Shown piece after piece: positions 1 to 64,000 of a stretch of DNA of 64,000 nucleotides. The stretch is taken from the NCBI GenBank assembly GCA_951406725.2, contig OX597814.1:69130001-69194000 (forward strand). Reading direction: 5' to 3'. How positions within the stretch are numbered: position 1 is the stretch's first letter; every line of letters begins with the position of its first letter. This DNA is from Octopus vulgaris. Its lineage: Eukaryota. The position numbers were made by a program, and so were the translations under genes. The notes beneath the pieces are model-generated. The model worked only from the letters and a program-made list of their open reading frames with translations. It did no database searches and was not told the origin of the DNA.

Positions 1-1200
1 ACGACCGGACCTGCGCTGCTCAACCACAGGCCACCTGCCTGGCGAAAGGCTTTTACCTTTGGTTCCAGCCTCATTAACACCATTGTTTGATACATTTGTA
101 TTATACAGTTTCACTCAACATTGAGGTATGTGTTTTAAGGTTAGCCACCAACCGGTATTTTTATCGAGACACCATCTCTAGTAAAATTGTCAACTAAGAC
201 TGCAGAACTCTTACTACACATATGTTGGGCCTGTTCCCTTCGCATTTCTGTGTGTTGGAGACCATGATCGTGATTCTTGCAAGGAGACAGGTGAGCGTCG
301 GTTGGTCCCGCATCTTCATTCAAATATTGCACTGGAGTTGAGTCCCGATTCGCGGTTCATTCATCTTCATCCCAGGTATGGAGCCGTTGAACACTGACAA
401 GCTGTCACCACTAAGGAGTCCAGTCTACCTCAGATTTAAACTTAAATCCAAGACAGACTGCCAACCAAGGCTCACGAGTTCTGTCTACCCGTTTTCGGAA
501 TGGCCATTGGCTTTTCAGAGTTCCTAGTTTTATTTTTAACCCTGCAACGTGTCGAAAATCCACCGGCCTCACCAAGCAAGTTTAGTGAGGTTACCAGTTT
601 AGATACCGACTACACGACGGCCTCACAACGCCACTTGTTAATCATTCTGGGTAATAATTTACTTGTTCACTATTATAATTTCACTATTACTACTATAATC
701 CATATCTTATTATTTACTTGTTCACTACTATAGTTTCACAATTATTACTCAACTTATATTATTACTATAAGGCCGAAAGGTCTTAATATTATCTTCCCTG
801 ATTTCTTTAGACAACAAATAATGGCAGATTTACGGCTGTTGGTTTAGCTACTGCTGATGCTGCGGCGTTAAATAGAGGAGCAGCCTTGTTATGTCTATTA
901 ATACAGGTTGCTAGATTGGACTTCTAGTTGACATGACTGGCAGTGGGTTGGGCACGAGGGGGAGAGGATTTTTGAGAAGAGCGTCGACATGTTGGAACTG
1001 GCAAAGATAAGATATAGAAATTTATAAACAACACCTCCAAGTTTAAAAAAAAAACTATAGTAGTCTATCTATAAAACACCACATCGTATTTACGATAAAG
1101 GAATCTGTCTATGGAAAATCACATCGTAGTTAAGATATAGAAATCTATAAACATCTCAGAGTTTTAGCAAACATAGAAAGTAATAGAAAAGGCTTACATA

Positions 1201-3196
1201 TTATTGTTGTTGTTACTTACTTTTAATCTGCATGTTTGCTACAGTCACGTGCCAAGACACACCTAGCGTCCTAGGGCGAGTGAAGGATAAGTGATGTTAC
1301 AGTATGACTGAAATCTCGGGGAGGGGAAGTGGCAGGGGCAGTAATGAAATATCGTCATGTAATACAACACTAACATTTAAAATGATAGGGTTTTCTAAGG
1401 ATGTGGGCAGTACTTGTCAGCACATTCATTTGGATTTCTCTGACACATGATTCTCCTGAGATGTTATCTAGATGTTTCTGATATCTCTTTTTTATCATAC
1501 CTATGGTACCAACAATAACAGGAACGGTTCTCGCTTTAAGATGCCACATCTTTTTTTTTTCAGTTTCCAGGTCCTTATGTTTATTTAATTTGTCAAATTC
1601 CTTTACAGATATATTTTTATCAAGTATACTTACATCTATTAGTCTACAACAATTTTCTTCCTTGTCTTTAATGACTGTGTCTGGTCGATTAACCTGGATC
1701 GTCCTGTCGGTATTGACTGGGAAATCTCAGAGGATAGTGACATTCTTACCTTCAACGACTGGCTCGGGATGATGTTCATACCAGTAAACAGGAGTGCCGA
1801 TTTTGTAGTGTTAACATATTTTCCAATATAAGCACAGTCCTACCCTATTGTGGCGATTTTTGTATTCGTTTGGTGTTAGCACAGGACATCCCGAGACGAG
1901 ATGGTCTATTGTTTTGTCTAATGTGTCGCAGAATATGCATTTAGGGTGAGAATTGTTTTGAAGAACATTAGCCTTGTAGCTTTTGGTAAACAAACTTTGA
2001 TCTTGTGCCGCCAATATGAAACCTTCAGTCTCAGCTTTCAGTTCTGAACTTCTCAGTCACTGATATGTTGTTGCTTGGTCTACATCAGCATTTCGAATTC
2101 GAAGTATATACTGTCCATGCAGGGGCTTCTGGCTCCAACACTCCTCAGTTTGTTTCTTGCCGTTCGTTTTACAGTCTGCTTGAACCGTTTTGCCTGTTCG
2201 ATGGCAGTGGTTTCAGGTTCTTCATCTAATTCAGAGTTAATGCCAAGTTCCCTTACGAATTTGCATAATTCCTTGACAACAGGATGCAATTTTTGCTGCT
2301 TTCGCGTTTGCACACATGCCGCAGCATCCAGTCCACTATACTAGAAAAGTACCTGTTCATTGCTATTATGGAGATCTTATAGCACAGTTCTACTGGCATC
2401 ATTCTCTTCCCGCATTACTTTTAGGTATGTACAGACGATCAACGCCTGGTTTTGGGTGGTGCATGTTCTTAGATGTTAGTAGTTTTCTTTTCTTCTTGTC
2501 CAGGTGTTGGAGCTCTGTAAGATTCCAGTTAATGATGTTAAAACTGTATTGGACTACTGGAAGCGCCAGGATGTTAATGGCTTCGTTTCGACTTTTGGAG
2601 TTGAGTTCAGTTTTTAGTATGGGTCTTATTTTCCTGTAGTACTCTTTTTCTTATTTTTTCCTTCATAGTAGCATGTCGTTTATCCCCAGGTATTTATAAC
2701 TTTCTTGTGGGTCAAGATCCTTGATAGTAGTGTCGGTATTTAATTTAATGGAAGTTGTTTGTCTGAGCTTACCTCTTACAAAAGTTGCTTTAGCACATTA
2801 ATCGAGGCCGAAATCCATTCTGATGTAATTGTTCCGAACTCTTTAACAGTTGTTAGCAAACTTACTAGCTTTTCGTCATTTCTAGCAAACAGCTTTAGTT
2901 CGTCCAAATAAAATAGATGGTTTATTGTAGCATTATAAACATTCAACCCATACCTGGTGGTATTCAGTTCGTTTGAGAGCGGGATCAGTGCCATGCAAAA
3001 GAATAATGAGGAGAGAGAGTTACCTTGAAAGATGCCTCGCTTGATGTTGCTGGCTCATCCCATTACTGTGGTTTAGATGTGTTTCACTTGGCCATGCTTC
3101 CTTGTAAGAATCTGGAGACGATAGGAGAGATCTTACATATTTCAAGGGCATTGAGTTATGTGGAACACTATCAAACACTTTCCTGTAGTCTATCCA
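1201..3196 (-). mobile_element. R4/Dong-like (RLE-type) non-LTR retrotransposon, 5'-truncated, degraded (copy 1)
   Basis: Minus-strand fragments: WIDYRKVFDSVPH (~3150-3195), HLFYLDELKLFA (RT; ORF 2776-2994), CCHC knuckle CIFC..TIDHLVSGC and RHNRV (ORF 1811-2014), NRPD RLE motif, and C-terminal STAHILRK near 1390. The 5' end abuts (TAA)n. Confidence 0.85.

Positions 3197-3242
<46 letters not shown>
3197..3242. repeat. (ATT)n microsatellite between two R4/Dong-like copies
   Basis: Pure ATT run read directly. Confidence 0.95.
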
Positions 3243-3245
<3 letters not shown>

Positions 3246-5027
3246 TAGTTTTATTTTTATAGCATGCTTTCACTTCACTACCGAGCGCAGCTCTGTGTGC
3301 CTTGGGTATGTGCTATGATTTGTTGTGATGCTCTGATGGTTACTGTATGGAAAGTGTGCTGCGTAGGATGTGTGCAGTGCCTAGTAGTGCAATTTTCTGT
3401 ATGTTATATGTGTTTGTAAGACCTGGTGTTTTTGCAATGTATTTGTCTGAATATTTTTTTATCATGCCTAATGCACCTACTATGATAGGAATTGTTTCTG
3501 TTTTTAGATTCCACATTCTAGTTACCTCTATTTCCAGGTTTTTGTATTTTGAAAGTTTCTCTATTTCTTTTAGAGAAACGTTGTCATCTGCTGGTATTGA
3601 TACATCAATTAGAAAGCAATTTTTTCTTCATGATTTCTGACAACTATATCTGGTTTGTTGGACTTAATTTCTCTATCTGTGTGTATTGGCATATCCCAGA
3701 GTATGGTTGCTTTCTCGTTTTCTGTGACCTATTCTGGTGTGTGCCTATACCATCTTTTTTCTGTTGTTTTTCCATAATGTTGGCATAGCTTCCAGTGTAT
3801 GTAGGTCCCAACTCTGTCGTATCTGTGAATACATTCCTTCATAGCCAGGACAGGGCAGCCAGAGATAATATGATTTATTGTTTCTTGTCCATCTCCACAT
3901 ATTCTGCAGTTACTTGTTATATTTCTTTTCATTACATGTTTTTGGTAATTTCTGTGCTGCAATTAAAAATCCCTCTGTTTCTGCTTTGAGTCCTGAGCTT
4001 CTCAACCATTGCTGGGATTTTTCTTTGTGTATTTCTTTTGCATTTAGTTTAATCCAGTATTTGCCATGAAAGGGCTTTTCTTGCCATCTTTTTATCATGG
4101 TCCGTTGCTGTTCTAGTTTTAGTTTGCATTTCATTTGTTTTATAGCTTTTGTTGTGTTTTCTTCTTCTTCTTCTTCTTCTTCTTCTTCTTCTTCTTCTTC
4201 TTCTTCTTCTTCTTCTTCTTCTTCTTCATATTTGTTAGGTGGTATGATTTCTTGTTTGTATTTTGTCAGCTTCCTTAAATACTGAGAACAATTTTTTGTT
4301 TTGCACATGTTTTGCCGCTATTTGTATCAGTTTTCCTTGCTTCTGAAGTAGGTATTTTTGCAGTCCTACTGTGGTTATTTTATAATAGTTTTCCAGCTTT
4401 ATAAGGCCTCTACCACCTTCTATACGTTGTATATATAGCCTTTCTATGTCAGATTTTGGGTGATGCATCCTAGATCCTGTCATTATTTTTCTTGTTTTCC
4501 TATCTATTTTGGTTAGTTCATTTAGCGTCCAGTTAAGGATATTGTAGCTGTAACTGGGACGGCTAAAGTGTTGATACTTATTATCTTGTTTTTAGCATTG
4601 AACTCTGTTTTTAGTATTGATCTAACTCTTTCATTTGTGTGTGTTGTGTCTTATCTAGTTCATGGATTCCTAAATATTTGTAAGTTTGGCATTGGTCTAA
4701 TTCTCTTATTTCATTGGCTTTATCTAGTGTGATGTTGCTACTCTTAACTAGTTTTCCTCTTTTCAGGGTTACTTTGGCGCATTTTTCTAATCCAAATTTC
4801 ATATCTATTTCTTTAGTAAATCCATGAACTGTCTTTAGTAGTGTTTCCAGCTGTTTGTTATTTGTAGCGTATAGTTTTAGGTCATCCATATATAAAAGGT
4901 GGCTGATCGTTTTGCCGTAACATTTATATCCGCATCCAGTTCTGTTTAGCATATCAGATAGAGGTGACAGTGCCAAGCAGAAAAGGAGTGGAGAGAGCGT
5001 GTCTCCCTGGAATATTCGTCCTCTACT
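3243..5027 (-). mobile_element. R4/Dong-like non-LTR retrotransposon, 5'-truncated within RT (copy 2)
   Basis: IFQGDTLSPLLFCLAL, HLLYMDDLKLYA, KFGLEKCA, YKYLG, ETEGFLIAAQ, CRICG..ETINHIISGC, KPDI, GTAHILRSTLS. The 3' end joins (TAA)n on the minus strand. Confidence 0.9.
4159..4227. repeat. (TTC)n microsatellite expanded inside the R4-like ORF (poly-Glu in frame)
   Basis: Pure TTC run; poly-E in ORF 3910-4308. Confidence 0.95.
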
Positions 5028-5028
5028 T

Positions 5029-5090
<62 letters not shown>
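5029..5090. repeat. (TAA)n microsatellite
   Basis: Pure TAA run. Confidence 0.95.
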
Positions 5091-5093
<3 letters not shown>

Positions 5094-5096
5094 TAA

Positions 5097-5995
<899 letters not shown>

Positions 5996-6217
5996 CGAGC
6001 AGAAAGATCGTCCGGAGAGCGGTTTTCTGCTAGCCACTCGATAATATTTCCTCATTTGATTCCCAATTCTAATAATTTTTATAATATTTTACGTCTAATT
6101 ATTTCTTTGTATAATAGTGCTCACTTGCTTAGTAAATATTGCTTTCATTATTTTATAAATCATAATCTCTCTTTTTTAAAGAGTCAATTAATAATTGGCA
6201 GAACTTACATAGGTGTG

Positions 6218-6309
<92 letters not shown>
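6218..6309. repeat. (GATA)n array 1
   Basis: Pure GATA run. Confidence 0.95.
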
Positions 6310-9300
6310 TCTTTTTATTATGGCCACACAGGGCTACACACAGAAAATAGACGAAATACAATGTAGAGTTTTTCTTTTCGAGGTGGGATGGGTGGGACAT
6401 ACAAAGAAAACGTTTGATCAATAGGGATCGTTGGGCCGTGTGGTGTACAAAAAAGAAAGAAATATATAAAGTTCCCCCAAAAAAGGTGGTGAATCGATAT
6501 TGTTCACAGCTTAGGTGTAGCCTTGGAAAGAAAAACCTACAAAAAAGACATAGTTCTAAAAGTACATAAGAGTTAAAAGGAGGACTGGGCATGCCGTGGT
6601 TAATGATGCGCAGGCATGCACTGAGACTGCGGCATCTCTGGAACTTCATCGATGACGGTGAACAGGTGTGAGCGCCGTTTGTGAGGCGCGCCTTCCCGCA
6701 GCTCGTTTCACTGACCGAACTGCAAACATGGATAAAAAAGAAACCGAAACTGGGCGATTGGCACCTTTCCTCTCGTTATAGATTTATGCTTAAAATGGTG
6801 TCGTCTTTCATACTGACCATTCTTGCCACATTTACCCATTTTTTATTGAAACTTTCATTCGACAACACTTTCCTCTCTATTCTCATCCTCCTTGAAAAAG
6901 TTGACGAGAGACTGACCAGAGAGGAAAGTGTTTGTTTGTAAGCCTTTCAAACGTGTCCACCACACGCATTCTTTCGCCATAGCTATCAGTGTTACGAAAA
7001 CTGTTTTTCCTTCCCGTTTAAAGGAAGGTGGCGAAACAATATTCACGATAGACTCGGCCGATAAGCGGGCCCGTCCTACACGCGACAACAGCTGTTCGAC
7101 GAAGGTCCACAGCTCTGCGTGCAGAACAGTTTCGTCGCTCTGACCGCATCTCAAGCAGGTCGGTCCGGTGGTTTTCGAACCGTGTCTGTAGATCTCTCGA
7201 ACTGGTAGTGCGTCCCGATAGCATTGCCAAGCCAGAGATCTCTGAAAGTTATCCATAGGCCCCGGCTCGAACGTCGTCCTGAAAATGCGGGTTAGGAATT
7301 TCTCGTCGACGCTCAGGTTTGCCCCGAGTGTGCCGTCGGACCTCCCCTCCACTAGACCTCTATAGAACGCGTTGGTCGTTTGTAAGTTGCACAAGTTTGA
7401 TCTCGAACGACAGAGCTGCTGTAGAGCTTGGCGACACTCTCGGTGCCAATCGCCCAGTTTCGGTTTCTTTTTGATCCATGTTTGCAGTTCGGTCAGTGAA
7501 ACGAGCTGCGGGAAGGCGCGCCTCACAAACGGCGCTCACACCTGTTCACCGTCATCGATGAAGTTCCAGAGATGCCGCAGTCTCAGTGCATGCCTGCGCA
7601 TCATTAACCACGGCATGCCCAGTCCTCCTTTTAACGGATGTTGACAGCAAATGGATCGCCTCACCATCGGAACGCCACCCTTCAACAGAAAGCGGAAGAG
7701 TATGCGTTCTAGTTTCGTGATGGTAGCATCGGAACAAGGCACGACGGTCAGGTGGTAATCGATGATTGATGCGATATACGCATTAGCCACCTCGCCCGAC
7801 ATTTTAGAGACAGCTTTCTCTCGGCCCATGTTTGGCTGAGAGCGACCACTCAACTCGTGATCCCGTCCCAGTTCTTATCCATTTGGAGGTCCGGACTGAA
7901 CCAGACCCCGAGCAATTTAACCGGTCCGTCCGTCCAGCGTCCCACTACTGAGCCGCAGTCGGACGGCATGGGTTTGCTTCTCCAGGTGCCGAGTAGCAAA
8001 CCCACTGACTTTTCCGGGTTAATTGTCGCTCCCGTCACCGTTTCGTATTCTTTTAGTGTCTCGCCTATCATCTCGATGTGTTTTTCGCTCGACACTATGA
8101 CGGTAACATCGTCCGCATATGCCGACACGCTCGTCCCGCAACCCAGTTCCTGTGGGATGCCCCTCAGTGTCGCCAGCTTCCGCAGTAGCGGCTCGAGAGT
8201 CAATACATACAGAAGCGCCGACAGGGGACACCCCTGACGGACCGAACGCGTGATGTCAAACGGTTTCGACAGGTGACCGTTCACCCGAATCACAGAATGG
8301 ATGCCGCTATACAAGGCAGCGATCCAACCGCGGAAGACGGGACCGAAGCCAGCCGCCCTGAGGACGGCCGCCAAGTACCGATGGTCGACCCTATCGAAGG
8401 CTTTAGACTGATCCAAATTGATCAGCGCCCCACCCATGCCATCCTTAACTACCCTGTCCACAATGTAGCGCATCAGATGGAGGTTGTCATGTATGGTTCT
8501 GCCCGGCACGGCGCATGTTTGCGCCCTGTCGACCAGTTTACCAATGACAAGCGCCAACCTCTCAGCTATTACTTTGGCCAAAATTTTCAAATCTGCGTTG
8601 AGCAGAGTGATGGGCCTGAAATTATCTATAAAATTCCCCTTGTTTGGGTGTTTCTTCAGCAACGTCACTGCACCTCGGCTCACGAAACCGGGGATTCTCC
8701 CGTTTTGTTGCCAGTTGCAGTAGACTGATGCTAAGAGGTCGCCAAACAAGTCTGGCATTTCACAATACAGCTCGTAGGGTAGACCATCCAATCCAGGCGA
8801 CTTATCCCTCGCACATCCTTTCGGGTTCGAGTAAACGGCATCCCTGTAGATCTATTAGAGACCGAATGGTGGTTCTGTTGCCACGTTGCGCCTCCGCTAC
8901 CCGGGCCTCTCGCGCAGCTTCGATCCCTTCGTTCCTTAAGGCACGCATTTCAGCTCTGACGACGTTAATATGTATGTTTGTAGAAAGTGTTGTTGTTTTG
9001 TGCGGTGTTTGTGTTGTTGTGGTGTTAGGGGTAGAATTTGTCTTCTCGTCACTGTTATCTGTTTTCTTAGTTGTCGTCCTTGGTGCTGGTGTTGGTCTGT
9101 TTTTTGATGTTGGTTGTGGTTTCGTTTCTTTATTTGGTTGCGACGTCAACGGTAATTGTGTTGGTGCTGTTTCTTTTCTCGATTTGAATGGTCACCTCTA
9201 TCGATTTACCAACCCAATTATCATTTTTGAACACGGCAATTTCCAAAATGTTTATTGATTTTAAGTGGTAACATATCGCCGATGTTATCCATTTGTTTGG

Positions 9301-10493
9301 GATTTCCTGCGGGACATTTTTTATTCTTATCTTACTTACTCTTTGGCTTCTGTAATACGGAATCATTATGAGTTCATCATTTTGTAGCGTTTCTGTAGAG
9401 TGGGCTTTTGCTTCTTCCTGATTATGGAAGCGGACTACCACTATATTAAACTGGGGACCCCAGTTTATGTATTCTTTTATTTTCATGATGTTTTTCGTGC
9501 ATTTTTCTACGTCCGTTTTTGTTATTTGTTCGTTTTGTTTTTTTTTGGTTTTTTCTAATAATTCTATATATAATTGTTCTTTTTTCTATTTCTTCTTTAA
9601 TGTGTTGTGGTGTATGTAGTATTAAATTTTGCCCTGAAGTTGTGAAAAGTGATCTTGTCTCTATCAACTCTTCATTTGTGAACTGTATAATTTCTTTTTT
9701 CTGACGCAGGGTGCCAGCGAAATTCACAGTTCTCTTCTGGCAGTTGTTGTCGTTGTGTCTTTTTGTTGTTGCTGTATCAGAATTATTGTTGGTTGTTGTA
9801 GTGTTTGTAGCTTTTTCAATGTTAATATTATCATCACCATTAGGTGAGATAATCAAATCTTGCAAAACATCGTGGTCGTTTATATTTACTTCATTTTTGT
9901 TGTTAACGGTTGTTGTGTCAGTTTTAGTTCTATCATTGGTGTTGGTGGTTGTGGTGGTGGTGGTGTTGATTTCAGTTTTATCTTTCTTTATATCAGCGTC
10001 TTTGTTGACTGTCTTTTCCAAAACAGGGAAGTCCTCCTTAGACAAAATCATAGAATATTGTTCTACGATAAGATTTCTCGACATTTTTTTTTCGAGAAAA
10101 ATAAAAATCAATTGATGAAAGTGCCCCTAAAGGCGAATTCTACGTATAAAAAACACCCAAACGAAAGTTGGGCGTTTGAAAAGTTGAAAAACTCCGAAAA
10201 TGTAAAAAGTAAACAAATGGATGCAAACGAGCGAAAGAGAACAGCGCCTATGCGTTATGAGAAACGCTTTGGCGACATTGTGTGAAAAACAAGCTATGGC
10301 AGCAAAAATTTTGATATATAATCGAGGCTGAACTTGCCCCTAGGGGCAAAATCCCCTCTGGAAAACACACCCAGACGAAAGCTAGGTGTCTTACACACTC
10401 CGTGTGTAAAAATTGAAACGAAACTTTTTCAAAAATACAATAAAAAAAGCTTTTGACTTACGAGCCACTCTGTCAATGAATACTATCGATCGG
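6310..10493 (-). mobile_element. Tx1-clade (L1 group) LINE copy A, both ends present but internally deleted
   Basis: ORF 7850-8791 has DGLPYELY, FRPITLLNADLKI, LDQSKAFDRVDH, VRQGCPLS and AYADD. C-terminal CLRC..ETVLHA is present, with an ORF1 remnant at 8966-10111. APE and the ORF1 knuckle are lost by deletions (ORF1 fused to ORF2 near 8965). Flanked by (GATA)n. Confidence 0.9.
6572..6765 (+). repeat. 194-bp inverted copy of 7442-7635 inserted in the 3' UTR of copy A
   Basis: Reverse-complement match with one mismatch seen; both copies translate to RRAFPQLVSLTELQTWIKKKPKLGDWH. Confidence 0.9.

Positions 10494-10577
<84 letters not shown>
10494..10577. repeat. (GATA)n array 2
   Basis: Pure GATA run. 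Confidence 0.95.
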
Positions 10578-10578
<1 letters not shown>

Positions 10579-10956
10579 GTTTCTTTATTAGCCACACAGG
10601 GCTGCACAGAGATGGGACAAATTACAAGGTAGAGCTTTTCTTTTTGGAGATTAAAAAAAAAGTGGCGTAGGTTTTCGATCAAAAGGGATCGTAAAAGGGA
10701 AAAAAAGGAAAAGAAACAAAAGAAGAGAAAAAAGAAAAAAGAAGAAAAAAAAAGGGAAAAAGGTGAAGAGGAAAAAAATTATCAATAGGGATCGTGTATC
10801 ACAGTGTCATGATGTACGGTGTAAAGGGGGAAGCAGATAAGGTTTATCCGTGGGAAGAGAAGCCTACGAAAAAGACCACGGTAACCTCCGTCAATATTGT
10901 TATATGTTACCACATTTGTTTGCAAGTGGGTAACCCTCTGTTATCAATTTCTGGAT

Positions 10957-13900
10957 TCATAGGATTATGCTCAAGGTGGCTTCGTCATTCATACGTGCCA
11001 TCCTTGCTACATTCACCCATCTTTTTTTAAAACATTCGCTAGACAAAACTTGCCTCTCTACTCTCACTTTCCTTTTCAAGTGATACTTGAAGAAGTTGAT
11101 GAGAGATTGACCAGAGTAAAAGTGTTTGTCTCCAATCCTTTCAGATGCGTCCACCAGATACATTCTTTCGCCATAGCCACAAGGATGATGAAAATAGCTC
11201 TTCCTTCCCGTTTGAAGGAAGGAGGCGTGACAATATTGACGATAGACTCAGCTGATAAACCGACACGTCCCACATGTGACAGCAGTTGTTCGACATAAGC
11301 CCACAGGTCGGAAATTGTTGAACACTGCACGAGTGCGTGCAGAACGGATTCGTCGCTCTGACCGCATCTCGGGCAGGTCGGCCCCGTGTTTCTCGAGCCG
11401 TGTCTGTAGAGCTTATCCCGAACAAGTAGCACTTCTCGGTAGCACTGCCAGGCCAGGAATCTCTGGAAGTTGTCCATGGGACCTAGCCCGAACAGGCGGG
11501 TCAGGTATTCCTCGTCGACGTCCAGGTTCGTCCCAAGATCGTCGTCGTACCTCCCCTCCACTAATCCCCTATAGAATGCGTGGGTTGCGTTGGAGTCACT
11601 CAAGGTCGACCCGGGACGGCATAGTTGCTTGAGAGCAACGCGACACTCGCGGTGCCATTCGCCCTTCCTCGGCCTCTTTTTGATCCACGACTGCAGTTCT
11701 GTCATGGAGACGAGCTGCGGGAAAGCGTGCCTCACAAACGGCGACCACACCTGTTCACCGTCGTCTACGTAGAGCCTGAGGCGTGTCTGCGCATCATCAA
11801 CCACGGCATGCCCAGGCCTCCTTTTAACGGGTGTTGACAGCAAATGGATCGCCTGACCATCGGGACGCATCCTTTCCACAAGAAGCGAAAGAGAATGCGA
11901 TCTAGTTTGGTGATGGTAGGGTCGGGACAAGGCACGACGGTCAGGCGGTAGTAGATGACGGACACGATGTACGTGTTCGCCACCTCCGCCCGACTTTTTA
12001 GGGACAGTTTCCTCTCGGCCCATTGCCGGGTGAGAGTGACCACCCTACTCGTTATCTCGTTCCAGTTCTTCTCCATTTGGAGGTCCGGACCGAACCAGAC
12101 CTCGAACAACTCGACCGGACCGTCGGTCCAGCGTCCCACGACGGAGGTGCTGGTGGACGGCATGGACTTGCTTCTCCAGGTGCCGAGTCGCAAGCCCACT
12201 GATTTTTCTCGGTTGATTTTTGCTCCTATCACCGCTTCGTAGTTTTTCAGTGTCTCGCCGACCTGCTCGATGTGCTCGTGGCTAGACACTATGATGGTGA
12301 CGTCATCCGCGTATGCAGACACGCTCGTCCCGCATCCCAGTTCTCGCGGGATGCCCCTCAGAGTTACCAGCTTCCGCAATAATGGCTCGAGAGTCAATAC
12401 GTATAGAAGCGACGAGAGGGGGCATCCCTGACGGACCGAACGTGCGATGTTGAAAGGTCTCGATAGATGTCCATTTACGCGAATTATCGAACGGATGCCT
12501 CTGTACAAAGCGGCTATCCATCCGCGGAAGACGGGACCGAAACCAGCCGCTCTGAGGACAGCCTCCAAGTATCGATGGTCTACCCTATCGAAAGCTTTCG
12601 ATTGATCCAAATTGATCAGGGCCCCACCCATGCCAGGTTCCTTAACTACCCTGTCTATGATGTAGCACATCAGGTGGAGGTTGTCATGGATGCTCCGGCC
12701 CGGCACGGCGCACGTTTGCGCCTTGTTGACCAGTTTCTCGATGACAAGCGCCAACCTCTTGACTAACACCGTGGCCATAATTTTCAAGTCTGCATTAAGC
12801 AGAGTGATGGGCCTAAAGTTATCTATTACATTCCCCTTGTTTAGATCTTTCTTCAGCAGTGTTACGGCTCCTCGGCTCACAAAACCAGGAATGCTCCCGT
12901 TTTGCTGCCAGTTGTAGTACACCACAGCCAAGTCTTCCTCAAACAAGTCTGGCATACAACTGTAAAGCTCGTAGGGTAGACCATCAAGACCCGGCGATTT
13001 GTCCCTCGAGCATTTTGCCATCGCGTCCTGCACTTCTGCCCCTGTGATGGCACGTTTGCAGCGCCCTGCGTCTCTTGACGAGAGTCGTGGTAGGCTGTGT
13101 AGGTAGGCACTGAAGTCCACCCTACGTTCTTGCCCGCCACTCGTCCCGAACAGTCGGGCAAAATGCTGTTGAAAGGCTTCACACATTTTACTTGGCTCGA
13201 GCAATTCGCGCCCCTGTTCATCTACCAGAGACCGAATGGTGGCTTTGTTGCTCTGTTGCGCTTCTGCCACCCGGACCTCTCTTACGGCTCCAACACCTTC
13301 CACCCTTAGAGCACACATCCTAGCTCTGACAACACACCCTTCGTGTTTGGTGTTGAAGTGTTGGTCGAGGTCCAAACTCGCCGCCAAAACGTCGGGTGCG
13401 ATGCCGCTTCTAATTGCCTCTTCTAGCTTCTTAACTAGCTCACCCTCTACTCTATTTCTATCTATGGCTAGTGCTTTACTGTACCTAATCGCTTCTGCTT
13501 TTACTGCTCTCTTGAGGGCAAACCACCATTTGTTGTTGACGATGGCTCCCGTCAAAGCCCTCTTTACTAGTGTGCTAATCCGGTCTCTGAAAACATGTCT
13601 CGATGGGAAAGACGCGTTTAGTTTCCAGTATCCGGGACCCTGCTTATGTGTCTACCTAAGTCTAGTGTACATGTAATCCGTGTAGCTGACTATGTGGGAA
13701 TTGTGGACATCCTATGTTATGTCTATCAACTGTCCTACACAGTATCCTATCTAGATACGATCTCGACGACCCACTGCGGTTGCTCCATGTCCACGTTGGC
13801 GCATTCGGGTGGTCTAGTCGGAACCTGTCAGACAGTTGAAAGCGTCTGAGCAGGTCTCTGAGGCATTTGCATCCCCGTCTATTCCTATCTCTGCCCACGT

Positions 13901-14354
13901 AGTCTAGATGCGTGTCCAAGGTAGCATTCCAATCCTCCACTAAGAGTAAAGGGCGAGAGGTTTCCAAGAATACTTCTAGACGTTGAAAGAAATCCGCCCG
14001 ACCTGTTAAGGGCGGTGCGTAGACTGATACGAGTCGAAAAGCGCACCCATTGTTGCCGTCGACATCCAGGACGACCAGTCTACCCTCCGGGTCTACGAAT
14101 GTTGTCTTTACTTTGAGATCCAGACTCTTGCGAAAAAGTACCGCGGTGCCACTACCGCCCATTCTTGGCAGACAAGGGGAAAAATAAATGTTGAACTGTC
14201 CGCCAAACATGGTCTTTAGGGCCCGTGGATTGTGGAGTCTGGTCTCACTTATTGCTATGATTTCTAACTTGTGTGACTTTATGTCATTTAAGAGGTACCC
14301 TTGTTTCCAAGGGGACCCCAAGCCACGCGCATTTACACAACCAATCTTGATCAT
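10957..14354 (-). pseudogene. Copy B ORF2 (APE endonuclease, reverse transcriptase, C-terminal CCHC), frameshifted
   Basis: MIKIGCVNARGL, ISET, VYAP, DWN, SYLDRI (13662-14354); RT motifs in 11765-13555; CPRC..ESVLHALVQC in 11076-12023. Confidence 0.9.
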
Positions 14355-14398
14355 AATCCTAATGAATTAGAATACAAGTGAAAGGAACAGAGGGTTAC

Positions 14399-16562
14399 TT
14401 ACTGCTCGAAAGTTTTTGCTTTCTCCTCCTTTGGTTTGTCCTCGAGGAGATCCCAGTAAAGTTTCTTTGTGAGGTACTTTTGGCATTTACCAACCGTACT
14501 GGGAAAAATGACTTTTAGTGTGTGGTGCAGACTTCTGGAAATATGCACTATTTTGATGTGGTCCGGTGGTGTGGTGCATGTGTGATTGTTTGTTTTTATG
14601 TCATCTTTTGTTATGTTTGTTTTTGATTTGATGTATTCCATCAAATTTGTGTTTTTGGTGTCTATAGCTGTGAGCATGTTTGCTGTATATATTTTTGTGG
14701 TGTTGGTGTGGCTGTTGTTTGTGTTGGGTTTTGAAATGTCTTCGGGAGATGTATTTCCTCCTGCTTTGTTTGTGTTTGCATTTGGTTTGGTTGTGTTTCT
14801 GCTCTTTATTTTCCTTCCTTTTCTAGCTATTTGCCATTTCTCACCGGTTTCGTCTTCCGACGAATTTTCTGAGGAATCAGAAGGGGGTAGGGGTATGTTG
14901 TAGGCTTCTATGTATGTCTGTGTAAGTGGTTGTGTTGTTATTTTCGTTGCTGTTGGTTGTTGAGTGTTTGTGTGTGGTGAGTGCGGTATAAGGGATGGGG
15001 AATCAGTTTTTGTATATTTTCTTTGTTTTTCTGTTCCTTTGGTTCTTGCTGTTGGTATTTTCTCAGGTGTTGAATAATTTTTGGTTGTTGATGGATTAGC
15101 TTGGTGTGTTTCTCTTGCCGTCTTCTGTGTTGATGGTGGTGTGGGTAGTAGAGCTTTTTTCTCGGAGCGTTTTGGTTGTGGTAGTGGTTGTTGTTGTTGC
15201 TCCTGATGTGCAGTGGTTGGGCACTTCTTTTTCAAGTGTGTTTCGCTTCCACACAAATAGCAACGTGGTCGCCTGCCCTCTACCACTACATAGAGTTTGT
15301 AGCCTTCTGGCAGTTCTATAGTGGTGGGTATCTTTTCTCTTGTTGTTTCATCCAATTGAAGGAGGAATTGGATTGATTTTTCCCACCCAGTTTTTCTGTC
15401 CTAGAACAGCGATTTCAAGAATGTTTGTCTCTGCTATTTCAAAGCAGATGGCAGAGACTAACCATTGTATTTCGACTTCAGATGGGACATTTTTTATTTG
15501 GATTTTCGTTATCCTCTGGCCTAAATAGATTGGTATCATTACCAAGTCGTCTGAGTGCAGCTCCAATGTGGAAAATTGTTTTGCTAGATTGTCGTTGAGG
15601 AAACGTACTTGGACTGTGCCAAATTTATTTCTCCAATTGATATACTCCTTTGAGTCCCATGCAGAACGAAGGCATTTTTCAATTTTTTCCTGCGGTGCAT
15701 TTTCTGGTCGTCTTGTTTTCTTGTTGATGACTTTGTAGATTTTTGCTTCTTTTGTGTGTGTTTTCCACGATGTGTTGTGGAATGTGAAGATGCAATTTGT
15801 CTCCTTCTTTGGTGAAGAGTGCTTTTGTGAGGTTTATTTCCTGTGTGGTGAATTTTACGATTGTTCGTTTTTGTTTTGTCGCATCCGCGAAATTCGTTTA
15901 AATTTTGGCGGTGTTAGCAGCAGAGGCGTTAGTTGTAGCAGTTGCAGTCATGGTAGTGGTGTTGGTGTTGGCGGTGTTGTCTTCGGTAGGCGGCTTTGTG
16001 CTGATTTCGTTGTTGTTGTTGTTGGTAGTGATGGTGGTGGTGCTGGCATTCATGTTTGCGTCTGTATTCATTTTTGAAATCCCTTTTTCTGTCTTTTTTT
16101 CATCGACAAGTGGTGTAGGGAGTGGGGGAAATCTAAGTTAATGTCTTTGGTGGCGGCGATGGTGAATGGATTTGCGACGTTATTTTTGTTGTTGTTGTTG
16201 GTGGTGGTGTTGGTGGTGGTGGTGGTGACAGCGGTGTTCAAGCTGCGAGGTTTAGCAACTGGCAGAAACGTTAGCACGCCGGGCGAAATGCTTAGCGGTA
16301 TTTCGTCTACGTTACGTTGTGAGTTCAAATTCCGCCGAGGTCGACTTTGCCTTTCATCCTTTCGGGGTCGATAAATTAAGTACCAGTTACGCACTGGGGT
16401 CGATGTAATCGACTTAATACCTATGTCTGTCCTTGTTTGTCCCCTCTGTGTTTAGCCCCTTGTGGGTAATAAAGAAATAGGTTTAGCAACTAGTGGTAGC
16501 AATAGTGTTTCGCTACCGTTCCGCATGACTGGCGGGCTAGCCACGTGGTTTCTTGTTGCCAT
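14399..16562 (-). pseudogene. Copy B ORF1 (RRM-like region, CCHC knuckle, T/N/P-rich low-complexity tails), interrupted by SINE and frameshifts
   Basis: ATG at 16562 (MATRNHV..); KIQIKNVPSE; VVVEGRRPRCYLCGSETHLKKKC; homologous to the ORF1s of copies A and C. Confidence 0.8.
16261..16478 (+). mobile_element. tRNA-derived octopus-type SINE with 13-bp TSD, inserted antisense in ORF1 of copy B
   Basis: A-box-like TGGCAGAAACGTT, B-box GAGTTCAAATT, Nin-like core CCTTTCGGGGTCGATAAATTAAGTACC. TSD AGGTTTAGCAACT at 16248-16260 and 16479-16491. Confidence 0.9.
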
Positions 16563-16789
16563 TTTCAAAATGAAAAATGACTAAAAGGAACCCACGAAAG
16601 TTTTGAACATTTTTGGTAATTTCGCCCATACAGGGGCGGAATTCTACGTGAATAATTCTCAGGTTTTTTAGTGAATGAACTTGCACAACCATTAAAACAA
16701 AATATTTGACAATAAGGAGTCTTTAACATGTAAAAGTGGCCAACTTACGTGGAGTCCATTTGACTAGCGTCCGTCCATGTCGGGGATAA

Positions 16790-16841
16790 GATAGATAGAT
16801 AGATCGATAATAGGTAGATAGATAGATAGATCGATAATAGG

Positions 16842-16903
<62 letters not shown>
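16790..16903. repeat. (GATA)n array 3 (with two GATCGATAATAGGTA interruptions)
   Basis: Read directly. Confidence 0.95.
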
Positions 16904-17269
16904 TGTTTCTTTATTAGCTACACAGGGCTGCACACAGACGGGACAGATTACAAAGTAGAGCTTTTCTTTTTTAGGGGAAAAAAAAGGCGTGGTAGGTTTT
17001 CGATCAAAAGGGATCGTAAAAGGGAAAGAAGAAAAAAAAAGAAAAAAGAGAAAAAATGGGGGGAAAAACAAACAAAAAGACAATTAATAGAGATCGTGTA
17101 TCGCAGTGTCATGATGTAAGGTGTAAAAGGGGAAGCAGATAAGGTTTATCCGTGGGAAGAAAAGCCTACGGAAAAGACCACGGCAACCTCGGTCAATATT
17201 GTTACATATTACCACATTTGTTTGCAAGTAGGTAACCCTCTGTTTTAAATTTCCGGGTTCATAGGATCA

Positions 17270-20200
17270 TAGGCATTCATACGTGCCATCCTTGCTACAT
17301 TCACCCATCTTTTTTAAAACATTTGCTAGACAAAACTTGCCTCTCTACTCTCACTTTCCTTTTCAAGTAATACTTGAAGAAGTTGATGAGAGATTGACCA
17401 GAGAGGAAAGTGTCTCCAATCCTTTCAGGCGCGTCCACCAGATACATTCTTTCGATATAGCCACAAGTATTTTAGAAATAGCACTTCCCTCCCGTTTGAA
17501 GGAAGGAGGCGTGGCGATATAAACGATAGACTCGGCTGATAAACACGTGACAGCAGTTGTTCGACATAAGCCCACAGGTCGGAGATTGTTGGACACTGCA
17601 CGATTGCGTGCAGAGTGGTTTCGTCGCTCTGACCGCACTCGGGCAGGTTGGCCCCGTGGTTCTCGAGCCATGACTATAGAGCTTATCCCGAATGGGTACC
17701 GCTTCTCGGTAGCACTGTCAGGCCAGGAATCTCTGGAAGTTGTCCATAGGTCCCGGCCCGAAAGTCGTCCCGAACAGGCGGGTCAGGTATTTCTCGTCGA
17801 CGCCTGGGTTCGTCCCAAGATCGTTGTCGTACCTCCCCTCCACTAATCCCCTATAGAATGCTTTGGTTGTGCTGAAGTCACTCAAGGTCGACCCGGGACG
17901 GCATAGTTGCTAGAGAGCAACGCGACACTGCGGTGCCATTCGCCCTTCCTCGGCCTCTTTTTGATCCACGACTGCAGTTCTGTCATGGAGACGAGCTGCG
18001 GAAAGCGTGCCTCACAAACGGCGACCACACCTGTTCACCGTCGTCTACATAGAGCCGGAGATGTTGCAGTCTCAGCGCGTGTCTGCACATCATCAACCAC
18101 GGCTTGCCCAGCCCTCCTTTTAACGGGTGTTGACTGCAAATTGATCACCTGACCATCGGGACGCATCCTTTCCACAAGAAGCGAAAAAGAATGCGCTCTA
18201 GTTTGGTGATGGTAGGGTCGGGACAAGGTACGTCGGTCAGGCGGTAGTAGATGATGGACGCGATGTACGTGCTCGCCACCTCCGCCCGACTTTTTAGGGA
18301 CAGTTTCCTCTCGGCCCATTGCCGGGCGAGAATGACCACCCTACTCGTTATCTCGTTCCAATTCTTCTCCATTTGGAGGTCCGGACCGAACCAGACCCCG
18401 AGCAACTCGACCGGGCCGTCCGTCCAGCGTCCCACGACGGAGGTGCTGGTGGATGACATGGGCTTGCTTCTCCAGGTGCCGAGCCTCAAACCCGCTGATT
18501 TTCCCGGTTGATTTTTGCTCCTATCACCGTTTCATAGTCTTTCAGTGTCTCGCCGACCAGCTCGATGTGCTCGTGCCTTGACACTATGATGGTGACGTCG
18601 TCCGCGTATGCAGACACGCTCGTCCCGCATCCCAGTTCTCGCGGGATGCCCCTCAGAGTCACCAGCTTTCGCAGTAGTGGTTCGAGAGTCAATACGTATA
18701 GAAGCGACGAGAGGGGGCATCCCTGACGGACCGAATGTGCAATGTCGAAAGGTCTCGACAGATGTCCATTTACGCGAATTATCGAACGGATGCCTCTGTA
18801 CAAAGCAGCTATCAAGCCGCGGAAGACGGGACCGAAACCAGCCGCTCTGAGGACAGCCTCCAAGTATCGATGGTCTACCCTATCGAAAGCTTTTGATTGA
18901 TCCAAATTGATCAGGGCCCCACCCATGCCAGGTTCCTTAACTACTCTGTCTATGATGTAGCGCATCAGATGGAGGCTGTCATGGATGCTCCGGCCCGGCA
19001 CGGCGCACGTTTGTGCCTTGTCGACCAGTTTCTCGATGACAAGCGCCAACCTCTTGGCTAACACCTTGGTCAAAATTTTCAGGTCTGCATTGAGCAGAGT
19101 GATGGGCCTAAAGTTATCTATAATGTCCCCCTTGTTTGGATCTTTCTTCAGCAGCGTTACGGCTCCTCGACTCACAAAACCGGGTATGCTCCCGTTTTGC
19201 TGCCAGTTGTAGTACACCAATTGTAAAACTCGTAGGGCAGACCATCCGAACCCGGCGAATTGTCTCTCGAGCATTCTGCCATTGCGTCCTGCACTTCCGC
19301 CACCGTGATGGTACTTTCGCATCACTCTGCCTCTCTTGCCGAGAGTCGTGGCAAGCTGTGCAGGTAGTCCCTGAAGTTCAAACTGCGTTCTCGCTTGCCA
19401 CTCGTCCCGTACAGTCGGGAAAAGAGCCGCTGAAATGCCTCGCACATCTTGCTGGGCTCAAGCAATTCGCGCCCTAGTTCGTCTACCAGAGACTGAATGG
19501 TGGCTTTGTTGCCCCGTTGCGCCTCCGCCACCCGGGCCTCTCTTGCGGCTCCAACACCTTCCATCCTTAGAGCACACATCCTAGCCCTGACAGCACACCT
19601 TTCGTGTTTGGCGTTGAAGTGTTGGTCGAGGGCCAACCTCCCCACCAAAACGTCGGATGTGATGCCGCTTCTAATTGCCTCTTCTAACTTCTTAACTAGC
19701 TCACCCTCTACTCTGTTTCTACCTATGGCTAGTGGCTAGTGCTTTGCTATACCTAATGGCTTCTGCTTTTACTGCTCTCTTGAGGGCAAACCACCATTTG
19801 TTGTTGACGATGGCTCCCGTTAAAGACCTCTTTACAAACGTGTTGATTCTGTCTCCGAAAACCTGTCTGGACGGGAAAGAAGCGATTAGTTTCCAGTAAC
19901 CGGGACCCTGTCTATGTGCCTTATCTAAGTCTAGCGTACACATTACGAATTTGTGATCCGTGTAGCAGACTGTGTGGAATTTTGGACATCCTAAATTATC
20001 CCTGTCTACTGTCCTACACAGTATCCTATCTAGATACGATCTCGACGACCCACTGCGGTTGCTCCATGTCCACGTTGGTGCATTTGGGTGGTCGAATCGG
20101 TACCTGTCAGACAGTTGAAAGCGTCTGAGCAGGTCTCTGAGGCATTTACATCCCCGTCTATTTTTGTCTCTCTCTACGTAGTCTAGATGCGTGTCCAAGG

Positions 20201-20633
20201 TAGCATTCCAATCCCCCACTAAAAGTAAAGGACGAGACGTTCCCAAGAATACTTCTAGACGTCGAAAGAAATCCGGCCGACCTGTTGAAGGCGGTGCATA
20301 GACTGCCAGGAGTCGAAAAGCGAACCCATCCCTGCCGTCGACAGCCAGGACAACCAGTCTACCCTCCGGGTCTACGAATATCGTCTTGACTTCGAGATCC
20401 AGACTCTTGCGAAAAAGTACCACGGTGCCACTACCACCCATTCTTGGCAGACAGGGAGAAAAATAAATGTTAAACTGTCCGCCAAACATGGACTTTAGGG
20501 CCCGTGGTTCATGGTGTCTGGTCTCACTTATTGCTATAATTTCCAAATTATGTGACTTGATGTCATTTAAAAGGTACCCTTGTTTCCAAGGGGACCCCAA
20601 GCCACGCGCATTCACACAACCAATCTTCACCAT
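17270..20633 (-). pseudogene. Copy C ORF2 (APE-RT), frameshifted
   Basis: ORFs 19719-20633, 19322-19648, 18486-19445 and 18145-18489 are collinear with copy B ORF2. Confidence 0.9.
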
Positions 20634-20683
20634 GATCCTATTGAGTTGTGTGCTTTAAAACACAAACGAAAGGAAAGGAGAGT

Positions 20684-22707
20684 TACTTACCTTTCGAAAG
20701 ATTTGTCTCCTCCTTTGATTTTTCATCAAGGAGGCTGTTATACGTTTTTTTACATAAATATTTATGACATCCCCCTACCGCATTGGGATAGAGGGATTTT
20801 AGTGTGTGGTGCAATGTTGGTGATATTGATAAATTTTCATGTGTTCTGGTAGTGTTGTGTGTGGGTGGTTGTTCGTTTTAATGTCGTTTTCTGTAATGTT
20901 TGTGTTTGTATTGATGTATTTCATAAAATCTGTGTTTTTGGTGTCTATGGCTGTGAGCATATTCTTTTTGTATATTTTTGTGGCGTTGATATTGTGTGGG
21001 GTAGGGTTTGAGATGTCTTCGGGAGATGTATATCTCCCTGCTTTGTTTGCGTTTGTATTGGATTTTGTTCTTTTTTAGTTCCTTTTCCTCCTTCCTTTTC
21101 TGGCTATTTGCCATTCCTCAGTGCTTTCGTCTTTTGTATTGTCTTTTGGTTTTACTGTTTCTTTAGTTCTTGCTGTTTGTGGTGTTTTTTCAGATGTTGC
21201 TGTGTGTTCATTTGTTGGTGTTGGCAGGTTTGGTTTTGTACTCCCTTTGTCTGTCCTCTGTGCTGATGGTGGTGTGGGTAGTAGTGGTTCTGTTCTCACT
21301 GTTGTTTTTTGGTGTTTTTTCAGATGTCGTTGTATGTTCATTTGTTGGTGTTGGCGAGTTTGGTTCCGTATTCCCTTTGCTTGCCTTCTGTGCTGATGGT
21401 GGTGTGGGTAGTAGTGGTTCTTTTTTCTTTTGTCTTTTTCCTTGTTGTGGTTGTTGTTCTTGTTCTGGTTTTTGTTGTTGTTTTTTTGCTGTTGGGCAAT
21501 CATTTTTGAGGTGTTCCTCGCTGCCACACAAGTAACAGCGAGGCCTCCTACCCTCTACCACCACGTAAAGGAAATTACGGTCTGGCAGCTCAATTTGGTG
21601 GGGGATGTTATTGATTTGGTTTTGATCAATTTGCATTAATAACTGAACTATTTTCCCCGACCATTTCTTTTCCTCCAAGGCGGCATATTCCAGAATATTT
21701 ATATTTTCTTCCATTTTGTTGCAAATGGCTGACAACAGCCATTGTGAATCTATTTCTGGAGGGACATTTTTAATTGAAATTTTGGTCACGCGTTGACCAA
21801 GGTAGGTTGGAATTAAAATTAGTTTTTCCGACTGTAATGTGAGCGTCGAAAGTTCTTTCGCTCTTTCTTCGCTGTCGAAGCGAACCTGTATCGTGGCATA
21901 TTTGTTTCCCCAATTCAAATAATTTTTGTAGGCCCATATTGGTCTTAAACAGTTTTCAATCAGTTCTGGTTGGGCTTGTTCTGGTCTGCGTGTTTTTTTG
22001 CGTTTAGGACTTTGTATATTATTGTTTTCTTTTGTGTGTTGTCTATGATGTTTTGTGGTATATGTAAGCGTAGATGTGAACCTTCTTCAGTTAACAGGGC
22101 TTTTGTTTGTTTTATATGTTCTGTTGTGAAGTGTAATATTGTCTTTTTTGGTTTTAATGCTTGTTCAAAATTGGGTTTGGTGGTAGTGTTGGTGGCAGAG
22201 GTGTCAGTTGTAGTAGTTGAGGTTGTAGTAGTGCTGTTATTGTAGGCGGTTATCGTACGCGGCAAAACGACGATATCGTTGTTGTTATTGTCGTTCTTGG
22301 TGGCGGCGGCGGCGGCGGTGTTAGTGGCAAGGGAGGCAGCCGTAGTAGCAGATATTGAAGTGGTGGCATTGGTATTGACGGCACGGTGTTTGGTGGCGGT
22401 GATGGTGATTGGTCTGGTGATCTTGATTTTGTTATTGTTGTTGGTAGTGGTATCGTTAGCAGAGGAAGCAGTTGTAGTAGCAGAAACCGCCATGGTGGTG
22501 GTGTCGGTGTTGATGGTGGGATCATCGGTGGCGGTGACGGTGCTTGGGCTTGGTACCTTGGTTGTTGCTGTTGTTGATGCTAATGGTGGTGGTGGTGTTA
22601 GTAGCGTTCAAACTGTCAGGTTCAGCGTTTAGTGGCAGGGAATCTTGCTCTTTTGTTTCGGCGTCGCGCTTGACTTGCGCCTCGGCATCGTGGTGACCAG
22701 TAGCCAT
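20684..22707 (-). pseudogene. Copy C ORF1, frameshifted, with an internal 130-bp tandem duplication
   Basis: ORFs 22522-22707, 21960-22493 and 21208-21918; duplicated segment 21181-21291 / 21311-21421. Confidence 0.8.
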
Positions 22708-22909
22708 TTTAGAAAATAAAAATGGCTAAAATTTTTGAGAATCTTTTTAAATTTTGCCCACAAGGGGCGAAATTTTGTGTGGATGTTAATGAAAGTATGG
22801 GTTGGGTGTTGTTGTACACCTTTTAGACATAAAATGTTTGACAATCAACAATTTTAAACGTAGAAAACTACCAACTTACTTGGAGCCCATTTAACTTGCG
22901 TCCATCCTC

Positions 22910-22911
<2 letters not shown>

Positions 22912-22990
<79 letters not shown>
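22912..22990. repeat. (GATA)n array 4
   Basis: Pure GATA run. Confidence 0.95.
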
Positions 22991-23309
22991 GGACACACAC
23001 AAAAGTCTAGTGCTGTGAGAACACATGGTAATGACGTTTCCTTGCTTTTTCAAATATACCCACATTTAAAATGATCTAATATAACGATAACATTCATTCG
23101 GTATGTGTTGAAATATGCCAAAACAATTTAATGCCACACAAATATATGTTACTTTACATATAATTTATGTGATAATTCTATTTACTGAAATTTGCTAAAA
23201 AGCATATTTTGCTTTAAAGTAGTATCTCCTTGAAAACACAGTTGTCAGTAATTATACATTATATTTTTACATTAGCCTTTTTGTCAGTAATTATACATTA
23301 TATTTTTAC

Positions 23310-25050
23310 ATTAGCCTTCTTTCGAACTCTAGATAATACAACATACAGCTGACCATGTGAGAAGAATTGTGTCGGACGATATATTCCAATTTGCTCAAAA
23401 GTCTGTCCCTATGCTTTGTTGCGTGTCAAGGCAAAAGTTGGCTTGACAGGAAATTGTTTGCGTGTAAATGGAAATGGAAATTCCATTTCTTGAGATACAT
23501 GTGGTATTCTTGGGATTATCAGAGTTGATCCTGCATAAGGACCAGAAGTAACCTCAGTTCCAATAAAATGATCATGTAAACTGACAATGATGTAGTGTGA
23601 GCCATTTCAATGTTCATTAGTAGCATCTAAATTTCTCAGAAGCATTATGCATCGTTTTTTCTTCAGTTTGAGAATGTGTGGTGGAAACCCTGATGGTGCA
23701 AATTTGTTGATGAACTCGATTGGGTATAGAGTTTCATTATCAACAGTATCTGAGCTTCAGTATATTTTTAGCTCACCAGGGATCCTGGTCAACAGAAAAT
23801 CATTTACAAATTGTGCTGCTTCATTTGCTAGAGTAACAATGGTTCTATTTGCAAGCCCCACAGGGTTTGAGAAGTTATTTTTGAGTTCAGCATATACAAA
23901 GTCACATAGATCTGAAAGAGTACCACTTTCAAGGCCAGGGTTATTGGGTAGTTTGATTTTGAATTCACCTTGGCTTTGTTCTACAGAAATGTTACCATAA
24001 GAAGATAATTAGCAAACTCTCTTTCATCAGAATTACCTTCTGTAATAAGTCTTAGATTGGTTGTCAACTCCACTACTTCCACATGATCGCAAAGAAAAGA
24101 TCACTTTTGTGTTGCATCAACAATTTGTGATCTGACATCATTATTTTGAAAGAGAATATTCTCCTCTCGAGATACCCTAACCAACCGGTCATGTGTAGCG
24201 AAAACAGAATCATGTCTACGCCTCTGTGAATATTCAGGCATCTGTTTCAGTCGCTTTGCCCATGTTACATCTGATTCAGTTGCCCGTCTTTTTTCCTGCC
24301 GTTGTGCCTTTGCTGCTAAATTTTCTTTTTCAGTCGCATATTATATATAAATGAAAACTCGTTAAAAACTATCTTGCTTAGCGTGCTAGAAATAGCAGCG
24401 ATCACAGTTATTATTGTAAGGCTTATAGCGTTCCAAGTAGCCATACCAACAAAATCCCTTCTTCGTTAAAAAAAAATTATACCGGTATATTAAAGAATTT
24501 TCATTTTATCAAAAATATTCCGGAAACTGATAATATTATGGAAGTTATGCCTCGTATCAAAGTTATACAGCTATTTTGTGTAGTAGCATGCATTCATTTA
24601 ACACACAATCACCGGTATATTAAAAAATTGTCATTTTATCAAAAATATTCATTTAACAAACTCCGGAAACTGAAATTGTGACTCGTATCAAACTTATATA
24701 GCTATTGTTAAATTATCATTAATGAAAAAAAAAAGCGAGCGAGAGACTGTTACAAATAAAAACGTAAAATGTTGCCTGCAGCGAATTAATAGTGTTTATT
24801 ATTAAACATTAAAATCTACTCCGCAGTGAATGAAATGAATATCTAAATTCATGAAGAATTGAACGCAGTGAATCCAATGAATATTTAAATTTGCAAGAAT
24901 TTAAAGTATCGAAATTATAGGCAATTTCTTAGAACATTAATATATAAAAATATTTCCAGGCGGTTAAGCTTTTAATATTGCTTTCTTTTTGTATTTTTAG
25001 TAATTGTTACATACCTAATTAATAAGCAGCTTTCTCCATTATAATATAGA
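23310..25050 (-). mobile_element. Helitron relic (PIF1-like helicase C-terminus, internally deleted)
   Basis: Minus-strand translation APSGFPPHILKLKKKRCIMLLRNLD..LIIPRIP..FPFTRKQFPVKPTFALT.NKA*GQTF..SHGQLYV, and VELTTNLR near 24060. Candidate 5' terminus A|TCTATATTATAA at 25050; 3' CTRR end not identified with confidence. Confidence 0.8.
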
Positions 25051-25092
25051 TTATCATCATTATTATTATCTACGTTATAATTATTATTATTC

Positions 25093-25823
25093 CGGTGCCA
25101 TGGGAAGAGAACATCGGCAATGCAGAGGAACGAAAGGAGAAGAGGTACGAAAAACTAATCGAAGAGTGCAGAGAATAGGGATGGAATATCGAGTATTACC
25201 ACCTGGCAGTGGGGGATAGAGGATTCATTGAAAGGAAAATGACAACGCTATTCAAAAGAAGATTTGTTTTTTCTAGCTCGAGGCTGCGAAAACTAATAAG
25301 GAGAGTACAGGAGCCGGTCGAAAAATCCAGCGGGAAGACCAAAAATGGTTCGAAAGTCATAACATGCCGGCGGGAAATAACATCACAAGGTGAGACAAGC
25401 TGACACTGAATTAGCTTCGCTGACTGACCAAGTGACGGTTGTTTAGAGAATAGACTAAGACTACGCGCCTTCATTGGTCAGTTAAAGTTGAGACAGTGTC
25501 ACGTGACAACTTGCTGGGACTGTCTGCTGGAGCCTAGCGGCAGGTATTTAAAGGTAAAAAATTTGACAAGTCAGTCAGTCGTCGGCTGACACTCGTTGAC
25601 GCTAAACCAAAGAGGCCAGGGAACGGAAGAAAGAAGAAACAAGACATGCACCCAACACCAGAGCTGAAGACACCGCCGAAAGGTAGGAGCCCGCCACGTC
25701 AAAACGGTAGCGGAGTAGGAGCCGAAACCGGACGTGGTTCCTTCTGATGATGTCTTGAGCTAACTGGATCCTATAAAGGAGCTGTTGTGGTAGCAGACCA
25801 CGAAACACGGTTGTAATTCCTCC
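25093..25823 (+). mobile_element. HERO-like (RLE) non-LTR 3' fragment with 12-bp TSD in an (ATT)n site
   Basis: VPWEENIGNAEERKEKRYEKLIEEC..GW..LAVGDRGF; TTATTATTATTC at 25081-25092 and 25824-25835. Confidence 0.7.
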
Positions 25824-26106
25824 TTATTATTATTCTGGTCATTGCTAATAATACTATTACGATTTTGACCATTCCTCACAATGAAATAATTGGTGCTGTG
25901 AGTACAATATTGTTTATTATTACTATTAAAGATGTCAGGAAAACTGACGAAAGGGTTTTGATTCATCAGGACAATGTTCTGGCTTTCAGTGCGCTGAGTT
26001 CAAATCTTGCCTGGATCAACATTGCCATTCATTATTTCGTGGACAGTGAATAAGTCACCATATTAGAGCATATTAGAGAATGTGCCACGATATTTGTTTA
26101 TGTCTC

Positions 26107-26396
26107 TGTAGTGTGATCGAAGAAAAGGACAACAGAAAAAGAAGCAAACGGGAGAAAGAAATACAAAAGGCCTTACCTGTTGACCTCGGCGGAATCAGCG
26201 GTCACTCTCACGAATTAAACACGTCTTGCCTCTCTGCCGTCTCAGCTCGAACTGCACACGCGTTCTTTCTGCCCACGCATGCCCCTTTCACTCTTCCGCC
26301 GGCCCCTGCAAGCCTTGCTTCCGTCCACCTCATCTGCAATCCCCTCCACCAACACCACATAGCTCCATCACAGCCCATAACACTACTAATATCACA
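26107..26396 (-). repeat. 3' LTR (290 bp)
   Basis: Direct repeat of 30056-30362; preceded on the minus strand by the purine tract AGGGGAGCG (26397-26405). Confidence 0.93.
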
Positions 26397-26462
26397 CGCT
26401 CCCCTGATCAACACATCACTCAAATGGCTTTTCCACTCACTCCTCGCTCCCGAACTCACACC

Positions 26463-29400
26463 TTAACTGGTTTCATAATCAGCCAACCGGGGAGGAGGGT
26501 GCCGCTCCCTCTGTGGTCGCCGTGCGACCCCGGGACTGGCCTGAGTTCCTGGTATGCTGCTGCTGGCTTCATAATCTTGTCTACTGATGCTGTCTTCATC
26601 TTCTTGCCTACTGTTGATGTCTTCATCTTCTTGCCCACTGCTGCTGATTCCATCCTCTGAGGCATGGACAGTCTTCCGTACATCCAAAACGCGGTGTGGC
26701 ATACCATCGACAGAGAAGTTGTTCTTCGAATTGATGGAGGTTATTGTTCCCTTTCCCCATCGTGATGTACACCGTGCGTTTGGGGGTTTTACCCAAACTT
26801 CTTCCCCAACCTGCACGAAGGCACGCTCTTCCTCTGCCCCGGGTCGCATTGATGCAGTACATGGATGCCTCCACTCGTACCTGAATATTGCCCTGTGTGG
26901 CACCGACTCCTCAGCCTGTCCTGACCTGGGCGACATATTGTACCAAAACACGGCCTCGATTGGTGAAATGTGGCCCCTCTTTGCCATGGTCTTGATGGTA
27001 CGATGATGCCTTTCCACCACCCCATTTCCACTCGGCCGGTATGCCGCCCTGAAGAAGCGGTTGACCTGCCACCCATCAAGCATTTGTTTCAGCACCTCCG
27101 AGCGAAATGCAGTGCCATTATCCAGAAGCAGTTCATCCACGGGGCCTCGTTCCAGGAATATCTCATTTAATACTTTCACGATTTCCTCTGCGGTCCCCAT
27201 CTTCATCTCCCTCCATATGGCCAACCGCCCCCATTGAAAGGTATGTCCCCTGCCGGTAGTGTTATGTCCACCGCCAGTCGTTTCCAGTCGTGGTCCACTG
27301 GAATAATTCCCGCCCCATGTACGCCCGGAGTAGGATCGATGGACTAGCACCTATCACAGCTGCTAACCACTCTCTGCACGCTCCGTCTTGTTACATCGGA
27401 GTCAACTTTCCTAGCTAGGAACAACATCCTGTCCACCCCCATGTGATGCATGGTATGCAATCTCCTCAACTTCGAGTCACTCAGACGGCATACTGCAGTC
27501 ACAGCCTGCTCCGCATCCTCTGGCACCTGCAACCAGGCTCGCTTTACCCTGGTCAGGATGTCTGCCCTCTTCTCGGAAGGCACAAAGATCACACTCCGCT
27601 TCAGAATGAACTCAGTGGTTAGTTCTCGCAATATCCCCGATCGACGCTTTACCAGCATCTCTGCGGCCCCTTTGGTTCGCACACTCCGCTCATTGGTGAT
27701 GACTGCTGTCACCCAACCAAGTACAGTGGCTGAATCAGTCCTGATTTCTATGGTGTGCAGCCCCCACTTCAAGGCTAGGTTCACTCCCTTCAACACGGCA
27801 TCCAACTCCGCCACATTGATATGATTGCAGTCATCCGTCTTCCTGAGCCAGGCTGCATCTTCCACCATGACACCCCCATTTCCAAGACAACCCCTATTGC
27901 GGTGCTACTGGCGTCACACCATACAATCCCACTCTTTGATTTGGGAACATACCAACTGCCCCTCACTGGATCCTTTGCTCTCACTCTGACCAAGACTTCC
28001 TGTATCATGTCGGTCGTCTTCTCCCCCATTCTATCGTTCCACTTCACTCCTTCGGCTCGTCCCTTGATGAAGCTACATACTGTCCGGAGCCATCCTGCAA
28101 TCGGGTAGTGTCCCACCAACTTCCCACACACCGAGAACAGTTCCCGTCTACTCATTCTGGCGCCCAGTTCGGGGATCTCGTTCCCTCACCGGAACACCAA
28201 CGCTCCGGCCTTATCTCTCCATAGCTTCAGGCCCAGTGCAGCACCTCCCTCCATTGCCTCTGGTGGCTTGGCGATCAGTCCAAAACTCTTCAGGTGGCCT
28301 ATGACCTCCATTGCTGGTATTACGGTTTCATCCACCAAAATGTCATCAATGTACGAATTGGTGGCCTTTTTTACTCTGTCCACATTTCCCAGGATGGCCT
28401 TGAGAATTGTTGCCCGAACCCCAACCTGGTACGAGACTGGTCAGACAGTACATCCGGCCCTTATATCTGACAAGCTGATACTTCCACAGTTTCTCAGCCA
28501 CATGCACCTATAGGTATGCCGACTTCAAATCGACAATCGTGGAGGCCCCTGTCATCTGTCTCCACTCACGCAAGGTGTCTCCGCAGACATCTGTGGCCTC
28601 GCCGCCTGTATGACATGATACGTGGTCATTCAGCTCTCGGAAGTCAAGCACTGGCCTGACCTTATGCTTTGTGGGCTGTACCACCACCATCAGTGGCAGG
28701 ACTTCGCTCTCTTCTTTTTCCCAAGGGATCAATATGCCCTTCTTAACCCATCGCTCCACCTCCCTCTCGAACTCACTTCTGGCATCTCCTTTTAGAGTAT
28801 GTTGATAGCAGCCCACTTTATTTTTTAACGTCGGGGGCTCTCCCTTCCAGTGCCACTCCACTGTCCACCTCTGGCCATCAAAGACAGCCCGAAAATCCTG
28901 GTCTTCAATGGCGTGTGCAGCATATTTTCTTCACGGTTCTCACCATACACGGTTTCCCCGCAAACCCGAACGTTACGCCGGCCTCGTTAACAGTGACACC
29001 TCCCAAACGGGTGATTGCATCCATCCTCATCACCACGTCAATCTCGTCCACCAAGTGGCCAACTAAAATTGCTCGCAGCGTCAGCCTTATTCGCTACACC
29101 ACAATCTGCGCATCTATAATGCCTTCACAATGTACTTCTCTTCCGTCGACTGCTCTTACACTGCTTTCTCCACTACACGTCTCTACCACTTTTAGAGTCA
29201 TCAGGGTTGTTGTACAGCCCGTGTCCACAAGGGCTCGCGACATCTTCCCCTCCACCAGAATGTCGGCTACAGGTAATGAAGATAAACGCGCCTCTATAGA
29301 TCCAAAGGGACAACTATCGGCGCAGTAGTCTCCCTCAGACCGTTTCCCCGCAGACATTCGCTGGCTATATGTCCCGTTTCTCGACACCGGTAGCAAATGA

Positions 29401-30013
29401 CCTCAGGTTTAGGTGACTTGCAGTCTCGTACCATGTGCGGGCTCTGACACCGGAAGCACTGTCCTTTGAATGGTCGCAAACGTTCTTTCTTTGACTCCTC
29501 TCCGCTGCTCCTTGCTCGGCCACTTTTCGTTGTTGCAGTCGCTGCTACCGACGTCGTTCTGCAGCACGAATGTCTGCCATCGCCATCGAGTGAATATTCG
29601 GCAGCTTCCGCAACTCGACCGACATGTGGTCAGAAAAGCCAGTCACAAACACCAACTTAACCGTTCGGTCCAGCGATTCTCCCTCATATCCCGCCAGTTT
29701 AGCCAACCTTCTGAGTTCATTTGCAAATACGTCAACCTGTTTTCCCCAGGCGAGCGTATGCCTCGAACATTCCCTCCGTAAAGGCCTCCATCAAATGGAT
29801 TTCTACTTTCTCCGTGCTTAGTTGGTCCCTCTCTTCCATTTCTAGGTACAGCACCAAAGCCGAACCATCCAAGTACAGCGGTATAAAATTCGCTAAGTCG
29901 CTTACACCGTGGAGCTTCGCCACCAACTTCATCTTCTTCAACCAAGCGACTACATCTGTGTCACCGCAAAATGGTTTGATCATATCGTTCGAAATACGGA
30001 CAACACTCATCAT
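26463..30013 (-). pseudogene. gag-pol of the LTR element, frameshifted and with internal deletions
   Basis: gag (DVVAWLKK..PLYLDGSA; CFRC..H..C and CYRC..GH..C knuckles), protease ALVDTGC, RT VRPVLDFRELN/DLKSAYL/YIDDIL, RNase H WCDAS..HINVAELDA..TDS, integrase HH..CDRC, DNGTAF, NGVVERHHRTIK. Confidence 0.9.
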
Positions 30014-30043
30014 TCGTTTTTTTGTTGCTTTTTTTTTTTAAGG

Positions 30044-30055
30044 GCCGAAATAGCT
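30044..30055 (-). promoter_or_regulatory. Primer-binding-site position: AGCTATTTCGGC, complementary to tRNA-Phe(GAA) nucleotides 1-12
   Basis: Plus strand reads GCCGAAATAGCT directly abutting the 5' LTR; animal tRNA-Phe begins GCCGAAAUAGCUCAG. No canonical TGG-starting PBS is present. Confidence 0.75.
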
Positions 30056-30362
30056 TGTAGTGTGATGGAAGAAAATGACAACAGAAAAAGAAGCAAACGG
30101 GAGAAAGAAATACAAAAGGCCTTACCTGTTGACCTCGGCGGAATCAGCGGTCACTCTCACGAATTAAACACGTCTTGCCTCTCTGCCGTCTCAGCTCGAA
30201 CTGCTCACACGTGCTTCCTGACCACACGTTCTTCCTGCCCACGCATGCCCCTTTCACGCTTCCGCCGGCCCCTGCAAGCCTTACTTCCGTCCACCTCATC
30301 TGCAATCCCCTCCACCAACACCACATAGCTCCATCACAGCCCATAACACTACTAAAACCACA
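30056..30362 (-). repeat. 5' LTR (307 bp)
   Basis: Differs from the 3' LTR by a 17-bp indel and about 8 substitutions counted by eye. Confidence 0.93.
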
Positions 30363-30445
30363 GTCTCTGCACTGAATTCATATCCCACTATCAACTTTAC
30401 CTTTCGTCCTTTCGAGGTCGGAAATAATGTACCAGCCCAGTGCAA
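30363..30445 (+). mobile_element. Old degraded SINE split by the LTR insertion (5' part near 26060-26106)
   Basis: TCAACTTTACCTTTCGTCCTTTCGAGGTCG resembles the core of the 16261 SINE. Confidence 0.6.
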
Positions 30446-31159
30446 ACCTGTCTCTCTCCTGAATATTCTGCAAGGTCAAAAGCGAGAGAACCGAAACGGT
30501 GTCAGTCTGTCGCTGCTACATAGACACTTAAAACGATTAAAGAAAATATGGTATATAGTACATGATACTGCAGCTGTATTTTAGTTTTTTTGTTTGTATG
30601 TTTTTTACAAACACAAGGGAAAATGTACTCAAAGAACTGAAGTGTGGATATTTATTCTAATGCTGAGACTACTTTCATTTAAAAGAGTTTTGTGTAACTG
30701 ACAACGTAACTAGCCTCTGATATAGAAGACATCGTATGTTTAGCATAATTATTCATAGACTGGCATTGAATGTTAGATATGTCAACTGAAAATTCTTTTA
30801 AAATAACACATAATACAGTATAGAAAACTAAAACCATATTTACAGAGGGATTCAAAAGACCTTTAGTATTAATATAAACCCCTTAACCAACATAAGTTAC
30901 AGTTAATTGAGCTTGTAAATATAACATTTCTTCTCCCACTCACTTTCATTTACTCATATTTCTCAACTTCTTATAGTTTTCATTTATGTCACTACTGACA
31001 TTCCAGTCTTTTCGATGACTGTTACCACGCTGTTCTTACAGCTAGCCAGATAATTAAAGTAGGTATTCCTGGTTAAGCCAGATTGCCTTTATAATGTGCT
31101 ATTTTTAGCAGGACAATGAATATTAAATCGTGTTTTAATTTTAGTAAAATATTAAACTC

Positions 31160-31162
<3 letters not shown>

Positions 31163-31234
<72 letters not shown>
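31163..31234. repeat. (TG)n microsatellite
   Basis: Pure TG run followed by (CAGA)/(GATA). Confidence 0.95.
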
Positions 31235-31239
<5 letters not shown>

Positions 31240-31442
31240 TGTAGGCAGACAGACTGACAGACAGACAGATAGATAGATAGATAGATATTGAAAAGTTTTG
31301 AGAAAAACACCGCGTAGAGAATTATAGTAAAAATGAAAATAAGGGAAAATGCATTGAAATGTTGATGTTGTAAAAATACATTTATGAAATAAAATATTTA
31401 TATAGTCGACCGGTTTCTCCTGTTTTGTTAATCTTTTGGGTA

Positions 31443-31925
31443 AATATGTTATCTGATTGAACAAAAAGTTACAAAATATTGCAATTAAGCATGAAAAGAT
31501 GAAAAGAAGTGGAAATGAAATTTTCTTCTTTTGTAGTGTTCTATTTACACATAAGTGTCTTTTTATTTCTCGGCCAAACTCTTTTCATATTAATGTCTTT
31601 TGGGTGAATATATGTTATCTGATTAATAAGGAGATTATGTTTACCAAAGAGATCACTGAAATCACAAAACTTTTAACAAAACTAAATGTTCCGAAATATT
31701 GCAATTAAGCATTGAAAATATGAAAAGAAGTGGAAATGAAAATTTCTTGTTTTCTTGTGTACCATTTACACATTTGTGACTTTTTATTTCTCTGACAAAC
31801 ACTTTTGTTTAAATATATGTTATTGTATTGATAAGGAGATTATATTTACCAAAGAGATCACTGAAATCACAAAACTTCTAACAAAGCAAAAGTTACAAAA
31901 TATTGTAATTAAGCATGAAAATATG
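31443..31925. repeat. Degenerate ~200-bp tandem repeat (2-3 units)
   Basis: ACCAAAGAGATCACTGAAATCACAAAAC at ~31643 and ~31848; AATATTG.AATTAAGCAT occurs three times. Confidence 0.75.
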
Positions 31926-32142
31926 CATCTAATACCAAATATTTGAAGAAAATTTGGACACAAAAATATCGGAAGTCATTGGAAAATTGTGTCGACATAG
32001 AATATTGCCTTTCCAATCAATGTTCAATAGTATGTGTGAATATGTATCTCAAAGTAAATACTTTATGAATCCTTTAACACGGAATGCTTTGCAATTAAGC
32101 GTGAAAGCATTGCTAATTGTTAATATCGGTTGTAAACTCTAG

Positions 32143-32480
32143 AGGTTTAGGCTTAGAGTTATGTTAACGTTGAGGTTGAAGTTCAGTTTGAAGTTGAGGT
32201 TAGAGTTAAGTTTCAGGAGCTTGGTTTGTGTAAGGGTTTGTTAGCGATAGTCACAGAGTTAGTTTTAGTGTTGTGTTTAGTGTGAAAATTCTATTTAGCA
32301 ACTTTTCCTGAAAGCTTCAAATTTTCTCAGAATAAATTAATACCGGAAATGCTAATATTTCTTAATGTCATGCTCTTACTCTAACCTGTAACTTACCACT
32401 AAACGCAACCGAAAACAAAACTAACTATAAGTTTACCTATACTTCACCTAACCTACAACTAACGCTAATCCTATCCCATA
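32143..32480. repeat. Degenerate telomere-like hexamer tract (TTAGGG-like, then CCCTAA-like)
   Basis: 6-bp periodicity; 32143-32245 is repeated at 34254-34356. Confidence 0.65.
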
Positions 32481-32484
32481 CTCT

Positions 32485-33407
32485 TGTAGAGCGACCGTAT
32501 ATAAAGGAGATGGTGACAAATGTCTCATTTTTGAACGCCGCATGGTCGCCTTGCAAAAGAAGCCAAAATATCTGCCAAAAGGAATAAGGAAAAGACACAA
32601 CCGTATAATGTATAAGAGAAAATACTTTATTTAGATGTGTTCGTGAGTAGCAGAGTGTTTGTCTATGAGTACGACAAGTGTGTGTGTTCTGTGTACGTGT
32701 GTGCATCATAAGTGTGAGATAATACAAAGCATAGAAAAGTCCATAATCAGGACACTAGATGTATGTTCAGACACAAATGGAGATAATTACCAGTTCGTAG
32801 TAATATACACAATAGCAGAGATACTGTAACCATGAGGTTGGTGGTCACAAGGCAGATGCCGGTTGAACACATGTAGTGTAGCGGTTGTGGCCTCAATGCT
32901 GTGTCGAGTTACTGGTACAGAAGATCTTGTAGGTAGGCTGAGCTGTTAACCTTGGTGAATATTCACAAACAGCATGGACGATGTTACAGTTGGTGTGTAC
33001 GTAGACATGTTGGTGGTGTCAATAAGCTGAAAGGCGACGGTGGTGAACGACGACGTTAAGATGAAGTCGACGGTGGTGAAAGGTCCTGAAATGCTGTGGT
33101 GGTGTTGGTGTCGCGGTCACTGTCTGCCGCTGGAACATGGCTGTATGTTGCTGGATGCTCTGTGGTCAATGGTCTAGGACCAAAGACAGAAATGGTTTGT
33201 CGTGACTAGCTTTTAAAGGATTTAGGTGGCTCAAACAAGGCATTAGAAAAACAGTGTCACGGGACCTTATCTGAAGGTTGCAATTGGTTGGTTTACACAT
33301 TGGTGCAAAATAAAGCAAGAGATAAAACTGCACCAAAACCAACCAATCAGAGTAGCGGACACAACAGGGCCTAAGCAGTCGAAGGATGGCTGCTATCTAC
33401 CTCAACA
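32485..33407 (-). mobile_element. Probable solo LTR (~920 bp)
   Basis: Termini TGTTGAG..CTCTACA (imperfect inverted repeat); CCAAT, TATA-like and AATAAA signals in order on the minus strand; no TSD found. Confidence 0.5.
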
Positions 33408-33454
33408 TTATTTGTATGATGTCCCTCAAAGAGGGATAATGTATTTCACTAACC

Positions 33455-33624
33455 GCTTACACCCTAATTCTCAATCGTAAACCTAACTCTAGCGCTGACC
33501 CTAAATCTAAAATAAACCTTAAACTTAATGGTAGCTCTAAACCTAAACCTAAACAAAGCTAATCCTAACCCAAACCTTAAGTCTAATCCTAAACCTAAAC
33601 ATAGATGGATGGATAAATACACAA

Positions 33625-33683
<59 letters not shown>

Positions 33684-34585
33684 CATATACATGAGCCTAA
33701 ATATAAACCCAAACTTAGTAAACATAAAACTAAAACTGAACACAAAGACTAATCTAAACCAAAAATTGAAACCTAGACCTATTACTAATACTAAGTCTAA
33801 CTAATACACCCAAACCTACAAATGAAACTACATATAAAGCTAAAGCAACCTAAAATCTAAACTTAAACCTAAACTTCAATCTGAAATTCAACATAAATAA
33901 ACATAAATCTAATCATCCACTGAAGCTGAACCTCTACATAAACCTAACTCTAACCCTAAATCTGAAACTAAACGAAAATTTACACGTAAGCCTAAAATTC
34001 TAACCTAAAACCAACCGTAAATGTGAATCTATGCCTAAATCTAAAACTAAACCTTAACTTAAACATAAACATAAAATTAACCCTAGCATTCACCCTAAAC
34101 CTAAACCTGAACCTGACCCTCCACATAAACCTAAACATAAACAATCCTATCCACAGGCTTACATATAAGTTTTGATTGATGGAGGTTTAATTTTTGGTTT
34201 AGGTTTACATTGAGGTTTTGATTGAGTTTTAGGGTTAGGTTTCGTTTTAGATGTAGGTTTAGGCTTAGAGTTAGGTTAACGTTGAGGTTTAGGTTCAGTT
34301 TGAAGTTCAGGTTAGAGTTAAGTTTCGGGAGCTTGGTTTGTGTAAGGGTTTGTTAGTTTTAATGTTGTGTTCAGTGTTAAGCTTAGTGTTCGGGTTAGTT
34401 TCAGGTTTAGGTTTAGGTTAGGTTTGGAATTAGAGTCTTGGTTATTAGTGCTTTTTTTAGGTTAGAGTTTGTATTAAGTGTAGGGTTCGGGTTAGGTTCA
34501 GGATCAGGGTTAGGGTTAGAGTTAGGTTTAGGTTTACGTTAGGCTTAGTTTTAGGGTTAGGTTTAAGAGTAGAGTTTGGGTTAGG
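33455..34585. repeat. Degenerate telomere-like tract: CCCTAA-like (33455-34150) then TTAGGG-like (34170-34585), with (AG)n at 33629-33680
   Basis: Hexamer periodicity with strand switch near 34160. Confidence 0.75.
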
Positions 34586-34789
34586 GTGAGAGTACATGAG
34601 TATGGTTGCATATATATACGTGGATGTACATGCAAGTATTCCACACTAGTGTGAGTGAGCATATGCATATATAGCAATAAAAATATAAAAATATACCTCT
34701 ATAAATATGTAAAAAATATATAAGAAATATATATATATATAAAGTATAGAGAGATAAAAAGCTTGTACGTGGACACAAAAAAAGCAAGT

Positions 34790-35840
34790 TCTATTTGTGA
34801 TCTTGGGGGGAACCAAAAACGTAACAATTATTTAGCCACATATGGACATGATCCAAAAAGTTCAGTTCTTGAATTCAGGCATGTGGCAGGGTCTAAGCTG
34901 CTTTTCCAGATGAGCCATCTTTCCATATCACAAACACCGCATTTTCCACTGCCATTGGTGTAAGGCTTACACTTAGCTATGATCTTCCAATGGATGTTGT
35001 AACTGACACCTTTATCTTTTAAGGACAATATATGACTGGATTATTCGGTTGTTTTCTTTTTATCCCAGTACCTGAAGCTCAAGGTGTGATTGTTGAACCT
35101 GACTTTAAAATCTCCCTCAGTAAGGCTCACATTTTGTCGAAACTGTGTCCTTAGTAGTTGTGGAGACTACGGTGGCTTCATAAATGATGGCCTCGGCCAT
35201 GCAAGCTCCATTTAGCAGGCACAAATTTTTATCCCCGCATGAACAGCTGATTTCATTTTGTGGTTTTTGTGTGCGATTATATTTTTAAAATTAGTAGTTG
35301 AGCTGAAACTAATTTTTAAGTTATGTCTATTGAAGAGCTTTCTGTAACTATGATTGATCGGAAAATGTCTATCTATCAGTGCTAAGAAATACTTACCTAT
35401 ATTAAAGGTCACTTCGGGGGAGTAGGGGTGTGTGAACCAAATGGTTTTCCTATTCCTGTTTCTTTTGCTTTATACACCTGTCACCAGTCCAATAAAGAAA
35501 AGGAAACATAGGAATAGGAAAACCATCTGGTTCACTCCCCCGAAGTGACCTTTAATATAGGGAAGTATTTCTTAGACATTTTCCAGACAACTATGGTTAC
35601 AGGAAGCTCTTCAATAGACATAACTTAAAAATCAGTTTCAGCTCAACTACTAATTTTAAAAATATAATCACACACAAAACACAAAAACCACAAATTTAAA
35701 CCAGCTGTTCATGCAGGGATAAAAATTTGCGCCAGCTAAATGGAGCTTCATTTATGAAGCCACCACAATTTTGACAAAGAAATAGGTGGGCCTTACAGAG
35801 GGGAATTTCAAAGCCAGGTTCAACAAATTCACTCTCAAGG
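34790..35840 (-). mobile_element. Penelope-like element relic (GIY-YIG region) with inverted partial copy
   Basis: Minus 34828-35460: RKTIWFTHPYS.VTFNIGKYFL..RHFP, CSC..C.LNGAC, LTEGDFKVRFNNH, WKII, CGVC, LNSRTE. Plus 35505-35840 is an inverted homologue, an arrangement typical of PLE 5' ends. Confidence 0.8.
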
Positions 35841-36255
35841 CTTTGGTACCATGCAGTGGGACTGAACCTGGAACGATGTGGTTGGTAAGGAAGCTACTTA
35901 CCACACAGCCTATGTTTAACTTTGGGGGAACTTGCAATATTTTACCAAAAAGGAAAACCATAATTGTCACTAAATGCAACTAGGTTGTTATAAAGAGCTT
36001 CATTGCTAGAAATAACAGCTAAAATGCTGACATAGCACATATTTAGGATCTAGTCTTTCTCATTTGCAAAATCAGTCCCACTTAATTTTGCTCAGATCGC
36101 TTTCAATTTTGGTGTATTGATGCAACTCTGAATTTTGATTGCAATCATCCAAGTACTTTATCTTGTAAATTAAAGAGTCTGATGTTATTTAGCATTAAAG
36201 TTGAGAAATTTGGGTAATTTTATCCAATCAACTAACAACATGGCATTAGCAGCTT

Positions 36256-36295
36256 GTTACCATGACAACCACTCGCTGTAGTTGTCATGGTTCAC
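36256..36295. promoter_or_regulatory. Pair of RFX X-box-like motifs
   Basis: GTTACCATGACAAC (36256-36269) and GTTGTCATGGTTCAC (36281-36295) versus the consensus GTTNCCATGGNAAC. Confidence 0.45.
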
Positions 36296-38259
36296 TGTTG
36301 TCTATATTGATTTTTCACACATAATTCTTCACATCATGAGATTCTTTTCACCTGTGTATTTTGCTTTAATTTTTTGTGTTAGTATATTACATAATTACAT
36401 TTCTCTGTGTTATTATTTTTCTGTGCTTTTTTCTGCGTTTTTACATATTTTTTTTATTTCATATATTATTTTAGGATTCATTGACTCAGATAGCTGGATT
36501 TATGATTTCACTAGGTTACTTCTGTTCATAAAAATTTAAATTAGGAGTATTTCTTAAAATGTTAGCTTCACATATTTAGAGCTTAACTGAAATTTAGCCC
36601 CCATAACAGAAACTCAGAGGAATATTGCGGAACAGAGAAACTGTGGGTGATATGGAGAATTTGACATTAATTTTGAATTCTGCATGCAAAAATGTATAAG
36701 ATACAGGTAATCTTTTCCTTGGGGCAAATTCTTTGTTGACCAGTGTTATTCTTATCATAGTTTACAAATCCAAGCATGAATACGTTACTCCACTTTGGAG
36801 TTTTGGAGACAGATGCCCCCTACACACACACACACACATATGAATGCATAAATGTATTTATAAACTTATATATGAATACATACATCCACATGTACTCATA
36901 TATTAATGATGTACACAAATACATGACAGATATACATAATACTGAAATATGCATGCCGACAAATTTTTAAAAATTAATAAAATCATACAATCAATGAAGA
37001 GACAAAAGAAACAGTAAGATGATACATGTTGATTTTATTAGGTATTCCTGTTTATTTAGAAACCTACAACGAACAGCTCAGAGGCTAAACTCTAAATTTC
37101 ACACCTTCTGCTAAATGCAGAAAATTTCTGTCTCGCTATTGGCTAAAAGTATAGGTTTTAATTATTTTTAAACCTCTGTAACATTTTGTAAATTTTTTTT
37201 CTCCACAACATCATACCTTCAAAGCAGTGAGACTCAAAGGCTACATTAGTACAGCCGATTTTCAGATTTTTTACTGTCTTTTAAAAAATGCATATTTTGC
37301 AAATGTAAAAGAGTAGTATTTATGTACATATATATACAGACATGGACGCATTTTTGAATGATTACATTCCGGAACCTGCCAAAGTAGACCGAGTTCTTAC
37401 TGAATTCAGTAAGTTAGAAACTGTTGATACTATCATGTCTGGTACATCCTACTACACTATATATGCCTGCAGAGGCTTCCCTATAAAATAGGATTAGTGG
37501 ACACTCAGATATTTTGTTTACATTTTATGAAAATTTAACATTTTACGGAAATCATTTAGTGGTATATATATAATGTTACATGCCTTTTTGTAAGATTTAA
37601 AGTTGTTGGATTTATTCCAGTTTATAAAATTTTTTCATTCTGTGTATATTTTGCATTTGTTTCGTAATGCCTAATAAAATTGTTTTCTAAATTATTCAAC
37701 CACGTTTCTGTTCTCTTACTATATACAGTATCTCTACTTGATTGTTCTGTCTTTTGTATTTGAAAGTTTATTCTAAATGCTTAACTAATCTTATATATAA
37801 TAAAATGCAGTGTGTTTCTCATCAGTTACACTGGACAATAGAAACTAAAACAACGAAGTGGGAGTGAATGACAGTTAGAGATGTTAAAAGAAGGTGAACT
37901 GTAATGAGTTCTTTTGCACTGAAGTTGGTATTTAAATCAGAATGAAACTAAATTTTTATCATAAATTTATTTTATCAATTTTACCCACACATAAATATAT
38001 ATATAAATTTAAATATTAAAATATTCTGTTTTTAAACGTATTGCTCACATAACATTTATCAATTATATATATATTCTTTCATGCTTGCCTTTATGAAACT
38101 AACCTTTCTTTTTTCCAAGTATATGTATTTGTAGATAATTATGTGAATAAAGAAATAAGACTGCTTGGGTTTGATATACAAAATATATATGGTTATATAT
38201 GTGAATACAGAGAAGGCAATGTGTGTGTGTGTACATATGTGTGCACGTATGTGTGTATA

Positions 38260-38588
38260 TAAGGCTATGTGGTAAGATGCTCGCTTCCCTACCATATGGT
38301 TCTGGCGACCAAAGCTTTGTGAGTAGATGTGTTAGATGGAAAGTGAAAGAAGCTCGTCATATGTATATATCTGTGTGTGTGTTTATATTTCTATCTGGGT
38401 TTGTCTATCACAACTGTTGGATAGCCGGTACTGGTTTGCTTACATCTCTGTAACCAAGTAGTTTGGCAAAATAGAAGCTGCTATAGAATAAGTGCAAGGC
38501 TGAAAAAGTTATTGTGACCAACTTGCTCATTTAAAAACAAGCCCCAGCATGGTCACAGTCAAATGATTAAAACAAGTAAAATATAACA

Positions 38589-38649
<61 letters not shown>

Positions 38650-39030
38650 ATGTGTGTGCATGCACGTGTATATGTACACACACACAAACACATAAGTGTA
38701 CAAGCATGGATACACACTTCAAGCATCTTCTACAGGGCCAACCAGAGCCCTGTGTTCAGATTTGATAGACTGAAAGTGAAAGAAGCCATATGTATGTATA
38801 TACTTATGCATGTATGTACATGGGTAGGTAGGAATGTATACTTCTATATGTATGTAAGTAAATACAGATACATTTATACATAAAAGCACATGTGTATATA
38901 TCTTTTATCTTTTACTTGTTTCAGTCATTTGACTGTGGCCATACTGGAGCACTGCCTTGAAGGGTTTTAGTTCAACAAATCAGCACTAGGACTTATTAAT
39001 TTTTGAAACCTAGTACTACATGTAAGTATG
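38260..39030. mobile_element. Cluster of degraded SINE fragments and TG-rich microsatellites
   Basis: GGCTATGTGGTAAG..GCTTCCC head; GTTTCAGTCATTTGACTGTGGCCAT.CTGGAGCAC.GCC tail, a motif repeated elsewhere in the window. Confidence 0.55.
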
Positions 39031-39039
39031 TATGTATGT

Positions 39040-39660
39040 AACCCAGTACAACCTGTTGCATGGTCGGGCCATCGGCGACTAAACCGGCAACCCCACCAAG
39101 CTTGCTTGGTGAGGAGGGTGTTTAGTGGACACCCTGTGTGATGAAAAACAAAACCCGTCAAAGGGCAGAGGAACTCTTGAGAGTCAACGGCCATCTAATA
39201 AATGTCTTAAGGCCATATCATGCACGGGGACATAGAAATAATCGGACTGAATACCCGATCGCGCGGTTAAACCATTGGAAGGGAAGGACTCCTAGCCCTT
39301 GTTAGGGCATCCTTCTAGGAGAAGGTAACTCAGGTAACTGGGATAACTCCGACATAAAACCTGCAGCTCAGTGGTTACCGATGATGTTGACTTGTTCTTC
39401 TTTTCGGATTATGGCTGCTGTTGCTTAGTGAGTGGGATTGACTCAGTGCACAGCCTTTCCTCACTTTAAAAAAAATCTTCCTACATAGGCATTGCACGAT
39501 AACAACATTGTTCATGATTGTTGATGGTGCTGTGAGTCTCAATTGAATGGCTGGCTGTAGCCTTAAAAAGCAAATAAAATTCACATTCGATCACAGCACC
39601 TATAACAGTTAAGCCTCGTGCAATGGCCATACTTGATAACGAGGGGGCAGCCATCATGCA
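39040..39660 (+). mobile_element. Possible RTE-type 5' UTR / non-autonomous LINE derivative between (TATG)n tracts
   Basis: GC-richer island with AGGGCA..CTAGGAGAAGG.AACTC, a motif I associate with RTE 5' regions; no coding evidence. Confidence 0.35.
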
Positions 39661-40098
39661 TGCATGCACGCATTTATGTATGTATGTATGTATGTATGTA
39701 TGTATGTATGTATGTCTAGAAAAATGGTAGAATTGGTTTTGGTTATGTTGTTGCCTTTCCTCTTTTTGATGTCAATATAGTACTGAATACAAAGATTTGG
39801 GTTTGAAGATAGCATCATAATGCAATGAGTGAAATTGTGAAAAGAATATCATATCAGTTATTCTATATCTTGTGATATAATGGTGTGTCTCAGTAATATC
39901 TGTTAACACATAAAGTTAAAGGCTAATAAAATCAATATATCTCAAACCCAGATTCAATTGTAGTGAAAAATTTTAATTATCTTGTGACTGAATGTATAAT
40001 ACAACTCAAAGGAAGTAGATGTCAGTAAGAGGAAGGGACATTGTGAAACAGAATATCTCGCAAAATTTTAATGAAATGATCATTACTAGGTAAGTATT

Positions 40099-40104
40099 TT
40101 TATT
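40099..40104 (-). terminator. Candidate polyadenylation signal AATAAA of the dynein gene
   Basis: AATAAA on the minus strand about 115 nt after the stop codon. Confidence 0.5.
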
Positions 40105-40217
40105 TTCTGGTCAATTATGTTAAACTCTCACTGGAAATAAATTACTTTCAGAACTAATACTCAAACACAAATGTCATTAATTTTGTTTTAATGAATCTCT
40201 ATAGCAAAAAATATATA

Positions 40218-40835
40218 TTAAACTTGTAGCAACAAACAAACTCCACCAAGTATCCATTTGCTGGATTTCTCTTTAGTCTTCAAGTTGAATGTCCATACAA
40301 ATGTTGGGCCTCGTTGCTTAGTTTTGTACACAGGACACTGATAAATATTCTTTGTTTCTTGTCTATCTACTGGAATAGCTTTGAGGAAAACAATTGGCAA
40401 CATAGGTGTGAGTTCTTTCAATAGAGACTCCCCAATCATCCCAGTTTGTGTGTCCCATCTGGCTCCTTCCATAAAAAGGCCATGTATAAATGCTCCTTCC
40501 CTAGGAGGTCCAGCCATGTCATCACGACATTTCTTAGTGACATCACATTGAATACACATTTTATCTAGAGGCCATTCATTTTTACGAGCCATCTGTTGCA
40601 TAATTGCAGTAAGAAAAGATTGGGGGTTAAAGAATCCAGCCAACCAAACAGCAGCTGGTAGCTGAAAATCAGAAACCCAACCTTCTAGTTCTTTAACACG
40701 TTGGATTAGATCTGCATACCAAGCAGTCAAAGTATATAAAGAAGGGTATGCACGATTGGCCCATCCATTTGGTACTTGATCCATATACAAAGCATTACTT
40801 AAATCTTCCATGTCAGAGGTGATTGTCAATTCTCC
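40218..40835 (-). CDS. Terminal coding exon of axonemal outer-arm dynein beta heavy chain (DNAH9/DNAH17-like)
   Basis: Intact frame [80 protein letters not shown]; pyrimidine-rich TAG acceptor at 40836-40838, phase 0. Confidence 0.95.
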
Positions 40836-41729
40836 CTATTCACAAAAAAGGAAAAAAGTATTAAAAAATTGATTAAAAGAGGAAGCAAAAATAATGTTCA
40901 TTAGTAATTCTGTTATGGTTTTGTTAGCAATGAAATATGCCTATATTTTTTCTCTATTTCAAGAAATACAGACAAAAGCAAGCTATACTATCCATTCTAT
41001 AATACTTATCTGATAAAGGATTTTTTCAGCTCAAATCCTACTGAAGATAACTTTCTTTTACCTGTCTAGGTTTGATGAAATATCAGATTAAATTGGATTC
41101 TCAGTACTTGATTAGTTCATGACCCAACATTAATCTTATTCCTGGCACTAACATTGATGAGCCTGCTTTTTATTAAATTTCACAAGCTTGCTGCATATAA
41201 TAAAAAAATAAATCTTTAAATTAAGGACTATTTAAGGGTGTGATATGGGGAAAAAAAGCACAATTCAGTTACCTCGCAGGTTCTCTCACAGCACCAATCC
41301 TTTCCAGCTGGGATATATCTGTGAGCGACTGAGCCAGAACCTAATAGCCTCTAGCCAGAACCTAATAGCAAATTCCCTCAACTCAAGCAGCCACACATAT
41401 CTGTCCTGTATTACAACCTCAAGGTGAAAAAGGCCCACACTAGACCTGCTTCCACTTACACCTCTGCTTCTGGCAAGGTTCTTCAGCCATTCGTGTATCA
41501 TCACTCACACTATTCTTCTGGTTCACCTCAACCCAACATGGTCCTCTGATCTCAAGGATCACCTCATTCCATGTCAAAATCTGTCATCAACCTCCTCCTC
41601 TTATGGCTGAGGGTCTTGCTAGAAGAAGAGGAGTGGAGGTCACATGAGTAGAAGCAGGAGTAGAGTGAGCCTTTGTCCCCTTGTCTACCTTTCTCAGAAT
41701 AGATTCAAAGACCATCACTATGATCTTTG

Positions 41730-42740
41730 TTGAATTCAGCCTGATCAAACAGCATGTCTGATCCTTATGCCTTACTAACTAATATTTCTATAATTTCTCA
41801 CGTGTAGATGTAGTTATGCCAACTTGAAGTGAACGATTGTGGAAAAACTTGTCATCTATTTCCATTATTGCAATGTTTCCCTGCAGATGTTAATAACATA
41901 TTGTACCACTTGTGTTGTATGATATGTAGGCATTCGGCTCTTGAAAGTTCAGTACCAGCCCAACCTAGTCTTTCATTGGTTGCAAGGGATTACAAGGGAT
42001 TCAAATACCTTCCTTGATCCATCTCACCAACATTCCCTCGAACTCACTCCTGGCACTCCTTTCAGGTTTTGCAGATAACAGTTTACCCTATTCCTCAACA
42101 TTTAGGGCTCTCCTTTCCAGAACAACTCAACCATTGAGCACAGCCTGAAAATCCTTGTCTATGATGGTGTATGCAACACAGTTCTCTCTAGGGCTCTCCC
42201 CATTCTCCTGTTGCAAGCTCACAGTGCATGGTGTTACCATATGTAACCCTGTTGTCATTAACTGTGACACCTTCTAGATGGTTGATTGATCACCCACCAA
42301 GAAGATGTCATGTCAACACCATCAACGCCATCAATTCCTTGCAGCCTTATTGTTGTTCCTGACCACCATCTCCACTTACTACTACCTCTACGTATGATCT
42401 CACTGCCATCAACTGCCCTTACACTACTCATCTTGTTCCACATTTTAGCCACCTTTGGGATCACTAAGGTCTTTGTACAGCCCGTGTCCATGATGGCTTT
42501 TAACACCTTCCCCTAACTGTAAGGAGCAACTGTACAAGCACACCTCCTTGCTTGAATGGAGAATTATTGAGGTAGTAGTCTCCTTTTAATCATTTCTCTG
42601 GCTGCAGTTGCTGGCAATATGTACTGCCTACTTGCACCAGTAGCAAATTCATTTGAGTTTCAGTTCCTTGCAGTCCTTCACCTTGTGCAAACCCTGACAT
42701 CTAAAATATGGGCCTTTAAATCATTATGGCTGCTCCACAG
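41730..42740 (-). mobile_element. Highly degraded relative of the 26107-30362 LTR element (gag knuckles, protease, RT start)
   Basis: KAIMDTGCTKTL..SSVRAVDG (ORF 42258-42506) and FRCQGLHKVKDC..ICYWC; DNA similar to 28500-29480. Confidence 0.75.
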
Positions 42741-42758
42741 ACGTTTCTTAGAATGAAA

Positions 42759-43297
42759 TAGGTCTAGAAAGTGATCTTATTTGGTCACAAGTTGATTTCT
42801 ACTGTGTGTATGCATGTGTGTGTGTAAGGATGCTTAGCTTAGTGGTTAGGGTGTTGTACCAGGAAGTGTGTTGTGTTCTTGAGCAAAATACTTCATCTCA
42901 TATTGCTCTGTGATCACTGTGACACACGTTGTGTGGGACACCATGTACCTGTTCAGGCAATGTTGATTTGATAGAGGGAGAGGGTTATTGTACAGTACCT
43001 ACACTTGATCTCTGTTAACAAACTATTTGTACATGTTGTTAAGCAAGTAATTTCAAAACCATCTTTTTCAGACTATGAGAGATTACCATCATGTGTTTTT
43101 TTTCTTTGAGTTTATTTAAGTTCTTAAGAGTGTTCAAAAGCAACCTGGTGTTTGTAAATATGAAGTATTTTGCTCAAGAACACAACACACTTCCTGGTAC
43201 AACACCCTAACCACTAAGCTAAGCATCCTTACACACACACATGCATACACACAGTAGAAATCAACTTGTGACCAAATAAGATCACTTTCTAGACCTA
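42759..43297. repeat. Perfect 138-bp inverted repeat (42759-42896 / 43160-43297)
   Basis: Exact reverse complement by eye; 263-bp spacer. Confidence 0.9.
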
Positions 43298-43299
43298 AT

Positions 43300-44420
43300 A
43301 TGTGGTTGAGTTGGTGCGTTGGTTGAGCTATTGATCTAAATCCCCAAGAATCTTTGGAATGTTTAACAGATCTTTGGAGAATCTACATCAGTTACTTTTG
43401 CTCTTTCTTCACGAAACCTAGTATTTCTTGTTTTTTTGCATAAATTTGTAGGTACAAAGCCAATGATGATAGTTACAAATGAGAATTTATAGTTAGAATG
43501 CAAGAGCTGTAAGTTCTGCATAAATGTTCTGTTTTTGCTAGACTTTTGATGGTACATTCACATCTGTTGGGCAGCTAACTTCTATAACAGCACATGGCTT
43601 TTTTTCCCAGTCACACAGAACAATATCAGGTCTGTTATGTTTGCACCAAATTGCTCTTTGTTATTGACATGTTTCACCTGTATTCCTTGTTTTTAAAGGT
43701 GTGATTACCTTCCTGTGAGTGGTGTTGTAAATAGTATTTGCAACGATATCATTCCTCAGGGGTAGGTAGTATCTTGTAGACGTTTTTGGACAGCTGCTGA
43801 TGATGCGGATGATATCTTCCACAATGGCATAGCAGAACTGACATTTTCTATCACAATGTGAAGGACTGATGGTACCTTTGTCTCTCTTGTTTATCAGATA
43901 GTGAAAGTATATCCTTCAAGGTGGAATGTAATACTGTTAATGCTGTTGTTAACCTTTAGCTTATGGGATATGCATTCTTCTCCAAGCTGCTGTTTAAGTA
44001 GGGCAGTCAAGACTCCTTTGGGTCATATGAGACAGTTACATTCTCAGAGTATCTGCACTTTGAAGATGCTGTTGCTCTCATTTTTGAGTTTGCTTGGAAT
44101 GTGCTCATTTCTTTCTTTACTGTTCAGCAGGTGTTGTCTGAATGATACAATGCAACATTCAAAGGCTGTTTGGGCTGACCTTATGCTTCTACTGCCATCA
44201 TTTCATCTCACATAGATCCTATGGGTGTCACTGTTAATATGGAAGTTGCCAGTGGTGGTCAGCACCATTCTAGTTGTGATGTCCAGGCAGTGGATCTCTT
44301 CAATGTTCTTGGGGGAAAGAGTAGTCAGCCAATATATACCAATATCTAGCTCAGCATCCATTGCTTTTTAAACAGGGTTGTGAGAATTGCCCTGTAGAAC
44401 ATTAGCTTTTCTGTTAGGTG
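43300..44420 (-). mobile_element. Degraded R4-like RLE non-LTR element
   Basis: CQFCYAIVEDIIRIISSCPK..KHNRPDIV..IEVSCPTDVNV on the minus strand. Confidence 0.65.
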
Positions 44421-45021
44421 ATTTTCCCTTCAGAAGTTTCATAATAACTGTCACAAATGTTTCGCTGGTAATGTTATATATTTTGGGTGAGGCATTTACA
44501 TGATACTCACTTTGCAGTTTTGTTTAACAATGCTGCATTGCAATTGTGTTCCTCACCAGAATGACTCTAGGTCTTCCTGGGGAGGAGCATTTACTAACTT
44601 GATGGTATTGCTTTTCATACTGTGATATATAGCTTGTAGGTTTTGGGCAAACTTGCGGTTTTATCATATTTCATTCATGTGGTCAGTTTGCTTGTGAGTA
44701 TTTCTTGACAGTAATTCCAATACAATTTGGAGAATGCAGTTGTAGCTGGTGATTTATGAATTCATTTTTAGTTTTACATTTGATGATATTGTCCAACTGT
44801 CCCATTCTTTTTTCTGAGTCTGTTAATGTTATACTCTCATTTGCTACTGCACAGTTACTGCAGCACAATATAGCAAGGCACTTATTGTCCAAAAGCTGAG
44901 AGTTTGAATTTGAGCTATCTCGTTTTTGTCAATTACAGATAAAACTTGAGTTATGGTCCAATGCATATCATAATCAGTGGCCCGGGAACAAAATTTGCTT
45001 AGTGGGTGCAAACTCAGTTCC

Positions 45022-45664
45022 AAAATTTGGCACTACTGAAGAAGTGTGGATCTGAGTTCTGGGAGTGTGCATGTCACAAATTTGCGCATGCAGTAAATGG
45101 AGAGTGGGTTATCCATCTAATACAAGAAGAAAATTGCAGATAAATTGAATAAAAACATGAAAAATAACAAAATGATATTTCATTGAAAAGTAAACCATTC
45201 TGAAAGATAGTTCAGAATATTTTCAAAACATCCATCTCCAGCTTTTCCCATATTTTATTAAGGGTTAGGGGTTAGGGTTTAGGGTTAGGTTGAGGGTTAG
45301 GGTTTATGGTTTTTTTTTTGTTTTTATGACCGGGTCAAACGCTTTAGTTTGATCATTTAGGGTTAGGGTAGATGAATGTTTTTTTCAGTATTCAATGATT
45401 ATTTTTCACTTTTATATTCAATTTATCAGCAATTTTCTTTTTGTATTACATGGATAACCCTGCTCCATTTACAAGTAGCATGCGTCCGTGTGCCTCGTTG
45501 TTTACCTCTGTATTAAAATCAACTAGTAGCGCACATCCATGCGTCTCGTCGTTTGCCTTGTGAGCTAAAATCGACTACTTACAACTAACGCATGCGCACG
45601 CACAAATTTGTGACATGCACATTCTCAGAACTCAGGTCCACACTTCTGTAGTACCCAAATTTTT
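45022..45664. mobile_element. MITE-like foldback element with ~150-bp imperfect terminal inverted repeats and internal TTAGGG repeats
   Basis: AGAAGTGTGGA.CTGAGTTCTG..GTGCATGTCACAAATTTG is mirrored at the right end; GGGTTA repeats at 45261-45305 and 45357-45369. Confidence 0.75.
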
Positions 45665-45962
45665 ACAAACAAGGTGAAATTTTCTAATTTGGGTATAAAA
45701 ACAAACAAATGTTCAATAATAACTTTTATTATTATGAGGATCGACTGGAAAATTAACAGGTGGACCAATATATTCTCATGGAATGTGACCAAATGAAGTT
45801 CATTTTTAAATATTAGAACCTTTTCTGCTTGATTTCACCTTCAGAAATTTTAAAATTAAGCGAAAATTTTCAAATTTGATACATTGGTGTAATTTTTTAC
45901 ATTGAATCTGATGCTATTCACTTATTCCAGAAAAACTTTAGAAAACTGTAACAGAGGTTTAA

Positions 45963-47001
45963 CCCTTTCGTTACTATATTTCTGACCAAAATACACGCCT
46001 CATGAGTTTCAATTAAATTCTAAAATAATCATGAATCTAGGCTTGTTTCATTAAATAACTGTAACTTTTTTTACTTATCAACATATTAATGTGATATTTG
46101 GAACATAATTAAAGAAAGGGTTCTTAATCAATTCTATTGCATAACTTTTGTCTCAAAGGTAAATCCAGGTAAATTGAGCAAAAGGTAAAAATATTAAAAT
46201 TTTAAATTGAGCAAAAGGTAGTATGCAACAAAATTTTGATAAAGAAGAATTGTGCACATCACTATATCATCAGTTGAATTTAATGCACAACAGGTGTACC
46301 ATAAAGGTGGAATAAAGTGAAATACTGGAATCCACCGTAAGTTTGACCGAACTAAAGAAATCGGTCAAAAAATAATATACGGCCCTGGTTATGGTATGGA
46401 AGTGATAAATTCCAGACCACATCATTCCCTAGGCCATGCTGACTAATATTATTTTCCCTGTATAAAAACTAAATCCACGCAGTACCCAGTATTTGCTTCA
46501 CAAATTTTCCGAAATTTGAACCCCTATTTTGTGTTTGTTTACAATCTGCGTAAATTTGTTTCCGCATTGATCGCTTCAAACAATAACTTCCAGACCACAT
46601 CATACCCTAAGCCATGCTGACTAACATTAGTTTCCCTGTATAAAAACTAAATCCACAACAGTACCCAGTATTTGTTTCACAAATTTTCCAATTCGGAATC
46701 AATGTTTGATAACATGAAACTCCTATCCATTTTCAAAGTTGAAGAAAAATCGATGCCGAAAAAAATGTGGAAAAAAATCTCCCAAAATTCAGGGAATTAA
46801 AATTACACATCGATCGTTGTACAAAACTGTAGATGAATTGTTTACGAAGCATAATCACGTGTTTTCACGAATGTACTAAAGAGATTTGCTCTGATATTCT
46901 CATTTAAATATGAATAGGTAAATTCGGGCGGGTTTGGGCGGTTTGGTCACATTAATCAAAATTTTTTTCGGGCGGCTTTGGGCGGTTTGGTAACGAAAGG
47001 G
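45963..47001. mobile_element. Non-autonomous piggyBac-type element
   Basis: TTAA|CCCTTTCGTTAC ... GTAACGAAAGGG|TTAA; subterminal GGGCGG repeats; internal ~100-bp duplication (46410-46512 / 46589-46690). Confidence 0.9.
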
Positions 47002-47199
47002 TTAATGTTTGATCATTTTTCCCTCAATCAGAGAACAGGATGCGGAAGCTGGCATTTTGTACAAGGTGACAGTTTTAATAAAGTTTTGTGAAATGTTGAA
47101 TAAACATACTGTTGATTTAGTTCATGTGAACAATACACATTTTTGAAATTGGAACAAAATTGAGACAATTGAAAAGTGAAAATCAAACAGAAAAAATCA

Positions 47200-47700
47200 T
47201 CTACATACATCTTTCAGCGATTCATTGCTTCGATTGCCTTGGGAAAGAAGCTATCCTGTTAGTTAAACAAGTTTTCAACAGCTGATAAGACATCATCACT
47301 AAGATATTGGTTCCTAACCGAGTATTTTTTATATATATATATGTAGGGGATATAGATAATAAGATGAGGTCAAATCACTAAAGTAGGGAGGGTGGCTTAG
47401 CAGTTCAAAGCCAATCACAAACAGCAGCCATCGAAACCAATTACTTGTGCACTGGAGTATTTGTTTCGATGAAAGTATTTGTTTTCCTTGCGTTTGGCCT
47501 TGATAGCCTTTCGCAACTGCCTTAGAAAGGTGGCACAGTACAGCACTCTCCATTGATGGTGAGAGCCTTTTGAAAGTAGTCAATAAACACGATGATTTTT
47601 GCAATCCAAAATACTGAGGTCATCACTTTCCCTGCAGATTAAACGATCTTGATGACCTTCTTTAGAGTAAGTGTTGAGGAGTGTCTCCACGGTTAGATTA
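47200..47700 (-). mobile_element. mariner transposase relic
   Basis: SAGKVMTSVFW..FIDY..TINGE and GFELLSHPPYFSDLTSSYYL (YSPDLAPSDY-like motif). Confidence 0.8.
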
Positions 47701-48454
47701 TCTCTTATTCTCTAACTCAAAATGATGAACCCAACACATTTAAGGAAACTGGATTTGCCTCAAGCAATGTCAGATATTCTCGAAATGTCATCAGGGAGTG
47801 TGGAGACAAGGAAATAAAGGTAGTTGAAAGTGATAATAAGAGGAAGAAATGAAGATGAGTAAAGAGAGAAAAGAAGCAGATATATGAAGAGAAAGATAAG
47901 TAGAAATAGATAGAGAATGTTTTGCAAACAAGAGGGGAAAGAAGCCGAGAGGAGCAGGATAGAAAATTAAGACAATATCGGCCAAATGTTGACCGCTGAG
48001 TATGAACACATATTATATGTGTATACATACACAGGCATAAAGAGTGAGATAGAGAAAGATTTTGAATTTCTGTTGAATACAACATGGCAGATGATTAAAA
48101 AGGGCAGACACAAGAAAGAAAAAAGAAGAAAGTAAAGGACCACGTTTAAGGCCACTGAATTGTAACGAAAGAACTCTGGTCGAACAAAAACCTGAAAAAC
48201 AAATAGTGAACATCAAATAAATAGTGCTTGTGTTTTTATTGGCAAAACCAGCAACACGACCTCCCATCCAATATATTTCAAAAGACGATAGGTCATACTA
48301 GAGCACCGTCTTTTATTTGAACAAATCAATGCCAGGAATTATTCTTTGGAAGCTTTGTATTTATTCTATCGCCTCTTTTTCCGAACCAACATAAAGACAC
48401 ACAAATACATACATTCATATGTATATGCGTGTGTGTATGTGTGCTTGCATATGT

Positions 48455-48595
<141 letters not shown>

Positions 48596-48989
48596 GTTCT
48601 TTCGTCACACTTCTGCGACCTCATCAGTGTCTTTCGCTTTCCTCCTTGTGTTGCCTCGTTCTAATGATCCGCCTTGTGATTTGACTTCTATTTTTATCAA
48701 TGTCAGCCCCAAGTGGGCAGATTCAGAAATCTATAATATACACACACACACATATATATATATATACACTGTAAAGTGGTTGGCGTTAGGAAGGGCACCC
48801 AACCACGAAAACCTTGCCAAACTAGTTGGGACCTGGTAGCCCTTGGCTTCTGGCCCTGTCGAATCATACAACCTATACCAGTATGGAAAGCAGACGTTAG
48901 ATGATGATGAATATATATAATATTTATAATGTATAATATATATATATTAATGTATATATATGTGCATGCTTGTATCACTTTCTCTCTCT

Positions 48990-49052
<63 letters not shown>

Positions 49053-49063
49053 TATATAGAAGG

Positions 49064-49114
49064 AGCTTCTACAGGACTAGAACTGTTTCATTCAAGAGAA
49101 ATCATCAGGAAGCT
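49064..49114 (-). ncRNA. Type I hammerhead ribozyme motif (copy 1)
   Basis: AGCTTC-CTGATGA-tttctcttgaat-GAAA-CAG ttctagtc CTG-TA-GAAGCT on the minus strand. Confidence 0.8.
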
Positions 49115-49403
49115 AGTTAACAAGAATTGTTTTGGCATTTATACATTTAGGCAGGTTTAAAGGGGTGGTAGTGGGGGACTTTTTGGGGGTAGGCATAGCG
49201 CAAAAGTATCATACTTAGGGGAGTGGTCAAGGAGTCAGTGGTATAGTAGATAAAAGAATAAATAAAAGAATAAAATAAAAAAAAATAAATAAATAAATAA
49301 ATAGAAGAATAGAGTTTTAGGTAAATAAGGAGACTCTCACTTATACATATACACATATGTATATATATACACACACACACACATATACATACACACATAT
49401 ACG

Positions 49404-49450
<47 letters not shown>

Positions 49451-49568
49451 GTATATATACACACACGCCCACACATACATATACATACATACAAATATAT
49501 ACATACACACACATACCCATACACACATACACACACATATATACATACACACATGCACACACATGTCC

Positions 49569-49607
<39 letters not shown>

Positions 49608-50313
49608 CATATGTGTACCTATACATACCTACACATACACACATATACATACACATACAAACCCATTCTCTTATTTTAATTTTATTATTATTTTCTTTTA
49701 TTACATTTGTTATCTTTGACCGCGGTCACAAGCATCTTGGCTATCGTCCCCCTGGGGACGACAGCAAGTCGATTTATCTTTCTACTCGAACACAAGCACT
49801 CACTCACGCACGCACACTCATTCGCACGCACACACACTCATTCGTACAATAATACACATACACGCACGCACGCGTTATATTCATACATACATACATCTAC
49901 ATACATTCACATATATACACATACGTACGCGTACCTACAGATTCATGTCTACACGCTTACACATACATACCTCAATACACCCACAGAAGACTAGTCCATA
50001 CATATACACCAATAAATATATATACACATATACATATACACCTACATACACATACATACACATACACATATATACGTATATATACATACATATACATACA
50101 CCTATACATACATACATATATACACATACACCCACACATATACATATACATATATATACACACATACATACATGTACTTATATATATATATAAATTACTA
50201 CGATGATCCGGTTCTTGACTGAAGACTGAGGGTTTCGAATGTCCTGTCCGTGTTTATTGTATCGTCTTCTAAGAGTTATACGTTCTTGTCCATGTTGTAT
50301 TTTTCTACATACC

Positions 50314-50367
<54 letters not shown>

Positions 50368-50830
50368 CATACATACATACATACATACACACACACATAT
50401 ACACATATACATGTGTACACATACACACACACACGCGCGCATCCATATATACACATAAGTACACACATGCGTAAAAGTATACATATATTTATACATATGC
50501 TTACACATACACACACACACGCGCGCCTCCTTATGTTCATATACTTACATGCATACTCAAAAAATAAATAATAAAATATATATACGTGCAGTTATTCATA
50601 TACATACATGCATACTCAAAAAATAAATAATAAATATTAAATATATATACGTGCAGTTACCTATTATACAGACGGATACATACATATAAACTTACACATA
50701 TATACCTATTTACACATATGTATATATACATACATACATACATAACTCTACATACCTACATATACATAAACACACGAGCATACACGTATATGTACATATA
50801 CACATATACATACATATACATATACATATA

Positions 50831-50872
<42 letters not shown>

Positions 50873-50942
50873 TACACATACACACATATATATATACATA
50901 CATATACACACATACACACACATACATACATATACATATATA

Positions 50943-50973
<31 letters not shown>

Positions 50974-51404
50974 ATTTGTGTATACATACATACATACTCA
51001 TACACACACACACACATACACATACACACACATATATACACGCATGTACACATAAGTACATACATGCATAAATGTATACATATTTCTATACAAGTGCATA
51101 CACATACACACACTCACGCGCCACCTTATATACATAAATACATACATGCATACAAACGCATACTCAAGTAATAAATAATAAGTAATAAGTAATAAATAAT
51201 AAATAATAAGTATATATACATGCAGTTACCCTTTATACAGACGGAAACATTCATATAAACATACATATATACATATATATACATATACACATATATACAT
51301 ATATATATATATATATATACATACATATATATATATATACACCTATCTACACATATGCATATATACACACATACATGCACATACGTATAACTCTACATAC
51401 CCAC

Positions 51405-51441
<37 letters not shown>

Positions 51442-51522
51442 CTACACATCTGTATATACACACACATACATGCACATACACATAACTCTACATACCTACA
51501 TATACATCGACACACTAGCGTA

Positions 51523-51557
<35 letters not shown>

Positions 51558-51584
51558 CACATACACACACACACATATATATAC

Positions 51585-51621
<37 letters not shown>

Positions 51622-51650
51622 TACACACATATATATGTATGTATATATAT

Positions 51651-51765
<115 letters not shown>

Positions 51766-51999
51766 CGATGATGATGATGATGATGATATATATATAAGTG
51801 TACGCTAGTGTGTCGATGTATATGTAGGTATGTAGAGTTATGTGTATGTGCATGTATGTGTGTGTATATACAGATGTGTAGATGGGTATATATATATATA
51901 TATATATATATATGTAGGTCCCGGGTTGATTCGGGGTTAACCACAGTAAATGAGGTACTCAATACATAGCAGAGTAAACTTAATTTATTATATAGAAGG

Positions 52000-52050
52000 A
52001 GCTTCTACAGGACTAGAACTGTTTCATTCAAGAGAAATCATCAGGAAGCT
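52000..52050 (-). ncRNA. Type I hammerhead ribozyme motif (copy 2)
   Basis: Identical to copy 1. Confidence 0.8.
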
Positions 52051-52386
52051 AGTTAACAAGAATTGTATTGGCATTTATACATTTAGGCAGGTTTAAAGGG
52101 GTGGTGGTGGGGGACTTTTTGGGGGTAGGCATAGCGCAAAAATATCATACTTGGGGGAGTGGTCAAGGAGTCAGTGGTAAATTAGATAAAAGAATAAATA
52201 AAAGAATAAAAAAATTTAAAAAATTTTAAAAATTAAAAAAATATATAGAAGAATAGAGTTTTAGGTAAATAAGGAGATTCTCACTTATACATATACACAT
52301 ATGTATATATATACACACACACACATATACATACACACATACATACACACACACATATATATATATATACATATATATATACATAC

Positions 52387-52433
<47 letters not shown>

Positions 52434-52591
52434 TATGCATACACATATACATACACACATGTATATATACACACACGTCACACATACATATACACACAAA
52501 AATATATACATATACACACACATACACATACACACATACACACACATATCCACATACACACATGCACACACAAGTCCCTATATACACATAT

Positions 52592-52644
<53 letters not shown>

Positions 52645-52959
52645 CATATGTGTACCTATACATACCTACACATACACACATATACATACAAATACAAACC
52701 CATTCCCTAATTTTAATTTTATTATCTTCATTTATTACTTTTGTTATCTTTGATCGCTGGTCACAAGCATCTTGGCTACGACAGCAAGTCCATTTATCTT
52801 TCTACTTGAACACAAGCACTCACTCACGCACGCACACTCATTAGCACGCACACTCACTCATTCGTACACTCATACACATACACGCACGCACGCGTTATAT
52901 TCATACATACATACATGTACGTACATTCACATATATACACATGTATATGTGTATGCATA

Positions 52960-53000
<41 letters not shown>

Positions 53001-53314
53001 GTATATATATATGTATATATATATGTGTGTGTGTGTATGTATGTGTGTATGTATATGTGTGTGTGTGTATATATATACATATGTGTATATGTATAAGTGA
53101 GAATCTCCTTATTTACCTAAAACTCTATTCTTCTATTTATTTTTTTATTATTTTTTTATTCTTTTATTTATTCTTTTATCTAATTTACCACTGACTCCTT
53201 GACCACTCCCCCAAGTATGATATTTTTGCGCTATGCCTACCCCCAAAAAGTCCCCCACCACCACCCCTTTAAACCTGCCTAAATTTATAAATGCCAATAC
53301 AATTCTTGTTAACT

Positions 53315-53365
53315 AGCTTCCTGATGATTTCTCTTGAATGAAACAGTTCTAGTCCTGTAGAAGCT
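53315..53365 (+). ncRNA. Type I hammerhead ribozyme motif (copy 3)
   Basis: Stem I AGCTTC/GAAGCT, core CTGATGA and GAAA, stem III ACAG/CTGT, predicted GUA cleavage after 53359. Confidence 0.8.
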
Positions 53366-53377
53366 CCTTCTATATAA

Positions 53378-53418
<41 letters not shown>

Positions 53419-53499
53419 ATGTGGGTATGTAGAGATACGTATGTGCATGTATGTGTGTATATATGCATATGTGTAGATAGGTGTATATATATATGTATG

Positions 53500-53538
<39 letters not shown>

Positions 53539-53843
53539 GTGTATATGTATATATATGTATGTTTATATGAATGTTTCCGTCTGTATAAAGGGTAACTGCA
53601 TGTATATATACTTATTATTTATTATTTATTACTTATTACTTATTATTTATTACTTGAGCATGCGTTTGTATGCATGTATGTATTTATGTATATAAGGTGG
53701 CGCGTGAGTGTGTGTATGTGTATGCACTTGTATAGAAATATGTATACATTTATGCATGTATGTACTTATGTGTACATGCGTGTATATATGTGTGTGTATG
53801 TGTATGTGTGTGTGTATGAGTATGTATGTATGTATACACAAAT

Positions 53844-53879
<36 letters not shown>

Positions 53880-54096
53880 ATATATGTATATGTATGTGTG
53901 TGTGTATGTGTGTATATGTATGTATATATATATGTGTGTATGTGTATGTGTGTGTATATATATATATATATATATGTGAATGTATGTGTATATGTATATA
54001 TATATATATATATATATGTGTAAGTGTGTGTATATATGTATGTGTAAGTGTGTATATGTTTGCTTGTATGTATATGTATATATGTGTATGTGTGTG

Positions 54097-54139
<43 letters not shown>

Positions 54140-54591
54140 GTATATGTATATGTATGTATATGTGTATATGTACATATACGTGTATGCTCGTGTGTTTATG
54201 TATATGTAGGTATGTAGAGTTATGTATGTATGTATGTATATATACATATGTGTAAATAGGTATATATGTGTAAGTTTATATGTATGTATCCATCTATATA
54301 ATAGGTAACTGCACGTATATATATTTAATATTTATTATTTATTTTTTGAGTATGCATGTATGTATATGAATAACTGCACGTATATATATTATATTATTTA
54401 TTTTTTGAGTATGCATGTAAGTATATGAACATAAGGAGGCGCGTGTGTGTGTGTGTATGTGTAAGCATATGTATAAATATATGTATACTTTTACGCATGT
54501 GTGTACTTATGTGTATATATGGATGCGCGTGTGTGTGTGTGTGTATGTGTACGCATGTATATGTGTATATGTGTGTGTGTATTTATGTATG

Positions 54592-54634
<43 letters not shown>

Positions 54635-55532
54635 GTATGTATGTGTGTATATATATGTATATGTATATGTGTGGGTGTGTGTATGTGTATATATGTATGT
54701 ATGTATAGGTGTATGTATATGTATGTATATATACGTATATATATGTGTATGTGTATGTATGTGTATGTAAGTGTATATGTATATGTGTATATATATTTAT
54801 TGGCGTATATGTATGGACTAGTCTTCTGTGGGTGATTTGAGGTATGTATGTGTAAGCGTGTAGACATGAATCTGTAGGTACGCGTATGTATGTGTATATA
54901 TGTGAATGTATGTAGATGTATGTATGTATGAATATAACGCGTGCGTGCGTGTATGTGTATGAGTGTACGAATGAGTGTGTGTGCGTGCGAATGAGTGTGC
55001 GTGCGTGAGTGAGTGCTTGTGTTCGAGTAGAAAGATAAATGGACTTGCTGTCGTCCCCAGGGGGACGATAGCCAAGATGCTTGTGACCGCGGTCAAAGAT
55101 AACAAAAGTAATAAATGAAAATAATAATAAAATTAAAATAAGGGAATGGGTTTGTATGTGTATGTATATGTGTGTATGTGTAGGTATGTATAGGTACACA
55201 TATGTATGTATATATATATATATGTGTATATATGGACATGTGTGTGCATGTGTGTATGTATATATGTGTGTGTATGTGTGTATGGGTATGTGTGTGTATG
55301 TATATATTTGTATGTATGTATATGTATGTGTGGGCGTGTGTGTATATATACATGTAGACCCCTCCCACGCACTTTTAGCTGGTCCCTCAACCCTATTATC
55401 TCCCCTTATTTCGCTCTCGCGTCTCATGTTTGATCTTTGACCTCTGGCCGAAATCAGATCGCCATGTTGATTCGTTAGCTACTGCACGCATTTTTTTCTC
55501 TCCTTCTTTCTGTGTTTTTCTCTCTCTGTGTA

Positions 55533-55570
55533 TCTTTCTGTTGAAGAGCGTAGGCTCGAAACGTTAAAGA
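55533..55570 (+). ncRNA. Minimal hammerhead-like motif in a PLE-type insert (~55357-55669)
   Basis: TCTTT..TTGAAGA-gcgtaggctc-GAAACGTT-AAAGA; palindromic minimal stem III, variant core. Confidence 0.55.
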
Positions 55571-55667
55571 CTTGTTTTATTTATATTTCCTGAGCGCCAT
55601 ACTAATACAATTGTTCGTTTGTTTTCCACCTGCCTTCGTCTTTTGTTTATTTTCATAAAGCTTCCCG

Positions 55668-55714
<47 letters not shown>

Positions 55715-56007
55715 CGTATATGTGTGTATGTATATGTGTGTGTGTGTGTGTATATATATATACATATGTGTATATGTATAAGTGAGAGTCTCCTTATTTA
55801 CCTAAAACTCTATTCTTCTATTTATTTTTTTTATTTTATTTTTTTTATTTTATTCTTTTATTTATTATTTTATCTACTATACCACTGACTCCTTGACCAC
55901 TCCCCTAAGTATGATACTTTTGCGCTATGCCTACCCCCAAAAGTCCCCCACTACAACCCCTTTAAACCTGCCTAAATGTATAAATGCCAAAACAATTCTT
56001 GTTAACT

Positions 56008-56058
56008 AGCTTCCTGATGATTTCTCTTGAATGAAACAGTTCTAGTCCTGTAGAAGCT
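56008..56058 (+). ncRNA. Type I hammerhead ribozyme motif (copy 4)
   Basis: Identical to copy 3; predicted cleavage after 56052. Confidence 0.8.
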
Positions 56059-56141
56059 CCTACTATATAATAAATTAATTTTACTCTGCTATGTATTGAG
56101 TACCTTATTTACTGTGGTTAACCCCGAATCAACCCGGGACC

Positions 56142-56187
<46 letters not shown>

Positions 56188-56260
56188 AACATATGGTAAA
56201 ACCATATAACTGGAGGAGAGCTTACTCTACAGGTAGAGAAGTGGGTAAATATAAATAGAT

Positions 56261-56442
56261 ATCGTAACGATACCAGCTACCAAATGGTTTCACGGCGAAT
56301 TGGGGCCCCGAGTGACCTTAGTAAAGTCATAGGGGAGAATCCCAGCCGATAATCGGCTCAGGATTCTCCCCAATGACTTTACTAATGCCACCCGGGGCCC
56401 CAATTCGCCGTGAAACCATTTCGTAGCTCGTATCATTACGAT
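56261..56442. repeat. 182-bp near-perfect palindrome (foldback/MITE-like)
   Basis: Arms AAATGGTTTCACGGCGAATTGGGGCCCCG / CGGGGCCCCAATTCGCCGTGAAACCATTT; centre AGCCGAT-A-ATCGGCT. Confidence 0.85.
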
Positions 56443-56451
56443 TTTTTATTT

Positions 56452-56673
56452 TTTTATTTCATCTAGTTTCTGCTCACGAGCTGTGGCCATGCTGGGGCAC
56501 CGCCATTTTTTAAAAGTTGCCAGCAGATGGTTATGGCATTCGAACCCAAACAACTCGATTTTTTTTTTTTTTATTTCATCTAGTTTCAGCTCACGAGCTG
56601 TGGCCATGCTGAGGCACCGCCATTTTTAAAAAGTTGCCAGCAGATGGTTATGGCATTCGAACCCAAACAACTC
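56452..56673. repeat. Tandem duplication (~117-bp period) of a SINE-like end
   Basis: TTTCATCTAGTTTC.GCTCACGAGCTGTGGCCATGCTG..GAACCCAAACAACTCG occurs twice. Confidence 0.8.
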
Positions 56674-56790
56674 GGATACTGGCTGAGTACTTTACCATTA
56701 AGCTAAATGACCCACGATGTCTCTTTATATTTTTATATATATATCGTATATTTATAAAGAGGGCAAATTTAGATTGAAAAAAAGATGAAC

Positions 56791-56835
56791 AACATTAATC
56801 GATTTTCGAACCTTATTGGGTTCTCATCAGAGGCG
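56791..56835 (-). ncRNA. Hammerhead-like motif, stem I degenerate
   Basis: CTGATGA-GAACC caataa GGTTC-GAAA-ATCGATTA on the minus strand. Confidence 0.5.
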
Positions 56836-58539
56836 TAGTGGTTCAAACATGAAAAATAGAACTCATGTTGAGTCAGACTCAAATAATAAGTATAGATTTA
56901 TTAATCGGCGAAAGTTACATAGTGACTGAAGGTTCGAGAGTTTCATGCAGAGGCACTTATCAAACTAATTAAAACAATGTTTTCTATATAAAACGAAAAA
57001 GCAGGACAGTATCGGAAACAAATATGATGCAGATACTATTTTATATACATGCAGGAAGACTTTTGATTGATAATACGACAGAATTAAGGCAAGATAAAAA
57101 CATGAAAGTCGTCAATATATAAGGCATTCTGCCTAAACTACGTGTTTAAGATATGATTTGTTAGTAGTAACGCTAAAAGTAAACTATTTCCTAAGGAACT
57201 CAAGAGAAGGATAAAAAGAGCAGATAAAGAGGAATAAAGACAAAAGGAAAGTAAGGACTGAATGAAAAATGAAAAGGGGAATCAATGCTGAAGTGAATGC
57301 TAGGCTGGAGTTGAAAAAAAAGGCACTTAGCCAGGCAGTGGTCAAGCAGATAATGGTATGGGATATTGAATGGTTGTTTTGCACCAAAAAGGTGGATGGG
57401 GGGGGGATCCACTGACCTGGGAGTGCAGGTAGAAAGAAAGAGGAAGTGTAGAAAAAGAAGGCAATAAAGATAGATAGGAGGTGGTTATGAAAGGTAGTAA
57501 AGAGAGAAAAGAAGAAATAGATAGGGAATGTTTTACAAAGAAGAGGATAGGAAAGGTTAGAAAATGCAGACAATGTCCACCAAATGTTGAAAGCTGTGTG
57601 GGGTACCACTGAGTAAGAATAGAAGCGGATGTGTGGCTTTACAAATTTATTTCGTAATTTCGGTTTGCAATTATTTATAGTTAAATGTTTCCTTTCAAAG
57701 TTTTTACTTTCAAACAATTTTTTCATGCACATTTTGGATCTAACAACCTATATGAGAAAATCGCTTTGACTGAAAGAATTTTGAAAGGGTTTTTTTAGAC
57801 TGGGGTCAAACGGTCGAATCCATTCAACCATGTTTTAAGTCTTTAGCAACACCAATTACAAAAAACTTGGGAGTAGTAACTTCAGATGGAGAGAAGTATT
57901 TGACTGACAGAAAGAGAGATTTACACATTTTAACTGGGTGGAAGCTGTCTTCAATAATTCAAGTAATGCTATGTATTCAAAATTAGCCATACATGCTGGT
58001 TTTGTTGTTGTTATTGTTGCTGCTACTGTTGTTATTGTCACATATTTTTTTTTTGTATTTTGACACTACTTTCCTTCAGAAGTCAGTGGTCATAATTTAC
58101 CTAGGGAATTTTATGCCAGCTTCATCACTTTTATTTATTATTATTTTTTTTCTTTGTTTTGAGACAAGATCGAACTTAAGCATTTTATACCGATAAATTT
58201 TAGACACTTTTTTCTGAAACTGGTAAGATTATGTAGGGGGTGCACCCCCTGAGAATTCTAGGGGTGCAGGTGCAGCGGATCTTTTCATTTGTGAAGCCAG
58301 TTTTTCCAAATTTTTCCTACTGAACCAAACAATTTGAAACTTCGTATACTGGTAGAATGTGTCAAAAGTAAACTTAATTGTAAACCAGAATGAAAACGGA
58401 ATTGTAACTTCTAAGTTTAACATTGTTTAATAATTAGAATTTTAACCAATGGTATTCCGTCTTTCGGCTTCATATTATTTACTCTGTCTCGACCACCAAT
58501 TTGGTGACGTAGTAAACATATGGTATGTAAACAAATGTA

Positions 58540-58657
58540 AACAGTAAACAAATGTAAACAAAACAATAACGATGAAATTTTTTACTCGGTGTATGTGTAT
58601 ATGTATGAATGTATGTATGTATGAATGTATGTATGTATGTGTGTATGTATCTATGTA

Positions 58658-58694
<37 letters not shown>

Positions 58695-59633
58695 ATGTAT
58701 GGCCGATTCGGTGTTTAGTTTTTTCGAGTGAATACTCGGTGTATGTGTATCTGTATGCATGTGTGTGCATGTGTGTGTGTGTGTATGTATCTATGTATGT
58801 GTGTGTGTGTGTATGTATGTGTGTGTGTATGTATGTGTGTATGTATGGCCGATTCAGTGTTTAGTTTTTTCGAGTGAATGCTCGGTGTATGTGTATCTGT
58901 ATGTATGTGTGTGTGTATGTATCTATGTATGTATGTGTGTGTATGTATGTGTGTGTGTATGTATCTATTATGTATGTGTATGTATGTATGTGTGTGTGTG
59001 TGTGTGTGTCACACATGTATGTATGGCCGATTCAGCGTTTAGTTTTTTCGAGTGAATACTCAGTGTATGTGTATCTGTATGTATGTGTGTGTGTGTGTAT
59101 GTATCTATGTATGGCCGATTCGGTGTTTAGTTTTTCGAGTGAATACTCGGTGTATGTGTATCTGTATGTATGTGTGTGCATGTGTGTGTGTGTACGTATC
59201 TATGTATGTGTGTGTGTGTATGTATGTGTGTGTGTGTATGTATGTATGTATGTATGGCCGATTCAGTGTTTAGTTTTTTCGAGTGAATACTCGGTGTATG
59301 TGTATCTGTATGTATGTGTGTGTGTATGTATCTATGTATGTATGTGTATGTATGTATGTGTGTGTGTGTATGTATCTATGTATGTATGTGTGTGTATGTA
59401 TGTGTGTGTGTGTGTGTATCTATGTGTGTGTGTGTGTGTGTCACACATGTATGTATGGCCGATTCAGTGTTTAGTTTTTTCGAGTGAATACTCGGTGTAT
59501 GTGTATCTGTATGTATGTGTGTGTGTATATGTATCTATGTATGGCCGATTCGGTGTTTAGTTTTTTCGAGTGAATACTCGGTGTATGTGTATCTGTATGT
59601 ATGTGTGTGCATGTGTGTGTGTGTATGTATCTA

Positions 59634-59673
<40 letters not shown>

Positions 59674-60325
59674 TGTATGTATGTGTGTGTGTGTATGTAT
59701 GTATGTATGTATGGCCGATTCAGTGTTTAGTTTTTTCGAGTGAATACTCGGTGTATATGTATCTGTATGTATGTGTGTGTGTATGTATCTATGTATGTAT
59801 GTGTGTGTATGTATGTGTGTGTATGTATCTATGTATGTATGTGTGTGTATGTATGTGTATGTGTGTGTGTGTGTGTATCTATGTGTGTGTGTGTCACACA
59901 TGTATGTATGGCCGATTCAGTGTTTAGTTTTTTTCGAGTGAATACTCGGTGTACGTGTATCTGTATGTATGTGTGTGTGTGTGTGTATGTATCTATGTAT
60001 GTATGTATGTATGTGTGTGTATGTATGTGTGTGTGTGTGTGTATCTATGTGTGTGTGTGTACGTCACACATGGGATGTGAAATGTAAACAAAACGATGAA
60101 ATTTTTTACTCGGTGTATGTATATATGTATGCATGTGTGTGTGTGTGTATGTATCTATGTATGTGTGTGTGTATGTATGTATGTGTGTGTATGTAACACA
60201 TGGGATGTGAAATGTAAACAAAACGATGAAATTTTTTACTCGGTGTATGTGTATATGTATGTATGTGTGTGTGTATGTATCTATGTATGTGTGTGTGTGT
60301 GTATGTGTGTGTATGTGTGTGTGTG

Positions 60326-60357
<32 letters not shown>

Positions 60358-60489
60358 TGTATGTATGTATGTATGTATGTATGGCCGATTCAGTGTTTAG
60401 TTTTTCAAGTGAAAACGATGAAATTTTTTACTCGGTGTATGTGTATATGTATGTATGTATGTGTGTGTGTGTATGTATCTATGTATGTA

Positions 60490-60520
<31 letters not shown>

Positions 60521-60841
60521 ATGGCTGATTCAGTGTTTACTTTATTTCGAGTTAAAACGAAAGATTACCCTTGCTATGTAGAAAATAATGAGGTTGACTC
60601 AATGGAATAATGACAGTGATCGAAGATATAAAGAAAATTTTTTTTGGTAATCTTTCGTTTTAACTCGAAATAAAGTAAACACAGAATCGGCCATACATAC
60701 ATACATACATACATACACACACACATACACACACACATACATACACACACACACATACATACACATACATACACACACACATACATGCATACATACATGC
60801 ATACATACATACATACATACATACATACATACATACATACA

Positions 60842-60873
<32 letters not shown>

Positions 60874-60880
60874 CACATAT
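58540..60880. repeat. Compound minisatellite: ~45-bp conserved core separated by variable (TG)/(TATG) tracts, ending in an inverted unit
   Basis: Core ATGGCCGATTC.GTGTTTAGTTTTTTCGAGTGAATACTCGGTGTA in about 9 full plus partial copies; inverted repeat 60521-60569 / 60647-60695. Confidence 0.85.
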
Positions 60881-60885
60881 ACATA

Positions 60886-62564
60886 ACCAAAGATATAGCA
60901 GAAAAGAAGTTTGCCAATGTCCAGCGACGTGAGGACCAAAGAACTGAGGTATTTCGTATTGCTAGACAGTGTGTCAGAGAAAATAGTGATGTTACAGGAG
61001 AGAAATGTGTCCGCATGGATGATGGGGCACTTGCTTTTAATGTTGGTGAAAAGAAAGAGGCTTGGAGAAGCCATTATGAAAGACTGTTGAATGTGGAGAA
61101 TGAATGGGAGGAGGAGAGCCTGCCAAATGTTGACCCAGTAGAGGGACCAGCTATCCAAATAGACAGCTCCCTTGTAGTTAAGGCAATTAAGGATATGAAA
61201 CCAGGTAAAGCCCCCGGCCCATCAGGTATCACTGCTGAGATGCTTAAAACAGCTGGTTATGCGGGCTATGGCCTAGTCACCCGTATTGTTAACCAGGTAG
61301 TTCATAATGGAGTCATACCCAATGACTGGCGTAGCAGCACCATAGTCAACTGCTACAAGGGTAAGGGTGATGCTCTAGATAGAAATAACTACAGGGGTAT
61401 TAAACTGTTGGATCAGGTGATGAAGGCCACAGAGAGGGTCATAACCCATCTCATTAGGGAGAGAATTTGCTTAGATGAGATGCAATTCGGTTTTGTGTCG
61501 GGTAGAAGCACCACTGATGCTAGATTCCTGGTCCGACAACTGCTGGAGAAATACCTAGCTAAAGATAAACCCCTCTACATAGCTTTTGTGGACTTGGAGA
61601 AAGCCTTTGACAGGGTTCCCCGATCCCTTATCTGGTGGTCGATGCGGAAACTGTTGATTGACGAATGGCTAATAAGGGCTGTACAGGCTCTATACAGAGA
61701 GGCTGTCAGCAAGGTTAGGATAGGCAACGAATATAGTGAAATATTCCGGGTAGAAGTAGGTGTACACCAGGGCTCAGCCCTCAGTCCCCTTTTATTCATC
61801 ATAGTCCTCCAGGCAATAACAGAGGAATTCAAAACAGGTTGCCCCTGGGAGCTCCTCTATGCTGATGACCTGGCCCTCATAGCAGAATCGCTACCGGAAC
61901 TAAAAAAGAAATTTCGGGTGTGGAAACAAGGGTTAGAATCAAAGGGCCTTAGAGTAAATGTAGCGAAGAACAAAGTTATAGTATGCAGAAAGGCGAACTC
62001 AGCACACACCCCATCGGGCAGGTGGCCCTGCTCGAGCTGTAGGAAAGGTGTAGGTAGAAACTCCATAACATGCACCCAATGTAAGCTATGGACGCACAAG
62101 AGGTGCAGCAACATTAAAGGGAAATTAACAGATAAGATAGCTTTCATGTGCGGCAGATGCACAGGGACAATAGACACCACAGACACTCAGAAAACAGATT
62201 CCATCACACTCCAGGGAGAGAAACTAGAAGTAGTTGATAGTTTCCGCTACCTGGGTGACCAAGTTAGTAGTGGGGGTGGATGCTCAGAGAGTGTCACCAC
62301 TAGAACACGAATAGCCTGGGCAAAGTTTAGAAAGCTCCTACCCCTACTGGTGACAAAGGGTCTCTCACTCAGAGTGAAAGGTAGATTGTATGATGCATGT
62401 GTGTGAACTGCCATGCTTCACGGCAGTGAAACATGGGCCGTGACTGCAGAGGACATGCGTAGACTTGACAGAAATGAAGCTAGCATGATCCGCTGGATGT
62501 GTAATGTCAGTGTGAATGCACGACAGAGTGTAAGCACCCTGAGAGAAATGCTAGGCATAAGAAT
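60886..62564 (+). mobile_element. RTE-clade LINE, 5'-truncated, with a PHD finger after the RT core
   Basis: ORF 61015-62406: GKAPGPSG, YRGIKLL, FVDLEKAFDRVP, GVHQGSALSP, YADD, C4HC3 finger (CSSC..CTQC..HKRC..CGRC), FRYLG; then LHGSETW after a stop. Confidence 0.9.
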
Positions 62565-64000
62565 CCATGGCTTCCCTAAATCGCAACTCTGTGCCACGGG
62601 AGAGTTTTAGCCTCCGCGATGATGGGCAGATCTGGACATTCGTCAAGTCTGGTGAGTCGTGGATAATGGATGCCAGTTGGACTGAGCAGACTACACCCAC
62701 AACAACAACTGGCAATGCAAAAATCTTGGGGAAACTAACCAAGAACAATCAGCCATCCCCTGTATATCATCATCTGAAATCCAGATATAAACTGCTGTCC
62801 TTGAATGCCCGTAGTTTATGCAACAAGGTGCATCTTTTTGTCTCCTACGTCAAAAGTATCAACCCATATTTCATCACAGTCACGGAAACGTGGGCACACT
62901 CTGCACTCTGTGATGGAGGTTTCAGCATAGCCGGCTACAACCTGTTCCGCAAAGACCGCATTAATCGCCGTGGAGGGGGTGTGATGATTTATGTTCGATC
63001 AAGTCTATCGGCAATCCCCTGTGATGATTTGAACCAATCTCAGCAGGAGGTATTTTTCTGCAATGTACACATGACCATGTCAACACTTCTGCTCGGAGTC
63101 GTTTACCGTCCTCCAAATTATCGCCAAGACACACAGCTTTTTGATCTCCTCAGGGCGGCTGCCATGAAAACAGCCACATATGTGTATGTTGCGGGGGACT
63201 TCAATTTCCCTGAGATTGACTGGGAGGCCTTCCGTTGGCCGCAAAGTGCAGACGAATTGGTCCCAAGTTGTTACCTCCCCCACAAGGGGTAACAACACTT
63301 TGGATCTGCTACTAACCGCTTCTCCTGAAACAATCATTAGTGTCGCTACCGAAGAACCTTTGGGTGACTCTGATCATTCCATGATCATGGCCGACTTGTC
63401 TCTGATTGGTTGTAACAAAAAACACAACCATCTTCAGATTGCCCGCTTTGACTGGAATAAAGCAAACTGGAGCTCTTATTGTACTGAGCTGCAACGCCCA
63501 AACTGGCGCGAATTTTATGCCTCTGGAGATGTGGACACTATACTCCAGAACATTCTGAATTCAATATGGGCAGCATGTGCAGCATCAGTACCACGCAAGC
63601 ACAAAAAACTACCCAATAGTGCAATTTGGGAGACTGCAGCAGTCCGACTTGCCAGGAAAGAACGCCGTAATGCTGAACGGGAATACAAATTGCATAAATC
63701 AGAGAGCAACAGGAAAAAGCGCAATAGGTCAGCCAACCAACTCAAGCAGGTGACAAAAAAGGCAGTGCTTGAATTTGAACAACGCATTGCAGCTAACCCT
63801 GACAGCAAAGGGTTCTGGAAGTATGTGCACTCAAAGCAGAGACCCCACTCTCCTGTTGGTCCCCTTCGCAATCCCCACACAGGACAGATTACTGGCAATC
63901 CCGAAGAATGTGCAGAAATCATTGCTGGATGCTATGCCGGCATCTTTACTGTCGAAGACCAAAATGTTCCATCATCATCACCACTGACATTGGACTCTAT
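62565..64000 (+). mobile_element. CR1-like LINE (APE endonuclease and linker), frameshifted, runs off the window
   Basis: SLNARSL, VTETW, RKDR..GGGV, VYRPP, GDFNFPEIDW, LDLLL, LGDSDH, FWKYV. Confidence 0.85.

What the first reader, a model, noticed from the sequence alone, without database searches (positions are those of the whole stretch)
6218..22990. A (GATA)n-targeting Tx1 lineage: three full-span LINEs split one microsatellite into four arrays
Seen: the order is GATA(6218-6309)-A-GATA(10494-10577)-B-GATA(16790-16903)-C-GATA(22912-22990). All three elements are in the same orientation, retain 5' UTR and 3' end, and have no poly(A). The array upstream of C is not preceded by an element 3' end, so ATCT is not merely a tail. 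ORF1s and 5' UTRs are strongly divergent while ORF2s are close, so these are independent insertions of different subfamilies rather than a tandem duplication. Known: Tx1-clade APE elements can be sequence-specific (Kibi at TC repeats, Koshi at TTC repeats, Keno at U2 snRNA). I do not know of a described GATA-specific family in cephalopods. Inference: an APE endonuclease specific for (GATA/TATC)n, using an abundant safe-harbour target.
Basis: partly seen in the sequence, partly recalled or inferred. Interest (0 to 1): 0.8.

Follow-up and report, generated by a model that had tools for sequence, protein, structure and literature searches.

The report
LINEs stacked in a GATA microsatellite
Three related but separately inserted jumping genes (L1/Tx1-type LINEs, probably from an octopus) sit head to tail inside one GATA repeat, which points to a lineage that seeks this repeat: a new target for a known kind of repeat-seeking element, seen so far at one locus only.

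Summary
The layout is real. Four GATA arrays bracket three minus-strand L1/Tx1-type LINEs, and all three 3' ends meet the repeat in the same phase, 4-6 nt after AATAAA, without poly(A). Corrections: A is not full length (it lacks about 2 kb, including the endonuclease), and the third array is interrupted. dN/dS of 0.17-0.33 shows three separately evolved lineages, not a tandem duplication. The closest named proteins are from Argonauta and a cuttlefish. Preference for (TATC)n is the best explanation (0.75), but it rests on one locus: no genome was held and no other copy's flanks were seen. That the endonuclease alone sets the target is not supported. In the sister branch, eight families with 90-96% identical endonucleases stack head to tail with eight different junction spacers and no GATA, and the spacer seems to travel with the RNA. 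I favour nicking plus pairing of read-through (UAUC)n RNA with the nicked GATA strand (inferred). Microsatellite-targeting Tx1 elements are known (TC, TTC, TTTC, TTCC); I found no GATA target in the papers I could search, and Repbase could not be searched. New variant of a known kind.

The parts
6218..6309 (.). (GATA)23 array, 3' of element A; reads (TATC)n on the element strand
6310..10493 (-). Element A: internally deleted, non-autonomous copy with both ends, no APE
6572..6765 (+). 194-nt inverted copy (99.5%) of A's own ORF2 segment 7442-7635, replacing part of the 3' UTR
6778..8963 (-). A ORF2 remnant: part of linker, RT (RVT_1, E 1.9e-32), C-terminal region; frameshifted
8964..10084 (-). 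A ORF1 5' half (approximate bounds)
10494..10577 (.). (GATA)21 array between A 5' end and B 3' end
10578..16789 (-). Element B: full length, decayed
10959..14354 (-). B ORF2: APE (Exo_endo_phos), RT (RVT_1), zf-RVT; frameshifted
14399..16562 (-). B ORF1, frameshifted (approximate bounds)
16790..16903 (.). Interrupted GATA array: 15 perfect units on C's side, two degenerate 27-nt copies on B's side
16904..22911 (-). Element C: full length, the most decayed
17276..20633 (-). C ORF2: APE with catalytic motifs in place, RT, C-terminal region; many frameshifts
20690..22707 (-). C ORF1 with CCHC zinc knuckle (approximate bounds)
22912..22990 (.). (GATA)20 array 5' of C, bordered by non-element DNA; shows the repeat was there before the element

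Best explanation
An octopod branch of APE-type L1/Tx1 LINEs inserts by target-primed reverse transcription into (GATA/TATC)n tracts, in a fixed orientation and phase. One array was hit three times by three subfamilies, and each hit left repeat on both sides and so renewed the target. Shown: anatomy, same orientation, same 3' phase, no poly(A), separate lineages. Inferred: the APE nicks the GATA strand between units. The transcript runs on past AATAAA into the downstream repeat, so it ends in a few UAUC units that pair with the nicked GATA 3' end and prime copying there. This would explain the missing poly(A) and the fixed phase. Any target-site duplication is hidden in the repeat, and slippage later reset each piece to about 20 units. 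C probably came first. A lacks an endonuclease and was either moved in trans or deleted in place. The stated confidence is for the GATA preference; I put read-through pairing as a contributor at about 0.5.
For: All 6 element ends abut the same repeat in the same orientation, and 3 of 3 3' junctions read element|TATC. Third-position-biased divergence and dN/dS 0.33 (B/C), 0.18 (A/B), 0.17 (A/C) mean three separate lineages. TAA and TTC arrays lie 0.2-3 kb away and other microsatellites cover 1,784 nt of the rest of the window, against 84 nt of GATA, yet none holds one of these elements. A GATA array without any LINE exists at 48516-48579. AATAAA lies 4-6 nt before the repeat. In sister families, 0 of 41 distinct junction sequences have an A-run of 6 or more after AATAAA, and 3 of 3 array-terminal copies end 17-29 nt past AATAAA in the family's own spacer. 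That is what a read-through RNA end would leave. RNA-target pairing at priming is proposed for SART1Bm and R1Bm (PMC7265360, passages). Tx1 families preferring (TC)n, (TTC)n, (TTCC)n and (TTTC)n are described (PMC4494074).
Against: One locus only; no other copy of this branch was seen with its flanks (searches gave none). The sister branch does not use GATA: no microsatellite at its junctions or array ends, and a single (GATA)6 match in that assembly, about 3.5 kb from the nearest element. It forms head-to-tail stacks without any repeat, so stacking may be a clade habit that needs no GATA recognition after the first insertion. The 3' ends show no significant RNA fold (z -0.05 to -0.69). No RNA 3' end was observed.
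Confidence: 0.75

Rival explanations
1. One reading: the APE alone is sequence-specific for (GATA)n, as Tx1L-EN is for its target, and the RNA end plays no part.
For: Tx1L-EN nicks almost only its own target in vitro, and the betaB6-betaB5 loop shapes selectivity (PMC1950540, passages). B and C share one loop sequence; it is two residues shorter than in seven of the eight sister-branch proteins aligned. C keeps the catalytic motifs that align with L1 EN.
Against: Eight sister families with 90-96% identical APE (7 of 8 with an identical loop) have eight different junction spacers. Repanas et al. found loop flexibility more important than loop sequence. It does not by itself explain the loss of poly(A) after a conserved AATAAA.
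Confidence: 0.3
2. Stacking at own kind: only the first copy (C) met the GATA array, by chance or weak preference. Later copies were drawn to an existing element (its termini or chromatin), and GATA lies between them because it was the local flank or a templated tail.
For: The sister branch builds head-to-tail arrays: 89 ORF2 matches in one assembly, most with open frames, in runs of up to about 70 kb, with units 98.8-99.5% identical. It does so without any microsatellite. The neighbourhood is dense in mobile elements.
Against: A, B and C are 14-22% divergent, with different ORF1s and 5' UTRs. Each junction holds 20 or more repeat units rather than a direct join, and all three 3' phases agree. 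A and B would each need to land exactly in the repeat.
Confidence: 0.15
3. Tandem duplication of one element with its GATA flank, or an assembly artefact.
For: Same orientation; arrays of similar length; a near-perfect inverted copy inside A could be an artefact.
Against: Divergence is concentrated at third codon positions (131 of 265 mismatches for B/C, 238 of 411 for A/B) with dN/dS 0.17-0.33. Each copy has its own indels. ORF1 differs far more than ORF2.
Confidence: 0.02
4. Already catalogued: the family and its GATA target are in Repbase or another library that I could not search.
For: Bonar et al. 2026 list 80 L1-Tx1 consensus families in O. vulgaris, 13 recently active (PMC13282606). Tx1 target notes appear in Repbase Reports (one is cited in PMC10088271). 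The target labels in Fig. 3 of PMC4494074 could not be read.
Against: No paper in ten full-text searches names a GATA/TATC target for a LINE in its listing or in the passages read. 'gata' does not occur in PMC4494074, PMC4640811 or PMC8869645, nor 'GATA' or 'target' in the Bonar supplement.
Confidence: 0.15

Closest known systems
Microsatellite-targeting Tx1-clade LINEs: Kibi (TC)n, Koshi (TTC)n, crocodilian Tx1-1/5/6_Crp, Tx1-1_Gav, Tx1-2/3/5/8_AMi on (TTCC)n/(TTTC)n (Kojima 2015, PMC4494074; parts 1-4 of 5 read, Fig. 3 labels and supplements not seen)
   Same: Two-ORF APE-RT LINE of the L1/Tx1 type with a simple repeat on both sides; tetranucleotide targets exist; TATC differs from TTTC by one base.
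   Different: Different repeat unit and host (octopod). It belongs to a cephalopod branch whose sister families use no microsatellite, so the habit probably arose separately (not tested: no Kibi or Koshi sequence was at hand).
Keno (U2 snRNA-specific Tx1); represented here by L005, whose 3' end runs into U2
   Same: RT core 42.7% identical to B; same domain order.
   Different: L005 ends in poly(A) and targets an RNA gene; the window elements have no poly(A) and sit in a microsatellite.
SART1Bm / R1Bm (R1 clade; PMC7265360, passages)
   Same: Works like them on my reading: a repeat target, fixed phase, and proposed RNA-target pairing at priming.
   Different: Other clade. SART1Bm needs a poly(A) tail and targets telomere repeats.
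Human L1
   Same: Best solved-structure matches for both APE (E about 1e-9) and RT (E about 1e-41, against 1e-19 for R2).
   Different: L1 has a loose T-tract target and a poly(A) tail, and its ORF1 has no CCHC knuckle (recalled).

Membership tests
L1 group, Tx1 clade | ORF2 with N-terminal APE, RT and C-terminal zinc-binding region | tested here: met
   Pfam Exo_endo_phos, RVT_1 and zf-RVT in B; APE and RT in C; RT only in A
L1 group, Tx1 clade | Separate ORF1 with CCHC zinc knuckle | tested here: met
   zf-CCHC E 4.9e-5 in C; Atlas look-alikes are CCHC and ZCCHC3-like proteins; B's knuckle aligns with C's but did not reach the Pfam cut-off
L1 group, Tx1 clade | RT closer to L1 than to RLE-type elements | tested here: met
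   L1 ORF2 E about 1e-41, R2 about 1e-19
L1 group, Tx1 clade | RT groups with named Tx1 families in a phylogeny | tested here: inconclusive
   No named Repbase Tx1 sequence was available. In the quick tree (careful search unfinished, midpoint root, 2 rows dropped as too short) the cephalopod clade (support 100) lies in an open fork beside U2- and U1-associated elements and fish, turtle and lancelet LINEs.
Target-specific Tx1 family (Kojima's criterion) | More than 20% of copies genome-wide flanked by the target | not testable with these tools
   No genome held; 3 of 3 copies in the window are flanked on both sides
Kibi/Koshi lineage | Target (TC)n, (TTC)n, (TTTC)n or (TTCC)n | tested here: not met
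   Target is (TATC)n; the (TTC)23 array at 4159-4227 holds none of these elements
Kibi/Koshi lineage | Phylogenetic grouping with Kibi/Koshi | not testable with these tools
   Reference sequences not held
Sequence-specific APE (Tx1L-type) | Isolated endonuclease cuts the target specifically | not testable with these tools
   Needs an in vitro assay; the comparison weighs against APE-only specificity in the sister branch

The most novel reading that the evidence does not exclude
This cephalopod L1/Tx1 clade has given up the poly(A) tail and picks its landing site largely through the short stretch of RNA read past AATAAA. Whatever lies downstream of the donor becomes the guide: the family's own junction in the sister branch (giving arrays of up to about 70 kb of near-identical intact LINEs), and (TATC)n in the octopod branch. 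The target could then be changed by changing 15-30 nt of RNA while the endonuclease stays the same.
Probability: 0.25. Interest if true: 0.72.

Novelty: new variant of a known kind. Interest (0 to 1): 0.42.

Why it matters
It adds a new repeat unit and a cephalopod host to the short list of microsatellite-seeking LINEs, and suggests the preference held across subfamilies separated by dS of about 0.7. The more useful point is the natural comparison: sister families with nearly the same endonuclease but different junctions, next to a branch in GATA. That makes the question of how much of a LINE's target choice comes from the endonuclease and how much from the RNA 3' end directly testable.

Tried and rejected
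No host genome was held, so the genome-wide flank test was not run. No read or contig data were laid on the element, which leaves other copies' flanks and empty-site alleles unseen. The run search listed 20 of 24 runs as holding part of B, under four coded organism labels; none was laid, so it is not used as evidence; no RNA holder listed. Scans for relatives with flanks found no copy of the octopod branch: JGI metagenomes gave 31 loci, all distant; viral contigs gave none; GTDB gave 128 confirmed stretches, of which the best 80 were kept as 42 loci, either sister-branch or distant; 179 genomes of one bacterial family gave 2 with distant matches. The close proteins (P0208 70%, P0219 74%, P0241 77%, Argonauta P0209 65%) came without DNA. 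Rfam found no RNA gene at sister-branch junctions or array ends. Folding of the 3' ends was not better than shuffles, so no claim of a 3' stem-loop is made. The 27-nt repeat in the third array was considered as a target-site duplication and rejected: the two copies are adjacent, with nothing between them. Look-ups of earlier findings by sequence and by place returned nothing. No structure or complex prediction was run, since sequence already identifies the folds.
Full report
Observation. The four arrays are at the stated places, and the three intervening stretches are homologous LINEs on the minus strand. B (10578-16789) and C (16904-22911) have a 5' UTR of about 200 nt, an ORF1 and an ORF2. 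Pfam finds a CCHC knuckle in C's ORF1, and APE and RT in both ORF2s, with zf-RVT in B. Both are broken by frameshifts. A (6310-10493) keeps both ends but jumps from the middle of ORF1 into the ORF2 linker. It has lost about 1.9 kb including all of the APE, then a further ~175-190 nt, and it carries a 194-nt inverted copy of its own ORF2 in the 3' UTR. The third array is 15 perfect units plus two degenerate 27-nt copies next to B's 5' end.

Junctions. On the element strand each 3' end is AATAAA, then 4 (A), 6 (B) or 6 (C) nt, then TATC; none has poly(A). The three phases agree (1 in 16 by chance). The 5' ends also abut TATC. The array upstream of C borders DNA with no match to any element, so at least that array is not a tail. 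GATA tracts also occur without LINEs (31268-31287, 48516-48579). They make up only 84 of the 47,227 nt outside the cluster, while perfect microsatellites of all kinds cover 1,784 nt.

Independence. Over 1,058 codons B and C differ at 69, 65 and 131 first, second and third positions (dS 0.18, dN/dS 0.33). A against B (697 codons) and against C (664 codons) gives dS 0.70 and 0.73, dN/dS 0.18 and 0.17. That divergence built up under selection in active lineages, not after a duplication. In the region shared by all three, C has about nine private indels, A five and B two or three (read), so C is probably the oldest; A and B are not ordered. At the octopus rate quoted in PMC13282606 (0.0036 per site per million years), the splits would be about 25 and 100 million years. 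These are rough upper bounds, because retrotransposons mutate faster than the host.

Identity and host. The best solved-structure matches are human L1 for both APE and RT. The closest named proteins are from Argonauta hians (65% and 52%) and Acanthosepion pharaonis (45%). A quick tree of 66 RT cores (careful search unfinished, two rows dropped as too short) gives one clade with support 100. It splits into a branch with A, B, C, Argonauta and two unnamed proteins (98) and a branch with the cuttlefish protein and many unnamed ones (97). A, B and C are each other's nearest rows (98). An octopod host is therefore likely. Tx1 membership rests on architecture and on 38-43% RT identity to U2- and U1-associated elements (L005, L072), not on named references.

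The sister branch. A bacterial genome bin (G001) holds animal-like contigs with 89 ORF2 matches, most with open frames, in head-to-tail runs of up to about 70 kb; units of one family are 98.8-99.5% identical. These junctions contain no microsatellite, and 0 of 41 distinct junction sequences have an A-run after AATAAA. Instead, AATAAA is followed by a family-specific spacer of roughly 11-29 nt and then the next 5' end. The spacer is present at 3 of 3 array 3' ends, and clearly at 3 of 6 array 5' starts, with only partial likeness at the other three. One family carries the same spacer inside arrays whose 5' flanks differ and lack it, so the spacer travels with the element. Eight families have APE domains 90-96% identical, seven with the same betaB6-betaB5 loop, yet eight different spacers and 5' UTR/ORF1 regions only 63-89% alike where they align. 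So divergent 5' halves on a conserved ORF2 are a habit of the whole clade, GATA use is not shared by the sister branch, and junction sequence does not follow APE sequence there.

Mechanism. Shown: repeated same-phase, same-orientation insertion of three lineages into one GATA tract. Inferred: the APE nicks the GATA strand. Cleavage normally falls 10-30 nt after AAUAAA (general knowledge), and sister copies end 17-29 nt past it, so the RNA here should end in a few UAUC units. These can pair with the nicked strand and start copying ahead of any poly(A). Pairing of this kind is proposed for SART1Bm and R1Bm (PMC7265360, passages). Each insertion leaves repeat on both sides and renews the target. 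The endonuclease-only model stays possible: Tx1L-EN is specific in vitro (PMC1950540, passages), and the B/C loop is two residues shorter than in seven of eight sister-branch proteins aligned. Stacking next to an existing copy is a weaker rival. Against my reading: there is one locus, no RNA data, and no significant 3' fold.

Local comparison. Positions 1.2-5.9 kb hold three mutually related fragments of another LINE type (RVT_1 in two of them; restriction-like endonuclease motifs of the Dong/R4 kind, a label that is recalled). They abut (TAA)n arrays. Two LINE types a few kb apart thus keep to different repeats, which favours repeat-specific choice over a general liking for microsatellites. 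It also marks the region as a tolerant hot spot.

What is known. Kojima 2015 (PMC4494074; parts 1-4 of 5 read; figure labels and supplements not available) lists Kibi (TC)n, Koshi (TTC)n and crocodilian families on (TTCC)n/(TTTC)n. PMC4640811 and PMC8869645 (passages) add (TG)n and RNA-gene targets, with no GATA. Bonar et al. 2026 (PMC13282606; parts 1-2 of 3 read, supplement searched by term) report 80 L1-Tx1 families in O. vulgaris, 13 recently active, with no target analysis in what I read. Marino et al. 2022 (PMC8967140, passages) note that L1-Tx1 expanded in coleoids. PMC10088271 and PMC9004415 were seen as passages only. Ten full-text searches showed no GATA-targeting LINE; most hits were seen only as listings. 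Repbase Reports and most subscription papers are outside the library, so a catalogue entry may exist.

Verdict. A real feature and a new variant of a known kind. GATA preference 0.75; already catalogued about 0.15; interest 0.42. The boldest reading not excluded, that the RNA 3' read-through sets the target across this clade, has probability 0.25 and would deserve about 0.72.

Noticed in passing
G001 contigs C3-C19; L032-L070, L073-L090: A bacterial genome bin contains animal-like (probably cephalopod) contigs made of head-to-tail arrays, up to about 70 kb, of intact L1/Tx1-type LINEs of at least nine families. They have no poly(A) and carry family-specific junction spacers on near-identical endonucleases. 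One literature search showed nothing like it in cephalopods. It may be more interesting than the finding itself.
   Followed up: partly
L072:3036-3199 and 9961-10137: A distant Tx1-type LINE in host DNA of another bacterial bin lies just downstream of a full U1 snRNA gene and its 3' end runs into U1 nt 35-164: a candidate U1-targeting family, one copy only.
   Followed up: partly
L005:5815-5977; L012: A Keno-like element whose poly(A) joins U2 snRNA; L012 holds an RT fragment among three U2 copies.
   Followed up: partly
window 1200-5995: Three decayed RLE-type (Dong/R4-like, recalled label) LINE fragments abutting (TAA)n arrays at 3197-3242, 5030-5096 and 5865-5995; two are stacked through a TAA array much as A, B and C are through GATA. 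A (TTC)23 tract sits inside one of them.
   Followed up: partly
window 6572-6765: Near-perfect inverted copy of an internal ORF2 segment inside A's 3' UTR: a recent template switch or an assembly artefact.
   Followed up: partly
window 21176-21438: A 130-135 nt tandem duplication inside C's ORF1 (86-88% identical).
   Followed up: no
window 26077-30330: A decayed LTR retrotransposon (CCHC knuckle, RNase H, integrase core) with similar text at both ends.
   Followed up: no
window 40218-40835: Last coding exon of a dynein heavy chain gene (Dynein_C, E 6.7e-77), minus strand; the LINE cluster lies about 17 kb beyond its stop codon.
   Followed up: partly
window 60679-63292: LINE-like ORFs: RT followed by a PHD-like finger, then a separate APE frame; possibly two stacked or nested elements.
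   Followed up: no
window 23757-24008: A frame resembling a Helitron/PIF1 helicase fragment (recalled likeness).
   Followed up: no
window 49250-55870: AT-rich simple-repeat blocks that look mirrored around about 52.5 kb (reverse-complement units at 49805/54968 and 51166/53609): possibly a large inverted duplication.
   Followed up: no
window 33536-34593 and 45261-45311: Degenerate TTAGGG-like arrays.
   Followed up: no
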